IMG/VR virus record: IMGVR_UViG_3300020438_000021
Span: 15,175-79,174 of that record
Length of the DNA stretch: 64,000 bases
Strand: one strand, 5' to 3'
Source: a virus
The notes beneath the pieces are model-generated. The model saw nothing but the letters and a program-made list of their open reading frames with translations, did not search any database and had not been told where the DNA came from. The translations under genes were made by a program, and so were the position numbers. Positions 1-64,000 of this stretch are shown one piece after another. Every line of letters starts with the position of its first letter. The first letter of the stretch is position 1.

Positions 1-318
1 TCTTCTTGCTTTCTGAGCGGTTTGAACTTGGGCGGAACTCAATCCATCTTTCGTATACTCTTCCCAACTATCTTCTTTCGAGGCTGCTTGCCAAATCTTG
101 AATGTCGGTGTGTTCGGTTTCACTGGAAAGTCCTTGACTTCCTGCTTTCCAAAATCGAAGAGGTTTGCATCCTTCGTCTTAGCAGATTCTTTCTCCCTGC
201 GAAGTTTCTCATCTCTTTTTCGATGAAACTTCTTTCTCTCTTCGTTGTAGCCCATAACTTGAGGCTTCACCTTCTTTGGCTCGATTTTTTCTTCCTTAAG
301 AACGTCTTGCCAACTCAT
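1..318 (-). CDS. Hypothetical protein with N-terminal MSWQDVLK motif (runs off the left edge; not in ORF track)
   Basis: Manual translation: ATG at 318 overlaps the TGA of the upstream ORF (ATGA); MSWQDVLKEEKIEPKKVKPQ... stays open to base 1. Confidence 0.8.
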   Translation of the reverse strand, partial: MSWQDVLKEEKIEPKKVKPQVMGYNEERKKFHRKRDEKLRREKESAKTKDANLFDFGKQEVKDFPVKPNTPTFKIWQAASKEDSWEEYTKDGLSSAQVQTAQKARR

Positions 319-611
319 GCTGGTTTCCTCCTTAACATTCTAACGTGAGTCATAGGTGTGACTGGTTCTCTTATTCTATCGAACCTTTGAACATCTTTGC
401 CTCCAAAACCCATTGCACCGATTATATCATACGCTATTCGTATGGCATTATCAAAATCATATCCATTCACCATAGCATTGATTAGATATTCTTCATGCTT
501 GCCTGAGTCTTTGTACTTCTTTTGTTCAGCAAGAAGTGTGTTTCTGTCCATATTTCTAAATGGCTCAAGTTTACTGCGAGGAACTCTTTTTAGAACATCA
601 AACCAACTCAT
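315..611 (-). CDS. Hypothetical protein, MSWFDVLK N-terminal motif
   Basis: ORF track; GAGGTGA RBS upstream; shared N-terminal motif. Confidence 0.8.
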   Translation of the reverse strand: MSWFDVLKRVPRSKLEPFRNMDRNTLLAEQKKYKDSGKHEEYLINAMVNGYDFDNAIRIAYDIIGAMGFGGKDVQRFDRIREPVTPMTHVRMLRRKPA

Positions 612-618
612 TGCATCT

Positions 619-837
619 TCACCTCAACTTGAATAAATCCATTTCCTTGATTTTTTGTAGAGCCTCTCTAACATCGCTAACATGGTCAGGATTAGTCATG
701 TCCTTTCTCTTTGGTATTTCTTCATGAGCCATATCTTTCAATGTATCAACAATATCATCAAACTCAAATGCTAAATCTTGCAATTGAAGATGTGTGTCTC
801 TTAGTTGAACACTCTTCACTATATCTTTCCAACTCAT
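619..837 (-). CDS. Hypothetical protein, MSWKDIVK N-terminal motif (start revised to 837)
   Basis: ATG at 837 overlaps the stop of 834..1490 (ATGA coupling) and gives the shared motif. Confidence 0.75.
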   Translation of the reverse strand: MSWKDIVKSVQLRDTHLQLQDLAFEFDDIVDTLKDMAHEEIPKRKDMTNPDHVSDVREALQKIKEMDLFKLR

Positions 838-1490
838 TGTAACTTCTCCTGCATCTTGTCCCTGACATCCAACCAAACTTCAGGATGGTTCTGTGCTAGA
901 ACCTCCTTGATGACTTGCATCTGATGAACGATGATAGTGTCTTGCCTCTTATGCACCAGTTTGCCCTTGAATTCTAACAAATACTTCAACGATTCACGAA
1001 CTTCCTTCGCTAATTTAGTCAATGAGTCGATATATTTCGGGTCTGTTGAGTCTTCAGCAAAAAGTGTATCAATTTTTTGCTCCAATCTCTGAACGTTGAC
1101 GCTCAAAGTCTCAATTTCGTCAACTTCCCTCGCAGCAATCATGTTTGCAGCAGATTGTTGGACGATTGGCTGAAGATGTTTCTCCATATGACGCATGACT
1201 TGAACATCTGAGCATCCAACCATCTCTCCAACATCAGAAGGAGTGATATTTCCGGCATGAAGTTGTGATTCTATCTCTGCTCTCATTGGATTAGAGCAAA
1301 TATTGCAACTTGGATTTGCAGAATCGACATATCCGCCCATGTGATTCCTCTGATGCTTCGCTGTTGTGCCGCTTTTCCAGTTCATCTGTTGGTCGAGAGC
1401 GTCTGCTGTGTAATTCCATGCTTCTAAATCAGCCTCAAGTTGAGTTCTATCCTCATGCATACACAAAGGACAACGCTTTCTCGTAATCAT
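834..1490 (-). CDS. Duplicated CxxC..HxxxH zinc/HTH protein with C-terminal helical hairpin; possible terminase small subunit
   Basis: Two repeats CPLCMH...HQRNH and CNICSN...HMEKH followed by coiled coil; the function is inferred from architecture only. Confidence 0.45.
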   Translation of the reverse strand: MITRKRCPLCMHEDRTQLEADLEAWNYTADALDQQMNWKSGTTAKHQRNHMGGYVDSANPSCNICSNPMRAEIESQLHAGNITPSDVGEMVGCSDVQVMRHMEKHLQPIVQQSAANMIAAREVDEIETLSVNVQRLEQKIDTLFAEDSTDPKYIDSLTKLAKEVRESLKYLLEFKGKLVHKRQDTIIVHQMQVIKEVLAQNHPEVWLDVRDKMQEKLQ

Positions 1491-1494
1491 TCAC

Positions 1495-1584
1495 TCATCT
1501 CTCACAAATTGTAAAGCAGTATGGGCAACAACTCGATATTGCCATATCATCTTCTTCCACTCTTCCCAATCCTCTACATCTCAT
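1495..1584 (-). CDS. 29-aa Cys-rich microprotein (MRCRGLGRVEEDDMAISSCCPYCFTICER)
   Basis: Fills the gap between two genes; ATG directly follows the upstream TAA. Confidence 0.5.
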   Translation of the reverse strand: MRCRGLGRVEEDDMAISSCCPYCFTICER

Positions 1585-2655
1585 TTACTGCACCATCTTT
1601 ACTATATGTCTCCAATCGGAAAAATCCTGCTTTTCTACCTTCTCTTCTGTTTTCTTATTCTTGAAACCAGCGATTTCTGCCATGTTGTTAAGTTGCCTTA
1701 CTGAAATCTTCAGGTAGACTTCCTCTAAGTCAACCTTGAAGTCGGTTTGTAGCCACGCCTGTATTTTACTAGACTCATCATCGTTCAACGGGAGTTTAGT
1801 ATTCAGGATTTCTCGCTGTAATTTCTTAGCATTGATGTTTCCTGTGCGATAGACGTAGGAAGGATTGTTGATTTTACTATCGAACCAAGTCTTGAAAGTA
1901 GGGATGTTCTCATAAACCCACTTTGCTGCCGCTCCTCGCATCTTAGGATTCTTGATAGTCAAATTGAATGGATTCCTTCTAGTGTTGTATGCCTTCGCCT
2001 TTCCACTTTCAAAGGATGATAGAACATCATTACAAATCATAAGGAGACTAGGGTGTTTGAAATCTTCTCCCTGCTCTTCTGCGAAAAGTGCTTGCCAAAC
2101 TGGAACTTCCGCCTTTCCGGGTTCTGTTGCAATCCAATTGTCAGGTGCTTGCTCATATGTTCTATCCTTGAATTTCTTCTGATAGTTAACGAACTTCCTC
2201 GTTCGGTAATCACCATAAACATCCAATGGTGCTAGAACCTTGCCCTTTCTATCATAACTAGCAATGCTGTTGTACTTGATATTCTGCGGGTTTAACTTTG
2301 AATTTTCATTATTGTTGCTTTCTAGATAATCACGCAATGCCTTAACTGCGGTCAATTGCTCAGAAGTATAGGACTCTTGACTTCCAGCATTTGCTGCTTT
2401 ATCGATATATTCCTGCGCTGGTGCTTTGACATCTTGAGTCTCACCCTTCGAGTTCTTCCTAGATTTAACTCCCATGTTCTTGACGAACTCCAAGATGGTT
2501 TGCGGCATTTTAGGAATGCTCTTGCCAGCCTCTTTAGTCCAAGATGTTAGTAAGGCAGAGAAATCAGGAACTTCTTCGGGTAATTCTACTTCCAATCCGG
2601 GTGCTAGTTCGGCGGTCTGCGTCTTCTTCTTTACTGGTTTTTTTCCGCTTACCAC
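1585..2655 (-). CDS. Hypothetical protein with C-terminal SDWRHIVK motif
   Basis: 356-aa ORF; GGAGG upstream of GTG start. Confidence 0.8.
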   Translation of the reverse strand: MVSGKKPVKKKTQTAELAPGLEVELPEEVPDFSALLTSWTKEAGKSIPKMPQTILEFVKNMGVKSRKNSKGETQDVKAPAQEYIDKAANAGSQESYTSEQLTAVKALRDYLESNNNENSKLNPQNIKYNSIASYDRKGKVLAPLDVYGDYRTRKFVNYQKKFKDRTYEQAPDNWIATEPGKAEVPVWQALFAEEQGEDFKHPSLLMICNDVLSSFESGKAKAYNTRRNPFNLTIKNPKMRGAAAKWVYENIPTFKTWFDSKINNPSYVYRTGNINAKKLQREILNTKLPLNDDESSKIQAWLQTDFKVDLEEVYLKISVRQLNNMAEIAGFKNKKTEEKVEKQDFSDWRHIVKMVQ

Positions 2656-2773
2656 GCTTCTTTCCTCCCCCGTAACTTATGTTGAATAATGACTCTGTTC
2701 CGCCGGAAGTTGTGGTAACTGCACCAGCACTTCTTAGGATATTAAACCAAGAAGACTCTGATACTGATGACAC
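2564..2773 (-). CDS. Small basic protein with SSWFNILR motif
   Basis: AGGAGGT RBS before GTG; Arg/Lys-rich C-terminus overlaps the next gene. Confidence 0.6.
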   Translation of the reverse strand: MSSVSESSWFNILRSAGAVTTTSGGTESLFNISYGGGKKRGKRKKTSKEEDADRRTSTRIGSRITRRSS

Positions 2774-2838
2774 AACCTGAACCTCCTGAATATACCGTGG
2801 ACAATAAACATTGTTCTAAAATCGTTTGGTTGACGAAT

Positions 2839-3387
2839 TTAGAATTGGCCCTGTACGGCACTCGACTGAGGCTTGTCTTCAATGAATTGTCTTGCTCTGT
2901 CATCCTTGAATCTAGTCATTGGATTGACTCTCCTTCCACCTCTCCTAAGTCTGTTCATGAAACCGCCTCTTTGTTCCCTTGCTTGGAATTGTCTTGGGTC
3001 AGTCATTTTCTTTCCTCCATATGTTGAAGTCTTAGGAATGCTAACAGTCATATCCTTGCCCATGAAAGAGCCTTTCGCTTTATATCCTGCCTTTTTGAAA
3101 ACCTGCTGCAACTTTGCCTTGATTCTATTTGGGTCTCCTCCTAACCTTCTGATTTGGTCTCGACCAACAACAAACGTGTCTCCTTGAGGGCCACTGTTAG
3201 CAGAGTTGTTGTCAACCCTCAACTTGAACACTGGAAGTTGACCCTGTTTTAGATTACCAACGATATTTTCAACGAATGGGGTTATCTGCTGCTCTTGGAA
3301 CACTTCAATTTCCTGATTTATCTTCTGCTCGTTACCCGCTACACCAAACTTAGGAACAATCTTGAGAACCTCTGTCCAATCACTCAT
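2839..3387 (-). CDS. Hypothetical protein, MSDWTEVLK N-terminal motif (start revised)
   Basis: ORF track 2839..3408; ATG at 3387 gives the shared motif. Confidence 0.75.
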   Translation of the reverse strand: MSDWTEVLKIVPKFGVAGNEQKINQEIEVFQEQQITPFVENIVGNLKQGQLPVFKLRVDNNSANSGPQGDTFVVGRDQIRRLGGDPNRIKAKLQQVFKKAGYKAKGSFMGKDMTVSIPKTSTYGGKKMTDPRQFQAREQRGGFMNRLRRGGRRVNPMTRFKDDRARQFIEDKPQSSAVQGQF

Positions 3388-3413
3388 CGTTAATCCCATA
3401 CCACCCAAGTTAA

Positions 3414-4088
3414 TTATGATGTCGCTGCTGCATCAGAATAAAATCGCTTTTTGCACAAAGCACAAATCTCCCTTCCTTCAGGGTCTGAATCCCCTCTCAT
3501 GAAATTAGAAGAACCACACTTGGCACACTCTTCCTTCGCATCTTTGACTTCGGGTTTCTTACTTCCCAATCTGCTCCTCATTCTCATAGCGTGTTCCAAA
3601 GGGTCGAGTTTCACAACATCGAACCAACTCCCAACTCCCTCTTCAAACGAAGATTTGTTCGTCTGTTGTGCTTTTGCGGTTTGTATTGCTTTATCCAATA
3701 CGAATTGCATCAAGTCAATTGCTTTGTCTCTAAGTCCGAATGTCCTAGAAAATCGTTTAGATAGCGGTTTTATTATCTGCGCAGGTATTTGGGCTTCCAT
3801 ATTATAATGTATCAGACCCGGAACTTGATGAGTTATCTGATTCAGATATTCTTCAACAGGCATTTGTCTCAAAGTCTGTATTTGGTCATTCAAACTAAAT
3901 CTTCCTTGAGAACTCTTTTCCCATGCTTCAGCCGCTAGACCACTGCCTTTCAATCCTAGAATAAAATTATACAAGTCTTGAAAGGTTCTTATTGTTCCTA
4001 TCTGCGTTTGGATTTCGCTAACCTTTTGTTGTACGGCTTGCGGTGGAAAATATGAATCCTCTTTCTTTAGAGTATCAGACCAACTCAT
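3414..4088 (-). CDS. Hypothetical protein with two W-motifs (MSWSDTLK, GSWFDVVK) and a C-terminal CxxC..CxxC zinc ribbon
   Basis: GGAGAGGTG RBS; CAKC...CALC. Confidence 0.8.
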   Translation of the reverse strand: MSWSDTLKKEDSYFPPQAVQQKVSEIQTQIGTIRTFQDLYNFILGLKGSGLAAEAWEKSSQGRFSLNDQIQTLRQMPVEEYLNQITHQVPGLIHYNMEAQIPAQIIKPLSKRFSRTFGLRDKAIDLMQFVLDKAIQTAKAQQTNKSSFEEGVGSWFDVVKLDPLEHAMRMRSRLGSKKPEVKDAKEECAKCGSSNFMRGDSDPEGREICALCKKRFYSDAAATS

Positions 4089-4149
4089 TTCCGATACACC
4101 TCTCCTTGATTGTATAGCAACTCGAAATCAATACGAGTAGTGTAGTTCA

Positions 4150-4623
4150 TCAGTCGCATCTCCATAGTTCCTCGTCTGAGATTAACTCGAACTCGGACTC
4201 TAGCATGACATCCGACACATCGGCATACGATAATACTTCTGAATATCCAAGTGTCTGTATGAACTCTGTGAGCCGGACCAAATTGGTCTCTTCTATCGGT
4301 CTTAGTATTGCAATTTTAGGATAGTGAGCCAACCTGTCGTTCCTACGCTGAACCATTTCCTTCAGAATCCCACTCTTCCTGTGTTTCGGCTTGACGTAGT
4401 TGTTGCCTATGAAATACCAAGTTCCCATATCAGCAAACGATGTGTGAGCCACTACTTCGTCTTCCACGAACTTCCCAATAACGAATAGTCTCTCACAGAC
4501 ATGCTCAGGATATCCCTTCTCCAAAGCAGTCAGGAATCCATCTCCCCAACGAGCCTGAATCTCACTCTCCCTCATGAAACCTGAAAACCACTCCCCCTTA
4601 TCGTTGGCTTTAACAGGTAGCAA
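4150..4623 (-). CDS. GNAT-family acetyltransferase-like protein
   Basis: Acetyl-CoA-binding motif A-like YVKPKHRKSGI preceded by GNAT-like strands. Confidence 0.6.
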   Translation of the reverse strand: MLPVKANDKGEWFSGFMRESEIQARWGDGFLTALEKGYPEHVCERLFVIGKFVEDEVVAHTSFADMGTWYFIGNNYVKPKHRKSGILKEMVQRRNDRLAHYPKIAILRPIEETNLVRLTEFIQTLGYSEVLSYADVSDVMLESEFELISDEELWRCD

Positions 4624-4724
4624 TATGTTTATCCCCTTCTTTTTTCAAAAAATGGGCTGGAATTTTTTTGACACTAGCAAAAGTTTTTTCCTCCATTCCT
4701 TCCCATTCCCAAGATAAGACTTTA

Positions 4725-4946
4725 TCATTCATCAGTTGTGTAGTCAGAAAGCGATGTTTGTCTGTATATCTTATTGTTAATCTCTCTAATTAACTCTGTA
4801 ACGCCTGATTTTATTAAGTTCATTTTCTTGTGTAAATCCCTTGGCAGAGTACCTGCATTCTGTATATTGTTTATCTCTTTCACAATCTCTCTTTGTAATT
4901 TACCTGCTTTTTCCAGCATTTCCTTTAGGTGTTCTTCTTTGACCAT
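4725..4946 (-). CDS. Small coiled-coil protein with C-terminal PIP-box-like QTSLSDY (start revised)
   Basis: ATG at 4946 within ORF 4725..5072; Q-x-x-L-x-x-Y tail. Confidence 0.6.
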   Translation of the reverse strand: MVKEEHLKEMLEKAGKLQREIVKEINNIQNAGTLPRDLHKKMNLIKSGVTELIREINNKIYRQTSLSDYTTDE

Positions 4947-5111
4947 GCAATCAATCGCATAACCCCTCAGTAAATGAATCTTAACTTCAGAGATTAAAAA
5001 ACAACAGGAAAAAAATTTTGGCATATGGTTGGATATTATTACTAAGGATGTAGAAATACCAATCCTTGCCAAGTATAAATACCCTCAATTCTAGAATACT
5101 TGTAAACTGCT

Positions 5112-5162
5112 ACCATATGGTAACACGAACTTTCGTAAAGCGTAGCGGTGTTACCTCATTAA
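5112..5162 (+). promoter_or_regulatory. Inverted copy of the conserved ACCATATGGT / ACTTTCGT / ACCTCAT element
   Basis: ACCATATGGT 5112-5121, ACTTTCGT 5129-5136, ACCTCAT 5153-5159; opposite orientation to the four downstream copies. Confidence 0.7.
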
Positions 5163-5370
5163 CCGAGGAGTCAGGACAGTGACAGTAGTTGCATGGATAA
5201 GGATTCATACCCGGCTCATTGCTTAGACTAGTCCGGCTTCATCTAAGTCTAATTGCGCTGCTGCACATATTCGCATGTCGAACTTACTGTTTGTCCATCA
5301 TCCCCAGTTGTTCCCTTAAGGGGTGGAGTGTGATTGAGCAGTTTTAATTCCTGCTCAGGAACTGTTATGT

Positions 5371-6108
5371 TCACTCTTCTTCCGAAGAGGCTTTGTCTCT
5401 TGCTTCTCTCAGCATCTCAATGACTGAGGGCTTGCATTCAGATGAGTGCTTTGACACTACATCAAACTTACAAGAGATAATTGGTTCTTCTGTTGGTTTA
5501 TCGTATATCTCCGAGTAGAAGATGCTCTCAAAGATTGACTGTATCTTACCCATCATCGGTGTAGGTAAATCAACCAAGTGTTTCTCGATGACATCAGACT
5601 TCTGAACTCTGTCAGTAGACCACTCAGCAGTGAAAGTCAAGGTGCTAGAGTATGAATATGCCTTGAAAGACACATACAGTTTGACAACTGCTTCACCTAC
5701 TTCGTTTTCTGATACGATATGGAACTTCTGACTGTAAGAGCCGAAGTGATACGGGACATCCAAGAAAAGAATTGTCTCACCACGCCACTGTGGGTCAACA
5801 ACCTTAGAAGTGGTCTCCTGTGTGAGAGTAGGCTCATCGTTTACTTCAAGCCCTTGTGCTATTAGTTGGTTTATGACTGATTGAGCATCGCTTCGATAGT
5901 TGAATACTAACTCACCGTTATACATCACGACAGTATACTTATCAACAGTGCTTTCAATAGTCTGAGGCTCATAGGATGGTATCTCAGTATCCCACTTATC
6001 CACATTGACTATGTTATGACGAGATAACTCAAGGTTGAACAACTCCTTCTCACTGCTATCTAGCCCGAAAGGATATGATATCTCTACTGTTCTCTTGTGC
6101 AACTGCAT
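5371..6108 (-). CDS. Hypothetical acidic protein
   Basis: 245-aa ORF abutting the upstream gene (TGAATG). Confidence 0.8.
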   Translation of the reverse strand: MQLHKRTVEISYPFGLDSSEKELFNLELSRHNIVNVDKWDTEIPSYEPQTIESTVDKYTVVMYNGELVFNYRSDAQSVINQLIAQGLEVNDEPTLTQETTSKVVDPQWRGETILFLDVPYHFGSYSQKFHIVSENEVGEAVVKLYVSFKAYSYSSTLTFTAEWSTDRVQKSDVIEKHLVDLPTPMMGKIQSIFESIFYSEIYDKPTEEPIISCKFDVVSKHSSECKPSVIEMLREARDKASSEEE

Positions 6109-6285
6109 TCAAATCAACTCCTGAACATTAGCAAGTCCTGCTTTGAGTTCTGCTATCGCTAGAGATAGGTCATCACCACGAACCTTGATGCTCTTGATGA
6201 TGAGAACATGGTCAGAGCCTGATTTGGCATGACCAAGTTCTATTTCGTATGCTGGCGTTAGTATTGGCAGTTGTTGTGCTTCCAT
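6109..6285 (-). CDS. Small hypothetical protein, probably leaderless (MEAQQLP...)
   Basis: ATG at 6285 lies 16 nt from the conserved promoter box, as in copies 3 and 4. Confidence 0.65.
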   Translation of the reverse strand: MEAQQLPILTPAYEIELGHAKSGSDHVLIIKSIKVRGDDLSLAIAELKAGLANVQELI

Positions 6286-6300
6286 GACCCTACCAATCGT

Positions 6301-6372
6301 CATCGCCTTATGAGGTAAGGCCGTCTGCGACTCTACGAAAGTTTACCTTACCATATGGTAGTCATACTTTGT
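6301..6372 (-). promoter_or_regulatory. Conserved promoter/operator repeat, copy 1
   Basis: + strand: CATCGCCTTATGAGGT 6301-6316, ACGAAAGT 6335-6342, ACCATATGGT 6350-6359, ACTTTGT 6366-6372. Confidence 0.85.
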
Positions 6373-6439
6373 CCCTCGGACTACCTCAAAGACCGATAAA
6401 TCGGTCTAAGGGTAGCGTAGAGGTGCAAGGACTACCTAA

Positions 6440-6913
6440 TCAGTTGTCCTCCTTGTGAGCAGATACAAACCCGCTCTCAAGTTTGCCCAATACTGTTGCA
6501 TTGAGCATGTTTTCGTTGTTGCCCCATGATGTCATAGGGTTGCCGTCTTCGTCTTTCCTTCCGGCGAAGGTTGTGTGATACTCATAAGCATCTTCCGCCA
6601 TTGTGATAGTGGTGATGCCATCGTTCGTTGATACTGATATTAAACCAGCCCAAACTGCTTGCAGTTCTGCGGATAGCCTCTGAACACCCGATGCTCGGCT
6701 TCCGCCAGTGCGTCCTCTTAGTGGGCTGTCGTCAAAATCAGACAGAATATCCTTGATAGTCTTTGAATATCTGACTTGCTCCCTTGGGCTTTCTGTTCCC
6801 TTGATGATGAAGTTCTTTGCCATTCCAGCAGTGAACTCATCCACTTGGGCATTCTCTGAGTCGCAGTATGCGACTACTTTCTCGCTAAATTCATTCCAAT
6901 TTTCCATTGCCAT
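6440..6913 (-). CDS. Hypothetical protein
   Basis: 157-aa ORF with GGAGATGA RBS downstream of repeat copy 2. Confidence 0.8.
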   Translation of the reverse strand: MAMENWNEFSEKVVAYCDSENAQVDEFTAGMAKNFIIKGTESPREQVRYSKTIKDILSDFDDSPLRGRTGGSRASGVQRLSAELQAVWAGLISVSTNDGITTITMAEDAYEYHTTFAGRKDEDGNPMTSWGNNENMLNATVLGKLESGFVSAHKEDN

Positions 6914-6971
6914 ATTTTTTCATCTCCGTTATAGTGTGTCGCACCTCTACGACTACAACCATACACTAGTT

Positions 6972-7030
6972 CATCGCCTTATGAGGTAGCCTTTGACGAA
7001 AGTTTGACTACCATATGGTGGGAACTTTGT
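6972..7030 (-). promoter_or_regulatory. Conserved promoter/operator repeat, copy 2
   Basis: CATCGCCTTATGAGGT 6972-6987, ACGAAAGT 6996-7003, ACCATATGGT 7010-7019, ACTTTGT 7024-7030. Confidence 0.85.
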
Positions 7031-7165
7031 GCAAGACACCCCAAGGGTAGAGAGGACAGCCCCGAAGGACTGCCCCCTCATTCAATTGACTCAATAATGA
7101 GAGGCTTCTTTCAAATCTGCCGTTCTTAACCTGCCCATTATACTCAAGAATTGAGCCTGTTGAGT

Positions 7166-7471
7166 TTAAAATTGTTGGAGTATTATTGAGTCTTCGCATT
7201 CAATCCAACTCGTATTATAATCTAACCATTCTCTAACGTCATCATCAGTTAAGCCCTTAACGTCATATGCTTCTTTAATCTCGTTGAAGTCCTTGTATTC
7301 GCTGAAATCGCAACATATAGCGATAACATCAAACTCAATTTCTTCACCTATGCCATCCTCTAACTCAATAAGATAATCATAAAGGCATTGAAGGCCGTTC
7401 CTGCTGAAGTTGTCGGGTCGTATTTTCATAAATCCATCAATAAAGTCATATTCGCTTACGTTCTGCTTCAT
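7166..7471 (-). CDS. Hypothetical acidic viral protein, leaderless
   Basis: 101-aa ORF; ATG 16 nt from repeat copy 3. Confidence 0.8.
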   Translation of the reverse strand: MKQNVSEYDFIDGFMKIRPDNFSRNGLQCLYDYLIELEDGIGEEIEFDVIAICCDFSEYKDFNEIKEAYDVKGLTDDDVREWLDYNTSWIECEDSIILQQF

Positions 7472-7486
7472 GACCTTATGGTTTCA

Positions 7487-7544
7487 CATCACCTTATGAG
7501 GTATGCTCACGAAAGTATGCCTACCATATGGTGGGGGACTTTGT
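7487..7544 (-). promoter_or_regulatory. Conserved promoter/operator repeat, copy 3
   Basis: CATCACCTTATGAGGT 7487-7502, ACGAAAGT 7509-7516, ACCATATGGT 7523-7532, ACTTTGT 7538-7544. Confidence 0.85.
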
Positions 7545-7577
7545 AAAGTGAAACGGCACACCCCGAAGGGTGGCGTT

Positions 7578-7850
7578 TTAATCTTCTAAGTCCTCGCCTT
7601 GACAGTCTAAGTCCTCAATATGCGAGTCAACGTCAACTGGTATCCATTTACCTGCACTGCATTTATCACAGGCGAAGTAGGCTTCAAACTCGTAGTTATC
7701 CACCTCGATGTATTCGCCTTTCATGGTGTCTTTTGGTATTCTGACTCTGACTCTAACATCCTCGACACTGGTAGATTCGTGTAAACACCCACTGTATCCA
7801 TCAAGGTAGGCATGGTCAGCAGAAGTCATTCCATCGGGATAATTACTCAT
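7578..7850 (-). CDS. Hypothetical Cys/His protein (MSNYPDGMT..., start revised)
   Basis: Within ORF 7578..7877; CLH...CDKC. Confidence 0.7.
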   Translation of the reverse strand: MSNYPDGMTSADHAYLDGYSGCLHESTSVEDVRVRVRIPKDTMKGEYIEVDNYEFEAYFACDKCSAGKWIPVDVDSHIEDLDCQGEDLED

Positions 7851-7891
7851 TGTCCCACAACTCCCAAATGTATTCATCAGTTTCTACTCTC

Positions 7892-8070
7892 ATCTTAAGA
7901 ATCAAGATTTTCACCTCTGACATCCATTAAATACGCATCAGTTTCACATTTTGGGCATCCTTTCCCAAAACCATCTCCATCTTCAAACAACACCAAATCT
8001 TCTTCCTCTCCTTTCCACATACACATATTGCATCTGACTGTATCAATCTTAAGAGTCAAGGTTTTCACCT
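7892..8070. repeat. 25-bp direct repeat (23/25 identical) flanking one microgene
   Basis: ATCTTAAGAATCAAGATTTTCACCT 7892-7916 and ATCTTAAGAGTCAAGGTTTTCACCT 8046-8070. Confidence 0.85.
7895..8059 (-). CDS. Small CxxC..CxxC zinc-ribbon protein ending GENLDS
   Basis: GGTGA RBS then TTG at 8059; CNMC...CPKC. Confidence 0.65.
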   Translation of the reverse strand: MTLKIDTVRCNMCMWKGEEEDLVLFEDGDGFGKGCPKCETDAYLMDVRGENLDS

Positions 8071-8174
8071 TCCCATCCACAGTCTTCACACCATGCACAA
8101 TCAATAGTACCTAAATAAGCACCCGTAATTGTTACTACTTCCTCACATCCTTCACATTCCATATCGTATTCCAT
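8049..8174 (-). CDS. 41-aa zinc-ribbon microprotein ending GENLDS (not in ORF track)
   Basis: MEYDMECEGCEEVVTITGAYLGTIDCAWCEDCGWEGENLDS; ATG directly after the upstream TAA; GGAGG RBS. Confidence 0.7.
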   Translation of the reverse strand: MEYDMECEGCEEVVTITGAYLGTIDCAWCEDCGWEGENLDS

Positions 8175-8567
8175 TTATTCTTCCTCCTGTTGCATCGCTC
8201 TTTCAAACGCATCGAACTCTAACTGATTCAATCTAACTAACCAGTTCTTGTATTCCGTGTTAAACTTCCTCTTGTCGTATGTTGAGACATTGCATGACCA
8301 ATCGGCATCCTTCAATCTCTGACAGAACTCAATAGTCATTATTTCGTAAAAGGCACTCATCTTGTATATCTCGTTAGCGAAGTTGCAGAGTAACATTCTA
8401 CGTCTGAACTCTTCAGGAGTGATTTTTGCTCCTCCATATCTAACACTCATACTTCCAACACCTGCATTCTGTGCTAATAGACCGAATCCGAATCCATTAA
8501 CCAACTGCATCTCACTTTCGCTGAAGCCTTTCTCTATTCCGTTCACTATTCCTACTATCAGTGGCAT
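8175..8567 (-). CDS. Hypothetical protein, probably leaderless (MPLIVG..., start revised)
   Basis: ATG at 8567 lies 16 nt from repeat copy 4. Confidence 0.75.
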   Translation of the reverse strand: MPLIVGIVNGIEKGFSESEMQLVNGFGFGLLAQNAGVGSMSVRYGGAKITPEEFRRRMLLCNFANEIYKMSAFYEIMTIEFCQRLKDADWSCNVSTYDKRKFNTEYKNWLVRLNQLEFDAFERAMQQEEE

Positions 8568-8582
8568 GACCTTACACAAATC

Positions 8583-8629
8583 CATCACCTTATGAGGTTA
8601 GAGCGAGCAAAGTTGTCTAACCATATGGT
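8583..8629 (-). promoter_or_regulatory. Conserved promoter/operator repeat, copy 4
   Basis: CATCACCTTATGAGGT 8583-8598, GCAAAGT 8607-8613, ACCATATGGT 8620-8629. Confidence 0.8.
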
Positions 8630-8695
8630 TGCATAATATTCTGAGTTTACGCACAACAGCAGTGCATTTAGGCAGGGTAGTGGGGTGGTGGACAC

Positions 8696-8709
8696 TTTAT
8701 AAGGCGATG
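8696..8709 (+). promoter_or_regulatory. Divergent archaeal TATA-box promoter TTTATAAGGCGATG
   Basis: Shares the ATAAGGCGATG tail of the repeat but has a canonical TTTATA box; points rightwards. Confidence 0.6.
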
Positions 8710-8867
8710 AATTGGAATAGGGTTGCTCAGATTCAGTTGTGGGTTTCCATTGGCTGACTCTTATTTGTGCAGTAGTTTCTATAACCGCATTTAGTAGACA
8801 TTCGCTAGTTGTCTTTATTTATACTTACCAAAAACTACTGTTCGGAGAAAGGATGTAAATCACATTC

Positions 8868-9225
8868 CCTATATGTATATTATATCATATATATCATATG
8901 GATATCTAATGACATATTTTCATATTGCATATCGTAGTGTAATTACAACAATTTCTATTATTCTCATATATTCTCGATATTCTCATTGAGTGAGAAAATT
9001 AAAATGTGGCTAAACAGTGTAGAATTAATGATTATAATTAATATTATCATATTATCATTATTATCATCATCTATACTACTACTACTATGTTACATACTCT
9101 ACTCTCTCTCTCCTATGGAGAGCGTGATAAAATTGATAAAATGATAAAAAGAGCGAAAAACGCAACACTGCTCTAAAGTTGTATTTTATCATCTACTGAT
9201 AATTTATGATAATAAATGATAAAAG
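8868..9225. repeat. AT-rich region with TTATCA/TGATAA iterons; candidate replication origin
   Basis: Many ATTATCAT, ATTCTC and TGATAA copies in both orientations at the coding-strand switch; no ORF. Confidence 0.55.
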
Positions 9226-9246
9226 CACAAACAGGTTGGAAATAAC

Positions 9247-9570
9247 ATGACAGAAGAAAAGAACAATTGGGGTGCGAAGACACCAAGCAAAACAGAAGAT
9301 GCGATGACGGACTCTCAGCGAAAGATTGCTGAAGTTTGTGATGAGATGAAGACTATGCTTCTTCAGAAGAACAGGCAGTATGGCGATTCAGTGTTGAATC
9401 CTAGTAGGTTCTTTTCTCATGCAGACCAAGAAGAACAAATCAAAGTCAGAATCGATGACAAGTTGAACAGGCTTGTTCAAGGTAATGACTCACTAGAATC
9501 AGATGACGATATCATAATGGATTTGATAGGTTATCTGACTCTACTACTTGTCTCTAGAAGAGATGAGTAA
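9247..9570 (+). CDS. DUF1599 / nucleotide-modification-associated domain 1-like protein (all-alpha NTP pyrophosphatase-like)
   Basis: KNRQYGDS...VRIDDKLNRL...DLIGY motifs. Confidence 0.7.
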   Translation: MTEEKNNWGAKTPSKTEDAMTDSQRKIAEVCDEMKTMLLQKNRQYGDSVLNPSRFFSHADQEEQIKVRIDDKLNRLVQGNDSLESDDDIIMDLIGYLTLLLVSRRDE

Positions 9571-10145
9571 TCACACTCCACAAACGTTCGTAGAACCAAG
9601 AGCATCTTAGCGGTTGCTCGGTGAACGTGGAGACTTGGGGGTTTCCAAGTAATAAGAAGGAAAGATGACAGGGTCGTGACAGAAACGAAGAACATGGAGT
9701 CTAGCGACAATATCAGTATTCGTGGAAAACGAGTTCGTTCGATGAGGTTTGGTTAATTCCGAATCGTGGAACAATCGAATGGCTTTGCGCTATAAAAAAT
9801 AAAGCAGGTTAATTCGGTCACATAAATAACATTGGCAATGTGTTCTACCACAATGCAGTTCCCTACCCGTAGGTAATGGCACAGGACAGACTTTCTTCCC
9901 CCCTCTCAATTCAAACATCGGTTTACTGCGGTAAAAAATGCAAATCAATAGCAGTGATGGAATCATCTCCTCCATGCATTTATCCGATATCACACTCGCA
10001 AGAGCAGAGTTTTACTACAAGATAAAAAAGACAGAAACGTGTATCGAAACACGCTGGAATTGTTCGGTGCTAATATCGCTAGTGGTGTAGGCTGTGGCGG
10101 TCTATGTCTTTCTCTGCTATTACATTCAATTAACAATAGGAGGCA

Positions 10146-10724
10146 ATGAAAATGAATATATTTACTTTAGACGAAAACCCAAGAACAAGTGCAAAGATGA
10201 TGCTGGACAAGCATGTGGTCAAGATGCCAACCGAGAGTTTGCAGATGCTATTTACAATAGTTGACCATGTTGGCTTGGAAGCAGGTTGGAAGCCTGTGAT
10301 GTTGAATCACCCATCTACCATTTGGGCGAGAGAGTCACAACAGAACTTTCGCTGGTTGCGTGAGCATACCTATGCACTGTGCAGGGAGTATACTCACAGA
10401 TATAGCAGGATTCACAAGGTCGAGGTTCTGATGAACAGATATGCAGAACAGATGGATGAGGCAACTTGGCTTCTTCCTGATATTGGGTTGACTCCCTTTG
10501 CTATTGCTATTTCTCCTCACATGGAGTGTAGGAAGGCAGATGACTTTGATGGCATGACAACAATCGAGAAGTATCGTCAATACTATCTTGATGACAAGTG
10601 GCGATTCGCTTCTTGGACTAAGAGAGAAGAACCGGAATGGTGGCCGAAAGACCACTATCTGAAAAAGTCGTTTGACTACAAGCAAGAGGCAAACGCATTA
10701 CTAATGAGGTTGGGATTGGTATGA
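10146..10724 (+). CDS. Pyrimidine-dimer DNA glycosylase (DenV-like) family protein
   Basis: MNIFTLD...DKHVVKMPTESLQML...HPSTIWARES...YRQYY..DK..FASW. Confidence 0.75.
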   Translation: MKMNIFTLDENPRTSAKMMLDKHVVKMPTESLQMLFTIVDHVGLEAGWKPVMLNHPSTIWARESQQNFRWLREHTYALCREYTHRYSRIHKVEVLMNRYAEQMDEATWLLPDIGLTPFAIAISPHMECRKADDFDGMTTIEKYRQYYLDDKWRFASWTKREEPEWWPKDHYLKKSFDYKQEANALLMRLGLV

Positions 10725-10891
10725 GGATAATTAAGATAATGAGAGAACAGGATGTTTGCAGTATTTGTGATGGAACTGGAACGGCAGTTTTACAAACCGC
10801 AGATGGTGAGAAAGAACCTGTCCCTTGTCTGTGTCTGTGTGAGCCGACTTACAGTGAGTGGTTGGCATTACACGGAATTGAAGAAGAATGA
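10721..10891 (+). CDS. Small CxxCxGxG zinc-finger protein (not in ORF track)
   Basis: CSICDGTG...PCLC; ATGA overlaps on both sides. Confidence 0.65.
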   Translation: MRIIKIMREQDVCSICDGTGTAVLQTADGEKEPVPCLCLCEPTYSEWLALHGIEEE

Positions 10892-11178
10892 AAGGGTATA
10901 TCCGATTCACAAATGGTATTGTCTCTGTTGAAGAGATGCAAGCATTCACTTGGAGACCATTGGATGAGGATGACCCATTGATGGACAGATTCAGGAACAG
11001 AGAACACGAACACATTGAGAAGTTCTTCAGCATCCTGATATTCCTTCGTGGTGGTCAGAAGTTCATGACTGCCACAACTAAGAACAACTTGAATGATATG
11101 ATTAAGAGATTCAAGCACAAGAACAAAGGTGAACAATATGAATATAATAATGAAGATATGGGGGCGGAAAGCCCTTGA
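10888..11178 (+). CDS. Hypothetical protein
   Basis: ORF in tightly coupled operon. Confidence 0.7.
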   Translation: MKGYIRFTNGIVSVEEMQAFTWRPLDEDDPLMDRFRNREHEHIEKFFSILIFLRGGQKFMTATTKNNLNDMIKRFKHKNKGEQYEYNNEDMGAESP

Positions 11179-11431
11179 AGATGAGTATAACGATTTAACT
11201 AACTGTACTCTTGATGCTGCTGTGATGTCGTATGGTGAAACATATGAGAGCATAATAGAATTGGCAGGAACGCCAAACATCAATGTCCTTTGGAGAAAGG
11301 AACGTGTGTATCTTGAGATACTGAAGAAGAGGAGAGTAGAGAGAATCTTGATGAAAATCGCCAAGCCAATTGGTGGTTTGTTTCAAGCGTTGATTCCCAA
11401 AGACGAATTTAATGGGAGGTATAAGAAATGA
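11129..11431 (+). CDS. Hypothetical protein
   Basis: ORF in operon; start uncertain. Confidence 0.65.
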   Translation: MNNMNIIMKIWGRKALEDEYNDLTNCTLDAAVMSYGETYESIIELAGTPNINVLWRKERVYLEILKKRRVERILMKIAKPIGGLFQALIPKDEFNGRYKK

Positions 11432-11610
11432 AAGAAGTAATAGAAATAATGAAAATAAAAATGAAAGACATGAAAGACGCATTGTTGTTCGGCAAGAAGC
11501 CGGACATCATGAAAGACCCCGCACACTGGCGAAGAGTGTTTTGGAGGGCTGGACATGAGAGGTCTCTGCGAATGTTAGAAGAGACTGAAAGGCAAGGATA
11601 TGAGTGGTGA
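11428..11610 (+). CDS. Hypothetical protein
   Basis: GGAGGT RBS, ATGA overlap. Confidence 0.6.
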   Translation: MKEVIEIMKIKMKDMKDALLFGKKPDIMKDPAHWRRVFWRAGHERSLRMLEETERQGYEW

Positions 11611-11861
11611 AGAAAATGGACATGGTAGAATTTAGACTAGTTAATGACCCAACAATGCCACCGATAATAATAACGATGGATGAGAATGACTTCCCGAAAG
11701 TTGTGATGAATGCAGAACACAGGGTTTGGTTATCTCTTCACCGTAAGACAATTGGTGGTAGTGCTGAAGCACTGTTCGGCAAGATAAACGACCTTCTAAC
11801 TGCTTTCCTAGCAGAACAGAGAAGTTATGAAATGATGGATAGAACTGATGAACATGAGTAA
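11604..11861 (+). CDS. Hypothetical protein
   Basis: ORF in operon. Confidence 0.7.
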   Translation: MVKKMDMVEFRLVNDPTMPPIIITMDENDFPKVVMNAEHRVWLSLHRKTIGGSAEALFGKINDLLTAFLAEQRSYEMMDRTDEHE

Positions 11862-11973
11862 AGAGATTGGAAGATGTGCAAAATGCAGGAGGATGGGAGT
11901 ATTATGGAAGTCCTACACTGGAAGCGGTGTTTACTGCAAAGCATGTTCCATGAAAGAGTATGTAGGTGAATGA
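11854..11973 (+). CDS. 39-aa CxxC..CxxC microprotein (not in ORF track)
   Basis: MSKEIGRCAKCRR...YCKACSMKEYVGE; overlaps both neighbours. Confidence 0.6.
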   Translation: MSKEIGRCAKCRRMGVLWKSYTGSGVYCKACSMKEYVGE

Positions 11974-13124
11974 AAATGGAAATACCAAGAGAAGCAATAG
12001 AATTAACAATGGAAAGAGAAGATTACGTTACAGCAAAGAGAGAACTAGGAAATGGTAGATGGGATAAGAAACTGAGAGAGAACATGACTTCTCTTTCGGT
12101 TGCTGACAACTACGATGATGCGAAGCATGAGTGGATTGCAACAGGAGAAGTTTGGTGGCAAGGAATCGGAACACCGAGACCCGCATGGGCAGAGAACCAT
12201 CCGAACAAGTGCCTATGTGAGCATCACATTGTATATCATTTCGAGATACATAACACTGAGACTGATGTTAGGGAGTGTGTTGGTTCAGACCACATTAACT
12301 CCTACATGATTCTGAGGGCAATTGTAGAAGAGACAGGTATCAGTGCCGATGCGATTACTGAAGACATGATTCAAGAATGGATTGATGTCAGAGTTGCAGC
12401 ACTAATCAAGGATGCTTGGTGGAGACACAACGGAGAGGACTTTGAGAGAACGTTCAACGAAATCAAGGAGTTGGATTTGAGAGTCAATGTTCGTAGGTCA
12501 GGCAGAAAGGTGTATGACCAGTCTCTAGGCGTTACAATAGATGAGACTAAGATTCGTAAGAAAGGAAGTGGAAGACCGGGTTCTATGGATTACGAGATGG
12601 CCTCTATCGTTTGGCGATGGAATCATCCCGATAACCCGAAGGCTCAGATACACACTAGGGGATATCCTAATGATAAACTAATCACTGACTTGGATATCTT
12701 TCACATGCTGATTGATAGACACAAGGCTACGGTAGCAGCAGAGGATGAGGCTATCGAGACTCAGCAATTGAAGAACGAGGAATATCGAAAGCAGATAGCA
12801 ATCAGGAACAGTGTGCTTCGTGAGAAGAAAGAGCATGAGTTCCATGATGCATGTGAATATTTTGATATCCCAGTGTTCAACCCTGAGATGGGCATCAATC
12901 AATGGGAGAAGAGATTCTTGACAGACATGGAGAGTCGAGTTATCAGACGAAGAGACTTGTCACCGAGGCAAGTTATTAAGTTGAAAGCAATAATCAATCG
13001 CTATAATGATAAGCCAACTGAACGTCAGGTGAATTACCTGCGCTCATTGGGCTACGAAGGTAATACTGAGGATTTAACAAAGGGAGAAGTCTCTAAGTTA
13101 ATAGATGAATACAAGGAGGAATAA
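11970..13124 (+). CDS. Hypothetical protein with CxCxH...CxxxxH metal-binding motif
   Basis: CLCEHHI...CVGSDHI; C-terminal PTERQVNYL...LTKGEVSKLI helical module. Confidence 0.85.
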   Translation: MKMEIPREAIELTMEREDYVTAKRELGNGRWDKKLRENMTSLSVADNYDDAKHEWIATGEVWWQGIGTPRPAWAENHPNKCLCEHHIVYHFEIHNTETDVRECVGSDHINSYMILRAIVEETGISADAITEDMIQEWIDVRVAALIKDAWWRHNGEDFERTFNEIKELDLRVNVRRSGRKVYDQSLGVTIDETKIRKKGSGRPGSMDYEMASIVWRWNHPDNPKAQIHTRGYPNDKLITDLDIFHMLIDRHKATVAAEDEAIETQQLKNEEYRKQIAIRNSVLREKKEHEFHDACEYFDIPVFNPEMGINQWEKRFLTDMESRVIRRRDLSPRQVIKLKAIINRYNDKPTERQVNYLRSLGYEGNTEDLTKGEVSKLIDEYKEE

Positions 13125-13126
13125 TA

Positions 13127-13330
13127 ATGACAAAGAAAAAAGAAACAAAAGAGAAGAAGACTGAAGAACAGATGCCCGTAGTTGACGAGAAGGATGCAAG
13201 AATTGCAGAACTCACCAATCAACTACAACAAGTAATGCAAGTGGCGAACAACCACATTGCTCTCTGTAAAGAGTACGAAAAGACAATCGCCATTCTATCA
13301 GGTAGAATACGTGTTTTGAATGGTGATTAA
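13127..13330 (+). CDS. Small coiled-coil protein
   Basis: GGAGG RBS; heptad pattern. Confidence 0.7.
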   Translation: MTKKKETKEKKTEEQMPVVDEKDARIAELTNQLQQVMQVANNHIALCKEYEKTIAILSGRIRVLNGD

Positions 13331-13363
13331 ACAAAAGAAGAATGAATAAAAAAAAGGAGGAAA

Positions 13364-13570
13364 ATGAAAATGAAATTGATAATACAAGATGACACAGGAC
13401 ACACGGAAATGGAAGTAAACGTAGCAGGTCTCATGGAGCAGATAAACGACCACCCTAACCATTGGGTAGTTGTCGATGAGACAGTAATATTCAGCGAGAA
13501 CATCGCTGATGTTGATTGGGAAACAGTCAATGAAGTTAAACTGATGGAAGAAGTCGTAGGCGGCTACTGA
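13364..13570 (+). CDS. Ubiquitin-like (beta-grasp, SAMP/ThiS-like) protein ending ...VVGG-Y
   Basis: 68 aa; strand-strand-helix-strand pattern (KLIIQD / TEMEV / helix / WVVVD / EVKLM) and a di-Gly followed by one residue; AGGAGG RBS; E1 and JAB genes nearby. Confidence 0.7.
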   Translation: MKMKLIIQDDTGHTEMEVNVAGLMEQINDHPNHWVVVDETVIFSENIADVDWETVNEVKLMEEVVGGY

Positions 13571-13611
13571 ATCGGTTTTAGATAGTCTTAGCAGTAGTAG
13601 TTCGACTGCCG

Positions 13612-13636
13612 GAAGGGTGCAACGCCCTTCTTTTTT
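13612..13636 (+). terminator. Hairpin plus T-tract after the Ubl gene
   Basis: GAAGGG-TGCAACG-CCCTTC-TTTTTT. Confidence 0.6.
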
Positions 13637-13658
13637 AACTCAACAAGGAGATGAATTT

Positions 13659-15548
13659 ATGGAAATACAACAAGAGATACTATCAGATATCACTGTGCAT
13701 ATGAAGTATGCAAAGTGGAAAGAAGCAGACCAGCGAAAGGAAACTTGGGAAGAGATTTGTCAGAGAAACAGACAGATGCATCTAGACTCTATCAGAAAGA
13801 GAGACCTACCCGAAGAAACAAAACAGACAATTTACGAGAAGATTCACGACACTTATGATAACTATGTTATCCCAAAGAAGGTACTACCTTCAATGAGGTC
13901 GATGCAGTTTGCAGGTAAGCCGATTGAACTGTCACCAAACAGGGTATACAATTGTGCATACATGCCTATCGACCACTACTTGTCTTTCTCAGAAGCAATG
14001 TTTCTATTGCTAGGAGGAACAGGTGTTGGCTACTCAGTGCAGAGGCATCATGTAGACCAGTTGCCTGAGATTAGGTTGCCCAACCCAAAGAGAACTTACA
14101 GACATCTAGTTGCAGACTCCATCGAAGGATGGGCAGATGCAGTCAAGGTTCTGTTTGAGTCTTACATTGGTAAGAGAGCAACGACAGTTAGATTCGACTA
14201 TTCAGATGTCAGGCCAAAGGGAAGTCCACTGAAGACCAGTGGAGGGAAAGCACCCGGCCCACAACCTCTGAAAGAATGTCTAGTGAAGGTCGAAGGTATT
14301 CTCGCTAACAAGAACAACGGCGACAAACTAACCACATTAGAAGCACACGATATCGTTTGCTATATTGCAGATGCAGTATTGGCAGGTGGTATTCGCAGAG
14401 CAGCACTAATCAGTCTGTTCAGTGCAGATGACGATGATATGATAACATCTAAGTCAGGACACTTTTGGGAGAAGAACCCACAGAGAGCAAGAGCAAACAA
14501 CTCAGTGGTTCTACTACGACACAGAATCAAGAGGGACTTCTTCAACAATCTATGGAAGCGAGTTCAAGATTCAGGTTCAGGTGAACCCGGATTTTATTTC
14601 AGCAACGATAAGGATTGGGGAACTAACCCTTGCTGTGAAATAGCACTCAGACCGTATCAGTTCTGTAACTTAACAGAAGTGAATGTGTCTGATGTGTCTA
14701 GTCAGTCCGACCTTAACAAGAGAGTAGAACATGCTACGTTCTTAGGAACACTGCAAGCATCCTACACTGACTTCCACTATCTAAGGGAAGTTTGGAAGAA
14801 GACATCTGAGAAAGATGCTCTGCTTGGTGTGTCAATGACTGGGATAGCAAGTGGTAGAGTTCTAGACTTAGATATGGAGTCTGCTGCAAACAAAGCAAGA
14901 AGCACGAATGAGTTCTTCGCTAATGCATTGGGTATCAATACCGCAGCGAGGATAACTTGTGTCAAACCTGCTGGAACTACCAGTCTAGTTATGGGAACAT
15001 CATCAGGTATTCACGCTTGGTGGTCTGAGTATTACATCAGGAGAATTAGGGTGCTAAAGACAGAAGCAATCTACAACTATCTGATAACCAAGTTCCCTGA
15101 TTTAGTGGAGGATGACTACCACAATCCGAATCAGGCTATCATCTCCATACCTCAGAAGACTCCCGATGGGACTTCGATAACAAGAGATGAATCAGCATTG
15201 GAGATGTTGGAGAGAGTGAAGAAAGTATCAGTCGATTGGGTTGTAACAGGACACAATCGAGGTGTCAACACTCACAATGTTTCTGCAACTGTCAACATCC
15301 GTGAGGATGAATGGGATGATGTAAGGAACTGGATGTGGAAGAACAGAGACTTCTACAATGGTCTATCTGTTCTACCGTTCGATGGTGGTGTCTACAAGCA
15401 AGCACCTCACGAACCGATAAGCAAGAAGCAATACGAAACTATGCTCAGACTTCTGACTGAAATCAATTTGACAGAAGTAGTCGAGTTAGAAGACAACACC
15501 GACTTGCAAGGAGAACTTGCTTGTGCAGGTGGAGTCTGTGAAATATGA
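13659..15548 (+). CDS. nrdJ: Class II (adenosylcobalamin-dependent) ribonucleotide reductase
   Basis: YNCA, GGIRRAALI, TNPCCEI, FCNLTE, VKPAGT, C-terminal CAGGVCEI; start revised to ATG 13659 after GGAGATGA. Confidence 0.95.
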   Translation: MEIQQEILSDITVHMKYAKWKEADQRKETWEEICQRNRQMHLDSIRKRDLPEETKQTIYEKIHDTYDNYVIPKKVLPSMRSMQFAGKPIELSPNRVYNCAYMPIDHYLSFSEAMFLLLGGTGVGYSVQRHHVDQLPEIRLPNPKRTYRHLVADSIEGWADAVKVLFESYIGKRATTVRFDYSDVRPKGSPLKTSGGKAPGPQPLKECLVKVEGILANKNNGDKLTTLEAHDIVCYIADAVLAGGIRRAALISLFSADDDDMITSKSGHFWEKNPQRARANNSVVLLRHRIKRDFFNNLWKRVQDSGSGEPGFYFSNDKDWGTNPCCEIALRPYQFCNLTEVNVSDVSSQSDLNKRVEHATFLGTLQASYTDFHYLREVWKKTSEKDALLGVSMTGIASGRVLDLDMESAANKARSTNEFFANALGINTAARITCVKPAGTTSLVMGTSSGIHAWWSEYYIRRIRVLKTEAIYNYLITKFPDLVEDDYHNPNQAIISIPQKTPDGTSITRDESALEMLERVKKVSVDWVVTGHNRGVNTHNVSATVNIREDEWDDVRNWMWKNRDFYNGLSVLPFDGGVYKQAPHEPISKKQYETMLRLLTEINLTEVVELEDNTDLQGELACAGGVCEI

Positions 15549-15844
15549 ATAGGGAACAAGTCCTAGCAATAGAAAGCGATGTCATCGATAGGATGGCTAA
15601 CGCTGGTGCGAAGGAAAGTCTCTCTAACTTATACAAGAGGACTAGGGAAGATGGGAGGAAAACCCCATCTACTCTAGTTCTCAACAGAATCAGATATTAT
15701 ATTCGGTTAGGTTATACCGATTTATCGACAGAGGAATTAGAGTCTCTGTATAATAAGAAACTATACTATGAAAGAAATGGTGATGATAATGAAAATAAAA
15801 ATGGAACTACCAAGAATAAGAAGCGACAGGGAAAGGACTACTGA
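15545..15844 (+). CDS. Hypothetical protein
   Basis: ATGA-coupled ORF. Confidence 0.65.
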   Translation: MNREQVLAIESDVIDRMANAGAKESLSNLYKRTREDGRKTPSTLVLNRIRYYIRLGYTDLSTEELESLYNKKLYYERNGDDNENKNGTTKNKKRQGKDY

Positions 15845-17009
15845 AACAAGTTCATTTCTTTGTAAGACCAATAGATACCACAGGCATCTAACTTCAAGGA
15901 ACGTTAATCGCTATGGTGAAATATACATCAGGATAACTAACAGAGATAGTCTATCAAAGAAGAAGTTTCATGAGAACGCTTATTGGAACACGTTTGCGAA
16001 GCATATGTATGATATATTCGTGCAGACTAATGAAAACAGTAAGTCCGATGAGAGGACATGGATAACATTCCGATACCCGAATGGTGAGGCTTCAGTCATA
16101 CTACGAAAGACTGGTAGCACTATCTACATGAATGGTGTGAAGAAGAACCAAGTCGATGTGTCTATGGCTCTTGCCAAGATTATTGCCTATGGTTCTATGA
16201 CTAGATGTGCAGATACGATGGAGTCATATATTGACAGGAACGTTACTTACTCTGCGAACATACTGTATGCATTACAGAACAGAACGCCTTATTGGATGTT
16301 CTCTGAAGGCACTCAGTATAATGTCAAGATTAACACTAATCTAATAAGCAGGGAAGAAGTGGCATTTGAGATTTCAAAGAACATTTGGGGTTCGTTGCCT
16401 ATCGAGGAAGCAAACACATTCATCGACTGTTACAGGAACAAAGCACAGAGGTCAAAGAAATGGGCTAACATCAGCCCTTCTAATTTGTGGTTCAATATGT
16501 TTGGCTCTCATGCCACTGAGTCAGAAGAGGCTTTGATGAAAGCGTGGTTGATGCAGAACAGAACTGATTGGATTGTGGAAGAGAGAGCATTCACCTTACT
16601 GAAAGGAATGGATAAGAAAGAGCAATATACATTAGTTGACTTAAAAAAGCCACCTTTCTCTAATCTAAGATTAGAAGGCAAATCTAAAAACTATCATTTT
16701 GCCATGCATATTAAAGGACAGTTGGGAGATTGGCTGTGTTATCCTAATAACAACCAATCAGGAACACAAAGATGTAAGTTGGTGTTCCTCACTTCTCTTA
16801 ATGAGTTTCAAGGTCCATTCTGTGTTGATGATGTCAATGGAAGAAATGTAATGGGAGACCAAATATCAACGAGGTCAACCCTCGTCTACAATGACACCGT
16901 GGCGACTAAGATTGTCAGGACTCTAACTGATGTCAAGGCAACTAACTTCAGAGTTCCCGATGCAACGTTAAAGGCTGCTAGATTCACGGAGGACATAACA
17001 TGGAGATAG
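15768..17009 (+). CDS. Hypothetical protein; C-terminal region is a candidate divergent E2 (UBC-like) domain
   Basis: MHIKGQLG...KLVFLT-SLNEFQ-GPFCVD loosely matches E2 IxGP...KVxFxT...GxICLD; no HPN motif. The CDS is solid, the E2 call is inference. Confidence 0.35.
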   Translation: MKEMVMIMKIKMELPRIRSDRERTTETSSFLCKTNRYHRHLTSRNVNRYGEIYIRITNRDSLSKKKFHENAYWNTFAKHMYDIFVQTNENSKSDERTWITFRYPNGEASVILRKTGSTIYMNGVKKNQVDVSMALAKIIAYGSMTRCADTMESYIDRNVTYSANILYALQNRTPYWMFSEGTQYNVKINTNLISREEVAFEISKNIWGSLPIEEANTFIDCYRNKAQRSKKWANISPSNLWFNMFGSHATESEEALMKAWLMQNRTDWIVEERAFTLLKGMDKKEQYTLVDLKKPPFSNLRLEGKSKNYHFAMHIKGQLGDWLCYPNNNQSGTQRCKLVFLTSLNEFQGPFCVDDVNGRNVMGDQISTRSTLVYNDTVATKIVRTLTDVKATNFRVPDATLKAARFTEDITWR

Positions 17010-17902
17010 TCATGGCATGTCCTGAATGTGGAGAGCATGATAGTTTCTTTGATGATGTGCTAGGTGAGAATGTATGCAATGGTTGTGGGTTGGTTCAAGT
17101 TATCAGGCCGTTTGAGGAAACCACATCAATAATAAAGGATGGTAATCAAACACATGAGCCAACGAGAAGGTTAGGTTCTCTAATCATGGAGACAAAATCC
17201 AACTATAATCATAATCAGATGGTTAGAATGAAGAAGCACAACCTGTATGCGGCTGCGTTGTCTGAGGCAGATAACAGGACTATCGTTTTATCTCAGATGA
17301 TTCTATCTAACTATCAAGTCAGTTCCTCTATCAAGAAGAAGGTAGAGGAATACCTTCGTTCTCTGAATATTGAGCATGTGTTTAGAGGTGCTTCTGTTGA
17401 ACACAGAGCAGCATCCTTGACCTTCTTCATATTGAAGGAAAGCAAAGTGCCTATGAACATAAGAGAGCATAGTAGATACTCGATGGTTGAGAGGAAGTAT
17501 ATCTCACGTTGGGGTAAGAGAGTAGCAAGGCACTTCAGGAAGTCATATGTATTCACACAAGAGAATGCTATGAGAACGGCATCATCCATCTTAGATAGAT
17601 TGGATGAGATACCCACAGGATATCGAATGGAAGCGATGAGCATGATTCAGTTCTTGGAGACCTTCTACCAAGAGCAGCATTTGAGATTCTCACCGAACAA
17701 GGTTGTTGCTGGATTGTGGGTCGCAGGAAGAATGCAGAGAAAATACAGAGTAACTCAAGAAAGTCTAGTGAAGGCTTCGGGTAACACAACATCAGCAATG
17801 GGGTTGAGAGAACAGGTGAGAGAGATGCAGAATATGTTCGGTCTATCGAAAGAAGACCTATACAGCCTATCTGTGTCTGATTTTGTATCAGGAGCGTATT
17901 AA
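17000..17902 (+). CDS. tfb: Transcription factor B (TFB/TFIIB) homolog
   Basis: N-terminal zinc ribbon CPECG...GENVCNGCGLV then two cyclin-like repeats (RGASVEHRAA; SPNKVVAGLWVA..VTQESL). Confidence 0.85.
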   Translation: MEIVMACPECGEHDSFFDDVLGENVCNGCGLVQVIRPFEETTSIIKDGNQTHEPTRRLGSLIMETKSNYNHNQMVRMKKHNLYAAALSEADNRTIVLSQMILSNYQVSSSIKKKVEEYLRSLNIEHVFRGASVEHRAASLTFFILKESKVPMNIREHSRYSMVERKYISRWGKRVARHFRKSYVFTQENAMRTASSILDRLDEIPTGYRMEAMSMIQFLETFYQEQHLRFSPNKVVAGLWVAGRMQRKYRVTQESLVKASGNTTSAMGLREQVREMQNMFGLSKEDLYSLSVSDFVSGAY

Positions 17903-18146
17903 GATGGAAGAGTTAATTGAAACACTAAAGAGAATGCAATACCACTTCAGTAAGTTCATTGAAGAGTATGAGAATCTACCACAGTTGAAGAACGTTGTCA
18001 GGAGAACAGTGCTAGAAGACGCAATATCTGTTGTCGGAGCGACAATGGATGGAATAACAAATGAGATAGTTGATGCTTGGCATCATTATCAACAACAAAT
18101 GATAGACAACAATGTAATAGATATAGGTGATGAAAATGATGAATAG
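17883..18146 (+). CDS. Hypothetical helical protein
   Basis: ORF between TFB and E1; likely start at MEELIE. Confidence 0.65.
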   Translation: MYQERIKMEELIETLKRMQYHFSKFIEEYENLPQLKNVVRRTVLEDAISVVGATMDGITNEIVDAWHHYQQQMIDNNVIDIGDENDE

Positions 18147-18729
18147 AAGAATAATGATAATCGGAGCAGGTGGAATTGGTAGTTTCCTAACACAATTCCT
18201 TCAGAGACTAGGATATAGAATAACAGTGTTTGATGATGATGGTGTTGAGAGGAAGAACATCGGATATCAGAACTTCAGTGTTAATGATATAGGAGAGAAC
18301 AAAGCAAGTATTCTAGCAGACAGAATATGGGACACATCCTTTCGTGGCACAGTCAACGATGAGCCTTTCAAGGTTCTAACAGCAAAGCAGTTACAGGGCT
18401 ACAACTTGGTTGTGTGTTGTGCAGATAATCTTGCTGTAAGGCGTTTATTGTATCAGCAAGGGTTTGGTGCAGATGCCAAGTTGAAGTGGCTAGACCTGCG
18501 AGCGCAGGGCAGGAATGGGGTATTGGTATCCTATCTAGCAGACCCTTCTATGAAGAGACTTGCAGATGGTGCTGATGGTTCATTCTCATGTCAAGCACAG
18601 TCTTGGGATGGGACTGCTAAGGATATTGATTGCATGAATATCGTAATTGCTGCAACAGCAGCACAATGGATACAGAAGTGGTTCAACGATAACAACGATG
18701 TCAAAGACATGATGGTGTTGAACATATGA
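18127..18729 (+). CDS. ThiF/MoeB/E1-like adenylyltransferase
   Basis: IIGAGGIGS nucleotide-binding loop, DDDGVERKNIGYQ, GENKA, CADNLAVR, WLDLR, candidate catalytic FSC. Confidence 0.9.
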   Translation: MMKMMNRRIMIIGAGGIGSFLTQFLQRLGYRITVFDDDGVERKNIGYQNFSVNDIGENKASILADRIWDTSFRGTVNDEPFKVLTAKQLQGYNLVVCCADNLAVRRLLYQQGFGADAKLKWLDLRAQGRNGVLVSYLADPSMKRLADGADGSFSCQAQSWDGTAKDIDCMNIVIAATAAQWIQKWFNDNNDVKDMMVLNI

Positions 18730-18893
18730 AGAAATGTGACTGTGCAGAATGTCCCTGTCACTATCCGCTTAAGACCTTCTTTGGAGAATCGAGCAGTGCA
18801 GGTATGTTTCTGCCACTGAAAGATGCAACAGTAGTTTGTGGTAGATGTAAGCAGAACCTATCATGCAAGAAATGTAGAGGTGAAGATGAATGA
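18726..18893 (+). CDS. 55-aa Cys-rich zinc-binding microprotein coupled to E1 (not in ORF track)
   Basis: MKKCDCAECPCH...CGRCKQNLSCKKCRGEDE, 8 Cys; ATGA overlap with the E1 stop. Confidence 0.65.
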   Translation: MKKCDCAECPCHYPLKTFFGESSSAGMFLPLKDATVVCGRCKQNLSCKKCRGEDE

Positions 18894-18954
18894 ATTGTGA
18901 TAATTGTGGAATGAAAATAAATGAATTAAGAATAAAGACAGATGAATGTTGTAG

Positions 18955-19200
18955 ATGGGTGGTGATGAAATGAGAGCGAGTTCAAAGATACATGTTGAGT
19001 ATGAAGTCCTGAAGTATATTATGGACAGGATAGACTTAACAGAGTTAGAAGAGAGGATGTGTCCTTCGGGAGACAAAGTAGCAGAGAAGAGATTCAAGGA
19101 TGGTGCTGACACAGTATCTAACTTGGTTAATAATCTGATAGTCAGGAGACTACACAGGTTGCCTAACACACATCCTGCCTACAAGGAGAAGGCAGAATGA
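18955..19200 (+). CDS. Hypothetical protein
   Basis: GGTGA RBS; likely start at MRASSK. Confidence 0.7.
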   Translation: MGGDEMRASSKIHVEYEVLKYIMDRIDLTELEERMCPSGDKVAEKRFKDGADTVSNLVNNLIVRRLHRLPNTHPAYKEKAE

Positions 19201-19496
19201 TTCACTTCCGAATCTTAGACAAAACTCTCTGTGGTGCTGACTACAAAGAGCCTAGTGAGAAAGCAGCGAAAGATGGTAGGATTTGTGATGACTGCATCCA
19301 AGTGATGTGGAAGGAACAATACAGAAGAAACGTTCTCAGAGTAAAGCAGCCTACACAACAAAAGGTCAGTTTAACCGAGAAATGGGAAAAGGCTTGGGAA
19401 GAAACTAACAAGGAAGAGGTTGTAGTCGAAGAACCTCGATTGTCTCCACCTAGAGCAATCAAATCGCTTCGACATTATATGAAGGTGAAAGCATGA
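19197..19496 (+). CDS. Hypothetical protein with H..C..CxxC zinc motif
   Basis: ATGA-coupled. Confidence 0.7.
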   Translation: MIHFRILDKTLCGADYKEPSEKAAKDGRICDDCIQVMWKEQYRRNVLRVKQPTQQKVSLTEKWEKAWEETNKEEVVVEEPRLSPPRAIKSLRHYMKVKA

Positions 19497-19735
19497 CAAA
19501 GGAAGATGCAAATATAGATGACATAAGCGAAGAAGACATAGGCCGGATGTTGACCATTATATCAACAGATGGATACTACAAACAGGCGATGATTGTAAAG
19601 GTCGTTTGCCCTGTTTGTGGCGAAGAGTTCTTGGGAACTAAGAGACATGCTGGTGGATTCATAGCAGGACACAGAGCATATCATGAGTTTGAGAACGAGC
19701 AGGATATGAGAGTAAACCAAATGGGAGGAATATAA
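19493..19735 (+). CDS. C2H2-type zinc-finger protein
   Basis: CPVCGEEF...GHRAYH. Confidence 0.7.
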   Translation: MTKEDANIDDISEEDIGRMLTIISTDGYYKQAMIVKVVCPVCGEEFLGTKRHAGGFIAGHRAYHEFENEQDMRVNQMGGI

Positions 19736-19737
19736 TA

Positions 19738-20289
19738 ATGAAAACAAATGAAACAGAATATGAAAATGGAATAATAGAAGGATTGGAAGTAAAGGATGAG
19801 AATTGGAAGGAGGATATTAGAACTGTATTTAACAATATAGAGTTCAACTATCCTTTCCCTGACCCACAGACAGAGGCATTCTACACAGTGATATGGAACA
19901 AGTCTCTTGAGGCGTTTGATTCGCCAAGAGAAGTACAGGTAATCGTAGATGCGAAAGACGACTTGTATATGAGTGTAGGAACTTTCGGATTTGTGAGTTT
20001 CAAGAATCAAGGTGAACAACTAGATGGAATGAAAACCCCCTTGAAATGTTGGATACACACACATCCATTCGGTCAGGCTTTCTTCAGTGGAACTGATTGG
20101 AAAACAATCAAGTCATGGAGAGGTATGATGGAAAGTGCAACAGTTCTTGGAGATAACCAGTTCATTGCATATGACCCAAAGACCGAGATAGCGAAGAAAG
20201 TTCACTATGGTATTTACAGACAAGAGCCTGTTGAGAAGCCTGAGTGGGTAAAGGCAGCAGAAGATGTATTGGATGGTGAAGAGGAATGA
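19738..20289 (+). CDS. JAB/MPN+ (JAMM) zinc metalloprotease, Ubl-processing/deconjugating
   Basis: Upstream catalytic Glu (REVQV) and complete JAMM motif WIHTHPFGQAFFSGTD. Confidence 0.9.
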   Translation: MKTNETEYENGIIEGLEVKDENWKEDIRTVFNNIEFNYPFPDPQTEAFYTVIWNKSLEAFDSPREVQVIVDAKDDLYMSVGTFGFVSFKNQGEQLDGMKTPLKCWIHTHPFGQAFFSGTDWKTIKSWRGMMESATVLGDNQFIAYDPKTEIAKKVHYGIYRQEPVEKPEWVKAAEDVLDGEEE

Positions 20290-20480
20290 GTAAGAAGTTC
20301 TACACGATAGCGTTGCAGTATGATATTAGTGGAGACCCATGTGACCCACCACATCATATTGAAGATAGGATGGTTATGCTCATGCAACTAATGCATGAGA
20401 GAGGATTCGGTATGGATGTATCCTACGGATATGCTGACAAGAAGATAATGAGAACAATTGAGGAAGGTGCTAAGGAATGA
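20286..20480 (+). CDS. Hypothetical protein
   Basis: ATGA-coupled. Confidence 0.65.
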   Translation: MSKKFYTIALQYDISGDPCDPPHHIEDRMVMLMQLMHERGFGMDVSYGYADKKIMRTIEEGAKE

Positions 20481-20815
20481 ATACTTATTGTGGAATAGCA
20501 GATGCTCATGGATTAGAGTCTTTCATGGAATGTGAAGGGATAGGTTCTGCTCCTATGACTCTGACAATGAGGGCAAGTCTGAACAGGCAGAGACATGCTT
20601 TGGTGTATTGGGTTGAACTACCTGATGACAAAGCAGAGCAGATGCATGAGGCAATCAGGCAAGCACAAGCAGATGGAGATTGGCATGAGCCTCTTCTTCT
20701 ACTAAAGAATCCTGACTTCACGGAGACAGTATCCTTTGAGGATTCAATGAAGGGTAGTTGGGATATGATACCCAATGACAAGTTAGACCCATATTGGGGA
20801 AGTGATGATGAATGA
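20477..20815 (+). CDS. Hypothetical protein
   Basis: ATGA-coupled. Confidence 0.75.
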   Translation: MNTYCGIADAHGLESFMECEGIGSAPMTLTMRASLNRQRHALVYWVELPDDKAEQMHEAIRQAQADGDWHEPLLLLKNPDFTETVSFEDSMKGSWDMIPNDKLDPYWGSDDE

Positions 20816-21570
20816 AGTATTGGGCATTTGAAATGAAGACAGGTGATGACAAACTCATCAACTGTAATGAGATTGAGAGGGTGTTCCTACTTGGTAAACA
20901 TCAGGAGTATGATGTGATGTCAGGAATTGGTGTAGATGTTATCTATGATAATGTTCAGTTACTAAAGACTGAAATTGTATCAACAGTAAATCCAAAGGAG
21001 AACAAGAATTTCAAATCGAATCGAAAGAAGAAGGACAGTAAGATACCTGTTAGGCATGAGATACGAGCAGGTGGTAAGACGGAGATTGTTCATATCCCTG
21101 TCTCTGCTGAACAACGCTTTCAGAATAAGAAGGTGAGGGAGTCGGTAGAAGGAACAATAGTGAAGATATTGTCAGATGGTATTAACACAGATTTCTTTGT
21201 CAAGAGACATGTAGACGGCTCGCTCTATCTTCTACAAGAGGAGAATACCCACCATGAGTATTGGGGTAAGTGGAAGATTCAACCTAACGAATGGGTTCTT
21301 TGGAGTGATAACTATGTCAAGAAAGGAAAGAAGGGTACACCACATGAACATCATCGTTCAGCGTGTTGCTATGCTCCTAACAGAAGGAGACTTGCCAACA
21401 AGCCATTTTGTCTAGATTGCGCTGGTGACACAAAGGTGCAAAGAACAAACAGGAGAATAAACAACGGTGGTCCTGAAAGTAACTTGATTTTTACGAAAGA
21501 TGGAGAACTAACAACAGCATGGACTCAACAGAGTCTAGACAGATTAAGACAACAGGAGGATAACGAATGA
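20812..21570 (+). CDS. Hypothetical protein with SACC...CxxC zinc motif
   Basis: ATGA-coupled 252-aa ORF. Confidence 0.75.
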   Translation: MKYWAFEMKTGDDKLINCNEIERVFLLGKHQEYDVMSGIGVDVIYDNVQLLKTEIVSTVNPKENKNFKSNRKKKDSKIPVRHEIRAGGKTEIVHIPVSAEQRFQNKKVRESVEGTIVKILSDGINTDFFVKRHVDGSLYLLQEENTHHEYWGKWKIQPNEWVLWSDNYVKKGKKGTPHEHHRSACCYAPNRRRLANKPFCLDCAGDTKVQRTNRRINNGGPESNLIFTKDGELTTAWTQQSLDRLRQQEDNE

Positions 21571-21797
21571 AAGATAAATATTACAAATTGACGACAGAAT
21601 CAGGAATGACGACATTGAACATGGCAGATGTATCAGCATACTCTGTGATAGAAACACCACAGGGAATGTTGAAGAAATCCGTTTACGATGTTGAGATACA
21701 CTTGAAGAGTGGTACTATCTTTACTACTATAATGACAGAAGCAGAGATGATAGTTTGGGAGGATGTATACTTCCCTAAGTCGGTGGTGAACGAATGA
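21567..21797 (+). CDS. Hypothetical protein
   Basis: GGAGG RBS; ATGA overlap. Confidence 0.7.
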   Translation: MKDKYYKLTTESGMTTLNMADVSAYSVIETPQGMLKKSVYDVEIHLKSGTIFTTIMTEAEMIVWEDVYFPKSVVNE

Positions 21798-21925
21798 AGA
21801 ACGGAAGATACGCAAGACATGAAGCAGCAGTGGAAAGAAAACTTGATGAGATTAAACTACTGTTGGAATTACAGACCAAGTTACTAACAGGCTTGGCATT
21901 CACAGAAATGATGGAGGAAGAATAA
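21794..21925 (+). CDS. 43-aa hypothetical protein (not in ORF track)
   Basis: GGTGA RBS; ATGA and TAATG coupling. Confidence 0.6.
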   Translation: MKNGRYARHEAAVERKLDEIKLLLELQTKLLTGLAFTEMMEEE

Positions 21926-22038
21926 TGAGAGTGAGAATGACTATGGAAAACAGCAGACAGACAACACTAGAGGAATTTGGTTTTACATTTGGAGAGAGAC
22001 AGACGACTCTAGAAGAGTTCGGTTTCGTCTTTCAATAG
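21925..22038 (+). CDS. 37-aa peptide made of two tandem PIP-box-like motifs (RQTTLEEFGF x2)
   Basis: MRVRMTMENSRQTTLEEFGFTFGERQTTLEEFGFVFQ; GGAGG RBS; TAATG coupling; the two repeats differ at synonymous positions. Confidence 0.7.
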   Translation: MRVRMTMENSRQTTLEEFGFTFGERQTTLEEFGFVFQ

Positions 22039-22078
22039 GATGTAGCAACATATTTATCCTTCCTGTACTTGCGAGAAG

Positions 22079-22561
22079 ATGATTGTGATGACGAACAGCA
22101 TTAACAAACTATTGACGCTTATGATAGTAGGTGTATTCCTAGCAGGATGCACAGAAGCATTACCTGACCCACCTGAAGAGGAGTTTGAGGGTCAGATAAA
22201 TGACAGTGATTGGACTGTATTGGCTGGCGAGTTTACGCTTGTGATGAATAACAGCAGCAATGAGTCTCTTATTCATGCCCCTACTATTTGGTTAGACACA
22301 AACACAACATACGGAGCAATAGAACTTCAGTCATTTACATACAATATAACGCATCTGTCCTTTGAAGTAATCAACAATTCAGTTATCTTCAGCAATTACA
22401 GTTGGGTAGACATGCAAGGCTACTTGATTCAAGGAGGCATGTATTGGTCAAGTGGTTTTGCTCCTGAGTTCGGAAACGCAACCCTGCACTTTGCAGCCTT
22501 CCCATTCGATGTTACAGTTGAGTATGAACTGGTATACAGAGTATGGGATGGCAGACAATGA
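22079..22561 (+). CDS. Putative lipoprotein
   Basis: Hydrophobic signal with lipobox FLAGC; several N-x-S/T sequons. Confidence 0.7.
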   Translation: MIVMTNSINKLLTLMIVGVFLAGCTEALPDPPEEEFEGQINDSDWTVLAGEFTLVMNNSSNESLIHAPTIWLDTNTTYGAIELQSFTYNITHLSFEVINNSVIFSNYSWVDMQGYLIQGGMYWSSGFAPEFGNATLHFAAFPFDVTVEYELVYRVWDGRQ

Positions 22562-22956
22562 AGAAAGCAGTAACTGTACGCTTTCCTGCTCCGCTACCTG
22601 CGGAGATAGAGTGTCCTATTTGTTTAGGAAACAAGTGTGTAGTCTGTGAAATGTCAGGTAAGATAAAGGTCACAGTTGATGCTAAAGTACCTATTCAAAG
22701 ACATCTGATTGTACAGTATATTGCTGAACACATGGATGAGGTTGCTAATGAACTATCACAGAAGTTTGGTCTTATACCTGATATAGAGACTGAGGATATG
22801 TTTGAGGTTGAAGGTAGAACATATGAACTAGTAAAGATAAGTAGTCTTGGTGGTGTTGTATGGGTAGCACACAGAATAGATGCACAGGAATCTCCACGAT
22901 ACTTTAAGTCGTGGAAAAACTTACAGCAGTTTAAGGGTGGTTGGCTTGAAGGATGA
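22543..22956 (+). CDS. Hypothetical protein with CxxC..CxxC motif
   Basis: CPICLGNKCVVC; likely start at MKKAV (22558). Confidence 0.75.
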   Translation: MGWQTMKKAVTVRFPAPLPAEIECPICLGNKCVVCEMSGKIKVTVDAKVPIQRHLIVQYIAEHMDEVANELSQKFGLIPDIETEDMFEVEGRTYELVKISSLGGVVWVAHRIDAQESPRYFKSWKNLQQFKGGWLEG

Positions 22957-23182
22957 AAAAATAATGGTAAGAATACCAAGAAACGGAAATGAAGAACTAA
23001 CAGTAAGAACAGGTAACTATTGGAATGTTGACATAGTTGACATTCGTTGGTATGCTAACGGAACACCAACAAAGAAAGGCGTTAGAATGAATATGAAAGA
23101 AATGAAAGATGTCGCTAAGGCATTGAATAAGATAATTGAGAGGAATAAAAATGACAATGATACGATTCAGCAGGATGTGTGA
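22880..23182 (+). CDS. PC4/YdbC-like ssDNA-binding protein (true start probably about 22964)
   Basis: VDIRWY...PTKKGVRM signature. Confidence 0.75.
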   Translation: MHRNLHDTLSRGKTYSSLRVVGLKDEKIMVRIPRNGNEELTVRTGNYWNVDIVDIRWYANGTPTKKGVRMNMKEMKDVAKALNKIIERNKNDNDTIQQDV

Positions 23183-24683
23183 AGCACTAGAAGACAGAAC
23201 ACCATCAGAAAAAAGACATATGATATGTGCGACTCTACCTCATTTCAAGGATAAGAAGTCAGCAATCAAGATTCTATCGATAGATTATGAGAAGAATAAC
23301 ATCGGTGAGAAGAAGGCCATAAAATGGCTTGCTAATATGTTCGATGTCTTTGAGGATGAGATTCAGGATTCAGTATACACTTGGATGGACTTAGGAGAAG
23401 GAATGAAGGAGTTCGTAAGTCAAAACAGACCTGACTCCACTTTCACCCTAGCAGAGATATTGAGACTGTTGGAATTGAACTGCTCTTCACTAAGCAAGGA
23501 TGGTAACTATTCATTGATACGAGAAGCAATATCACAGATGTCTGCTTTAGAGATGAAGTGGTTTATTCGCTACTGGTTGAGAACACCTAGAAACGGAGTC
23601 AACAAAAGCACAGTGGAGAAAGCAATGGGAGACTACTATCAGTGTGATATGAAGAAGTATACGATAAGTCATTCACTGACCAGTCTTGTAGACTATCTAG
23701 AGAATGACCTAGAACCACCTGAACTGGTGCATGGTAACTTCGTCAAACCGATGCTTGCCAAGAAATACTTGGGTAAACTACCTGAGAGTTTCATAATGGA
23801 TGTGAAGTACGATGGTAATCGCTATCAGATACATGGAAAGGATGATGATGTTATCATCTTCAACCGTAAGGGTAAGATTGTAACAGAGCAATATGCAGAT
23901 ATCGTAGCGATAGTGAATGAGTGGGAAGCAAATGACTTCATCTTGGATACTGAGATTTATCCAATAACAAGAGATGGTAGTCCTGCTCCTCATCAGGCTC
24001 TTGCAACAAGAGTGCATTCAAAGGACAAGCAACAGGCCATATCACAATGTCCTGTGAAGTTGGTTGTATTCGACTGCCTGTTGTATCAAGGTCAGTCTAT
24101 TCTAAATGATACATATGGCGATAGGCTAGAGTATCTAGAAACCATTGTTCCAACGGAGTTCGTGACTCAGACATTTAGACATGGTAACGTGGATGCTGCG
24201 TATAATGTGGCAATCAATGGTGGCTTTGAAGGTGTGATGATAAAGGACTTGAATGCTTCTTATCAGTCAAAGAGAACTGTCTCGCTCTTGAAGTATAAGC
24301 CACCAAGAGTAGAACTGGATGTTGTCATAACATCAGGAGAATACGGCAAAGGAAAGAGGGCAGGTGTGATAGGCACATACGGAGTTAGCGTTAAAGATGG
24401 CTCGGATTATGTGAACATCGGTAAGATTGGTAGTGGTATATCAGAGGAAGAGATGTATTCACTAGATACTCAATTGAAGCGAATAGTTGATAGTTTCAGT
24501 GGTGGAACATATTACTTCTTACCTAGAATAGTCCTTGAGGTTACTTGTGATTTAATCAGTCAGAATCAGGATGGCACTTATGGTATGAGGTTTCCAAGAA
24601 TACTAAGAATAAGAGATGACAAGTATCCTAGTGATTGCAATACTATCGAGGATGTAGTAGAACAGTGTAGCAACATATATTGA
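23151..24683 (+). CDS. lig: ATP-dependent DNA ligase
   Basis: KPMLA, KYDGNR (motif I), EGVMIK, LLKYK, MRFPRILRIRDDK. Confidence 0.95.
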   Translation: MTMIRFSRMCEALEDRTPSEKRHMICATLPHFKDKKSAIKILSIDYEKNNIGEKKAIKWLANMFDVFEDEIQDSVYTWMDLGEGMKEFVSQNRPDSTFTLAEILRLLELNCSSLSKDGNYSLIREAISQMSALEMKWFIRYWLRTPRNGVNKSTVEKAMGDYYQCDMKKYTISHSLTSLVDYLENDLEPPELVHGNFVKPMLAKKYLGKLPESFIMDVKYDGNRYQIHGKDDDVIIFNRKGKIVTEQYADIVAIVNEWEANDFILDTEIYPITRDGSPAPHQALATRVHSKDKQQAISQCPVKLVVFDCLLYQGQSILNDTYGDRLEYLETIVPTEFVTQTFRHGNVDAAYNVAINGGFEGVMIKDLNASYQSKRTVSLLKYKPPRVELDVVITSGEYGKGKRAGVIGTYGVSVKDGSDYVNIGKIGSGISEEEMYSLDTQLKRIVDSFSGGTYYFLPRIVLEVTCDLISQNQDGTYGMRFPRILRIRDDKYPSDCNTIEDVVEQCSNIY

Positions 24684-24704
24684 CTCTAACTACATCGGAG
24701 TATC

Positions 24705-25100
24705 ATGTATGGTAAGGATGTATTGAATGGTATCCTTATTTCTATTGGTAATCCTGAAGTTAACATTGTCAACAGTAACAAGTCAAAACTAGGTTATCGT
24801 GTCAGACTCAGAGTTTGCATACGAGGTAAAGACACATTCCTTTGGGGTATCAACCGTTCACTACTGCAACATGAAATCGAGTCTAATTACAAAGACAAGG
24901 AACATAGTGGAAGACCCAAACCAATACTGGTAATCAGTGGTTTGGATAATCTAACTAGGCTAGTGGATATGATGGACAGCAAACTAATCGCTAACAGTGA
25001 TTGGGATACGTTCATTGCTTCACTTAGAATGATAAAGGAAAAAGAGCATCTGAAAGCCGAAGGACTTGAGAAGATACTCAAGATGAAGGGGCTTGTCTGA
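24705..25100 (+). CDS. Single-domain LAGLIDADG endonuclease-like protein, degenerate active site
   Basis: LNGILISIG in the motif position, KLGYRVRL strand, KEHLKAEGLEKI tail typical of the family. Confidence 0.65.
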   Translation: MYGKDVLNGILISIGNPEVNIVNSNKSKLGYRVRLRVCIRGKDTFLWGINRSLLQHEIESNYKDKEHSGRPKPILVISGLDNLTRLVDMMDSKLIANSDWDTFIASLRMIKEKEHLKAEGLEKILKMKGLV

Positions 25101-25411
25101 TGCTATGTCCTAGATGTAATCTAAGAGAAACAGAGGTATCTCTCTGTTCTGTTTGTATGTTGAAAATACAGATGAGAAAACCTGAACATACAACAGATGA
25201 TGAAATTGTAAACCACCATGTCATGCAACGAATAAAGGAAGGTTGCAGGGAATGTGGTAGTCACTCCTTTGCTTATGAGGCAGGAGTGAAAGAAGAGAAC
25301 GGACTAAAGTGGTATGTCATTTTAGTTTCGTGTGGGGCGTGTAACAAAGCCTATGAAGAAATAATGGAAGTGAGGGTAGATGAGCCTATTGAATATGCAG
25401 AATCAGAATAG
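25100..25411 (+). CDS. Double zinc-ribbon protein
   Basis: CPRC..CSVC and CREC..CGAC. Confidence 0.7.
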   Translation: MLCPRCNLRETEVSLCSVCMLKIQMRKPEHTTDDEIVNHHVMQRIKEGCRECGSHSFAYEAGVKEENGLKWYVILVSCGACNKAYEEIMEVRVDEPIEYAESE

Positions 25412-26231
25412 AACAATAATAATAGTCGGCAAAGATGGAACAGATAAATTGGAAAAGGCAATGAAACTTGTATCTGAAGAACCAATTGTAATGTATGCCA
25501 ATGAGTTTGATATCGAAGACAATTACAGTATACCTGCTGATGTGGGAATCATTATCAGAGAATGTAATTACAAACCTAATGTCGAGTTAATCAGAAGAAC
25601 CATTCTAGAATACAGAGGTCAAGTGGTTCTCACATCAATCAATCAGAAAGATGTGCCAAAGAAACTGTTTAACCTATGCAAGTTGAGGCGTGGCAAGAAA
25701 CTTGATGTTGATATTATCAAGGAGTTAGCACCACGCTCTGATGACCCTCATAACTATGATACTGATATCTTCTCCTTGGTTGGGGACTATCTGAGAAACC
25801 CTGATAGGGATTTGATAATGCAGAGTCTTAAGATTAGCAAACCAGCAGACATTCAGTTTGTCTCTTGGTTAGCACCGAACATCCATCCTAACAAGTTGAT
25901 GTTCGTTGATGCGAAGGTGAAGAGAAGGTGGAGTTCAGACTACTTCTACGAAATGCTCGCTTATTCCCATGACGGGAGAATGCAAAGGAAGATGACTCCA
26001 CCACAAAGAAAGGCATATTCTACAATACCGAAAATTTTGAGGAAGTTAAAAATGCGACATTCTGATGTTTATCTTTTCAAGGACTTAATGAAAAACCCTG
26101 ATTTTAGAGAACATTGTAGAAAGACACTCTCATCCTCCGAAACTAGAACGTTAGGACTAGGTGAGAAAAAGAGAAGAACAAAAACAACACCAGTCACACC
26201 AACTGTCGGATTATCGAGGTGGTTAAACTGA
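25380..26231 (+). CDS. Replication factor C large-subunit-like protein with degenerate P-loop
   Basis: IVGKDGTDK in the Walker A position, VVLTSIN, PIP-like C-terminus GLSRWL; adjacent to the RFC small subunit. Confidence 0.55.
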   Translation: MSLLNMQNQNRTIIIVGKDGTDKLEKAMKLVSEEPIVMYANEFDIEDNYSIPADVGIIIRECNYKPNVELIRRTILEYRGQVVLTSINQKDVPKKLFNLCKLRRGKKLDVDIIKELAPRSDDPHNYDTDIFSLVGDYLRNPDRDLIMQSLKISKPADIQFVSWLAPNIHPNKLMFVDAKVKRRWSSDYFYEMLAYSHDGRMQRKMTPPQRKAYSTIPKILRKLKMRHSDVYLFKDLMKNPDFREHCRKTLSSSETRTLGLGEKKRRTKTTPVTPTVGLSRWLN

Positions 26232-26407
26232 GCGACTATCATTGCAAGTGTGATAAGAGCAGGTGGAGTATTCACGCCTTCCACTATGGGAGGTGTATAA
26301 CTTGCAACAATTGGATATCGGTGAATGATATCTTAGATATATGGAATAAAAATGGAGAAGATGAAAATGTTATGGACAGAGAAATACAGACCAAAGAGAA
26401 TTGCTGA
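26219..26407 (+). CDS. Small Cys-rich protein
   Basis: CKC...CITC; overlaps both neighbours. Confidence 0.45.
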   Translation: MVKLSDYHCKCDKSRWSIHAFHYGRCITCNNWISVNDILDIWNKNGEDENVMDREIQTKENC

Positions 26408-27278
26408 TGTAGTAGGACAGTATAACTTTACGATAGATGCAGAGAGTTGGGTAGAGCAGAACAATATGCCCAATGTTCTATTGTACGGTGTAGCAGGGGT
26501 CGGAAAAACGGCTGCTGGTATTGCCCTCGCTAATGATATGTTGAAGGAAGATAAGGACAATAACTTCTTTGAAATAAATGCATCAGATGACAGGAGACTA
26601 GAGACAGTCAGAAATCAAATCAAGGAGATTGCTTCAACGAAGAAGATTGGCAATGTCCCATTCAAGATTATACTTCTTGATGAGATGGATGGTATGACTA
26701 AGGATGCTCAGAATGCATTGAAGAGAATCATGGAGAGATATGCTGAGAATGTCAGATTCATTATTACATGTAATGAGAGACACAGGATAATTCATCCGTT
26801 GCAGTCTAGGTGTGCTAACTATGCATTCCATAGACTGAAGCCACAGTCAATGCATATTCTTCTAACTAGGATATTAGATAGTGAGCAGATTACACATGTA
26901 ACAAGTGATGAGTTAGAAACTTTCATAGACTCCTTACATGGAGACATGAGAAGAGGGCTTACTGAACTTCAGGCTGCTATCTACGGTAAGTCCTCACTGT
27001 TGAATCAAATTGACAAGAACTTAGAACCATATACCGAAATAATGCAAATGATTGATGATAATAAGTATGAAAATAGTTTAGGTAAGGTGCATGAGTTGTT
27101 GTATAATTCGGTGGATATGAAGACAGTGTGCATTAATTTGCATGATGTTATCATTAAAACGGATATGCAATCCGCCAAGAAGTTCAAAATGCTTAGGGTT
27201 ATCGGAGAGGCTGAGTGGCGGAGTAGTAGTATGACCCCTAAACTACTAGCGTCTTGGATGATAGGTCAGTTGATGTGA
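26352..27278 (+). CDS. rfcS: Replication factor C small subunit (clamp loader)
   Basis: WTEKYRP, GVAGVGKT, NASDDR, DEMDGM, SRC motif. Confidence 0.95.
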   Translation: MEKMKMLWTEKYRPKRIADVVGQYNFTIDAESWVEQNNMPNVLLYGVAGVGKTAAGIALANDMLKEDKDNNFFEINASDDRRLETVRNQIKEIASTKKIGNVPFKIILLDEMDGMTKDAQNALKRIMERYAENVRFIITCNERHRIIHPLQSRCANYAFHRLKPQSMHILLTRILDSEQITHVTSDELETFIDSLHGDMRRGLTELQAAIYGKSSLLNQIDKNLEPYTEIMQMIDDNKYENSLGKVHELLYNSVDMKTVCINLHDVIIKTDMQSAKKFKMLRVIGEAEWRSSSMTPKLLASWMIGQLM

Positions 27279-27369
27279 TGGCAGAAATAATATTGGGGAT
27301 ACTGATATTGAGGCAGTTTTTGAAATGGCTAGATTCCCCAAAAAGGAGATTTTAAAATGAGGTATAAAT

Positions 27370-27624
27370 ATGAAAATGGATTTGAACAAAGACGGCGTAG
27401 TGGATATTGAAGATATCAAACATCTACTACTTCGGTATGAGATAATAGCGTTAGGCGGTGCATTGCTGATTGTACTGCCTATATTAAACACGCTAGGTTA
27501 CATCAGCGTAGATTCCAATTTCTTTTGGATATTGTGTGGCGTAGTCATGCTGACAGAAGGATTAGTGGAAATAAAACACGAAAGAAAGAGAATAAAAACA
27601 AAGGAGGAAAATGAAAATGAATGA
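27370..27624 (+). CDS. Small membrane protein with N-terminal EF-hand-like loop and two TM helices
   Basis: DLNKDGVVDIED; two hydrophobic segments; charged C-terminus. Confidence 0.65.
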   Translation: MKMDLNKDGVVDIEDIKHLLLRYEIIALGGALLIVLPILNTLGYISVDSNFFWILCGVVMLTEGLVEIKHERKRIKTKEENENE

Positions 27625-28846
27625 TGAAATAATGAATGAAATTGAGAAAGCAGCAGAACTGCTAGGGATGTCCCTAGACGATGCGAAAGCGAGGTTCGAG
27701 GAGATATGCTCCAAGAACAACGTTGACGCAGATAAAGAGCCTTTACTGGCTCGAAGTCTTTGGAGACAGTTCTTTAGTAATTCTCGTAATGTAATAAAGA
27801 GACAACAGACGCAACCAACAGGACAAGATAGTAACAGCCTATACAAGAAAGCCTTCGGCTTTTTCGTAGCACTGAACGATGCTATTGACATGTCAGCACG
27901 AAGTCGTGAGAGACTAACTAACGAGTATATGCGTGACAGTGATATGACTTACTCTCTAGGAAGAGTCGCTATCTTCACTGAAGACGGTGATGGGTATGAA
28001 GCAAGAATGATGCGTGACGGTGAAGAGATTGTCAAGCACATGAAGAAGTTGCCTGAGAACAATGTAGAAGTTGACAGTGGTAGATTCATTGTCCCACTTG
28101 ACACACGACAAGGTGACTGGAACAAGAACTATGGTAAGCCACAACCTGCATCTGAGTATCAGAGAAAGGGAGTATTCGTTGGTGAGATAGATGGCAAAAT
28201 GGGTAAGTATTTCTTCTCCTACAAGAAGGAACACAGTGTCAACTTCCAACCTAATACCTTTGAGTTTGTTCACTTCGATGTGATACCAAACTCTAACAGG
28301 GAAGACCTGATTCATGGTGGAGCAAACCAAACTGTTGAGTCGTTGGTATACAATGCTGACTTAGCAGATGGCTCTGAGATGAAGAGGGATGTATCTCAGA
28401 TAGTTATGTCTGATGCTATGATGGAATACTGTGGTGGTAATTACAGTCCATTGATTGCTTTAGACAAGTATCATCAGACTGCTAATAACAAGGCTAATTG
28501 GGATGACAGGTTCGTGTTTACCGATGGCACAGTTAACAGCATCAATGTAACACCCACAGCAAACGGTAACAGGATATTGAATCTTGATGACCTGAACACC
28601 GACTTTGACTTTGACAACGATGGTTGGAGCGGCACTACTTGCTGGATTCCTGAGAACATACCGATTGACTTTGGGATAGGTTCACAGGTTCTAGTCGTTG
28701 GTCGAACATCTCAGGGTGTTGACCAAGAAGGTAACATCCGACCTGTTAGCATCAATGTTGCTGGTCTTCATGTGATTAGCAGCAGAGGCGGAAGTGCTGA
28801 AGAAGTAGAATTTATCGATGAGTCTGAAGACTGGTTCTTCGAGTAG
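27611..28846 (+). CDS. Putative RPA-like single-stranded DNA-binding (OB-fold) protein
   Basis: C-terminal OB-like strands (GTVNSI...LDDL...TCWI...GSQVLVVGR), acidic-aromatic tail DESEDWFFE, replication-cluster context. Confidence 0.55.
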   Translation: MKMNDEIMNEIEKAAELLGMSLDDAKARFEEICSKNNVDADKEPLLARSLWRQFFSNSRNVIKRQQTQPTGQDSNSLYKKAFGFFVALNDAIDMSARSRERLTNEYMRDSDMTYSLGRVAIFTEDGDGYEARMMRDGEEIVKHMKKLPENNVEVDSGRFIVPLDTRQGDWNKNYGKPQPASEYQRKGVFVGEIDGKMGKYFFSYKKEHSVNFQPNTFEFVHFDVIPNSNREDLIHGGANQTVESLVYNADLADGSEMKRDVSQIVMSDAMMEYCGGNYSPLIALDKYHQTANNKANWDDRFVFTDGTVNSINVTPTANGNRILNLDDLNTDFDFDNDGWSGTTCWIPENIPIDFGIGSQVLVVGRTSQGVDQEGNIRPVSINVAGLHVISSRGGSAEEVEFIDESEDWFFE

Positions 28847-28859
28847 GCAGGTGACGTAA

Positions 28860-29132
28860 ATGGAATGCAGTATGAGTGCTGATTCCAATGGAGGTCTCGT
28901 CATTCATGGGAGAAGTTTCGCCTTCCTCATGGATGATGTAGACTTCCTAACTTGGAAGTACAATCCCGATACAGGAGACTATTGGACTAAGTTCCACTTT
29001 GTCTCTAAGGACGTAAGAGTGAAACTATCTCTTACGGAACTTAACGAACTATTAGAACAATGGAAGGGTATTACATTTGACCCTAATGAATATAAAAATG
29101 GTGATAGATATGAGTTGGACAACAACAGATAA
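28860..29132 (+). CDS. Hypothetical protein
   Basis: GGTGA RBS. Confidence 0.7.
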   Translation: MECSMSADSNGGLVIHGRSFAFLMDDVDFLTWKYNPDTGDYWTKFHFVSKDVRVKLSLTELNELLEQWKGITFDPNEYKNGDRYELDNNR

Positions 29133-29973
29133 AACAAAGGCAATAACAACGAACGAGTCTGCAAAGGGGCAGTATGCTCTCCGAAAGGAGGCAATGCTTC
29201 AGCAGATTAAGGAATCACAGGAGAATAACAAGTCTTACCTGTGTCTTGGTATTTGGGGAGAACCTAAATCCGCTAAGTCAGCAACGGCAATGGACCTACT
29301 GACTGATGAAGACATAAAGAACGGACTACATGTTCTAGTGTTTGATTTCGACAACAGAGCAATAGATGTGAAGCGTAATCATTACGATAACAACGAGAAC
29401 CTGATTGTCTACAATCCAATCGTAAGAAAGGATGGCAGTCTAGTGGACTTCGATGAAACGATGAACAACGCAAGAGCGTTCTATGAAATGGCAAAAGAGT
29501 ATCTTGCAGAAGGTAAACTGAAGGCAGTCATCGTAGATGGAGCAGATAAACTCCTAACAGATGTCTGTGAAACTAAGATGCGTGAGAAGCATGGTATGGA
29601 TGCTGATACAGTTATCAAGCAACCGCCTTATGTTTGGGGAGATAGAAACACTCCTTACAAGAACTTCTTGCATAAGCAGATATTAGAGATGCCTTGTCAC
29701 CGAATAGTGATTGCTCACTCTAAAGACAAGTATGCGGGTAATCCAAATCCCGTTGGTGTGGAGGCCAACTGGCATTCTACAACAGAAGATATCTTCACTG
29801 CAACAGTAAAGATGTCAAGAGACATCAGGAAGAATGGTGCTACCTTTACCGCTATGGTTGAGGCAAGTGCTAGGAAGCCTGAGATGATTGGAAAGAGATT
29901 GAGAGTCTTGACTATCGAAGATGGAAAGATAGATTGGACAGGATTCCCTGAAATCAAAGCAGGAGAACTTTGA
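29110..29973 (+). CDS. AAA_24/Sak4-like RecA-fold ATPase (possible recombinase)
   Basis: GEPKSAKS Walker A variant, FDFD, AVIVDG Walker B, VIAH. Confidence 0.65.
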   Translation: MSWTTTDKTKAITTNESAKGQYALRKEAMLQQIKESQENNKSYLCLGIWGEPKSAKSATAMDLLTDEDIKNGLHVLVFDFDNRAIDVKRNHYDNNENLIVYNPIVRKDGSLVDFDETMNNARAFYEMAKEYLAEGKLKAVIVDGADKLLTDVCETKMREKHGMDADTVIKQPPYVWGDRNTPYKNFLHKQILEMPCHRIVIAHSKDKYAGNPNPVGVEANWHSTTEDIFTATVKMSRDIRKNGATFTAMVEASARKPEMIGKRLRVLTIEDGKIDWTGFPEIKAGEL

Positions 29974-29988
29974 ACGTAATGTAGATGT

Positions 29989-30013
29989 GGGTAGGGGGGA
30001 AACCCCCTATCCC
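29989..30013 (+). other. GC-rich stem-loop between the ATPase and clamp genes
   Basis: GGGTAGGGGG-GAAA-CCCCCTATCCC. Confidence 0.55.
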
Positions 30014-30031
30014 TTCTGCTATTTAGGAGGA

Positions 30032-30805
30032 ATGAAAATGAGAATAGAAATAAACAATAAAACACTAACAAACGCAATAGAAGATGTATGGATGAAAGGA
30101 AAGTATCACAATGGCGATTCAGCAAAGAACGGTCAATTAACCGATTATGCAATGCTTGAACTCGTTGAAGGTAATATACTGAATCTATACAATGCTGACA
30201 ATCAAACCATCTGTCGAGTGTCTGTACCTATAATTAGTCAGACAAACGAAGACAGCAATAATATGGTTGTAGTAGAGATAGACAAGATACTCAAGTATCT
30301 TAAGACATTCACAGGAGACAGGGTTCAGTTAGTTGCTGAAGACTTTATCCTATTACAAGACGAAGGCGGAGGAAAGAGGGCAAGTTTACCACTAGTTGTT
30401 AATCATCCTAATGCAGCGATGATTGCTAGGATTCAAGGCTACACTATTACTCCTGAGAATCCTGTCTTTAGTAGTGTGGTCTTTGAGTCTATCATTACCA
30501 CAGGCTCTAAGATACTAACAGATGCAATCAAGACTTGTGATGTTATCAACAACGCAAAGTATCTGTTAGATACAGACAATCAACACTTCACCATTTCAAG
30601 CAGGAAGTCTGACATTGACAAGGTAGATGTCATAGTTTCTACGCTATCTATGAATGGTGAATCAGCAACGGTAGAAGTAACTGGTCAGTTCCACAAGTTC
30701 TTTCGTGGTTCTGTTCCTGTGACTATCTACTTGAAAGACGAGTCTCCTGTTATATGGGCAGGAGAGGATAGAATACTAATCAAAGCCCCATACATTACAA
30801 GGTGA
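30032..30805 (+). CDS. pcn: DNA sliding clamp (PCNA-like)
   Basis: About 257 aa with a two-domain clamp pattern, C-terminal ILIKAPY, immediately upstream of PolB; GGAGG RBS. Confidence 0.75.
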   Translation: MKMRIEINNKTLTNAIEDVWMKGKYHNGDSAKNGQLTDYAMLELVEGNILNLYNADNQTICRVSVPIISQTNEDSNNMVVVEIDKILKYLKTFTGDRVQLVAEDFILLQDEGGGKRASLPLVVNHPNAAMIARIQGYTITPENPVFSSVVFESIITTGSKILTDAIKTCDVINNAKYLLDTDNQHFTISSRKSDIDKVDVIVSTLSMNGESATVEVTGQFHKFFRGSVPVTIYLKDESPVIWAGEDRILIKAPYITR

Positions 30806-32490
30806 TTACAATGATAATAGCAAACACGAAAGAAGGTATCTTCCTGAGATGGAGAGATGCAGAGAAGAAGGTTGTAGAGGAAGAGATTCCCTATGCCGAC
30901 TTCTCTCCATATTTCTTTGTGGAGGCTTCTAATATCGTTAATGTTGACGCTGAATCTAAGGTTTTCTTGAAAGAGGGATACCAACAGAAGGATAAGTTTC
31001 CTGCAACTCTAACTTATGAGAGCGGTGATTGGGTAAACCTTCAAGGTGATTCACTTGTGAAAGTGACATGGACACCACATAAAACTATGAAATCCGATGC
31101 TAGGAATGTAACGAGTAAAGTTAGAGCATACTATCATGATAGAGACATACCAACGTATGAAGCAGATGTTCAACACCATTATCGATATGCTGTCGATAGA
31201 TTGGATAAACTGAACGATTACAATCTAAGGAAATGGTATTGGGATATGGAATGGATGCAAGGTGGAGAGCATGATGGTGCGATTACTGCTATCGTTGTCT
31301 ACGATAACTATGATGATGAGTATTACACATTGACATGGCTTCCTGATTCAAGTGAGACTGAGAGAACAGTGCTTGAGAGATTCATGTTGATGCTAACTGA
31401 GAAAGACCCTGACATGCTTATCTCATGGTTCGGTTGGAAGTTCGATGTACCTAAGTTAATCGAGAGGCTACACACAAATGGAATCGACCCAAGACTACTA
31501 TCTCCTGTTCACGAAGTAACAGGTGTTGAATGGAATATCAAGGAGAGAAAGAGAATACTGAAGACTAAGCAGATAGAGAACTACTCTCCGATTGCTCAAC
31601 CAATCAAAGGTAGAATATGCGTACCTCTAGACTTGGCCTTTGAGAGACAATGGAATGATGCACAAAGAGGAACTTTACCTTCACTGTCACTAGACTATGT
31701 TTCAGAGTATGTCTTAGGTGAGAAGAAACTAGTGAGCGAGAAGTTTCCCGATAAGAATGAGTTCTTCAGGAGAGGCTGGCAAGAAGACAATGAGACATAT
31801 CTAGAGTATGCCTTGAAAGACGTTGAACTAATCAAGAGGATAGACGATGAGAACTTCACAACTGAAGCAATACTCTCGTTACAACGTTTACTGATTGCAC
31901 CGTTCGATGCTTGCTTCTACGCTAGTAACATGGGTGGAATATACTTCATGAGAAATGCCTCATGGAAAGCACCTACGGGCAGGAAAGGAGACAGGGTAGA
32001 GTATGATGGTGCGATGGTCTATGACCCGCTTAGTGAAGGCACAAATGGTCTTCATTTGGGTGTTGCAGCATTTGACTTCGCTGGTCTGTATCCAAGCATG
32101 ATGATTGCAAGAAATATCTCTTGGGAGACTAAGTCTCAGACACCTACACAATTTGGTGTAAATCTTAGAACACCAAAAGACTTCTCTAAGGTAGAAGACT
32201 ATGACATGAGATACTACAATAGTAATGAACTAGGGTTATTGCCAAAAGCAGTTCTAGAGTTGAAAGAACTGAGAAACGAATACAAAATGAAAATGAAAGA
32301 AAGTGAAAGTAAAAGTGAATATGTGAAATGGAACAACAACCAACTTGCAGTCAAGAGATTGATGGCATCCTTCTATGGTATCATTGCGTATCAGGGATTC
32401 GGTTGGGCTGATGTTGATTTAGCGGCAAGCATCACTGCTAGTGCTAGAGAAGCCATTCGCATTGCAGCATTCAAAGTGAGGGAACTATAA
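30802..32490 (+). CDS. polB: Family B DNA polymerase, N-terminal part (3'-5' exonuclease, motifs A and B)
   Basis: WDME, WFGWKFD, YALKD exonuclease motifs; DFAGLYPS; KRLMASFYG; ends before motif C. Confidence 0.95.
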   Translation: MITMIIANTKEGIFLRWRDAEKKVVEEEIPYADFSPYFFVEASNIVNVDAESKVFLKEGYQQKDKFPATLTYESGDWVNLQGDSLVKVTWTPHKTMKSDARNVTSKVRAYYHDRDIPTYEADVQHHYRYAVDRLDKLNDYNLRKWYWDMEWMQGGEHDGAITAIVVYDNYDDEYYTLTWLPDSSETERTVLERFMLMLTEKDPDMLISWFGWKFDVPKLIERLHTNGIDPRLLSPVHEVTGVEWNIKERKRILKTKQIENYSPIAQPIKGRICVPLDLAFERQWNDAQRGTLPSLSLDYVSEYVLGEKKLVSEKFPDKNEFFRRGWQEDNETYLEYALKDVELIKRIDDENFTTEAILSLQRLLIAPFDACFYASNMGGIYFMRNASWKAPTGRKGDRVEYDGAMVYDPLSEGTNGLHLGVAAFDFAGLYPSMMIARNISWETKSQTPTQFGVNLRTPKDFSKVEDYDMRYYNSNELGLLPKAVLELKELRNEYKMKMKESESKSEYVKWNNNQLAVKRLMASFYGIIAYQGFGWADVDLAASITASAREAIRIAAFKVREL

Positions 32491-32687
32491 TGCCAATAAA
32501 GAGTGCAAGCATTGACTTCTCAAAGGTCAAGGAAGAGAAATTGTCTGAGTCGGAGTTAAGAAAGCAAGCAATTCGTCAGTTAATGAAGGACAGCAGGGCA
32601 ATAGCAAGGACAACTAGCAAGATTGTCGCTGGTTTTGTCTTCTTGTATGGTTTGGTTTCACTTTTACAGGATGTGAATGTAATATGA
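32490..32687 (+). CDS. Small membrane protein inserted in split polB
   Basis: TAATG coupling; C-terminal TM helix. Confidence 0.65.
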   Translation: MPIKSASIDFSKVKEEKLSESELRKQAIRQLMKDSRAIARTTSKIVAGFVFLYGLVSLLQDVNVI

Positions 32688-32800
32688 ATATAGAAAAGTG
32701 GTCACAAGACAGATTTGCAACACTAGCATTGGCTAGAACAGTATTTGGCTTTCTAAAAGTCATAATTGCAGTAATTGTAGCAGTGGAGTTGGTATTATGA
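32684..32800 (+). CDS. 38-aa membrane peptide inserted in split polB (not in ORF track)
   Basis: MNIEKWSQDRFATLALARTVFGFLKVIIAVIVAVELVL; ATGA overlaps at both ends. Confidence 0.65.
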   Translation: MNIEKWSQDRFATLALARTVFGFLKVIIAVIVAVELVL

Positions 32801-33732
32801 AGGTAGTTTATGGACATACGGACTCGATTTACGTTGATATTGAAGACAACAGCATTGAAACTGCTGAAAAGGCGTTGAAAATACTGAATGAACATGTTAG
32901 AGAGGCATTTCCTAATGTAATGGGCTTGAAGGAACATCCTGTAACACTAGAGTTTGAGAAATACTTCAGAACTTTAGGTGTTGGAGCAACAAAAAATAGA
33001 AATGCAGGTCTAATTACTTGGAAAGATGGTAACTTCCTTGATGAAGAAGAGTTTGTGATGACAGGATTCACTGCAAAGAGGGTTTCTCTGACTAAACTAG
33101 CCAAAGATGTTCAATTGTCAGTGCTTAACATGTGGGTTGAGGGTAAATCGGAGCAAGAAATAGTCTCTTATCTGAATGATAAGTACAATTCTGTCATGCA
33201 AGGTAAGATTCCACTATCAGATGTTCTACAAAGAAGTAGATTCCGTGAAGAAAGGTTCAGATTAGTATGCAAGGTATGCAATCCAAAGGCTAGATTCGAC
33301 AAAGGATGGAGTAACAAGTCAGTTAGTGTGTTTGACTTGATGCAACATGGTGGATGTATAGATGACATGGGTAGAGTAATGGAGCATTCTAACTTCGTTA
33401 CTGTTGGAGGCAAGCGACCAACATTTGGTTCGGGAGTTGAGGGAGTGCTGTTTAGCCATTCACAGGGATATGAAAAGATAGAGGATACCTATCTTTATCT
33501 TAGAATCAAGAATTGCAGGGAGCATTACATGCATCCTGTAACTAGGGAGTTCACAACTCCCAATTATGTATCTAGATTAACTGCCGATGAGTTTGATGAC
33601 TTTGACCCTGATTGGTCACATTATGCAGAATCGGTAGTTAAGAAAGCAGAACCTATCTTCAGAGCAATGGGATGGAACACAATGCAGATAAAAAGAGACA
33701 CACAGCAATCCTCTTTGGAGGAGTGGTTTTGA
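32797..33732 (+). CDS. polB: Family B DNA polymerase, C-terminal part (motif C, thumb, PIP box)
   Basis: MKVVYGHTDSIYV, LEFEK, C-terminal QQSSLEEWF. Confidence 0.95.
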   Translation: MKVVYGHTDSIYVDIEDNSIETAEKALKILNEHVREAFPNVMGLKEHPVTLEFEKYFRTLGVGATKNRNAGLITWKDGNFLDEEEFVMTGFTAKRVSLTKLAKDVQLSVLNMWVEGKSEQEIVSYLNDKYNSVMQGKIPLSDVLQRSRFREERFRLVCKVCNPKARFDKGWSNKSVSVFDLMQHGGCIDDMGRVMEHSNFVTVGGKRPTFGSGVEGVLFSHSQGYEKIEDTYLYLRIKNCREHYMHPVTREFTTPNYVSRLTADEFDDFDPDWSHYAESVVKKAEPIFRAMGWNTMQIKRDTQQSSLEEWF

Positions 33733-33753
33733 GAATAAAAGGAGTGAGAATAA

Positions 33754-34635
33754 ATGAGACAAAGTAATACAAATGAATACACATACCAATGGAAGCCTGA
33801 GAATTACGGACAAGAAGGAGAACCAATTTTGAAGATATCGAAGTCTTCTTTGGGTTCTTATCAATGGTGTCCTAAGAGATACGAGTTTCAATATGTTGAA
33901 AGAAGACCAATAGAAACAACAGAAGTGATGATTAAAGGAAGCATAATACACAATGCTAGAGAAGCATTCTTCAATTCCTTTGACATAAAGAAGGCTGAGA
34001 ATCTCTCGCATGAAGAACTTGTCAACTACTGTATGAGTCTCCATCCAATAGATGATTATACTGAGATGTATGAAGCAATGTCTATCTTTGAAGCAAACAG
34101 GTTTATGGAATCGAGTGCAGAAGGCACAACCCATGATTTCGTTCCTGTTGTCAATGAGGTAATGTTAGATGCTAAGATTGAGATAGGTAGGAATGAGAAT
34201 CCAAAGTACGAACTTTCTCAGAACTACACTGTTCACTTACAGGGAATCATTGACAGGATGTTCAAGGAAGGTGACAGATACATCCCTATGGAATTGAAGA
34301 CTGGTGGTTGGAAAGACTGGAAGAAGACTATGATGCGTAAAGAGATGGCATTCTACAAAATACTGTTTGAGAATACTCCTAATAATGAGTTAGAGGAAAT
34401 GGGTATTGACCCTAACTTACCCATCTCTCATTGGGGTTGGTACTATCCTGCTGCCAATTACATCTATGTTGAAGATGCCAAGAAGAGTAGTATGACTGCT
34501 GTTAAGAAAGGGATAGCAGAAATGATACATTCCTATGAAACTGGGATATTCCCAACGAAGTATTTTGCAAAGACTTGTTCTAATTGTAGTTTCTTCGGCA
34601 TTTGCGATGCCGCTAACACAGAGAGTTGGTTCTAA
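33754..34635 (+). CDS. Cas4-like PD-(D/E)XK exonuclease with 4Fe-4S cysteines
   Basis: WCPKRY, GSIIH, GIIDR, ELKTG, CSNCSFFGIC. Confidence 0.85.
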   Translation: MRQSNTNEYTYQWKPENYGQEGEPILKISKSSLGSYQWCPKRYEFQYVERRPIETTEVMIKGSIIHNAREAFFNSFDIKKAENLSHEELVNYCMSLHPIDDYTEMYEAMSIFEANRFMESSAEGTTHDFVPVVNEVMLDAKIEIGRNENPKYELSQNYTVHLQGIIDRMFKEGDRYIPMELKTGGWKDWKKTMMRKEMAFYKILFENTPNNELEEMGIDPNLPISHWGWYYPAANYIYVEDAKKSSMTAVKKGIAEMIHSYETGIFPTKYFAKTCSNCSFFGICDAANTESWF

Positions 34636-34734
34636 TGAAACTACTAAGTAGACTATGGGCTTTCTTATCAGAAGGCAACGGAATGACTTGGGAGCAGTAT
34701 CGTGAAAACAAGAGGAAAGTAAGGAGGAATAAAA

Positions 34735-35109
34735 ATGATAGATAGAATGGTAAGAGAAGAATTGAATCAAAAGGTATGGTCTTTCTCAGAGATAGCAAAT
34801 GTTTCTGAGACTGTTGATAATATAGCACAGTCATTATATGATAAGATGCCAACAACAGACAAACTGAAAATGATTTGGGAAACAGATGTATTTGCTGAAG
34901 ATAGAACACCCTTTGGTCAGATATATATGAATACAGTAATGACAGAATTAAGAATAAAAATAGCAGAAGTCGTTAGAGTAGAATTACTTGAAGCGAAGGT
35001 CTCGTTTAAGGAGGTTAATAAAAATGAAAATGCCAAGAGAAGTGTGGGCGGGAAGTCATCTAAGAAACGCACCACAAATGAAAAGAAGAGTAGTGAAGAC
35101 GAAGAGTGA
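34735..35109 (+). CDS. Hypothetical protein
   Basis: AGGAGG RBS. Confidence 0.7.
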   Translation: MIDRMVREELNQKVWSFSEIANVSETVDNIAQSLYDKMPTTDKLKMIWETDVFAEDRTPFGQIYMNTVMTELRIKIAEVVRVELLEAKVSFKEVNKNENAKRSVGGKSSKKRTTNEKKSSEDEE

Positions 35110-36034
35110 GTTTGTTAACTGGTTCAATTCCTTTAATGGGAAGATGAACTGCTATACGACAGTCTATGACTTTGAACACTTCAAGAACGAGGTGAAGATG
35201 GAAAACTCTGTTGTATTAGATAGAGCGTTTCTAGATTTCGATGCCCATGATGAACCACTAGAGAATGCTTATGAAGACTTGAAGAATGTGATATCTAAAT
35301 TAACGTTAGAGGACATTATATTCAAAATGTATTTTAGTGGAAAAGGCTTCCATGTCTTTGTCTATGGAGAACCAGTAGATGATATCAGAAGCATTCAGCA
35401 GTATTATTCCGAAATCAGTGATGGTATTGATACGCTTGATAGAACGGGTATCCAAACTAATAGACTAAGAAGACTACCAAACTCAATGAATCTAAGTAGT
35501 TCTGATGAGAATGGTAATCCCTACTTCTGTATACCTCTTCTAATTGAAGACTTTGAAGGTAATCTAGATGATATATTGGGAATGGCTAAGAGACCTAGAA
35601 AGGTAGTATCGAGTAATGGGACTAAACTAGCAGTGTTCCCTGAGATGAAACCAATCGAAATGAGCGACATTGAAGTAGAGATTCCTACTCCTGTCGGTAA
35701 GATTCCAATCCTTCCATGTCTACACAATGCTATCATGGTTGAGAATCCTAGTCACTATGCTAGAGTATACCTCGTTCAGTGGTATCGTGACCTACTAAGT
35801 ATGGGTAACAGGAATCCTACTCCTGAGCAGAACAAACAAATCACAACTACCATAATGAGTGAACTTGACACAATAGCATCAAAAACCGACATATGGCTTG
35901 ATTGGAATGCGCCTACTACTGAGAGGTATGTTAGGGGAATCGTTGACAAAGGCTACAATGCTCCAAGTTGTGGCAATGTTCTGATTCCTCAAGGCTACTG
36001 CGTAGGAAAGTGTTGGAGGTATCATGATGGATAA
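35024..36034 (+). CDS. priS: Archaeo-eukaryotic primase, PriS fused to a PriL C-terminal Fe-S domain
   Basis: LDFDA, SGKGFHV, RLRRLP; C-terminal PCLH..HYAR..YNAPSC..YCVGKC. Confidence 0.85.
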   Translation: MKMPREVWAGSHLRNAPQMKRRVVKTKSEFVNWFNSFNGKMNCYTTVYDFEHFKNEVKMENSVVLDRAFLDFDAHDEPLENAYEDLKNVISKLTLEDIIFKMYFSGKGFHVFVYGEPVDDIRSIQQYYSEISDGIDTLDRTGIQTNRLRRLPNSMNLSSSDENGNPYFCIPLLIEDFEGNLDDILGMAKRPRKVVSSNGTKLAVFPEMKPIEMSDIEVEIPTPVGKIPILPCLHNAIMVENPSHYARVYLVQWYRDLLSMGNRNPTPEQNKQITTTIMSELDTIASKTDIWLDWNAPTTERYVRGIVDKGYNAPSCGNVLIPQGYCVGKCWRYHDG

Positions 36035-36716
36035 ACTAAAGATTGACAGCAGAGAAGACTCAGAACTCTCTGAATTAGTGGAGACTTACTGTAACGAGTT
36101 GACCATACCATACGAGAAAGAATGGTTGGATATTGGGGACTACACCTTTGCTGATGTTTGTTTTGAAGCGAAGTCCACGTTTGATTTCCTCTCATCTGTG
36201 ATTAACAAAAGACTTTGGAATCAGTTGGATAACATGGATGCCAAGTTCGTCAACAATGTTGTTATTGTATACGGTAGTTTCAACGATGCTTTAGAAAACC
36301 ACTTGCATTATGTCAACAACAAAGCAGGACAAGCAAGAATGCTAAGAAACAAGTTTGATGGCGCATTCGGTAAGATAATACTAGACACTGATGCAAACAT
36401 AATTTGGGTTTCATCTGCTAGGCAAGCAGCGAGATTGATTGCTGTTGTTTGCAAGATGCACCCAATAGATAGGGAGATTCACACGCCTTCTATAATTAGA
36501 AAGCGTATAGCAACTACCGATTTGAGAATAGATGTGCTATGCACAGTAAAGGGCATAAGCCCTAAGAAAGCAAAACTCCTGATGGAAAAGTTCGGCTCTA
36601 TCATGGAGATAGGAGAAGCATCCATAGAAGAAATATGTGAACTGGATGGTTTCGGTAAAGTGTTGGCTAAGAGGCTAATAGATGTGCTGAACAAAGAAGA
36701 TAAAATGGTGATATAA
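36024..36716 (+). CDS. ERCC4/XPF (Hef-like) nuclease with HhH repeats
   Basis: IDSRE, IGDY, EAKS; VKGISPKKA...LDGFGKVLA. Confidence 0.85.
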   Translation: MMDKLKIDSREDSELSELVETYCNELTIPYEKEWLDIGDYTFADVCFEAKSTFDFLSSVINKRLWNQLDNMDAKFVNNVVIVYGSFNDALENHLHYVNNKAGQARMLRNKFDGAFGKIILDTDANIIWVSSARQAARLIAVVCKMHPIDREIHTPSIIRKRIATTDLRIDVLCTVKGISPKKAKLLMEKFGSIMEIGEASIEEICELDGFGKVLAKRLIDVLNKEDKMVI

Positions 36717-38186
36717 ATGAATAATGATAATGATGAATATAATGAAGACCGACTATACTATGAAGGATTGAGCGAAGATGCAATCGTTCCAATAGAGAAG
36801 AAAAACAGTCTACCGAAGGTAGTAGAACAATATGTGAAAGATGCGGCAGACATGTCCAAGTATAATGAGATACCAGCAGCGATTGGTTTCTTTGTTATCT
36901 TAGGTCAGTTATCGAAGGATATGATTTCCATACCAAGCGGAACAAGAAGAGATGACACAAGGATACATTTCCTGTGGATGCAGACTTCGGGAACTGGTAA
37001 GACTGAGATGTATAACTTCTTTGGACCAATTGCAAAGGAAGCCATGCGTTTGATTAATGCTAAACATCGAACTAACTTTGATGTGTTTTCTGTGGACGAT
37101 GCCACCGATGCTGCACTGATTGGTTCTAATGAAAAGGAAAGAGTAGAGGTAGAAGACGAAAATGGAAATACGTCTTGGGAAGAACAACTAGTTCAGATAG
37201 ATGGTGGTTTAGAAGGTAGTGGATTGATTGCTTATGATGAGTTTGAATACTCAGGAGTCTTCAAGGCTTCTCAACATAAAGAGAATGTAATCATGTATTT
37301 AAACAAACTAATGAACACTCTGTATGGTGAGAACTGGATTATACAGAAGAAACTGCGTCAAGGTGATATGATTGAATGCAGAAGTCAAAGAAGTCTCTAT
37401 GCAACTACATACATCCCAAAGACCCTAACTAGCATTATAGCAGAGAAGGGAGTAATTCAAAGAACTCTAATTTACATCAGAGAAGTTCCACAGGAAATAC
37501 AGGATGAATTGAGAGAAATGATTCTAGATGAGATAGGAACAATCAAACCAAGGAATGCTCCTATTCAGAAACAGGCTAACAACTTCGCTTTGATTTATGA
37601 TGCTCTGAAAGAAAGATACGAAGATGCTGGTAATGACCCCTTACACACAATGAGATTTGGTAGGGGATTCAATGACGCATTGAAGAATGAATCTAACAAA
37701 ATGAGAAACTATGTATCAAGCAGTAGACCTGAAGTGTTCGAGATTGCTGGTAACTTTATCACAAGGTTAAATCAAACCATGACTAGGCTCGCAGTTCTAT
37801 GTTGTGTGGCCGAAGCACCCAATATCAAGGACAAAGAAAAGAGGTTCATTGTGACCGAAAGGCATGTGCGTCAAGCCTCTTCGGTTATTCGACAATGCTA
37901 TAAATCGCTGGTAACGTGGCTTGATGTAGCCTTGAAGGTGAAGGCAACTGCTTTACATGAGAAAGTTAATGTTAATGCGTTTAAGATGGCGTATAATAAG
38001 TTGCTAAGAGAAGATGATGATGGTTGGGTGAATAAAGCACTATTGTTAGAAAAAGTAAGGAAAGATACTAAGAAAGGACAAGCAACCATATACAGACAGT
38101 TTAAGGAGATTTCAGATATGTTCGATAACAAGAAAATCGGCATACGAGCATATGTGAGAATGAAAAATAAGGAGGAAAAAGAATGA
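36717..38186 (+). CDS. MCM-like AAA+ ATPase, probable replicative helicase
   Basis: IHFLWMQTSGTGKT, TDAALIG, AYDEFE, C-terminal VTERHV and wHTH-like tail. Confidence 0.6.
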   Translation: MNNDNDEYNEDRLYYEGLSEDAIVPIEKKNSLPKVVEQYVKDAADMSKYNEIPAAIGFFVILGQLSKDMISIPSGTRRDDTRIHFLWMQTSGTGKTEMYNFFGPIAKEAMRLINAKHRTNFDVFSVDDATDAALIGSNEKERVEVEDENGNTSWEEQLVQIDGGLEGSGLIAYDEFEYSGVFKASQHKENVIMYLNKLMNTLYGENWIIQKKLRQGDMIECRSQRSLYATTYIPKTLTSIIAEKGVIQRTLIYIREVPQEIQDELREMILDEIGTIKPRNAPIQKQANNFALIYDALKERYEDAGNDPLHTMRFGRGFNDALKNESNKMRNYVSSSRPEVFEIAGNFITRLNQTMTRLAVLCCVAEAPNIKDKEKRFIVTERHVRQASSVIRQCYKSLVTWLDVALKVKATALHEKVNVNAFKMAYNKLLREDDDGWVNKALLLEKVRKDTKKGQATIYRQFKEISDMFDNKKIGIRAYVRMKNKEEKE

Positions 38187-38434
38187 CAAAAAAAGATACA
38201 TACGAACATCAATTCTTGGTGTTTAACGTAAGTGATGGCCCAAAAACGATAAATGAGTCCCTGAACACATATGGGAACGATGGATGGTATCTATCAACGA
38301 TGATAACAGTCGGTGGTGGAGAACATCTAGTAGCATGGATGGTTAAACCAAACCTAATCCAAGCACCAAACCCAAAAGAGGCTCAGGCTAAGAAGATAGC
38401 AGGACTATGGACAGGGGAAAGTGGTGACGAGTGA
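38183..38434 (+). CDS. DUF4177-like small protein
   Basis: YEHQF...LNTYGNDGWYL pattern. Confidence 0.55.
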   Translation: MTKKDTYEHQFLVFNVSDGPKTINESLNTYGNDGWYLSTMITVGGGEHLVAWMVKPNLIQAPNPKEAQAKKIAGLWTGESGDE

Positions 38435-39024
38435 ACGTCTTAGCCCTTGATATTGAAACTAAAAACTACTCTCATGAAATTGGGGGTTGGGGTAATACTC
38501 ACATGTTTCAAGTATCTACTGTATGCACATGGGATGGAAGCACTGGAACAGTGTATATCGATGAACCGATATCATCCATACGCAAATCAAACGTAGTAGT
38601 CAAACCATTATCAGAACTAAAGTTTGACTTGGATACACATCGACAGAACGATGGTGTCTTGTTAGGACACAATATTGTTTCTTTCGATTTGGCTGTGTTG
38701 AAAAATGCAATGGATATTTATTGCATTAAGGAATACCTAGATAAGAAAGCATACATCGATACCAGTAGAATACTGAATAAGGGATATGGCGAGAGATTCA
38801 GTCTTTCCAATCTTGTTCATCACACATTAGGTGCTGAGAAGTTAATGGAAAGTGCTGATGCTCCCCTAGTTTGGAAAGCAGGTAGATACACTGAAGTAGC
38901 AGATTACTGTCTCAAGGATTGTGAATTGGTCTATGACCTATGGGTATACGGCAAAGAAAACAACATAGTCAAAGGGTTTTCCATAGAAGAAGAAAAAGCA
39001 AAAGAATTGGAGGTGGAGTGGTAG
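38431..39024 (+). CDS. DEDDy 3'-5' exonuclease (RNase H-like fold)
   Basis: LDIET, GHNIVSFD, YCLKD. Confidence 0.85.
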   Translation: MNVLALDIETKNYSHEIGGWGNTHMFQVSTVCTWDGSTGTVYIDEPISSIRKSNVVVKPLSELKFDLDTHRQNDGVLLGHNIVSFDLAVLKNAMDIYCIKEYLDKKAYIDTSRILNKGYGERFSLSNLVHHTLGAEKLMESADAPLVWKAGRYTEVADYCLKDCELVYDLWVYGKENNIVKGFSIEEEKAKELEVEW

Positions 39025-39183
39025 ATGAGTCCGTGGGAATGGTTCGGATGGATTGTGTTCGTCATCATAATTTCTCTTTTATTCTTCGCTGCGTTTGGTA
39101 ACAGTAAATACACTGAATCCACCATCGAAGAGTATATGGAGAACTTGATTGAAGACGAGCGTGTTCGCAGTGGCCCTCGTTAA
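39025..39183 (+). CDS. Small single-TM protein (not in ORF track)
   Basis: MSPWEWFGWIVFVIIISLLFFAAFG...; GGAGGTG RBS. Confidence 0.65.
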   Translation: MSPWEWFGWIVFVIIISLLFFAAFGNSKYTESTIEEYMENLIEDERVRSGPR

Positions 39184-39307
39184 AACTTGCTTTCAGTGTT
39201 CTAGGGAAACTATTCCTAGAAGAATAGAAGGCAAGGTAGTTGGCTCTTCTGAGACTTTGCACATATGGCAGTGCAGAGAATGTAAAGCGTTGTGGTCTAG
39301 TAATTAA
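39170..39307 (+). CDS. 45-aa zinc ribbon resembling the TFS/TFIIS C-terminal domain (not in ORF track)
   Basis: MALVKTCFQCSRETIPRRIEGKVVGSSETLHIWQCRECKALWSSN; followed by a T-rich terminator. Confidence 0.55.
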   Translation: MALVKTCFQCSRETIPRRIEGKVVGSSETLHIWQCRECKALWSSN

Positions 39308-39314
39308 TTTTACT

Positions 39315-39346
39315 AGGCCACCTCGCCTTTTTTTTGGTTTTTTTTG
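39315..39346 (+). terminator. Oligo-T archaeal-type terminator ending the replication operon
   Basis: AGGC..GCCT followed by two long T tracts. Confidence 0.65.
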
Positions 39347-39421
39347 GGTAATTTTCAAGCCAACAGCAGCGCACTTAAAGTCGCAATTTATTTTTACCTC
39401 CTAGTGCAGAAAGTAAACTAT

Positions 39422-39565
39422 ATGCTTCTAGTAGATGACCGTTTAATAAATGAAATAGTGAATGCCCCAATAGAAATCAATCTAATGCCAATATCATTGG
39501 CTCTATTGTTTCTCACTGTTGGCTGTGGATTAGCCTATCTAAAATGGGGTGTGAAACATGAGTAA
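39422..39565 (+). CDS. Small membrane protein (start revised)
   Basis: C-terminal TM helix in ORF 39344..39565. Confidence 0.45.
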   Translation: MLLVDDRLINEIVNAPIEINLMPISLALLFLTVGCGLAYLKWGVKHE

Positions 39566-39749
39566 AACAAACAGTGTAATGTTTCTAAAATGCTTAGATG
39601 AGATGTTCAAAGAGTGGGATGAAACTGAATGATTATATGGGAACTGTGTTACGGTCTTTGGTGTTGGGGTAGATTCAAACCATGAAACCATTCATCGGAG
39701 TATGCATAACCTGTGAGTGGTTTAGACCAATAGAATATTCTAGGTTCGG

Positions 39750-40061
39750 TTGTTTCTGCTCTTATTGTGGTGCGTATGTATGAAACAGTGGCTAATTAGA
39801 AAATTGATTTCCTTCATGGGTCATACCTATGTTTGGTTGGATAAAAAACTAGACCATCCTGAAGGACCAGTTCTAGGTTTGAAGATTGATGATGACTTTG
39901 CTGCAATGAGTAGATATGAATTGTGCTGCCATATAGAAGATAAGTTTGGATTAGACAGAGACTCCTTTTGGAAGTTAGAGTCAACACAGAAAATTCGCTA
40001 CTGCTGTCAAACCGCTAGAAACATACTGACTCCTAAAAAGGGAAGAAGAAAGAAGGCTTAG
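39750..40061 (+). CDS. Hypothetical protein (likely start at MKQWL)
   Basis: Last + strand gene; its stop overlaps the convergent gene's stop. Confidence 0.65.
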   Translation: MFLLLLWCVCMKQWLIRKLISFMGHTYVWLDKKLDHPEGPVLGLKIDDDFAAMSRYELCCHIEDKFGLDRDSFWKLESTQKIRYCCQTARNILTPKKGRRKKA

Positions 40062-40402
40062 TTTCCATTCAGTGTTCTACCCAAAGGTGATTGTGGGTCT
40101 ATGAACATTATACCTCTTGGGTGATTCTGAAAGAAATCAGGCTGATATGGTTGATGTTGAGCATATGAGTTAGGCGGAGTATTACCGTATAGTTGTGCAA
40201 GGTTATCAGGCCAATCAAGCAATGCTTGTCTGTAATCAGTTAACTGCTGCTTCTCTTCATCTGTCAAGGAATTCCAAAGCATAGGTTTTGATTGGTAGTA
40301 ATCTACATATGTCACCAGCATAAAGTCCCTAGATGCTCTAACCTTAGCCATAGCCTCTTCCATACTAATCGTTATCTCTTCTCCATGTTCTCCCATTGCC
40401 AC
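40058..40402 (-). CDS. Tail fibre assembly chaperone-like protein
   Basis: VRASRDFML...YRQALLDWP pattern; directly downstream of a fibre gene. Confidence 0.7.
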   Translation of the reverse strand: MAMGEHGEEITISMEEAMAKVRASRDFMLVTYVDYYQSKPMLWNSLTDEEKQQLTDYRQALLDWPDNLAQLYGNTPPNSYAQHQPYQPDFFQNHPRGIMFIDPQSPLGRTLNGN

Positions 40403-40411
40403 CTAATCACC

Positions 40412-43400
40412 TCATGTCTCCCTGAATGTTATTGCAGCCCTAACAGGACCAACCTGCGTATCAGTGTATCCTGACAATCCGGTTGCTCTCAAGTTGAATG
40501 TATCACCTGCTGAGTATGTAGTCCCGTTCCCACTGAAGGATGTAAATTCCTTTGAGAACTGATTACCACCACTTCCACTTGCATTGTATGTGAATGTGGT
40601 AGTTGATGCAGACCTGTTTTTGAATACTGTAATCGTCTGATTGGAGGAGTTCGTTTCACTTCCGTTATTCCCAAAGGACAGATGTATGCTGACTAACTCA
40701 CAATCTTTTGGTATAGGGAAACCAATATCAGAGCCTGAAGAACTCCGAGTTGTGTTTTGTTCTGCGTCACCATAGCCCAAGAAGAATCCATTTGCATTTC
40801 CTGCTCCTGCCGTTGATGTAACGTAAAAGTCTCCTTCGGCAGCATTTATGACAAACTCCCTATCAGCAGGAGTAGATAACTTCCTGATGCTGATTTGCGA
40901 TTGGTTAACCTCAGTTGAGATGTTTGTATTCTGCTGTGCATCTATTCTTATCCTGATGTAATCGTTAGCAGTATGCTGATAGATGAAAGAGGCAGAAAGA
41001 CCTGAACCACCGGAAGCCTCTCTTGTGTAGACCTGTGACCTTGACTGTGTGATAGTTGTGAGGTTAGAAGAAAAGGAATCGTTGCTCGCAGTCTGAGCGA
41101 AGGCGAATATCCTTGTTCTGTCAGCCCCAGTGCTACCATCATCATTAATGGGAAGGCTGTAAGAAACCTCATAGTATCCAGCATCAACGATTCTGATATG
41201 TCCATCAGCACCTTTCGATGCGTTGCCTGAAGGGTCTAATACCTCAGTATCGAATGGTATGGTTCGCTCTGTTAGGTCTACATCGGTGTTTCCACTGTCC
41301 ATATACACAACAGGCTTCGACCCGTCACTCTCTGCACTACTTCCTCCACCTGCGTTTGCATCTACATACGCCTTGACAGATTGTTGTGTCGGTACTCTTG
41401 AAGCGGAGTTTGAAGCCATGTTGTCTTCGTCAATTGCTGCAAGGACTGAGTTACCTGCTACTAGCAAATCGTTGAAGTGTCCTTCTGACCATCGCTTTCC
41501 ATCTTGTCCAAGTGCAACAACTCCATTACCACCCGGTCTGATTATAGTATCTTGAATTATGAACTGAACAGTATTGTCTATCGCAAAAGACATGTTATTA
41601 TCAGTTGCAAAATCAATGTAGGCATCGGATGCTCCATAACCTACTTTCAACGAGGAGTTCAGAATAGAAGTAATGCCTGTTTGTGCTGCCGTTACTGCCA
41701 TATCATTTGCATTAGCGGTTATACCAGTTCCACCAATTACATTGAGTGTAGCAGAACCACTTGATGCTCCACCAGTTAAACCAGTACCTGCTACAACTGC
41801 GGTAATATCACCACTACCACCTGCACTAGCAACAAGGTCAATTGTACCATCAGCATCCTGATACGTTGCAGTAATGTTAGTCTCAGTGTTACTAGAGAAC
41901 ATCGCACCTACGATATCTTGCACTTGTTCAGTAGTAAGATTAGTATTTGTATCAGTAGTATAGCCATAAGCCTCAATCTTCTCCTTGATTGCTTGAGAAG
42001 TCATTAGGGAAGTGTCATTATCGGAGAAAGAAGTGTTGATTGTAGTGACTCTAGCACCAGTTCCAACCTGCAAACCTGAATCGCTTATGTTCATCCTAGC
42101 AGTTGAACCAGTGTTGAAGGACTGAGTATCTGTACCAAATGTGATAGTGTTATTCGTATCTCCGGTGTGGACAATACCAGTTGAAGTTGAAATGAATCCA
42201 TTTACATCTAGTGGGAAAGCAGGACTCGTAGTGCCTATTCCGATATTACCACCATCAGTTAATATTGACAGACGTGCTATCGAATTATCTGTATAATCTT
42301 CTGCGGCATTGTAACTGGACATGGGGCTGCTTGTTCCTGCGGATAATTCTAACCTGCCTCTTCCATACGCATCAGTAGCGACAAACCTAACGCCAGCACC
42401 TATCCTACTACCTGTCTGTCCCGATGAGTCCTCGTTATTGTAGAACAACAGAGAGCCTATCTTGTCATCAGCAGCATAATCAGAATCTCTAGCATTGAGT
42501 AAGATAGTGGGGTTATTGGTAGCAGTGACATCAAGTAACGCTCTAGGAGTAGTAGTACCTATTCCGAGCCTACCCACATTTGTTAGTCTCATTTTTTCTG
42601 TTGCGGCTTCTGATGTTGCCGTCTTGAAAACTAAAGCCGCAGTGTTAGCAGTATCGGTAAAGTTTGCTTCTGCAACCGCAGAAACGGAAGCGGCTACTAA
42701 TCTCGCATCTCCATCTGTGCCGTCCCCTTCACTACCTGCTGCCCACTCTATAACACCCAAATCATCTGTATCGCTTACTGTGGTGTCACCCGTAGACAAT
42801 CTGATTATCGGGTCTGCTGACGCACTTCCATAGAACGTAGTTCTCATTGAGCCATCGAATTGCATTCTATCTGAGTTTGCTGATACGATGAAGAAGTCGT
42901 CACTGCTTGTTGTTCCTATCTTTCCGCCCCAAGTTTCTGCCCACATCTTTACAGTAGCATTACTTGAGCCATTGGTATTGTAAACTTGAACAAAGGTAGG
43001 GGCTAATGTTGCCAAATCTGTTGAATCATTAATAAATAGTGAACCACTAAGTTGTATGTCACCTGCTACATCTAATTCTTTAGCAGGAGTTGAAGTTCCT
43101 ATTCCGAGTTTACCATCATTGAGGAGATACATTTTCGTTGTACCTCCTGCTTGGAAGAAGATATCATCATCAGCATGTAGAGTCAAGTCATCACTTGCAG
43201 CCAATGTGACATCAGTTCCAGTCGAGTTCCAACCCAAGAAGGATGTTGCATCATCTACACTCAGGTATACTTTACCTGCTGTGCCAGTGACTCCTACTTC
43301 TAAGTCGCTTCCTACTATGACCTTGTTATTGACAGCATCCAAGTCAAGCATCTTGACATGAGCAGAACCACTGTGGGCATACAACTCCAAGTTGTCAGAA

Positions 43401-46400
43401 CCGTTGTATGTCTTGATGTATCCCGGTCCTGAGCCATAGCCGAGGAATAGACCATTCATGGTGGCAAAGCCATCAGCAGTAAGTAATGCTGAACCTGCTT
43501 GGTTAACATTTCCAACGCTTATCGAACCAGTGTATTTCACGTTGTCATCGGTCTGTGTTCCGAATACTATGTCTCCACCTAAGTCTGAGTTAAGTGCAGC
43601 GACAACCTCTGCATCACTCAGTTGTGTATTTGTGTTAGTTATCGCTCCTGTTGCTGCACCAAGGTATCCCCATTGTGCTGCTGATATCGTTGTAGAACCT
43701 ATGTTCTCTAACTGCGCTCCCTCTGCTGCTGTTAAGTTGGATATCTCAGTGACCTTGCTTGCTGTTATAGTAGGAATGTTAGATGCTGACAAACCACCAT
43801 CGAGTATGTTTATCTCAGCAAGTGAGGCAGTTATTCCTAGATTCGTTAATGCATTACCTTGTTGAGTTGAAGTTAATCCTTGATTGCTGACATCTACTCT
43901 CAATCTGTTTCCTAGAGAAGTTGCAGTTGTGGTTGAGAATGATGCATCATCTCCTAACGCTGCTGCAAGTTCATTTAGAGTGTTAAGTGCTGAAGGTGCT
44001 GAAGCAACGATTCCTGCTACCTCTGCATCAACGTATGCCTTGATAGATTGCTGGCTCGCTGCGGCTGTTGCACTATTGGAACTCATGTTGTCTTGGTCAA
44101 GAAGAGTCAATTGTGTATTTGCTGTCATATCGTCTACAACAAAATTGATTCTACCGTTAGTATCATCATAGGAGACTCCTATTCTTGTTTCTGTTCCAAC
44201 AAGCATACCACCTACAATGTCTTGAACCTGCTCAGTAGAGAGTTGTGTGTTAGTATTCGCCGTCATATCATCTACGACTAAATCGATAGTCCCGTCACCA
44301 TCTTGATATGTGGCTGATACTCTCGTTTCGGTATTGCTACTAAACATAGCACCAACTATATCTTGTACCTGTTCTGTGCTTAATTGAGTATCTGTGTTAG
44401 TAATTGCTCCCGATGCCGCACCTAAGTAGCCCCATTGTGCTGCGGAGATTGTTGTTGAGCCTATATTTTCTAATTGCGCCCCTTCATCTGCTGTTAAGTT
44501 ACTTAATTCAGTTACTTGTGATATAGCAATTGTTTTGTTGCTTAAGGTCTGAGAACCCGATAGTGTAGCAACTGTATTATCAATAGCAACTGTTACTGTA
44601 TCTGTATTACCAACTACTGTATCTATTCCTGTTCCACCCGCAATATCTAATGTATTACCATGTGCGATAGTTTGGTTAGTACCGGAATCTCCTGTTAAGG
44701 TAAAAGTAGTTAATTGATTTGTATTAGTATTAGCAGTCATATCATCCACTACCAAATCGATAGTGCCATCTCCGTCTTGGTAGGTAGCACTTATCCTAGT
44801 CTCAGTATTTGAACCGAACATCGCTCCTACAATGTCCTGCACCTGTTCTGTTGAGAGTTGAGTATTGTCATTAGCAGTCATATCGTCTACTACCAAATCA
44901 ATTGTTCCGTCACCATCCTGATACGTTGCACTTATTCTTGTCTCGGTGTTTGAACCGAACATTCCTCCGACTATATCTTGAACCTGTTCTGTGGTAAGTT
45001 GAGTGTTAGTGTTGGCAGAATTAAGAGTTATCGAATCCCCGCTTGTAGTAATTGTCATCCCACCAGCCGCCACCAGCGTTAGAGTATCAGTTGTTGAGTC
45101 AGCCGCAGCAGTCGTTTGCCCACTTACTGCCACATTGCTGAAGGCATTCTGATTGTTCTCTCCACCTGCACCTGCTGCTACAAGAGTGAAGCCTCCACTT
45201 GTATCATCATAACTTAGTAAATAATTATCAGTAGAAGAGTTTGCAGTATTTGTTGTACTTATTTTGGCTGCTGTGATAGCGTCATCAGCAATTCTTGCAG
45301 TTGCGAAAGTTCCCGAAGTTATTTTGCTTGCAGCAAGACTTGGTATTCTAGCAGTTCCTAGTGTTCCACTTGTTATTTTGGAAGACGCTAAGTTTGGTAT
45401 ATCACTTGCTGCAAGCCCATCGTCTAGTATGTTTATTTCTGCTAAGGAAGCGGTAATACCTAGATTTGTTAGGGCATTTCCTTGTTGGGTTGAAGTAAGT
45501 CCTTGATTACTAACGTCAACTCTTAATCTGTTTCCTAACGATGTAGCGGTTGTTGTGGAGAAAGAAGCATCGTCACCAAGAGCAGCAGCGAGTTCGTTCA
45601 AGGTATTGAGAGCAGATGGTGATGAGTCTACTAGTCCTGCAACTTCGCTATCGACATATGCCTTTATTGACTGTTGACTAGCAGCAGCAGTTGCACTATT
45701 AGTTGCAAAATTATCTTCGTCAAGTAATGTCAATTGAGTGTTTGCTGTCATGTCATCTACTACGAAATTAATCCTACCATTTGTATCATCATAAGTAACG
45801 CCGATTCTTGTTTCAGTACCTACTAACATTGCACCTACAATATCTTGAACTTGTTCTGTGGATAATTGTGTATTCGTATCAGCAGTCATGTCGTCAACGA
45901 CTAAATCTATTGTTCCATCTCCATCTTCGTATGTTGCAGATACCCTAGTCTCCGTGTTGCTTGTGAACATAGCACCGACAATATCCTGAACTTCTTCAGT
46001 TGTTAGTTGGGTATTGGTATCTGTGGCAGCAAGTGTTAGTGTTCCCGCCGCATCATCATACGTTTTGGTTATGTTAGAACCTGCTACGATTACACCTGCT
46101 ACAAAGTCCTCGACTTGCTCTTGGGTTAGTTGGGTATTCGTATCTGTTGATACGAAGTTTAACTTACCACCTGTATCATCATAAGTCACTGCAATATTGG
46201 TTTCTGTTCCTCCATCTACCATTGCCCCAATTATGTCTTGAACGTTTTCAGTAGTGAGAATAGTATCAGTGGTGAATGTGAGATTGCTCTGCATGTATGA
46301 TTGCAGTACACTGACATCCATTCTCTTCAATGTACCAGCATCACTGAGAACCAATTCATCAGTAGAATCAAGCCCACTAGTCAATGCTGTTTGTCCTGTA

Positions 46401-46669
46401 ATATCCCCTATCACGAAGTTGGATGCTCCTGAAGAAGCAAAGTTCTGTGCTGCTATGTAGTCGAAAACTGCATCACCAGTGACTAGGTTAGCATTACCAT
46501 CAGCAACTGAGCCAGTTGTTGCGGCTATCGTGGAATCAAATGACAAAGTTCCATCGTCATTGATTGTGATTGTCTTCGTAGCGTTATCAGCACCAGTTAC
46601 CTCTATCTTTGGGTTTGCACTCTGTCCGGTGTTTGGCGTAATTAGAATGTCCTTATCTGAGTTAGCCAT
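40412..46669 (-). CDS. Long repeat-rich tail fibre / receptor-binding protein 1
   Basis: About 9 TQLxxEQVQDIVG repeats, ALNTLNELAAALGDDA repeats, GxLGIGTxxP beta repeats, beta-sandwich-like C-terminal domains. Confidence 0.8.
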   Translation of the reverse strand: MANSDKDILITPNTGQSANPKIEVTGADNATKTITINDDGTLSFDSTIAATTGSVADGNANLVTGDAVFDYIAAQNFASSGASNFVIGDITGQTALTSGLDSTDELVLSDAGTLKRMDVSVLQSYMQSNLTFTTDTILTTENVQDIIGAMVDGGTETNIAVTYDDTGGKLNFVSTDTNTQLTQEQVEDFVAGVIVAGSNITKTYDDAAGTLTLAATDTNTQLTTEEVQDIVGAMFTSNTETRVSATYEDGDGTIDLVVDDMTADTNTQLSTEQVQDIVGAMLVGTETRIGVTYDDTNGRINFVVDDMTANTQLTLLDEDNFATNSATAAASQQSIKAYVDSEVAGLVDSSPSALNTLNELAAALGDDASFSTTTATSLGNRLRVDVSNQGLTSTQQGNALTNLGITASLAEINILDDGLAASDIPNLASSKITSGTLGTARIPSLAASKITSGTFATARIADDAITAAKISTTNTANSSTDNYLLSYDDTSGGFTLVAAGAGGENNQNAFSNVAVSGQTTAAADSTTDTLTLVAAGGMTITTSGDSITLNSANTNTQLTTEQVQDIVGGMFGSNTETRISATYQDGDGTIDLVVDDMTANDNTQLSTEQVQDIVGAMFGSNTETRISATYQDGDGTIDLVVDDMTANTNTNQLTTFTLTGDSGTNQTIAHGNTLDIAGGTGIDTVVGNTDTVTVAIDNTVATLSGSQTLSNKTIAISQVTELSNLTADEGAQLENIGSTTISAAQWGYLGAASGAITNTDTQLSTEQVQDIVGAMFSSNTETRVSATYQDGDGTIDLVVDDMTANTNTQLSTEQVQDIVGGMLVGTETRIGVSYDDTNGRINFVVDDMTANTQLTLLDQDNMSSNSATAAASQQSIKAYVDAEVAGIVASAPSALNTLNELAAALGDDASFSTTTATSLGNRLRVDVSNQGLTSTQQGNALTNLGITASLAEINILDGGLSASNIPTITASKVTEISNLTAAEGAQLENIGSTTISAAQWGYLGAATGAITNTNTQLSDAEVVAALNSDLGGDIVFGTQTDDNVKYTGSISVGNVNQAGSALLTADGFATMNGLFLGYGSGPGYIKTYNGSDNLELYAHSGSAHVKMLDLDAVNNKVIVGSDLEVGVTGTAGKVYLSVDDATSFLGWNSTGTDVTLAASDDLTLHADDDIFFQAGGTTKMYLLNDGKLGIGTSTPAKELDVAGDIQLSGSLFINDSTDLATLAPTFVQVYNTNGSSNATVKMWAETWGGKIGTTSSDDFFIVSANSDRMQFDGSMRTTFYGSASADPIIRLSTGDTTVSDTDDLGVIEWAAGSEGDGTDGDARLVAASVSAVAEANFTDTANTAALVFKTATSEAATEKMRLTNVGRLGIGTTTPRALLDVTATNNPTILLNARDSDYAADDKIGSLLFYNNEDSSGQTGSRIGAGVRFVATDAYGRGRLELSAGTSSPMSSYNAAEDYTDNSIARLSILTDGGNIGIGTTSPAFPLDVNGFISTSTGIVHTGDTNNTITFGTDTQSFNTGSTARMNISDSGLQVGTGARVTTINTSFSDNDTSLMTSQAIKEKIEAYGYTTDTNTNLTTEQVQDIVGAMFSSNTETNITATYQDADGTIDLVASAGGSGDITAVVAGTGLTGGASSGSATLNVIGGTGITANANDMAVTAAQTGITSILNSSLKVGYGASDAYIDFATDNNMSFAIDNTVQFIIQDTIIRPGGNGVVALGQDGKRWSEGHFNDLLVAGNSVLAAIDEDNMASNSASRVPTQQSVKAYVDANAGGGSSAESDGSKPVVYMDSGNTDVDLTERTIPFDTEVLDPSGNASKGADGHIRIVDAGYYEVSYSLPINDDGSTGADRTRIFAFAQTASNDSFSSNLTTITQSRSQVYTREASGGSGLSASFIYQHTANDYIRIRIDAQQNTNISTEVNQSQISIRKLSTPADREFVINAAEGDFYVTSTAGAGNANGFFLGYGDAEQNTTRSSSGSDIGFPIPKDCELVSIHLSFGNNGSETNSSNQTITVFKNRSASTTTFTYNASGSGGNQFSKEFTSFSGNGTTYSAGDTFNLRATGLSGYTDTQVGPVRAAITFRET

Positions 46670-49600
46670 TAGTATTCAACCTCCATCTTTCCAACATCCT
46701 TTCTCTCACCATGTATTATGTAGAAGCAGTCAACACCCTCGTCTGCGGCATTACCTACGAACACACGATTGTCTTCTATCTTTTCTACATATAACATTTG
46801 GAACTCACCATTTGCAGTTAATTGTACTGTGATTGTATCTTCATCAACTAGTTCCTTCCAATACTCAGGAAGTTCGATTGATACACCCATATTGTCACTA
46901 CCTGTTATTCTACCTCTATGATATACACCATGTTCCGGTCCTTCAAGAGAACCGTGTTGTAGTGTCTTACCTTCTTGTGTTGGGTGTGGAATAACGAAAG
47001 ACTTGGTTTGTGCAGCGAATGAGCCTTCTACTTGTAGTTTGTATCCGGGGGTTGCTGTACCAATACCAACACGATTGTTGGTCGTATCTATCTTAAATGT
47101 GGTAGTGTCTACTACTACATCTCCTGATACAGTTAGAGCAGATAATGTTCCAACACTTGTTATTCCTGACTGTGCTGCGTCAACATTCAATGTATCTCCA
47201 CTTAGAGTTATTCCTGTTCCAGCAGTTAGGTTAGTATCATCTGAGATATCTATTGGGTCTACTGTAATTGTCTGACCACTGATACTTAGGTAGTTTCCAC
47301 TACCTGTGAGTGTGACGTTTGTTGAGTTATCAGTTCCAGCAGCATCGACTCCTAATGCACTTCTAGCCGCAGATGCAGAAGTTGCTCCTGTTCCCCCTAG
47401 TGTAAGAGGCACAGTTCCGGCAGTTATTGCCTGACCTGATAGACTGAGATAGTTGTTTGATACAGTTGCAAGAGTCACATTTGTTGAGTTATCAGTCCCT
47501 GCGACATCTACATTCAAATTTGTTCTTGCATTGGATTGCTGTGTTCCACTAAGTCCTTGAGAAGCGGTGTCTACTCTCAGTCTGTTACCTAGTGCGGTTG
47601 TAATAGTGTTTGAGAAGTTAGCATCATCGTTGATTGAGGCTGCTAGTTCGTTCAGTGTATTCAACGCAGCAGGAGCAGAATCTACTAGACTTGCTACCTC
47701 AGTGTCAACATAAGCCTTGATTGATTGTTGAGTAGCAAGATGTGTTGCTGAGTTAGAAGCCATATTGTCTTCGTCTTTCACTGGAACTACGAAGTCAAGC
47801 GTTCCATCTCCATCTTCATATGTGACACTAATGAATGTCTCAGTGTTACCTGTAACCATTCCACCAACGAAATCCTCTACATTTTCTTGAGACAATTGAG
47901 TATTGGTGTTAGTAGAACTGAAATTCAACTTACCGTTTGTGTCATCATAAGTTACAGTCATGTTGGTCTCAGTATTACTGCTTACCATAGCACCTACGAT
48001 ATCTTCTACCTGTTCTGTTGTCAACTGAGTATTAGTGTCAGTGGATGCTATTGTTAGTGTGCCGCTTGCGTCATCATAAGTCTTAGATACATTGCTTCCT
48101 GCTACTACTAAGTTAGCAACAATATCTTCAATTTCCTCTTGTGTTTTTCCAGTGGAAGCGATGGTTAGAGTACCTGCTGAATCATCATATGTTTTGGTTA
48201 TGTTAGTTCCAGCAACAATTACCCCGTTCACGAAGTCTTCTACTTGCTCTTGAGTTAGTTGAGTGTTAGTGTTAGTATCAGTAGATGCGATAGTAACTGC
48301 TCCATTACTTTCAGTAATAGTTACATTAGAACCAGCAGTAAATGCTAGTGTCTCACTACTTGCTAAGGTGTTACCACCTGCTGTAACTGTTCTCACCGCA
48401 GTAATGTATGAATCTAAATCACTTATTTGTGATTCAGTAATTGACAATGCTGCTTGGTGTTGTGTTACGCTTCCCGCAGATATTCTTGCATTAGCAAATG
48501 TTCCTGAAGTAACCTTACTAGTGGCAAGACTCGGTATCCTTGCAGTACCTAAAGTACCGCTTGTTATCTTAGAAGCAGCAAGACTTGGTATGTCGCTTGC
48601 AGATAATCCGCCATCTAGTATGTTTATCTCTGCTAGACTTGCTGTTATTCCTAAGTTTGTTATTGCGTTACCTTGTTGTGTTGCCGATAGTCCCTGACTG
48701 TTGGTATCTACTCTAAGTCTATTACCTAATGAAGTAGAAGTGGTAGTTGCAAAGTTAGCGTCATCTCCTAGAGCAGCCGCTAGTTCATTTAATGTGTCTA
48801 AAGCAGCAGGAGCGGAAGAAATTACTCCTGCCACTTCTGCGTCAACATATGCTTTTATTGACTGTTGACTGGCTACTTTAGTTGCAGAATTAGAAGTCAT
48901 GTTATCTTCATCTAGCAAGTCAGATGAGATTGAGTAGTTGTTAGCACTAGCAGCAATACCGTTTAGTTTCGTGTGGTCAGCATCTGTGAATACATTAGAG
49001 TCTGAAGCAGATTCAACTAGAGTTCTAATTTCTGCGGCAGTTTGGTCAGCAGTAGCAGCAGTTTCAATCCCTGCTAGTTTGTCAAACTGGTCATCAGTCA
49101 TTAGACCATGAGCAGATGTTGTTGCATCAGGTATAGTAGCAGTAACTGTGGTAGCACCTGTTTTTGTCAGGGTTAAGGTATTGCCACTGAATGCTGCTGA
49201 AGTAACTGGTTTCTCTGTTGAGTCTATTAGTATTCTTTCGTTTATCCTACTCACTGATATGTTTCCTATACCTTCAAAGTTTACAGAAGTGAAAGTTCCA
49301 TCTGTTCCTGTTAGTTTTAGTCTCTTAGCCCCAGTTCCTGTTGCATCTTCAACAGTGAACGCATACTGTGTATCATTAGCATCGAAGGCTGTTTCATCTA
49401 CATAGGTCTTCACTGCTCTAGATGATGGTATTCTATCATCAAGGTTGCTCGCAACGGAAATATTAGTATCTAAACCAGTTATCCCATTCAAATCAGCAAT
49501 AGTAGAAGCGGTAGTGAGATAGTTTCCTGATGCTTGTTTACCATTTAATTGAGTTTGAATAGATGATGTTACCCCGTTTAGATGGCTAATCTCAGCAGCA

Positions 49601-52600
49601 GAAACATCAGTCACACCATCTAGTATGTTTATCTCTGCGGCAGAAGCAGTCACACTTAGGTCTGTTAGACTACCAGCCTTTGCATTCAATGCTGACACTA
49701 ACCCAGTGACCTTGCTCTGTGCTATATCCAAGAGTTTGCTATTTGGGATAGAACCTGCTAATTGTGTATTACTTACACCTCCTGACTTGATGGTTACTGC
49801 TCCACTACTAATATCAAAATCAGCACTAGCGAAAGATGCAACTCCTTTGTTAGATGCAGTAGCCTCTTCAACATCTATTGTTAGTGTGCCACTGGAATCA
49901 TTGTAAGTAGTGGTTATTGCTTCACCATCACTAAACAATGCATTGACTCTATCATCCACTCTTTCATCTGTATAGTAGAGATTCGCTCCTTCTGCTACAT
50001 TTGCAGTCGTTAAAGTGATGCTTCCACCTAGAGCAACAGTGCTTCCGTTTACAGTTACAGATGAGTTTGCTAGTTTGTTGTTTGCTATACTGCCAGCGAG
50101 TTGAGCATTCGTAACTGAGATGTTTGATACGTTACTTGAGAAGTCTGCACCAGCAGTTGCTCCTGATTCTACACTCACTAACTTGGTGTTCAGAGCAGAT
50201 GTAAAGTTGACATCTGATTGAGTATCAGCAGACAATACTCCCGTCACATTATTTATTGTGAGGTTACTACCAACCTTCACTCCACCGAGAACAGAATCAG
50301 TTGCCTTATTTAGACTGAAGAAATTCGCTCCACCTTCGATGTTATCCAGTTTACTCTTCAAGGTATCAGTGAAGTTGTTCTGAGTAAGTCCACCGTCACC
50401 AACTGAGTATTGTGTGTCTGTAACTGTCTCAGTAGCAGAGGTTATTGCGAGTATGTGTCCATTAGAATCTAGAGTTATATCTTGGATGTATGTTCTTCCA
50501 GTATTATTCACTGATGATGCTGCACCGGAAATGGTGGGGTGTGCAGTTAAGAAGCCTGAGTTAGTATTGCTGTAATTAGATAAATCAGTATCTACGTTCA
50601 AGGTATCTCCGGCTAATACGATGTTTGTTCCTGCAACTAGATTGGTATCATCAGAGATGTCAATCTCACCAAGAGTAATCTGCTGCCCATTGAGAGTTAG
50701 GTAATTCCTACTTCCTGCTAGTGTCACATCTGTTGAGTTGTCTGTTCCTGATGGGTCTACGTTGAGGAGTGTTCTTCCCTGAGCAGCAGTGAGAGTTTCT
50801 ACTGAGCCAGCATTGCTACTTGTTCTTCCTAGTAGGACATTGGAACTAACATTCTGTACCTTGTCAAAGGTTATTGCATCGTCTGCTATCCTAGATGTTC
50901 CGAATGTCCCACTGGTGATTTTATTAGTTGCTATGTTTGGTATCCTACCAATATTAAATGTCCCACCAGTAATCTTACTTGCACTTAAGTCAGGTATGTC
51001 TCCTGCTACTAATTTATCAAAGAGATTGGCAAGTGTGGTCTTCTTTAGACCGCTACTGCTACTGTCATGATAAGCCAAGAAATCTTGTGTTAGGTCTATC
51101 CCATTCTCAGTGCTTAGACTATTAATCGTGACTTTCAAGGTTGAACCTGTTCTGTCTAAACCGCTTCCTATTGTCAAACTAGGTTCTTTTCCACTTAACG
51201 CAGATGTTAGTCCCGTAATCTTACTCTGTGCAATACTTCCGGCTAGTTTCGCATTCGTCACTGCATTGTCAGTGATAGCAGCAGTTTGAATCGCATCATC
51301 TGCCATGTGTGCAGAAGTCACTTGGTCGGCTGCAATATGTGCGGTTCTTACAGCATCATCTGCTATCTTGTCGTTATCAATTGCATCATCAATTATCTTT
51401 GTAGTTGACACAGAATCAGTTGCAAGTTTAGTAGTAGTTATTGCACCATTTGCTATCTTTGCCGTTGTGACACCCAAGTTGACTAACTCAGCAGTATTGA
51501 TTGTATTTGCTCCAATTGCAGTAGATAGTGTGACGTTCCCTGTTCCATCGAAAGAAACCGCACCAGCAGTCACATCACCTGATAATGCGAAGTTCCTAGC
51601 ATTTGTTAGAGCAGTGGCAGATGATACAGTTCCTGTTACATTGCCGATGAAATTTCCTGCAACGAATGTCTCAGAACCAACTGTCCATCTATCGTTAGTC
51701 TCATCCCAAATCAACGTCTTGTTTGTTTGGTTTCCTCTCTCTACCTCTATACCAGCGTTTTCAGATGGCGCACTCGTTTCATCTGAGTTTAGAGTGATTA
51801 TGCTATCTCCTATATTGACAGTGTTCGAGAGTACAGTAGTTGTAGTGCCACTAACAGTCAGGTTGCCACCGATAGACAAGTTCCCCACATTGATAGTATC
51901 ATTTGAGTCACCAAGACTGAAAGTTCCTAGATTCGCATTGTGCAATGCAGACCTCACATTGTCTGTATCTGTAACATCTGCACCCGCTTCTAATCCCAAC
52001 ATGGTCACAATATTGGCAGGAGTTATCTCCTCGATGTTTCCTGCACCGGAGGAGTCTCTTCCTAGTATTCGGTTTGTAGCAGATACATTCTGCATTTTGG
52101 CGTATGTAATTGCATCATTAGCCACATCTGCTGTTGCGATTGTTCCATCTGCTATCATGGCTGATGTGACTTGTACCTCTTCGACTGTTCCAGTGGAAGC
52201 CTTTCCTAAGACTCGATTTGCTGTACCAATGTCTTGTATCTTATCGTAGGTCACTGCATCACTTGCAATCTTAACAGTCGTAACATTCCCATCTGCAATC
52301 TTAGTAGTTGTAACAGCAGCAGTTCCTAACTTCGTTTCTGTTACTGCTCCGTTGTTTATCTTCGCATTAGTTACTGCATTGGCTGCTAAGTTACTATCAT
52401 CTAGACCAGTCAGTTGACTGTCTAATGCCAATGTTCCTGTGCTAGATGGTAGTGTAATAGTAGCAGAGCCTTTGGTTAGTGTACCATCATTGTTGATTCG
52501 CATTGTCTCAGAACCACTGTTGATTGCAGAGAACTGTCGGGTCGCTTGTTCATAAAAGAGAAATTGATGCAGCCTACTAGTGGAGTTGTTGCTGTCAGCA

Positions 52601-53028
52601 GTATCTACTTTGACCACGATTAGGGGTATGTCTCCGTCCGTTAGTTCTGCAACAGTCGCTGCACCAGTAGTTGCCTTCCCAGTAACAGTTCCGTGTCTCC
52701 ATGACAAGGCATTTGATGCGTTTACTACAATCACACCATACCAATCATTAGAGTTAGCAGCAATAGTAGAGACAGTTGTTGTTAGAGTAGCACCACTGAC
52801 ATCTACTAACTTACCATCTCTGAGGACTTTACCTGCTGCAACCTGAAAATGGGTTCTGCTACTAGTAGTACCCTGAGTCAAATCGAAACCGCTTATTCCT
52901 CTGTTCTCGCCAGTGGCAGCGTGTAATGCCTTGATGATTCCTGAGTGTATGTTGTCTGTGCCATCCTTGAGTTGTGTGCTGGAAGGGTTAGTTGATAGTG
53001 TCGAAATAATACCCGGATTTGATGTCAT
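46669..53028 (-). CDS. Long repeat-rich tail fibre protein 2
   Basis: AVTxAKIAD decapeptide repeats, modules shared with fibre 1, C-terminal KSFVIPHP...LEGPE domain. Confidence 0.8.
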   Translation of the reverse strand: MTSNPGIISTLSTNPSSTQLKDGTDNIHSGIIKALHAATGENRGISGFDLTQGTTSSRTHFQVAAGKVLRDGKLVDVSGATLTTTVSTIAANSNDWYGVIVVNASNALSWRHGTVTGKATTGAATVAELTDGDIPLIVVKVDTADSNNSTSRLHQFLFYEQATRQFSAINSGSETMRINNDGTLTKGSATITLPSSTGTLALDSQLTGLDDSNLAANAVTNAKINNGAVTETKLGTAAVTTTKIADGNVTTVKIASDAVTYDKIQDIGTANRVLGKASTGTVEEVQVTSAMIADGTIATADVANDAITYAKMQNVSATNRILGRDSSGAGNIEEITPANIVTMLGLEAGADVTDTDNVRSALHNANLGTFSLGDSNDTINVGNLSIGGNLTVSGTTTTVLSNTVNIGDSIITLNSDETSAPSENAGIEVERGNQTNKTLIWDETNDRWTVGSETFVAGNFIGNVTGTVSSATALTNARNFALSGDVTAGAVSFDGTGNVTLSTAIGANTINTAELVNLGVTTAKIANGAITTTKLATDSVSTTKIIDDAIDNDKIADDAVRTAHIAADQVTSAHMADDAIQTAAITDNAVTNAKLAGSIAQSKITGLTSALSGKEPSLTIGSGLDRTGSTLKVTINSLSTENGIDLTQDFLAYHDSSSSGLKKTTLANLFDKLVAGDIPDLSASKITGGTFNIGRIPNIATNKITSGTFGTSRIADDAITFDKVQNVSSNVLLGRTSSNAGSVETLTAAQGRTLLNVDPSGTDNSTDVTLAGSRNYLTLNGQQITLGEIDISDDTNLVAGTNIVLAGDTLNVDTDLSNYSNTNSGFLTAHPTISGAASSVNNTGRTYIQDITLDSNGHILAITSATETVTDTQYSVGDGGLTQNNFTDTLKSKLDNIEGGANFFSLNKATDSVLGGVKVGSNLTINNVTGVLSADTQSDVNFTSALNTKLVSVESGATAGADFSSNVSNISVTNAQLAGSIANNKLANSSVTVNGSTVALGGSITLTTANVAEGANLYYTDERVDDRVNALFSDGEAITTTYNDSSGTLTIDVEEATASNKGVASFASADFDISSGAVTIKSGGVSNTQLAGSIPNSKLLDIAQSKVTGLVSALNAKAGSLTDLSVTASAAEINILDGVTDVSAAEISHLNGVTSSIQTQLNGKQASGNYLTTASTIADLNGITGLDTNISVASNLDDRIPSSRAVKTYVDETAFDANDTQYAFTVEDATGTGAKRLKLTGTDGTFTSVNFEGIGNISVSRINERILIDSTEKPVTSAAFSGNTLTLTKTGATTVTATIPDATTSAHGLMTDDQFDKLAGIETAATADQTAAEIRTLVESASDSNVFTDADHTKLNGIAASANNYSISSDLLDEDNMTSNSATKVASQQSIKAYVDAEVAGVISSAPAALDTLNELAAALGDDANFATTTSTSLGNRLRVDTNSQGLSATQQGNAITNLGITASLAEINILDGGLSASDIPSLAASKITSGTLGTARIPSLATSKVTSGTFANARISAGSVTQHQAALSITESQISDLDSYITAVRTVTAGGNTLASSETLAFTAGSNVTITESNGAVTIASTDTNTNTQLTQEQVEDFVNGVIVAGTNITKTYDDSAGTLTIASTGKTQEEIEDIVANLVVAGSNVSKTYDDASGTLTIASTDTNTQLTTEQVEDIVGAMVSSNTETNMTVTYDDTNGKLNFSSTNTNTQLSQENVEDFVGGMVTGNTETFISVTYEDGDGTLDFVVPVKDEDNMASNSATHLATQQSIKAYVDTEVASLVDSAPAALNTLNELAASINDDANFSNTITTALGNRLRVDTASQGLSGTQQSNARTNLNVDVAGTDNSTNVTLATVSNNYLSLSGQAITAGTVPLTLGGTGATSASAARSALGVDAAGTDNSTNVTLTGSGNYLSISGQTITVDPIDISDDTNLTAGTGITLSGDTLNVDAAQSGITSVGTLSALTVSGDVVVDTTTFKIDTTNNRVGIGTATPGYKLQVEGSFAAQTKSFVIPHPTQEGKTLQHGSLEGPEHGVYHRGRITGSDNMGVSIELPEYWKELVDEDTITVQLTANGEFQMLYVEKIEDNRVFVGNAADEGVDCFYIIHGERKDVGKMEVEY

Positions 53029-53390
53029 TAGTTATCCACCTCTACTCTTATTGTAAACGAAACTGTGTCACCGCTTGCTACAACACCAGTGTTTGTGAAA
53101 GTGACTCGGCTCAATAACGTGCCGTTTCCAGCCGTAGTGCCATTCCTGAAAATACCTATTTCTGAAACTCCTGATGATGGTATCTGCGCTCCTGTAAAAT
53201 CTACATTGTAAATCAAAGTAGAACCAACAATAGTGGGAACTTGCCCTGTCTTTTGGAAGATGAAATTATTCAACCCCCCTTGACTAGCAGAAGTTGTATC
53301 TCTTCCATCTCCAATCGCAACCACTTGGTAGTTTGTCTTTATTAAATCCGCAATATCTGCTGCTCCTTCATTTACTACTGTCATCTTCAA
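53028..53390 (-). CDS. Small tail/baseplate structural protein
   Basis: AIGDG...EIGIF...LLSRVTF pattern typical of fibre-anchoring baseplate proteins. Confidence 0.6.
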   Translation of the reverse strand: MKMTVVNEGAADIADLIKTNYQVVAIGDGRDTTSASQGGLNNFIFQKTGQVPTIVGSTLIYNVDFTGAQIPSSGVSEIGIFRNGTTAGNGTLLSRVTFTNTGVVASGDTVSFTIRVEVDN

Positions 53391-56300
53391 TCCTCACTTG
53401 TATAGTACCCTATTACCTGACTTCCCGTATTCTCAAATCCTACTTCCTCAGTGAAACCCAAAAGGTCATCAAAGCCCATGTTTGAACTCTCGCCACTGCC
53501 AGTGATTGTATACTGAACGAGTGTAGTCTTTAACGATATAGAATCTGTAAGAGACAGACCTGTTGACACATCCTCTGCGTTTCTAGAGAAAAGCGTTGAA
53601 CTACTAGAGCGTTGCTGTGAACCGAGTTCCGCTAATCTCTCAGCAATCGTCTTGTTGAAAGTTCCAACAGTCATAGTCAGTTGACTAGAGAGAACATTCT
53701 CTATTTCAAATATCAAGTAGTCTCCTGCTGGAATGCCTTGTCCTTCCATATCTAGATATACGATATCTCCTGCCTCTAATGTTTCAAGCCCCTTCTTCTC
53801 AAGACTCAATGTTATCTTTCTATTGTTTTGGTTGTATAATTCTAGAAGTTCGTGTGCCTTTATCTTTACATCTGATATGTTTCTCAGAGTCGGGTCTACG
53901 AATGTTACATGCGTTCCCTTACCTGCAATATTTCTTTCAACGGTTGTAGAGATTTTATCACCTACAACTGTCACTTTATTGGCCTTTGCAAACAATGAAC
54001 TGTTTTTCTTTACAGAGAAGATTCTATGAGTGCCAAAGGAAATTGATTGTTTTCTTGTTAAGGCATTTGAATTTAAGTCTCGAAATACCACTTTTCTATC
54101 TTTAACTTTAAAATCCAATCCTTTCTTTCCTGCCATTTCATTCAAAGTTTCATATGCTGGCTTATTACTGAAATTATTGGTTGCGATGAAAGTCTTCCTG
54201 TTTCTCTTAATTATCTCATCATTGAGAACAGGGTTGAACCATAAATCCACATCTCCATCAGTATGAACATCGGTAACTGTAATGACACTTCCCGACACAG
54301 AGCCAACGACTCCAATCGGATATCCTTCATGCGTGTAGATTACATCCCCTGCTTCTAGATTCTCAACTGTTGCTTTGCATGTGATGAGATTGTTATTGAC
54401 AGACTGAACGATGTTTCCTGTGAACTCTGATTGTGTTTGTATCAAGTCAGAGGTCATGCCAGCACTTCTGATTATCTTGTCCATGTGAGTCTCTATCTCC
54501 TCACCGATAATCATGCTTGTTCCAACATGGCAATTGGTTATATTTTGGAGATTTGGTTTCCTTCTGAGTTCCAAGTTGACTATCTCTCCAAAAGAGACAA
54601 CACCCTTACCATTCAGAACCCCATCGTATGTTAATTTGAAATGTCCTCTTCTTATTCCTGTATTGCGATTGTTACTCGTAAAGCCAACAGTCATTGTCTT
54701 GACTTCCTTAACATCACCGTCAGTAATCATAACCTCAAACGTATCCCCATCGTTGTATGGGAGCATGTTGAAACATTCGACATACGACCTGCCGAAAGCA
54801 GACTGACAGGAAGAATTACCTAGAATAGCATTTGGAGAAGGAGCAGTGTCTAGGTTCAATAGCACATACGCACTGAAGATGCCTTCATTGGTATGATTTT
54901 CATAAGCATTGAATACCGTATTAATTCCACCTTCAACTCCTGTTCTATATCCACTTGACGTTTCAGAATAATCCAAACCAGTGCTGAACAACTTACCAAA
55001 TGTTATCTCATTCGGTGTCTCCCTGAATGTTGTCTCGGATAATCTCATCAGTCTGAAGAAAGGGACTTCGGAAATGGTAGAGAATGGCTCATCCAATACA
55101 ATTGTATGCACTCTGCTTGTATCATTGCTAGTGGATATCGTGTGAGTGTGACTGACTATCTTACCCATATAGGCGATGTTCAGAGTCTTGTTTGAACTCC
55201 TCCCAAGCGTATCCTTGTCGCCTCCTGACAAATCATTCGCACCTAGAGAAGTATCGCCTAGACTCTCTATGCCTCTGTTGCTCACTAGATAGTAGCCAGT
55301 TAAGTTAGGCGTGTAATCTAACCAAGCGTGTTCTGAGTCTGTATCACTCACTGTTACGGTCAATGTCTTGTTGCTATTTGAAATAGAGACATTAGCATCT
55401 GCTGTATTGACGAAAGGCTTGATTAACATTCTAGCAGAGTATACTCCACCACCATTGTTCGATGATACATCAACATGATTCTGAACTCTATCACTCGCAC
55501 TTGTTGAAAGCACTTCACCTGCTCTATTATCCAAGAAGTATGTTGCTGCTCCTATAATATCATTATTCGGGTTTCCACTAAATGAAGTGCCACTAGTAGA
55601 TACTTTCGCTAGTGTATGTGTTCCAGTAACTGCCCTGAATGTTCCGCTAGTTGACTCGTAGACCATAGTATTAGTCGAGTGCTGGTCAATGTCATTTACT
55701 GTGGTAAAAGTTCCTCCAATATATGTCTCATAGGAAGTCCTGAACTCTCTAGTTCCTAACATACTGCTACATTGAAACATGTCTTCAGGAACACTAGGGC
55801 CACTTTGACTTACTCTCTTGATATCTCGGAACACAGCAATGCAGTTCTCATATGGGTGAACATCGTTCTCTAGCCCCATCTTCGATGTTGTTGTTACTGT
55901 TGAGGTTGCTCTATGGTCTTGCAATAGTCCTGCTAGGACTCTAGAGATATTCAGATATGGTGGTGAAGCATAGTCACTATGAGACCACTCGTTGCTATTG
56001 TGATATGGTGACTGTTTCGCATTTGCAAGTTCATTAGCAGTGCTTACATGTATTCCAGCCTTAAATATGAATGGGAGTAAGACAGAAGGTGGGTCAAATG
56101 TGTTACCATTAGCGTTCTTCAATTTTGCATACCTGAATGTTAAGTCATTATTGCCACTTGTTTTGTAGTAGGGTCTCATGAGAAGAACTCGACTCATATC
56201 CAACTGGTCTCCACTACTAGCAAGTTTTCGGGTCTCAAACGCATCGTTGGTGAAACTAAAATCATATTGGGATTTACCGTATTGCGGAATCAGATATGCG

Positions 56301-59300
56301 TCAGTTGCTGAAGCATCTGCTGTGTTATGGAGTGTTCCTGATACACTTCCTGCTGAATTTATGGTCTGTGCGGAACTTCCAGTAGTGAGTAACAAAGCAC
56401 CGTTTGTTGCATTGAAGATTGAACTTCTCTCCGGTATCGTGAGAGACCCACCATTTGTCCATGATAATGAGAGGGAGTTTGATGAAACAGTGAATTTTAG
56501 ATTGTCCTTGCTCGCCTCTCGTTGTCTGAGCATTGCATACGCACCATACTCCTGTTCATATTCGCCTTCTAGTGAATCAGCATCGACAGGGTTGAAGTGC
56601 CAGTCGAATGTTGCTTCGACAAGTCTAGCCACACCGAATCTCTTAATTTGATTAGTAGTCTTATTCGCTGCCTTTATCGATGCCCTCTCAAAGTTATTGT
56701 CTGTCTTGTCTGTTGACTTACTTCTACCGTCATATTCAGAGTGTGTTGTTTCACTAGATGATATTCCCCCATCGCTCTCTAACAGACATGCGAGGTCATC
56801 ATAGTTGAGTGTCTGACTTCCAATATTGTTGTATCTCAAGTTTGAATGTGGGTAAAGGTCTCCTGTGGCAAATAATTCGTATGCTTGTGCCTTGCCATCT
56901 AGATTCTCCCAACTTAGTAATTGTGTGAACTTGTCTGTTACTGTTGAGTGTGTTGTTATTCTAGATGGAGGAACTAATGTCGAAACACCCGTTGTTGCAT
57001 TATATACGCTTCCCGTTGTATTGATTAGAGTGTAATCAGAACTGAGCATATTGCTTCCAAGTAGGGGTCTTGAGGATTGAGTCAGTGTAGTAGAGGAAGG
57101 AGCATCACCATTGCCTAGTATCGGATACCCAACAGCATAACCCCTTACATTCTGTTGCTTGGAACTCTTGTTGTATATTCCACCTGCTTTCTTTTTTATT
57201 GTTCCACTACTGAACTTCTGCAAATCCCAATATCTGAATGTCTCTCTTGGTGTATAGATGTCGTCAGAAGAAATGAGGTCTAGATTAGCAGAGGTAGTAT
57301 GTCCTGTGTCGAATCGGTGGAGAAACCCGCCATCGTTGATGTTGTTGTTTACGAGATAGAATGAATAATCAGTTCGGGTATCTGATGTATTATTCTCAAC
57401 TCTTCCCATGACAACAGGACAAATAGGTGCGATTCTCATTCTAGCACCACCATCCTCTTTCTCTATGATATCCAATACAGTGAATCTCTCTGAAGCAAAT
57501 GTCATCATGTTAACCGAAGTTACAGATGTTCCTAATTCATTTGACAGTTGAAATGCGAAGATTGAGTCATCGGTGCTTACATCGGTGCTTATGTTGTTAA
57601 TGCTTATCGGAGTTTTGATATCATATCCTAGAGTTCTATTCTCAAGGAAAGAACCACTGTTTGAAGTTCCCTCTAATTTTGTCCTGTTTAGGCTAACATC
57701 AAATGAGAAACTATCTTGCAGGATAACTCCCTTGTCGCTAATACCTCTAAAGTCAGTTGTAGATGTAATAGCAGGGTTGCTTCCTATCGCCTTAATTCCT
57801 GATAGGTATGTCGCTTCAGTAAATGGGTTGTAATACCAAATGTTGGTTGTTGAATACATATGTGCTAGTGGTTTGTGTGTCAGTGTTATTGCGGAGGCAG
57901 TGGCAGACGCTACTTCTCCAATGAAGATTCCTGTGCTTCTAGTAAAGAGAAGCATCTTGGCAGTAGGAGTGAAGTTATCTCCTGAAGAATGGGTAATCAC
58001 CTTTCCACTCACACTAACAGATGTCAGTGTCTCAGTGCTGGAAAGAGGCACTACTGGATTCAATGTTGTGTGTATCATATCCTCGGTGAAAAGTAGATTC
58101 TGATTCACTTGGGTATTCAATAATGCTGCTGCATTGTCCCTACCTTCCAATGTCAATAAAGACAGACCGTTCTCTGTTTCTGTCTCGCTTAGTTCAATTG
58201 TTCCATCGAAGGCTTCCTCTTGTATGCTGTAATTACCTTCATAGTAGTAGAATCTAGAGTCTGTGTTGTTTTGGTAAAACTTTCTGTCACCATCTTGCAA
58301 CTTGATATATTCCATGTCTCTATCTATGTAATCCACCTTGTTCTGATGGGTAGATAGTGCAGAGAACACTACATTTGTGTTGAATAGTTTACTATCCTTC
58401 TTTGGTATTGTAGCATCTGATACTGTCAATCTGTTTCCATCTGCGTAATGCACTTGAGTATCAGATTCGACATCCTCTGTGTTCAGAACACCTGTCCATG
58501 CTGCTATCTTAACTACTGAGTTAGAGAACTCATGAACGGAGTTGACAACAGTGAATGTATTTGCGTTCTTTGTTTTGTTGGCCTTTACTGTGAGTGTCTG
58601 TGTCGTACCGCTCTTCACAGCAACTGTATCTACAACGTAATAATACCCATCGACTAATATGACAGAATCTGTTGCGAGTTTCTCAGATAGTTTGTAATCA
58701 TGAGCATCCTCCATATCATGGAACTCTATGCTATTAGCAACAGTTCCTGACTTACTTGCTTTGAATGGAAGAGTCTTGAATGTTGATTTGTCAGTGAATA
58801 GGTTCTTCAATACTCTAAGCCTATGTCCTTCTTTGTATTTCTTAGGAAGTATGCCTGAGTTGTTCATGACTTTCAGTTTGCACATCTTACTCATCTTGTT
58901 CTGTGGGCTATTTACGATTACATCAGTTACTAGAGGAACAATATCATTTCTTCTTGGTCTTGGGTCTGATGCGATGTATCGTGAAGGTCCATTCCTATTA
59001 CCATCGAGAGTTGAAGCAGTGGGAGTTGTACTATCTGTCTCATGTCTCTTCATGTTTGGGAACGCCTTGTGCCAAAACATCGGGTCAAAGTTTGAATCCG
59101 AATCATCTGTGATTCTGAGATTGTCAACAAGGGTAGCATCTAATCTTGTTCTACTAATACTTTCTATCGTGCCTTTCAATCTAGCATGAGTTCTGAATAC
59201 TATATTCTGTATTCCCTTTCCAATCTTCACGGTGAAGTTGCTCGTTGTTGCACTCTTTGCTTTGTATGCAACTTCTAAGTGGATGTCATTATTGTCAATT

Positions 59301-60319
59301 TCTTTGATGTTTCCATACCACTCATCTGTTCCACTGTCAAACAGAGACATACCCTCACATAACTTGTCTGTGTCTCCTGAACTATTGGTCGTGAATTTCA
59401 CAGTGTTACTGCCTTCTGAGTATAGTGCTATCGCTGTATTGGATGTCATTGTCACAGTATCAGAGTAATCATACCACCTAAGTCTAGTCAAAGTGTATTT
59501 CTCCATGTAGTCCAGTTGGTCATCCTGCTCTAACCTGTCATTGTAGAAGTAGAACGTAGGTGTGGCAACTAGATTCAAGACATCGTAGTTGTCTGTTGCT
59601 GCTTGGTTGTCACCACGAAGCCCATAACTAACAGCCATGACATCAGTTGCTGTCTTCGCTGGCCCTTTGAATACCTCAAAGTTAGTTCCCTTTGGGATAG
59701 GAGTAGGATACTGTGGACTAAACTCCAAGCCATCTCCAAACTCATCGAATGTCACAATCGATGTTATCTTGGCGAAATGGGGTCTTGCCGAATCAGACTG
59801 CGTTGTGGAATCGTATATCTCAGGATTAATCAGAATGAAGTAATCATAGTTCTCTATATCCAAACTAAGTGTGTCAGTAGCAGGTGCAGATGAACTGTTG
59901 ATGAGAGTGGAGTATACAAACTTCCTGTTTGTTTCTCCTGTGCTTATGGCTGAATCATATACCTTGACCTTGTATGGTGGTGTTATCTCGTTGTTTGTCG
60001 CATATGAAGTGAGGGTCTTGTTATGAGGCAGTATTCTGTTTCCTATCATATCTGCTCTATCATTAGATATCGATGTTCCATATGGCCCTTTTCTAATCTC
60101 AGTGAAGATAGCAGATGAAACTACATCAGAGGTAGCACTACCAGTACCGTTCTGCTCTGCTTCTACGAATGTCGCTTTCAATTTCGGGTTCACAGATACA
60201 TCCTTGAATGCCTTTCCAGTGGAGAACTCAGTAGTCATACTGGCATATGCTTCATTGGCATCAGCCTCGTTGACCTCTATTGCTAGAGGATAAACCATAG
60301 TTCCGTTTGCCTTTGCCAA
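53387..60319 (-). CDS. Very large tail-tip/baseplate hub-like structural protein
   Basis: About 2300 aa; hub-like C-terminus (ANKVTVVG...LEAGDIVYL..YLIFEIE); likely TTG start at 60319 after GGTGA. Confidence 0.6.
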   Translation of the reverse strand: MAKANGTMVYPLAIEVNEADANEAYASMTTEFSTGKAFKDVSVNPKLKATFVEAEQNGTGSATSDVVSSAIFTEIRKGPYGTSISNDRADMIGNRILPHNKTLTSYATNNEITPPYKVKVYDSAISTGETNRKFVYSTLINSSSAPATDTLSLDIENYDYFILINPEIYDSTTQSDSARPHFAKITSIVTFDEFGDGLEFSPQYPTPIPKGTNFEVFKGPAKTATDVMAVSYGLRGDNQAATDNYDVLNLVATPTFYFYNDRLEQDDQLDYMEKYTLTRLRWYDYSDTVTMTSNTAIALYSEGSNTVKFTTNSSGDTDKLCEGMSLFDSGTDEWYGNIKEIDNNDIHLEVAYKAKSATTSNFTVKIGKGIQNIVFRTHARLKGTIESISRTRLDATLVDNLRITDDSDSNFDPMFWHKAFPNMKRHETDSTTPTASTLDGNRNGPSRYIASDPRPRRNDIVPLVTDVIVNSPQNKMSKMCKLKVMNNSGILPKKYKEGHRLRVLKNLFTDKSTFKTLPFKASKSGTVANSIEFHDMEDAHDYKLSEKLATDSVILVDGYYYVVDTVAVKSGTTQTLTVKANKTKNANTFTVVNSVHEFSNSVVKIAAWTGVLNTEDVESDTQVHYADGNRLTVSDATIPKKDSKLFNTNVVFSALSTHQNKVDYIDRDMEYIKLQDGDRKFYQNNTDSRFYYYEGNYSIQEEAFDGTIELSETETENGLSLLTLEGRDNAAALLNTQVNQNLLFTEDMIHTTLNPVVPLSSTETLTSVSVSGKVITHSSGDNFTPTAKMLLFTRSTGIFIGEVASATASAITLTHKPLAHMYSTTNIWYYNPFTEATYLSGIKAIGSNPAITSTTDFRGISDKGVILQDSFSFDVSLNRTKLEGTSNSGSFLENRTLGYDIKTPISINNISTDVSTDDSIFAFQLSNELGTSVTSVNMMTFASERFTVLDIIEKEDGGARMRIAPICPVVMGRVENNTSDTRTDYSFYLVNNNINDGGFLHRFDTGHTTSANLDLISSDDIYTPRETFRYWDLQKFSSGTIKKKAGGIYNKSSKQQNVRGYAVGYPILGNGDAPSSTTLTQSSRPLLGSNMLSSDYTLINTTGSVYNATTGVSTLVPPSRITTHSTVTDKFTQLLSWENLDGKAQAYELFATGDLYPHSNLRYNNIGSQTLNYDDLACLLESDGGISSSETTHSEYDGRSKSTDKTDNNFERASIKAANKTTNQIKRFGVARLVEATFDWHFNPVDADSLEGEYEQEYGAYAMLRQREASKDNLKFTVSSNSLSLSWTNGGSLTIPERSSIFNATNGALLLTTGSSAQTINSAGSVSGTLHNTADASATDAYLIPQYGKSQYDFSFTNDAFETRKLASSGDQLDMSRVLLMRPYYKTSGNNDLTFRYAKLKNANGNTFDPPSVLLPFIFKAGIHVSTANELANAKQSPYHNSNEWSHSDYASPPYLNISRVLAGLLQDHRATSTVTTTSKMGLENDVHPYENCIAVFRDIKRVSQSGPSVPEDMFQCSSMLGTREFRTSYETYIGGTFTTVNDIDQHSTNTMVYESTSGTFRAVTGTHTLAKVSTSGTSFSGNPNNDIIGAATYFLDNRAGEVLSTSASDRVQNHVDVSSNNGGGVYSARMLIKPFVNTADANVSISNSNKTLTVTVSDTDSEHAWLDYTPNLTGYYLVSNRGIESLGDTSLGANDLSGGDKDTLGRSSNKTLNIAYMGKIVSHTHTISTSNDTSRVHTIVLDEPFSTISEVPFFRLMRLSETTFRETPNEITFGKLFSTGLDYSETSSGYRTGVEGGINTVFNAYENHTNEGIFSAYVLLNLDTAPSPNAILGNSSCQSAFGRSYVECFNMLPYNDGDTFEVMITDGDVKEVKTMTVGFTSNNRNTGIRRGHFKLTYDGVLNGKGVVSFGEIVNLELRRKPNLQNITNCHVGTSMIIGEEIETHMDKIIRSAGMTSDLIQTQSEFTGNIVQSVNNNLITCKATVENLEAGDVIYTHEGYPIGVVGSVSGSVITVTDVHTDGDVDLWFNPVLNDEIIKRNRKTFIATNNFSNKPAYETLNEMAGKKGLDFKVKDRKVVFRDLNSNALTRKQSISFGTHRIFSVKKNSSLFAKANKVTVVGDKISTTVERNIAGKGTHVTFVDPTLRNISDVKIKAHELLELYNQNNRKITLSLEKKGLETLEAGDIVYLDMEGQGIPAGDYLIFEIENVLSSQLTMTVGTFNKTIAERLAELGSQQRSSSSTLFSRNAEDVSTGLSLTDSISLKTTLVQYTITGSGESSNMGFDDLLGFTEEVGFENTGSQVIGYYTSED

Positions 60320-60320
60320 T

Positions 60321-62927
60321 TTAATCACCAAACGTATAGTATAACAGAGTGTCACTGTAATTAGGAGTTAATGTAGTTATAGTAGCACAAGGACTGGCAG
60401 ACTTATGGAAGGCTATCTCATACAACTCTCCCATGAACTGTGTGGCCTTTCTATTTGCAGCGTTTAAACTTCCATCTTGACCGATAAAGCAATCTGAGTT
60501 ATTCAATCGGAACTTACCAATATTCACCTTCACCTTCTTTACCAGTTGGTTATTCAGATACAGTGAGATGGTATTATGGTCAAATGACATTCCTACCTTT
60601 GTCATTTGCTCAAGATACATAGCCTCCTTCTTCTGCTCTGTGTATAATGTGGATGTAACAGGAGTAGCAGGTGCAGCAGACAGAGTGATGTTGTTGCCTG
60701 AGATAGATGAAACTGTGCCAATCAAAACTCCTTCGTTGTTGTATATCTCGCTTCCAGTCCCAATCTCATCTGTTTCGTTCGTTCCTATTGTCAGACTGTT
60801 ACCACTTCCACCAGTGAAGTTCGTCAATGATAATCCTGATGATATTCCTGTGTTTGCTAGAGCATGGCTTCCACTGGCAGCAGTTGCAGTTATTGTAACC
60901 GTGTTAGTTGATATGCTAGTAGTTAGAGCAGGGCTGAATTGAGCATGACCATTAGAGTTGTTTAATATGGCACTTCTTAGGTTTGCAGCAGTTGCAGCAT
61001 TATCACTTGCATTTACTAAGAAGTAAGTTACTCCACTATTCTCCGTTCCAGTAGAACCAGTTGTCTCGCTGTTATCTCCCTTGCTAGGCTTATATCTTAT
61101 CGTATTTCCAGCAGTGTCCGTTAGACTGATGAACGCAGTGGGGGTAATTGCGGAAGAACCTGAAACGAAATTAGAAAATGGACTGCTGCCAATGGTTACT
61201 ACCGAGCCGTAATTACTGGTTGCTGTTATGGATTGGCTAGATTGTGTTCCTGTTGCTGGTGAGGTTATAGTAACTACATTAGTATTACTTCCTGTTCCCA
61301 CGGCTGCTTGAGTGCCATCGAACTGACTATGTAAGCCAAACACTGTATTTATGGCATTCCGTAACTGAGTCGCAGTTCCACTAGTGTTGGATGCTTCCCT
61401 GACTCTGTATACAGTAGGAGAAGTCCCTGATATTGCTTGTCCATTTACTCCACTAGCAACGAACTTGAATAGCCTAGTTTGAAGAGACCCACTTGTTCCT
61501 CTCATTGCTATTGTAATCTTAGCATCAACTGTTGTTCCACTTACGGCATCTGCACCGACAATGATGGTTGCGTCACTAGAGTTATCTCCAAACGTGATAG
61601 CAGTTAGTTTACTGCCACCCGCAATGTTAGAGCCAATAACAGGACCAGTATTCGGAGTTGTGCTGTGATTTCCTGCTGGACCACTAGCATCTTGTGTCAA
61701 AACAATAACACCAGTATTCCCACTTGTGAGACTAACAGTTGTGGCCTCTATATCCAACCCTGAACTTGGGTCGCTTCCAACACCATTGAATGCGTTGATT
61801 GCTTGGGTTAACATGAATCTAAATTGTTGATTACTACCACTAGAAGTTAACCCCACTTCAGGAACAAATACATCAGTCGAGGTATATCCTGCATCGGTTA
61901 ATGTAGCGGCTATTAAACCACCGCCCGTCATGCCCCCCATACCATTTAAGTCCGATATTCTTGCACCAGCCCCTTGCATCTCACTAGGAAAACCACTACT
62001 GGAAGAATTATCAATGTAAAAGAATCTATATGTTTTATTTGCACTAGTTCCTGAACCTGTTTGTCTGTTCCTTAAAATGATAGCATTATTGTCACTAGGA
62101 GCAGTGCTTGCTGTTATCGGAGTAGGACTCCAACCACTGCTGAATGTTATCTTCGCTGTTGCATTAGTTGCTGCTGAAGCACCGACATCCATTGCTCCAC
62201 TGACAGTGGATGGCACTGCGTCAATTTCTATCGTTCCCGTCCCTAGAGTTGGTGGAACAGCCGCAGTATTCGTGAAGTTTGTTAGATTACCTGTGACTTG
62301 AATAGATGCTTGGTCGAATGCGGCTGTTGCTGACTCACTAAGTCTTCGTAATGAAGTGCTTATGCCATCATAGAAACTAGGATTATTTGCATCATAGTAA
62401 CCATGCATTGTTTTCTTCGAGACAAAAACAGGACCATCAGTATCTATCGTGTGTGTTATCGGCGTACCAACAGAATCAGTCAATTCAACTACCATCTTGT
62501 ACTCTGATGGTTGATTGAAGTTGGATGATGTTGTATTCTGTAAGTAGAACTTCAAATATGAATTAGAGAATATCATCATCTTATGTGAGTTTCTTCCTGC
62601 TCCGAAATAAGACACACTCTCATAGTTAGAAGTAGTATCGGCATGGTCATCAAGAGTCAAGTTAGGACTAGGTGGTGTCTTTGTGCTATCCACTCTTCCT
62701 TGTCCCGATGTTCTATGTCCTGCTCCATTGATATCGTATGGAGTAACTATTGCTTCGATGCTAAATGGTCCTCCATAGTCCCAAAGAGGATGTTTTGATT
62801 CGTCTAGCGTATTGCTTCCTTCTAGGTTATCGCTGTTGTAGTCATCATACTCTATCTTCAGATGTCCATCACACATGACAGGGAATATCAATGCCCTTGT
62901 ATCTCCTACATGTGTGCTTGTTGCCAT
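60321..62927 (-). CDS. Virion protein with a LamG/concanavalin-like domain and a long internal repeat insert
   Basis: FSIEAIVTP near the N-terminus; ISLYLNNQLV...FIGQ...FMGELYEIAF at the C-terminus. Confidence 0.65.
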   Translation of the reverse strand: MATSTHVGDTRALIFPVMCDGHLKIEYDDYNSDNLEGSNTLDESKHPLWDYGGPFSIEAIVTPYDINGAGHRTSGQGRVDSTKTPPSPNLTLDDHADTTSNYESVSYFGAGRNSHKMMIFSNSYLKFYLQNTTSSNFNQPSEYKMVVELTDSVGTPITHTIDTDGPVFVSKKTMHGYYDANNPSFYDGISTSLRRLSESATAAFDQASIQVTGNLTNFTNTAAVPPTLGTGTIEIDAVPSTVSGAMDVGASAATNATAKITFSSGWSPTPITASTAPSDNNAIILRNRQTGSGTSANKTYRFFYIDNSSSSGFPSEMQGAGARISDLNGMGGMTGGGLIAATLTDAGYTSTDVFVPEVGLTSSGSNQQFRFMLTQAINAFNGVGSDPSSGLDIEATTVSLTSGNTGVIVLTQDASGPAGNHSTTPNTGPVIGSNIAGGSKLTAITFGDNSSDATIIVGADAVSGTTVDAKITIAMRGTSGSLQTRLFKFVASGVNGQAISGTSPTVYRVREASNTSGTATQLRNAINTVFGLHSQFDGTQAAVGTGSNTNVVTITSPATGTQSSQSITATSNYGSVVTIGSSPFSNFVSGSSAITPTAFISLTDTAGNTIRYKPSKGDNSETTGSTGTENSGVTYFLVNASDNAATAANLRSAILNNSNGHAQFSPALTTSISTNTVTITATAASGSHALANTGISSGLSLTNFTGGSGNSLTIGTNETDEIGTGSEIYNNEGVLIGTVSSISGNNITLSAAPATPVTSTLYTEQKKEAMYLEQMTKVGMSFDHNTISLYLNNQLVKKVKVNIGKFRLNNSDCFIGQDGSLNAANRKATQFMGELYEIAFHKSASPCATITTLTPNYSDTLLYYTFGD

Positions 62928-62935
62928 TCTTTCAC

Positions 62936-63721
62936 CTACAAGTTGTTAATTGGATTCTCAGCGAGAACCTTAGCAACTTCAAACTCTAAGGTGAATGCTA
63001 CACTATTGGGTTGTTCACCTGCAAAGGTAGTATTGAAGGAACGAATGAATCCAGTCATTCCGGGCAATTCATCCACTTCAGATATATCTGTAAAAGAACT
63101 TGCTGTTGCTTCATCAATGAAATCTGAGATACCAGTGTTACTCTCTATAAAATCATTAGAGGCTCTCTTGAATCTCTCATCATATCTCCTATTATCAAAC
63201 GTAAATGGTATCAATGGTAATTCAGCCATGTCCATTGTTTCAGAACCTTCAGGTGCATTAGGATTAGAGGGGTTATGGCTAGAATGGTAGTTGAAGTTGG
63301 TATCTATTCTACTAGGAATCAGAATGATTATCTTGTTAATCGACTGGTCATCCTGTGCTGCACTGCTGTCTACATAAGAGTGTATCAGTTGTGCTAACTC
63401 AAATGGAGTGAGTATCTTGTCTTTTGCAGAACCAGCGTTCTCTCCTGTATCCTTTGATATTCTTTGATTCAACAGTATTCCATTAAGCGATACGTTCTTG
63501 CTTGCTATACCCATATCGAAAGCCAGTGTCTCAGACTTTCCTGTTGCCAACGAACCGAACGGAATAGGAAGGGTTGGAACTGTCTTCTGTGTTCCAATTG
63601 AAATCTCATTGACGAAGAGGGGTATTCTATTGACTGCCCTATCTCCACCTATCTCGTTCCTTCTTTGTAGTTCTAGCCAAACACGAAAGTTTGACCCTGC
63701 ATATCCTTCACTTGTTGCCAT
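62936..63721 (-). CDS. Tail protein (distal-tail-like position)
   Basis: Directly downstream of the tape measure gene; TGFIRSF...FTLEFEV. Confidence 0.55.
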   Translation of the reverse strand: MATSEGYAGSNFRVWLELQRRNEIGGDRAVNRIPLFVNEISIGTQKTVPTLPIPFGSLATGKSETLAFDMGIASKNVSLNGILLNQRISKDTGENAGSAKDKILTPFELAQLIHSYVDSSAAQDDQSINKIIILIPSRIDTNFNYHSSHNPSNPNAPEGSETMDMAELPLIPFTFDNRRYDERFKRASNDFIESNTGISDFIDEATASSFTDISEVDELPGMTGFIRSFNTTFAGEQPNSVAFTLEFEVAKVLAENPINNL

Positions 63722-63999
63722 TAAAATTTCACCACCGATGTTGATGTTCTATTCATTCTTGAGTTGATTTCCCTCGCTACCTTGTTTGCGATGTCTCGTA
63801 TCTCAGTATCTGAAGCACCGACTCTTCCTGTGACTTGCACTGTTATGTGATTAGTTACTGAAGAGGCCATTGCCTTTGATGCTGAGTTAGAGTGTACTTG
63901 CGCTCCTCTAGGAAGTGTGACTAGTTCAGGCCCACGCTCACCAACAATAGCAAGACCACTTTGACTTACTCTTCCGCCTTCTGCTAACCCCTTAACGAA
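63721..63999 (-). CDS. Tape measure protein, C-terminal end (partial; not in ORF track)
   Basis: Manual translation GLAEGGRVSQSGLAIVGERGPELVTLPRGAQVHSN...; TAATG coupling. Confidence 0.8.
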   Translation of the reverse strand, partial: FVKGLAEGGRVSQSGLAIVGERGPELVTLPRGAQVHSNSASKAMASSVTNHITVQVTGRVGASDTEIRDIANKVAREINSRMNRTSTSVVKF

Positions 64000-64000
64000 G

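Follow-up and report, generated by a model that had tools for sequence, protein, structure and literature searches.

We found that a widespread ocean virus of Marine Group II archaea carries its own predicted ubiquitin-like kit, consisting of a small tag ending in GG, an activating enzyme (E1), a trimming protease (JAB) and a probable carrier enzyme. This kit is related to one in the host lineage and was not described in the papers we could search. The genes lie on the + strand of the window, the 64,000-nucleotide stretch analyzed here (positions 15,175 to 79,174 of IMG/VR record IMGVR_UViG_3300020438_000021), which is a magrovirus-type genome, that is, a tailed dsDNA virus of Marine Group II (Ca. 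Poseidoniales). The sequence-only reading had noted a 68-aa protein ending in VVGGY, a ThiF/E1 protein and a JAMM protease around a viral TFB gene, and all three open reading frames were confirmed. Its interpretation, a virus-encoded ubiquitin-like conjugation system, was supported by three tests that it had set for itself, concerning the fold of the small protein, conservation of the GG and whether the E1 and JAB genes occur independently of the small protein. All of the evidence presented here is computational.

The putative Ubl precursor (13364..13570) is 68 aa long and is predicted to be a beta-grasp, with an AF2 model of pLDDT 85 and bbabbab topology. All of the top 50 Foldseek hits in PDB are ubiquitin, ISG15, SUMO or NEDD8 (E about 7e-3), and VIA-align gives Z of about 5 to Fubi, MOCS2A, ThiS, ISG15 and TtuB. 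No hit was found in Pfam, NCBIfam, PHROG or PADLOC. All 45 distinct viral homologues end in an invariant GG followed by 0-3 residues, with 20 different tails (a single Tyr here). The Gly-Gly codons vary synonymously, with 11 different codon pairs, which shows selection at the protein level.

The E1-like adenylating enzyme (18127..18729) is a short ThiF-family protein of 200 aa translated from a GTG start, matching Pfam ThiF at 67.3 bits against a cut-off of 28.1. As the sequence-only reading had stated, it has no zinc CxxC pair and carries a WLDL motif with a downstream SC; it also has no rhodanese domain. W121-L-D-L-R and S154-C155 are invariant in 25 homologues, as are GAGGIGS, D36, K59 and the D100-N101 pair, and C155, within SFSC155Q, is the candidate catalytic cysteine. 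The best PDB hits by profile are the Cap2 E1 domain, MoeB and Uba1, with MccB also among the E1 hits, and NCBIfam hits include ThiF and MoeB. An invariant Tyr47 (His in hosts) replaces the Arg of the NLxRQ motif, an Arg that binds ATP phosphates in MoeB, and the protein also lacks the N-terminal helices of MoeB, so its adenylation chemistry may differ.

The JAB/JAMM (MPN+) metalloprotease (19738..20289), of 183 aa, scores below the Pfam cut-off (Prok-JAB, 17.9 against 25). Even so, E65 and H107-x-H109-x7-S117-x-x-D120 are invariant in 26 homologues, and a profile of the family hits the JAMM deubiquitinases AMSH-LP, AMSH and Sst2 and an Rpn11-like protein (E 8e-5 to 2e-3). JGI names some homologues "proteasome lid subunit RPN8/RPN11." We presume that it matures the Ubl and possibly also deconjugates it.

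The candidate E2 is part of a 413-aa protein (15768..17009; AF2 pLDDT 86.5) that public sources annotate only as "hypothetical protein" and whose stop overlaps the start of the TFB-like gene at 17000. Its N-terminal ~260 aa have no assigned function, and its C-terminal domain (residues ~264-400; 16557..16967) is the candidate E2-like (UBC/RWD-fold) carrier. This domain has an invariant Cys352 in a GP[FI]C[IV]D motif followed by GDQ..RA...ND....T, and its predicted secondary structure runs a-b-b-b-b-(b)-Cys-a-a-a. In a wide VIA-align search the top hit was Ubc9 (Z 5.3, 97 aa aligned), and about 35 of 50 rows were E2, RWD or UEV proteins covering residues 264-400. The E2 assignment rests on this weak structural match, in a range where middling Z values are common: sequence searches found no E2 family, Foldseek, Pfam, a PDB profile search and the ESM Atlas gave no support, and the HPN motif is absent. 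The candidate did gain support from the host lineage, where homologous domains lie next to Ubl-E1-JAB cassettes and are fused behind Ubl domains (hhalign probability 94%, E 1e-7).

To ask whether these genes work together, we examined their co-occurrence in viruses and in host genomes. The Ubl, the E1, the 413-aa protein and the JAB are present in 53 of 53 related IMG/VR loci with enough flank; 11 of these loci lack the RNR, so the Ubl is not tied to it. Co-occurrence within the viruses does not discriminate, however, because the whole block is collinear and also holds the TFB-like gene, the RNR and other core genes. In Poseidoniales genomes the homologues form compact cassettes of two to four genes. 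These cassettes show the fusions Ubl-Ubl-E1, E1-JAB and Ubl-(E2-like domain), as well as tandem poly-Ubl genes of 2-3 units each ending in GG. The JAB family was found in 88 of 151 Poseidoniales genomes and, at E<=1e-8, in none of the other orders in a 201-genome sample of the phylum. One host JAB is 47% identical to the viral one, which hints at exchange.

We also looked for signs of a sulfur-transfer role. The 79-kb virus record has no PP-loop TtuA/NcsA, rhodanese, MoaE or ThiG gene, and all five hosts checked have a separate canonical UbaA/MoeB-type E1 of about 300 bits elsewhere in the genome. For the conjugation reading, a predicted E1-Ubl complex gave only weak support, with an ipSAE of 0.46 against a best control of 0.00. 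The mark was reached by 58 of 80 solved complexes and 2 of 110 mismatched pairs, but at 0.60 or under it was reached by only 7 of those 80 and by both mismatches. The runs agree in at least 96% of their contacts and the partner's pLDDT is at least 83, but since E1-Ubl complexes have been solved, this pass may reflect the predictor's memory of them. Contigs from RNA libraries, identical to the window, cover the Ubl gene and parts of the other genes, a hint of expression for which DNA carry-over is not excluded.

Our best explanation, to which we give a probability of about 0.6, is that the virus encodes a self-contained Ubl-E1-(E2-like)-JAB protein-conjugation pathway. Sequence, structural models and comparison establish a beta-grasp Ubl made as a precursor with a variable cap after an invariant GG, a ThiF-type E1, a JAMM protease with a complete active-site motif, a fourth conserved protein whose C-terminal domain has an invariant Cys and a UBC-like predicted topology, and the evolutionary linkage of the four domains by fusion and adjacency in the host lineage. 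The mechanism, including conjugation to protein itself, is inferred without biochemical evidence. In this view, the JAB would trim the cap to expose GG, the E1 would adenylate the Ubl C-terminus, possibly forming a thioester at C155, and the Ubl would pass to Cys352 of the E2-like domain, whose ~260-aa N-terminal region may choose substrates. The Ubl would then be ligated to lysines of as yet unidentified viral or host proteins, and the JAB may also reverse the mark. As the system is a distant homologue of a Poseidoniales-specific cellular system, the virus either runs a parallel tagging pathway or plugs into the host's. The proposals of the sequence-only reading that the JAB removes the terminal Tyr and that the products are protein conjugates rather than thiocarboxylates remain inferences, and its suggested links to the TFB, to host defense or to virion proteins are unsupported. 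The TFB sits inside the block in every relative, but so do several unrelated core genes.

Among the alternatives, a sulfur-carrier system seems unlikely. Under this reading the Ubl would be thiocarboxylated after adenylation, as for ThiS, MoaD, TtuB, CysO or QbsE, and would donate sulfur to a host enzyme for tRNA thiolation or for cofactor or metabolite synthesis, with the JAB only uncapping the carrier or releasing the product. The small ThiF/MoeB type of the E1 is compatible with this reading, as are the lack of an E2 detectable by sequence and the appearance of MoaD, ThiS, TtuB and CysO among the Ubl fold matches at the same Z as ubiquitin-like proteins, and capped carriers trimmed by JAB proteins occur in such pathways (QbsE/QbsD, CysO/Mec+). 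However, the absence of client genes from the virus record and the separate canonical E1 of the hosts count against it, as does the existence of a fourth conserved partner with an invariant Cys, and tandem poly-Ubl genes and Ubl fusions to the Cys-bearing E2-like domain fit a modifier better than a carrier. Also unlikely, though slightly less so, is interference with the homologous host system, in which the viral copies would act mainly as decoys or erasers, for example by stripping host Ubl marks or titrating host components, so that a host pathway, possibly antiviral, is neutralized. The homologous system in Poseidoniales and the 47% identical host JAB are consistent with this idea; bacterial Ubl systems (Bil, type II CBASS) act in phage defense, and viruses often encode deubiquitinases. 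Yet the virus keeps all four parts with intact catalytic motifs in every relative examined, and the widespread host system sits, in the host L115, among housekeeping genes such as glycosyltransferases, Taw1 and a phosphate transporter rather than in a recognizable defense island. PADLOC recognizes only the E1 fold.

We consider it very unlikely that the E1 instead drives a C-terminal modification that is not protein tagging, in the manner of MccB or PaaA, converting the GG terminus into, for example, a nucleotide or amide adduct with the JAB and the Cys-domain acting as processing factors. The MccB hit, the invariant Tyr or His in the altered NLxRQ motif and a second small protein ending in GG-X next to the JAB could suggest this, but the substrate is predicted to be a folded beta-grasp with the classical flexible GG tail, and poly-Ubl arrays and a UBC-like partner point to conjugation. 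The second small protein (19493..19735), a Cys/His-rich, zinc-binding-like protein of 80 aa directly upstream of the JAB, is at most a possible accessory whose membership in the system is uncertain. It is present in 48 of 53 loci, and all 45 homologues end in GG plus I, A, Q, V or L, but 28 of 45 encode the GG as GGAGGA, a Shine-Dalgarno-like word 5-9 nt before the next start codon, so this GG may be a by-product of a ribosome-binding site. The protein is unrelated to the Ubl by hhalign and was not found in host loci. Least likely is that the genes are unrelated neighbors in a collinear core block: the viral synteny alone would allow this, but it is contradicted by the pairwise fusions and compact cassettes in cellular genomes, which link all the parts independently of that synteny.

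Several known systems resemble this one in part. SAMPylation in Haloferax volcanii (SAMP1-3, E1 UbaA, HvJAMM1) is likewise an archaeal system with a small beta-grasp modifier ending in GG, a ThiF-type E1 and a JAMM protease that uncaps and deconjugates. The viral E1, however, scores only 38.5 bits against the UbaA model, whose cut-off is 450, and lacks the zinc CxxC pairs, while the hosts keep a separate UbaA/MoeB-like E1. SAMPylation has no E2, whereas this system has a conserved Cys-bearing UBC-like partner, and SAMPs also serve as sulfur carriers, which nothing here shows. The bacterial E1-E2-Ubl-JAB operons (Bil, BilABCD; Bub systems; type II CBASS Cap2/Cap3) share the four-part list of Ubl, E1, E2 and JAB deubiquitinase. 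The Cap2 E1 domain is the best solved match to the viral E1 by profile, PADLOC E1-E2 and BilD models hit the E1, and a bacterial E1-E2-Ubl complex (8tyz) is among the fold matches of the Ubl. Those are cellular antiphage systems, whereas this one is a core gene set of a virus; the PADLOC hits cover only the E1 Rossmann part, the Ubl, JAB and E2-like protein match no Bil, Bub or Cap model, and here the E1 and E2 are separate proteins, with the E2-like domain behind the ~260-aa region. The PRTRC (ParB-related, ThiF-related cassette) of plasmids and mobile elements gives the best-scoring named E1 subfamily for both the viral and the host E1 (TIGR03736, PRTRC_ThiF, 60 and 55 bits) and is also carried by mobile elements, but the scores are far below the family cut-off of 144.75 and we found no ParB partner, so this is not a member.

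The ubiquitin operon of Caldiarchaeum subterraneum (Aigarchaeota; Ub, E1, E2, RING E3, Rpn11-like) is an archaeal operon with a complete modifier cascade, and its Rpn11-like protease (6fjv) is among the profile hits of the viral JAB. That system is eukaryote-like in sequence, with a bona fide ubiquitin, UBC and RING, whereas here the Ubl and the E2-like domain match no Pfam family, no RING was identified, and the system is specific to Poseidoniales and their viruses. JAB-trimmed sulfur carriers (QbsE/QbsD/QbsC of thioquinolobactin synthesis; CysO/Mec+/MoeZ) also pair a capped beta-grasp carrier with a ThiF-type E1 and a JAB protease that processes the C-terminus, but those E1s carry or recruit a rhodanese domain and sit next to biosynthetic client enzymes, neither of which is present here. 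The sequence-only reading knew of no characterized system of this kind in an archaeal virus, which holds only in part. None of the four papers on magroviruses and archaeal tailed viruses that we checked mentions this system, but pieces of Ubl pathways have been reported in mobile genetic elements, namely E1-like genes in Asgard viruses such as Nidhogg (10.1101/2021.07.29.454249) and JAMM deSAMPylases in Borgs (PMC12660748), and eukaryotic large DNA viruses carry ubiquitin and E2 genes. Those reports describe single components presumed to act on the host pathway, whereas here the tag, E1, protease and candidate E2 are all virus-encoded and conserved across the virus group. One such viral E2, ASFV I215L, appears among the fold matches of the E2-like domain.

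The window is part of a 79-kb linear virus record and encodes a family-B DNA polymerase, an RFC-like clamp loader, an ATP-dependent DNA ligase, nucleases and a class II ribonucleotide reductase (RNR). The polymerase is split into two ORFs separated by about 300 nt, the first (30802-32490) holding the exonuclease domain and the start of the polymerase domain and the second (32797-33732) holding the rest. The window also encodes a divergent TFB-like protein, with a TFIIB zinc ribbon at an E-value of 4e-6 (below the Pfam cut-off) and weak hits to the Pyrococcus TFB core. This gene content, together with dozens of collinear IMG/VR contigs of 50-100 kb, matches the magroviruses of Marine Group II (Ca. 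Poseidoniales) archaea (PMC5434244).

We confirmed the three ORFs that the sequence-only reading had proposed as a ubiquitin-like protein (Ubl), an E1 and a JAB protease, and its observation therefore held. The E1 is a firm member of the ThiF family (PF00899), scoring 67.3 bits against a Pfam cut-off of 28.1, with invariant G13-A-G-G-I-G-S, D36, K59, D100-N101, WLDLR and SFSC155Q motifs. As had been noted, the sequence contains no zinc-binding CxxC pair, and it scores only 38.5 bits against the model of the SAMP-activating E1 UbaA (NF047750), whose equivalog cut-off is 450. The best named hit is the PRTRC system ThiF (TIGR03736), but at 60.4 bits against a cut-off of 144.75 the viral protein is not a member of that family. 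The Arg of the NLxRQ motif, which binds ATP phosphates in MoeB, is replaced by an invariant Tyr47 in the viruses and by His in the host fusions described below, so the adenylation chemistry may be unusual. A catalytic Cys in the crossover region is needed for a thioester or acyl-disulfide. The candidate, C155, is invariant in the viruses and conserved as [ST]SCQ in the host fusions, and counting from a phmmer alignment it lies about where Cys187 of MoeB would fall.

The JAB scores below the Pfam Prok-JAB cut-off as a single sequence (17.9 against 25), but across 26 homologues the JAMM active-site residues E65, H107, H109, S117 and D120 are invariant, with exactly seven residues between H109 and S117. 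A profile of the family finds the JAMM deubiquitinases AMSH-LP (E 7.8e-5), AMSH (1.9e-4) and Sst2 (4.2e-4) and an archaeal Rpn11-like protein (6fjv, 1e-3), although only over a core of 33-46 residues. Beyond the sub-threshold Prok-JAB hit, Pfam, NCBIfam, PHROGs and PADLOC gave nothing usable for the JAB. Existing JGI automatic annotations name some homologues 'proteasome lid subunit RPN8/RPN11' and the E1 an adenylyltransferase, whereas the Ubl and the 413-aa protein encoded in the same block are only 'hypothetical protein'.

The small protein (13364-13570) has the features of a Ubl precursor. With a 20-sequence alignment, AlphaFold2 gave a confident bbabbab beta-grasp model (pLDDT 85) with strands at residues 3-9, 12-18, 33-37, 40-42 and 57-62 and helices at 20-29 and 44-49, while residues 66-68 have low confidence, consistent with a flexible tail. 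The 50 best Foldseek matches in PDB are all ubiquitin, ISG15, SUMO, NEDD8 and relatives, although with E-values of only about 7e-3, and an independent structural search with VIA-align lists beta-grasp modifiers and carriers, with Z scores of 5.5-4.2 to Fubi, MOCS2A, ThiS, ISG15, TtuB and SUMO. All 45 distinct viral homologues end in GG followed by zero to three residues, with 20 different tails and one protein that stops exactly at GG, and all host homologues but one also end in GG plus a tail or a fused domain. The two glycines are written with 11 different codon pairs, so the constraint is on the protein and not on the DNA. An invariant GG under a hypervariable cap is the classical signature of a processed Ubl. 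In the window's Ubl, which ends VVGG plus a terminal Tyr, the last Lys or Arg lies 8 residues before the end, so the tryptic remnant on a conjugated lysine would be the final 8 residues ending VVGG, whereas GluC would leave a short VVGG-type remnant. The protein belongs to the fold class but to no named sequence family, since Pfam, NCBIfam, PHROGs and PADLOC gave no hit. The family also has an invariant G-H-T motif (residues 12-14) and a D-H-P-T-H-W motif (residues 29-34), of which G-H-[TS] and the Trp are kept in host homologues; such His-rich conserved patches are unusual for ubiquitin-like proteins and could be a metal site or a partner-binding site.

Within the viruses, the Ubl, E1, 413-aa protein and JAB occur in 53 of 53 loci with enough flank, but the whole block is collinear, so this alone proves little. 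A specific link between the Ubl and the adjacent class II RNR was rejected because 11 of the 53 loci lack the RNR but keep the Ubl. The decisive evidence that the parts belong together comes from outside the viruses. A profile of the Ubl searched against 1.8 billion representative proteins found 129 relatives, including tandem, polyubiquitin-like proteins whose units each end in GG (three units in P0122, P0128 and P0129; two in P0132, P0138, P0143, P0145 and P0162), Ubl-Ubl-E1 and Ubl-E1 fusions whose E1 shares the WLDLR and [ST]SCQ motifs, and Ubl fused to an unknown domain of about 250-300 aa (P0136, P0152, P0169 and P0177). Searches of viral contigs with two of these metagenomic proteins, P0133 and P0122, found nothing, whereas a genome scan placed relatives of the Ubl-E1 fusions in Ca. 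Poseidoniales MAGs, where the next gene is a JAB of the viral family. Other Poseidoniales genomes have a Ubl followed by an E1-JAB fusion, or separate Ubl, E1 and JAB genes in a row. We considered whether the host loci were proviruses and rejected this, since no other window protein has a match in the host loci screened and the neighbors in one of them, L115, are ordinary cellular genes. The JAB family is present in 88 of 151 sampled Poseidoniales genomes and, at E<=1e-8, was found in none of the other orders in a 201-genome sample of the phylum. The triad is thus a lineage-specific host system that the viruses share, although identity between the viral and host parts is low (about 25-47%). 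One Poseidoniales genome carries two Ubl systems about 20 kb apart on a single contig (G106:C1). The first (locus L131, 14523-16983) has a JAB 47% identical to the viral one and a Ubl ending in FG instead of GG, and the second (locus L132, 16126-17694) is of the Ubl plus E1-JAB fusion type. This may reflect virus-host gene exchange. No other viral genes lie nearby.

A fourth part, the C-terminal domain of the 413-aa protein, is a candidate E2. Its family has an invariant Cys352 in a GP[FI]C[IV]D motif, followed by GDQ..RA...ND....T, and the Cys is invariant in 42 viral and host sequences. The full-length model is confident (pLDDT 86.5), and residues ~264-400 run helix, four to five strands, Cys, then three helices, which is the order of elements in the UBC fold. 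VIA-align ranks Ubc9 first (Z 5.3, rmsd 3.9, 97 residues aligned), and about 35 of its 50 rows are E2, RWD or UEV domains, all over this region; however, this is a weak match, as Z values under 8 can reflect a common arrangement. By linear offset within the aligned ranges, and without a per-residue alignment, Cys352 would fall within about three residues of the catalytic Cys of Ubc9, Ubc13 and UBE2S. Homologues of the domain are encoded next to host cassettes, in locus L117 directly upstream of the Ubl-E1 fusion, and the unknown domain fused behind Ubl in the metagenomic proteins is homologous to it (hhalign probability 94%, E 1e-7, with the Cys and the ND...TLR motif aligned). Against an E2 identity, there is no HPN motif, Foldseek against PDB returned only noise for the 413-aa model, no member of the domain family matches a Pfam E2 model at E<=1, a PDB profile search found no E2, the ESM Atlas gave no usable hit and holds no model, and Pfam, NCBIfam, PHROGs and PADLOC gave nothing for the 413-aa protein. 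A UQ_con search of the virus record also found nothing, but the control genomes gave no hit either, so it says little. We therefore regard this as a functionally linked, Cys-bearing, probably UBC-like domain, whose role as an E2 we put at roughly even odds.

Capped beta-grasp carriers with JAB trimming also exist in sulfur-transfer pathways, and the fold search cannot separate the two classes. Several points favor conjugation: the virus record has no rhodanese, PP-loop thiolase, MoaE or ThiG gene, all five hosts checked have a separate canonical UbaA/MoeB-like E1, poly-Ubl genes exist, and there is a Cys-bearing partner domain. Also in favor of conjugation, the nearest named or solved E1s are PRTRC ThiF and the conjugating Cap2, although both matches are weak and cover only the Rossmann half. 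A predicted E1-Ubl complex gave only weak support. Its ipSAE was 0.46 against a best control of 0.00, a mark reached by 58 of 80 solved complexes and 2 of 110 mismatches, but at 0.60 or under by only 7 of those 80 and by both mismatches. The runs agree in at least 96% of their contacts and the partner's pLDDT is at least 83, but because E1-Ubl complexes have been solved, the result may reflect memorization. The interpretation offered by the sequence-only reading, a virus-encoded protein-tagging pathway, is supported in its core, but nothing ties the system to the TFB-like gene beyond position, its start overlapping the stop of the gene for the 413-aa protein. All of these conclusions are computational: the sequence motifs, the predicted folds and the fusions and gene neighborhoods are what our analysis shows directly, whereas cap removal by the JAB, adenylation and thioester formation by the E1, the carrier role of Cys352 and conjugation to protein are inferred.

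As inferred here, the system works like the prokaryotic Ubl-E1-E2-JAB cassettes (Bil, Bub, PRTRC and the Caldiarchaeum ubiquitin operon) and like archaeal SAMPylation, but it fails the membership thresholds of every named family except the broad ThiF and JAMM classes. Among models of anti-phage Ubl systems (Bil, CBASS Cap2/Cap3, 6A-MBL), only the Rossmann half of the E1 matches, to E1-E2/Cap2 models (up to 45.6 bits) and BilD (E 9e-5), and the Ubl, the JAB and the 413-aa protein have no hit. Four papers on magroviruses and archaeal tailed viruses do not mention ThiF, JAB or ubiquitin, and literature searches on these components in magroviruses or Poseidoniales found no description of the system. 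The nearest precedents are E1-like genes in an Asgard virus and JAMM deSAMPylases in Borgs. What differs from these known systems is that an apparently complete Ubl pathway is encoded by a virus, with new sequence families for the tag and the carrier-like domain.

The furthest-reaching interpretation, to which we assign a probability of about 0.5, is that magroviruses, among the most abundant archaeal viruses of the surface ocean, carry a complete and autonomous E1-E2-Ubl-deubiquitinase cascade as core genes and use it to tag host or viral proteins during infection, alongside or against a homologous system confined to their Poseidoniales hosts. As far as we could find, this would be the first complete ubiquitin-like conjugation pathway encoded by a virus of prokaryotes, and it would define a new sequence family for each of the Ubl, the E2-like domain and the JAB. 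Ubiquitin-like conjugation in prokaryotes has recently become known as an antiviral weapon (Bil, CBASS) and as an archaeal modification system (SAMPs), whereas here the whole candidate toolkit sits on the virus side, conserved in every relative examined, in a globally abundant virus group. That suggests that protein tagging is part of how these viruses take over uncultivated Marine Group II archaea. The finding also exposes a previously unannotated Ubl system specific to Poseidoniales, in which the domain fusions predict the partners directly, so that a host-virus pair of homologous pathways can be compared. The parts are small and soluble-looking (68, 200, 183 and ~150 aa), making the chemistry accessible in vitro without cultivating the host, and they add divergent E1, E2-like and Ubl families to the record of how ubiquitin signaling evolved.

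We considered as a possible second Ubl an 80-aa Cys/His-rich protein (19493-19735; invariant C39, C42, H52, H60 and H64) encoded just upstream of the JAB, which ends in GG plus exactly one residue (I, A, Q, V or L) in all 45 distinct homologues. Comparison with the Ubl family by hhalign gave no relation, a PDB profile search gave nothing, the ESM Atlas returned only viral hypothetical proteins, and the family libraries gave nothing usable for this protein beyond a weak PADLOC hit to PDC-S64 (E 9e-4). In 28 of the 45 homologues the GG is encoded as GGAGGA, 5-9 nt before the next gene's start codon, so an embedded ribosome-binding site may explain much of the conservation, although a few GGTGGT variants keep Gly-Gly without that word; its place in the system remains uncertain. 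A similar explanation may apply to a wider pattern in the window, where 12 of 69 likely genes end in two or more acidic residues (for example at 20280-20289, 18137-18146, 18884-18893 and 20806-20815), while about 1.2 are expected from composition. The JAB ends in EEE in nearly all relatives, and as these genes often overlap the next start codon (ATGA), GAGGA-type ribosome-binding words read as Glu codons may account for the pattern. An 8-Cys, 55-aa ORF (18726-18893) that overlaps the E1 stop codon was not counted as a core part, because tblastn and an HMM built on its hits detect it only in the closest relatives (10 of 29 E1 loci); in more distant viruses the gene of the 80-aa protein abuts the E1 instead.

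Contigs from marine RNA libraries, identical to the window, cover the Ubl gene and parts of the other genes. These show presence only. DNA carry-over cannot be excluded, and the lack of cover in parts of the region carries no meaning. Contigs from one marine RNA-library sample (X21 and X22) show a joint that goes back 110 at the start of the JAB gene (19701-19810), which may be a local duplication variant or an assembly artefact. Elsewhere in the window, three consecutive giant ORFs of 2085, 2119 and 2322 aa (40412-46669, 46669-53028 and 53387-60355) fill about 20 kb of the minus strand.
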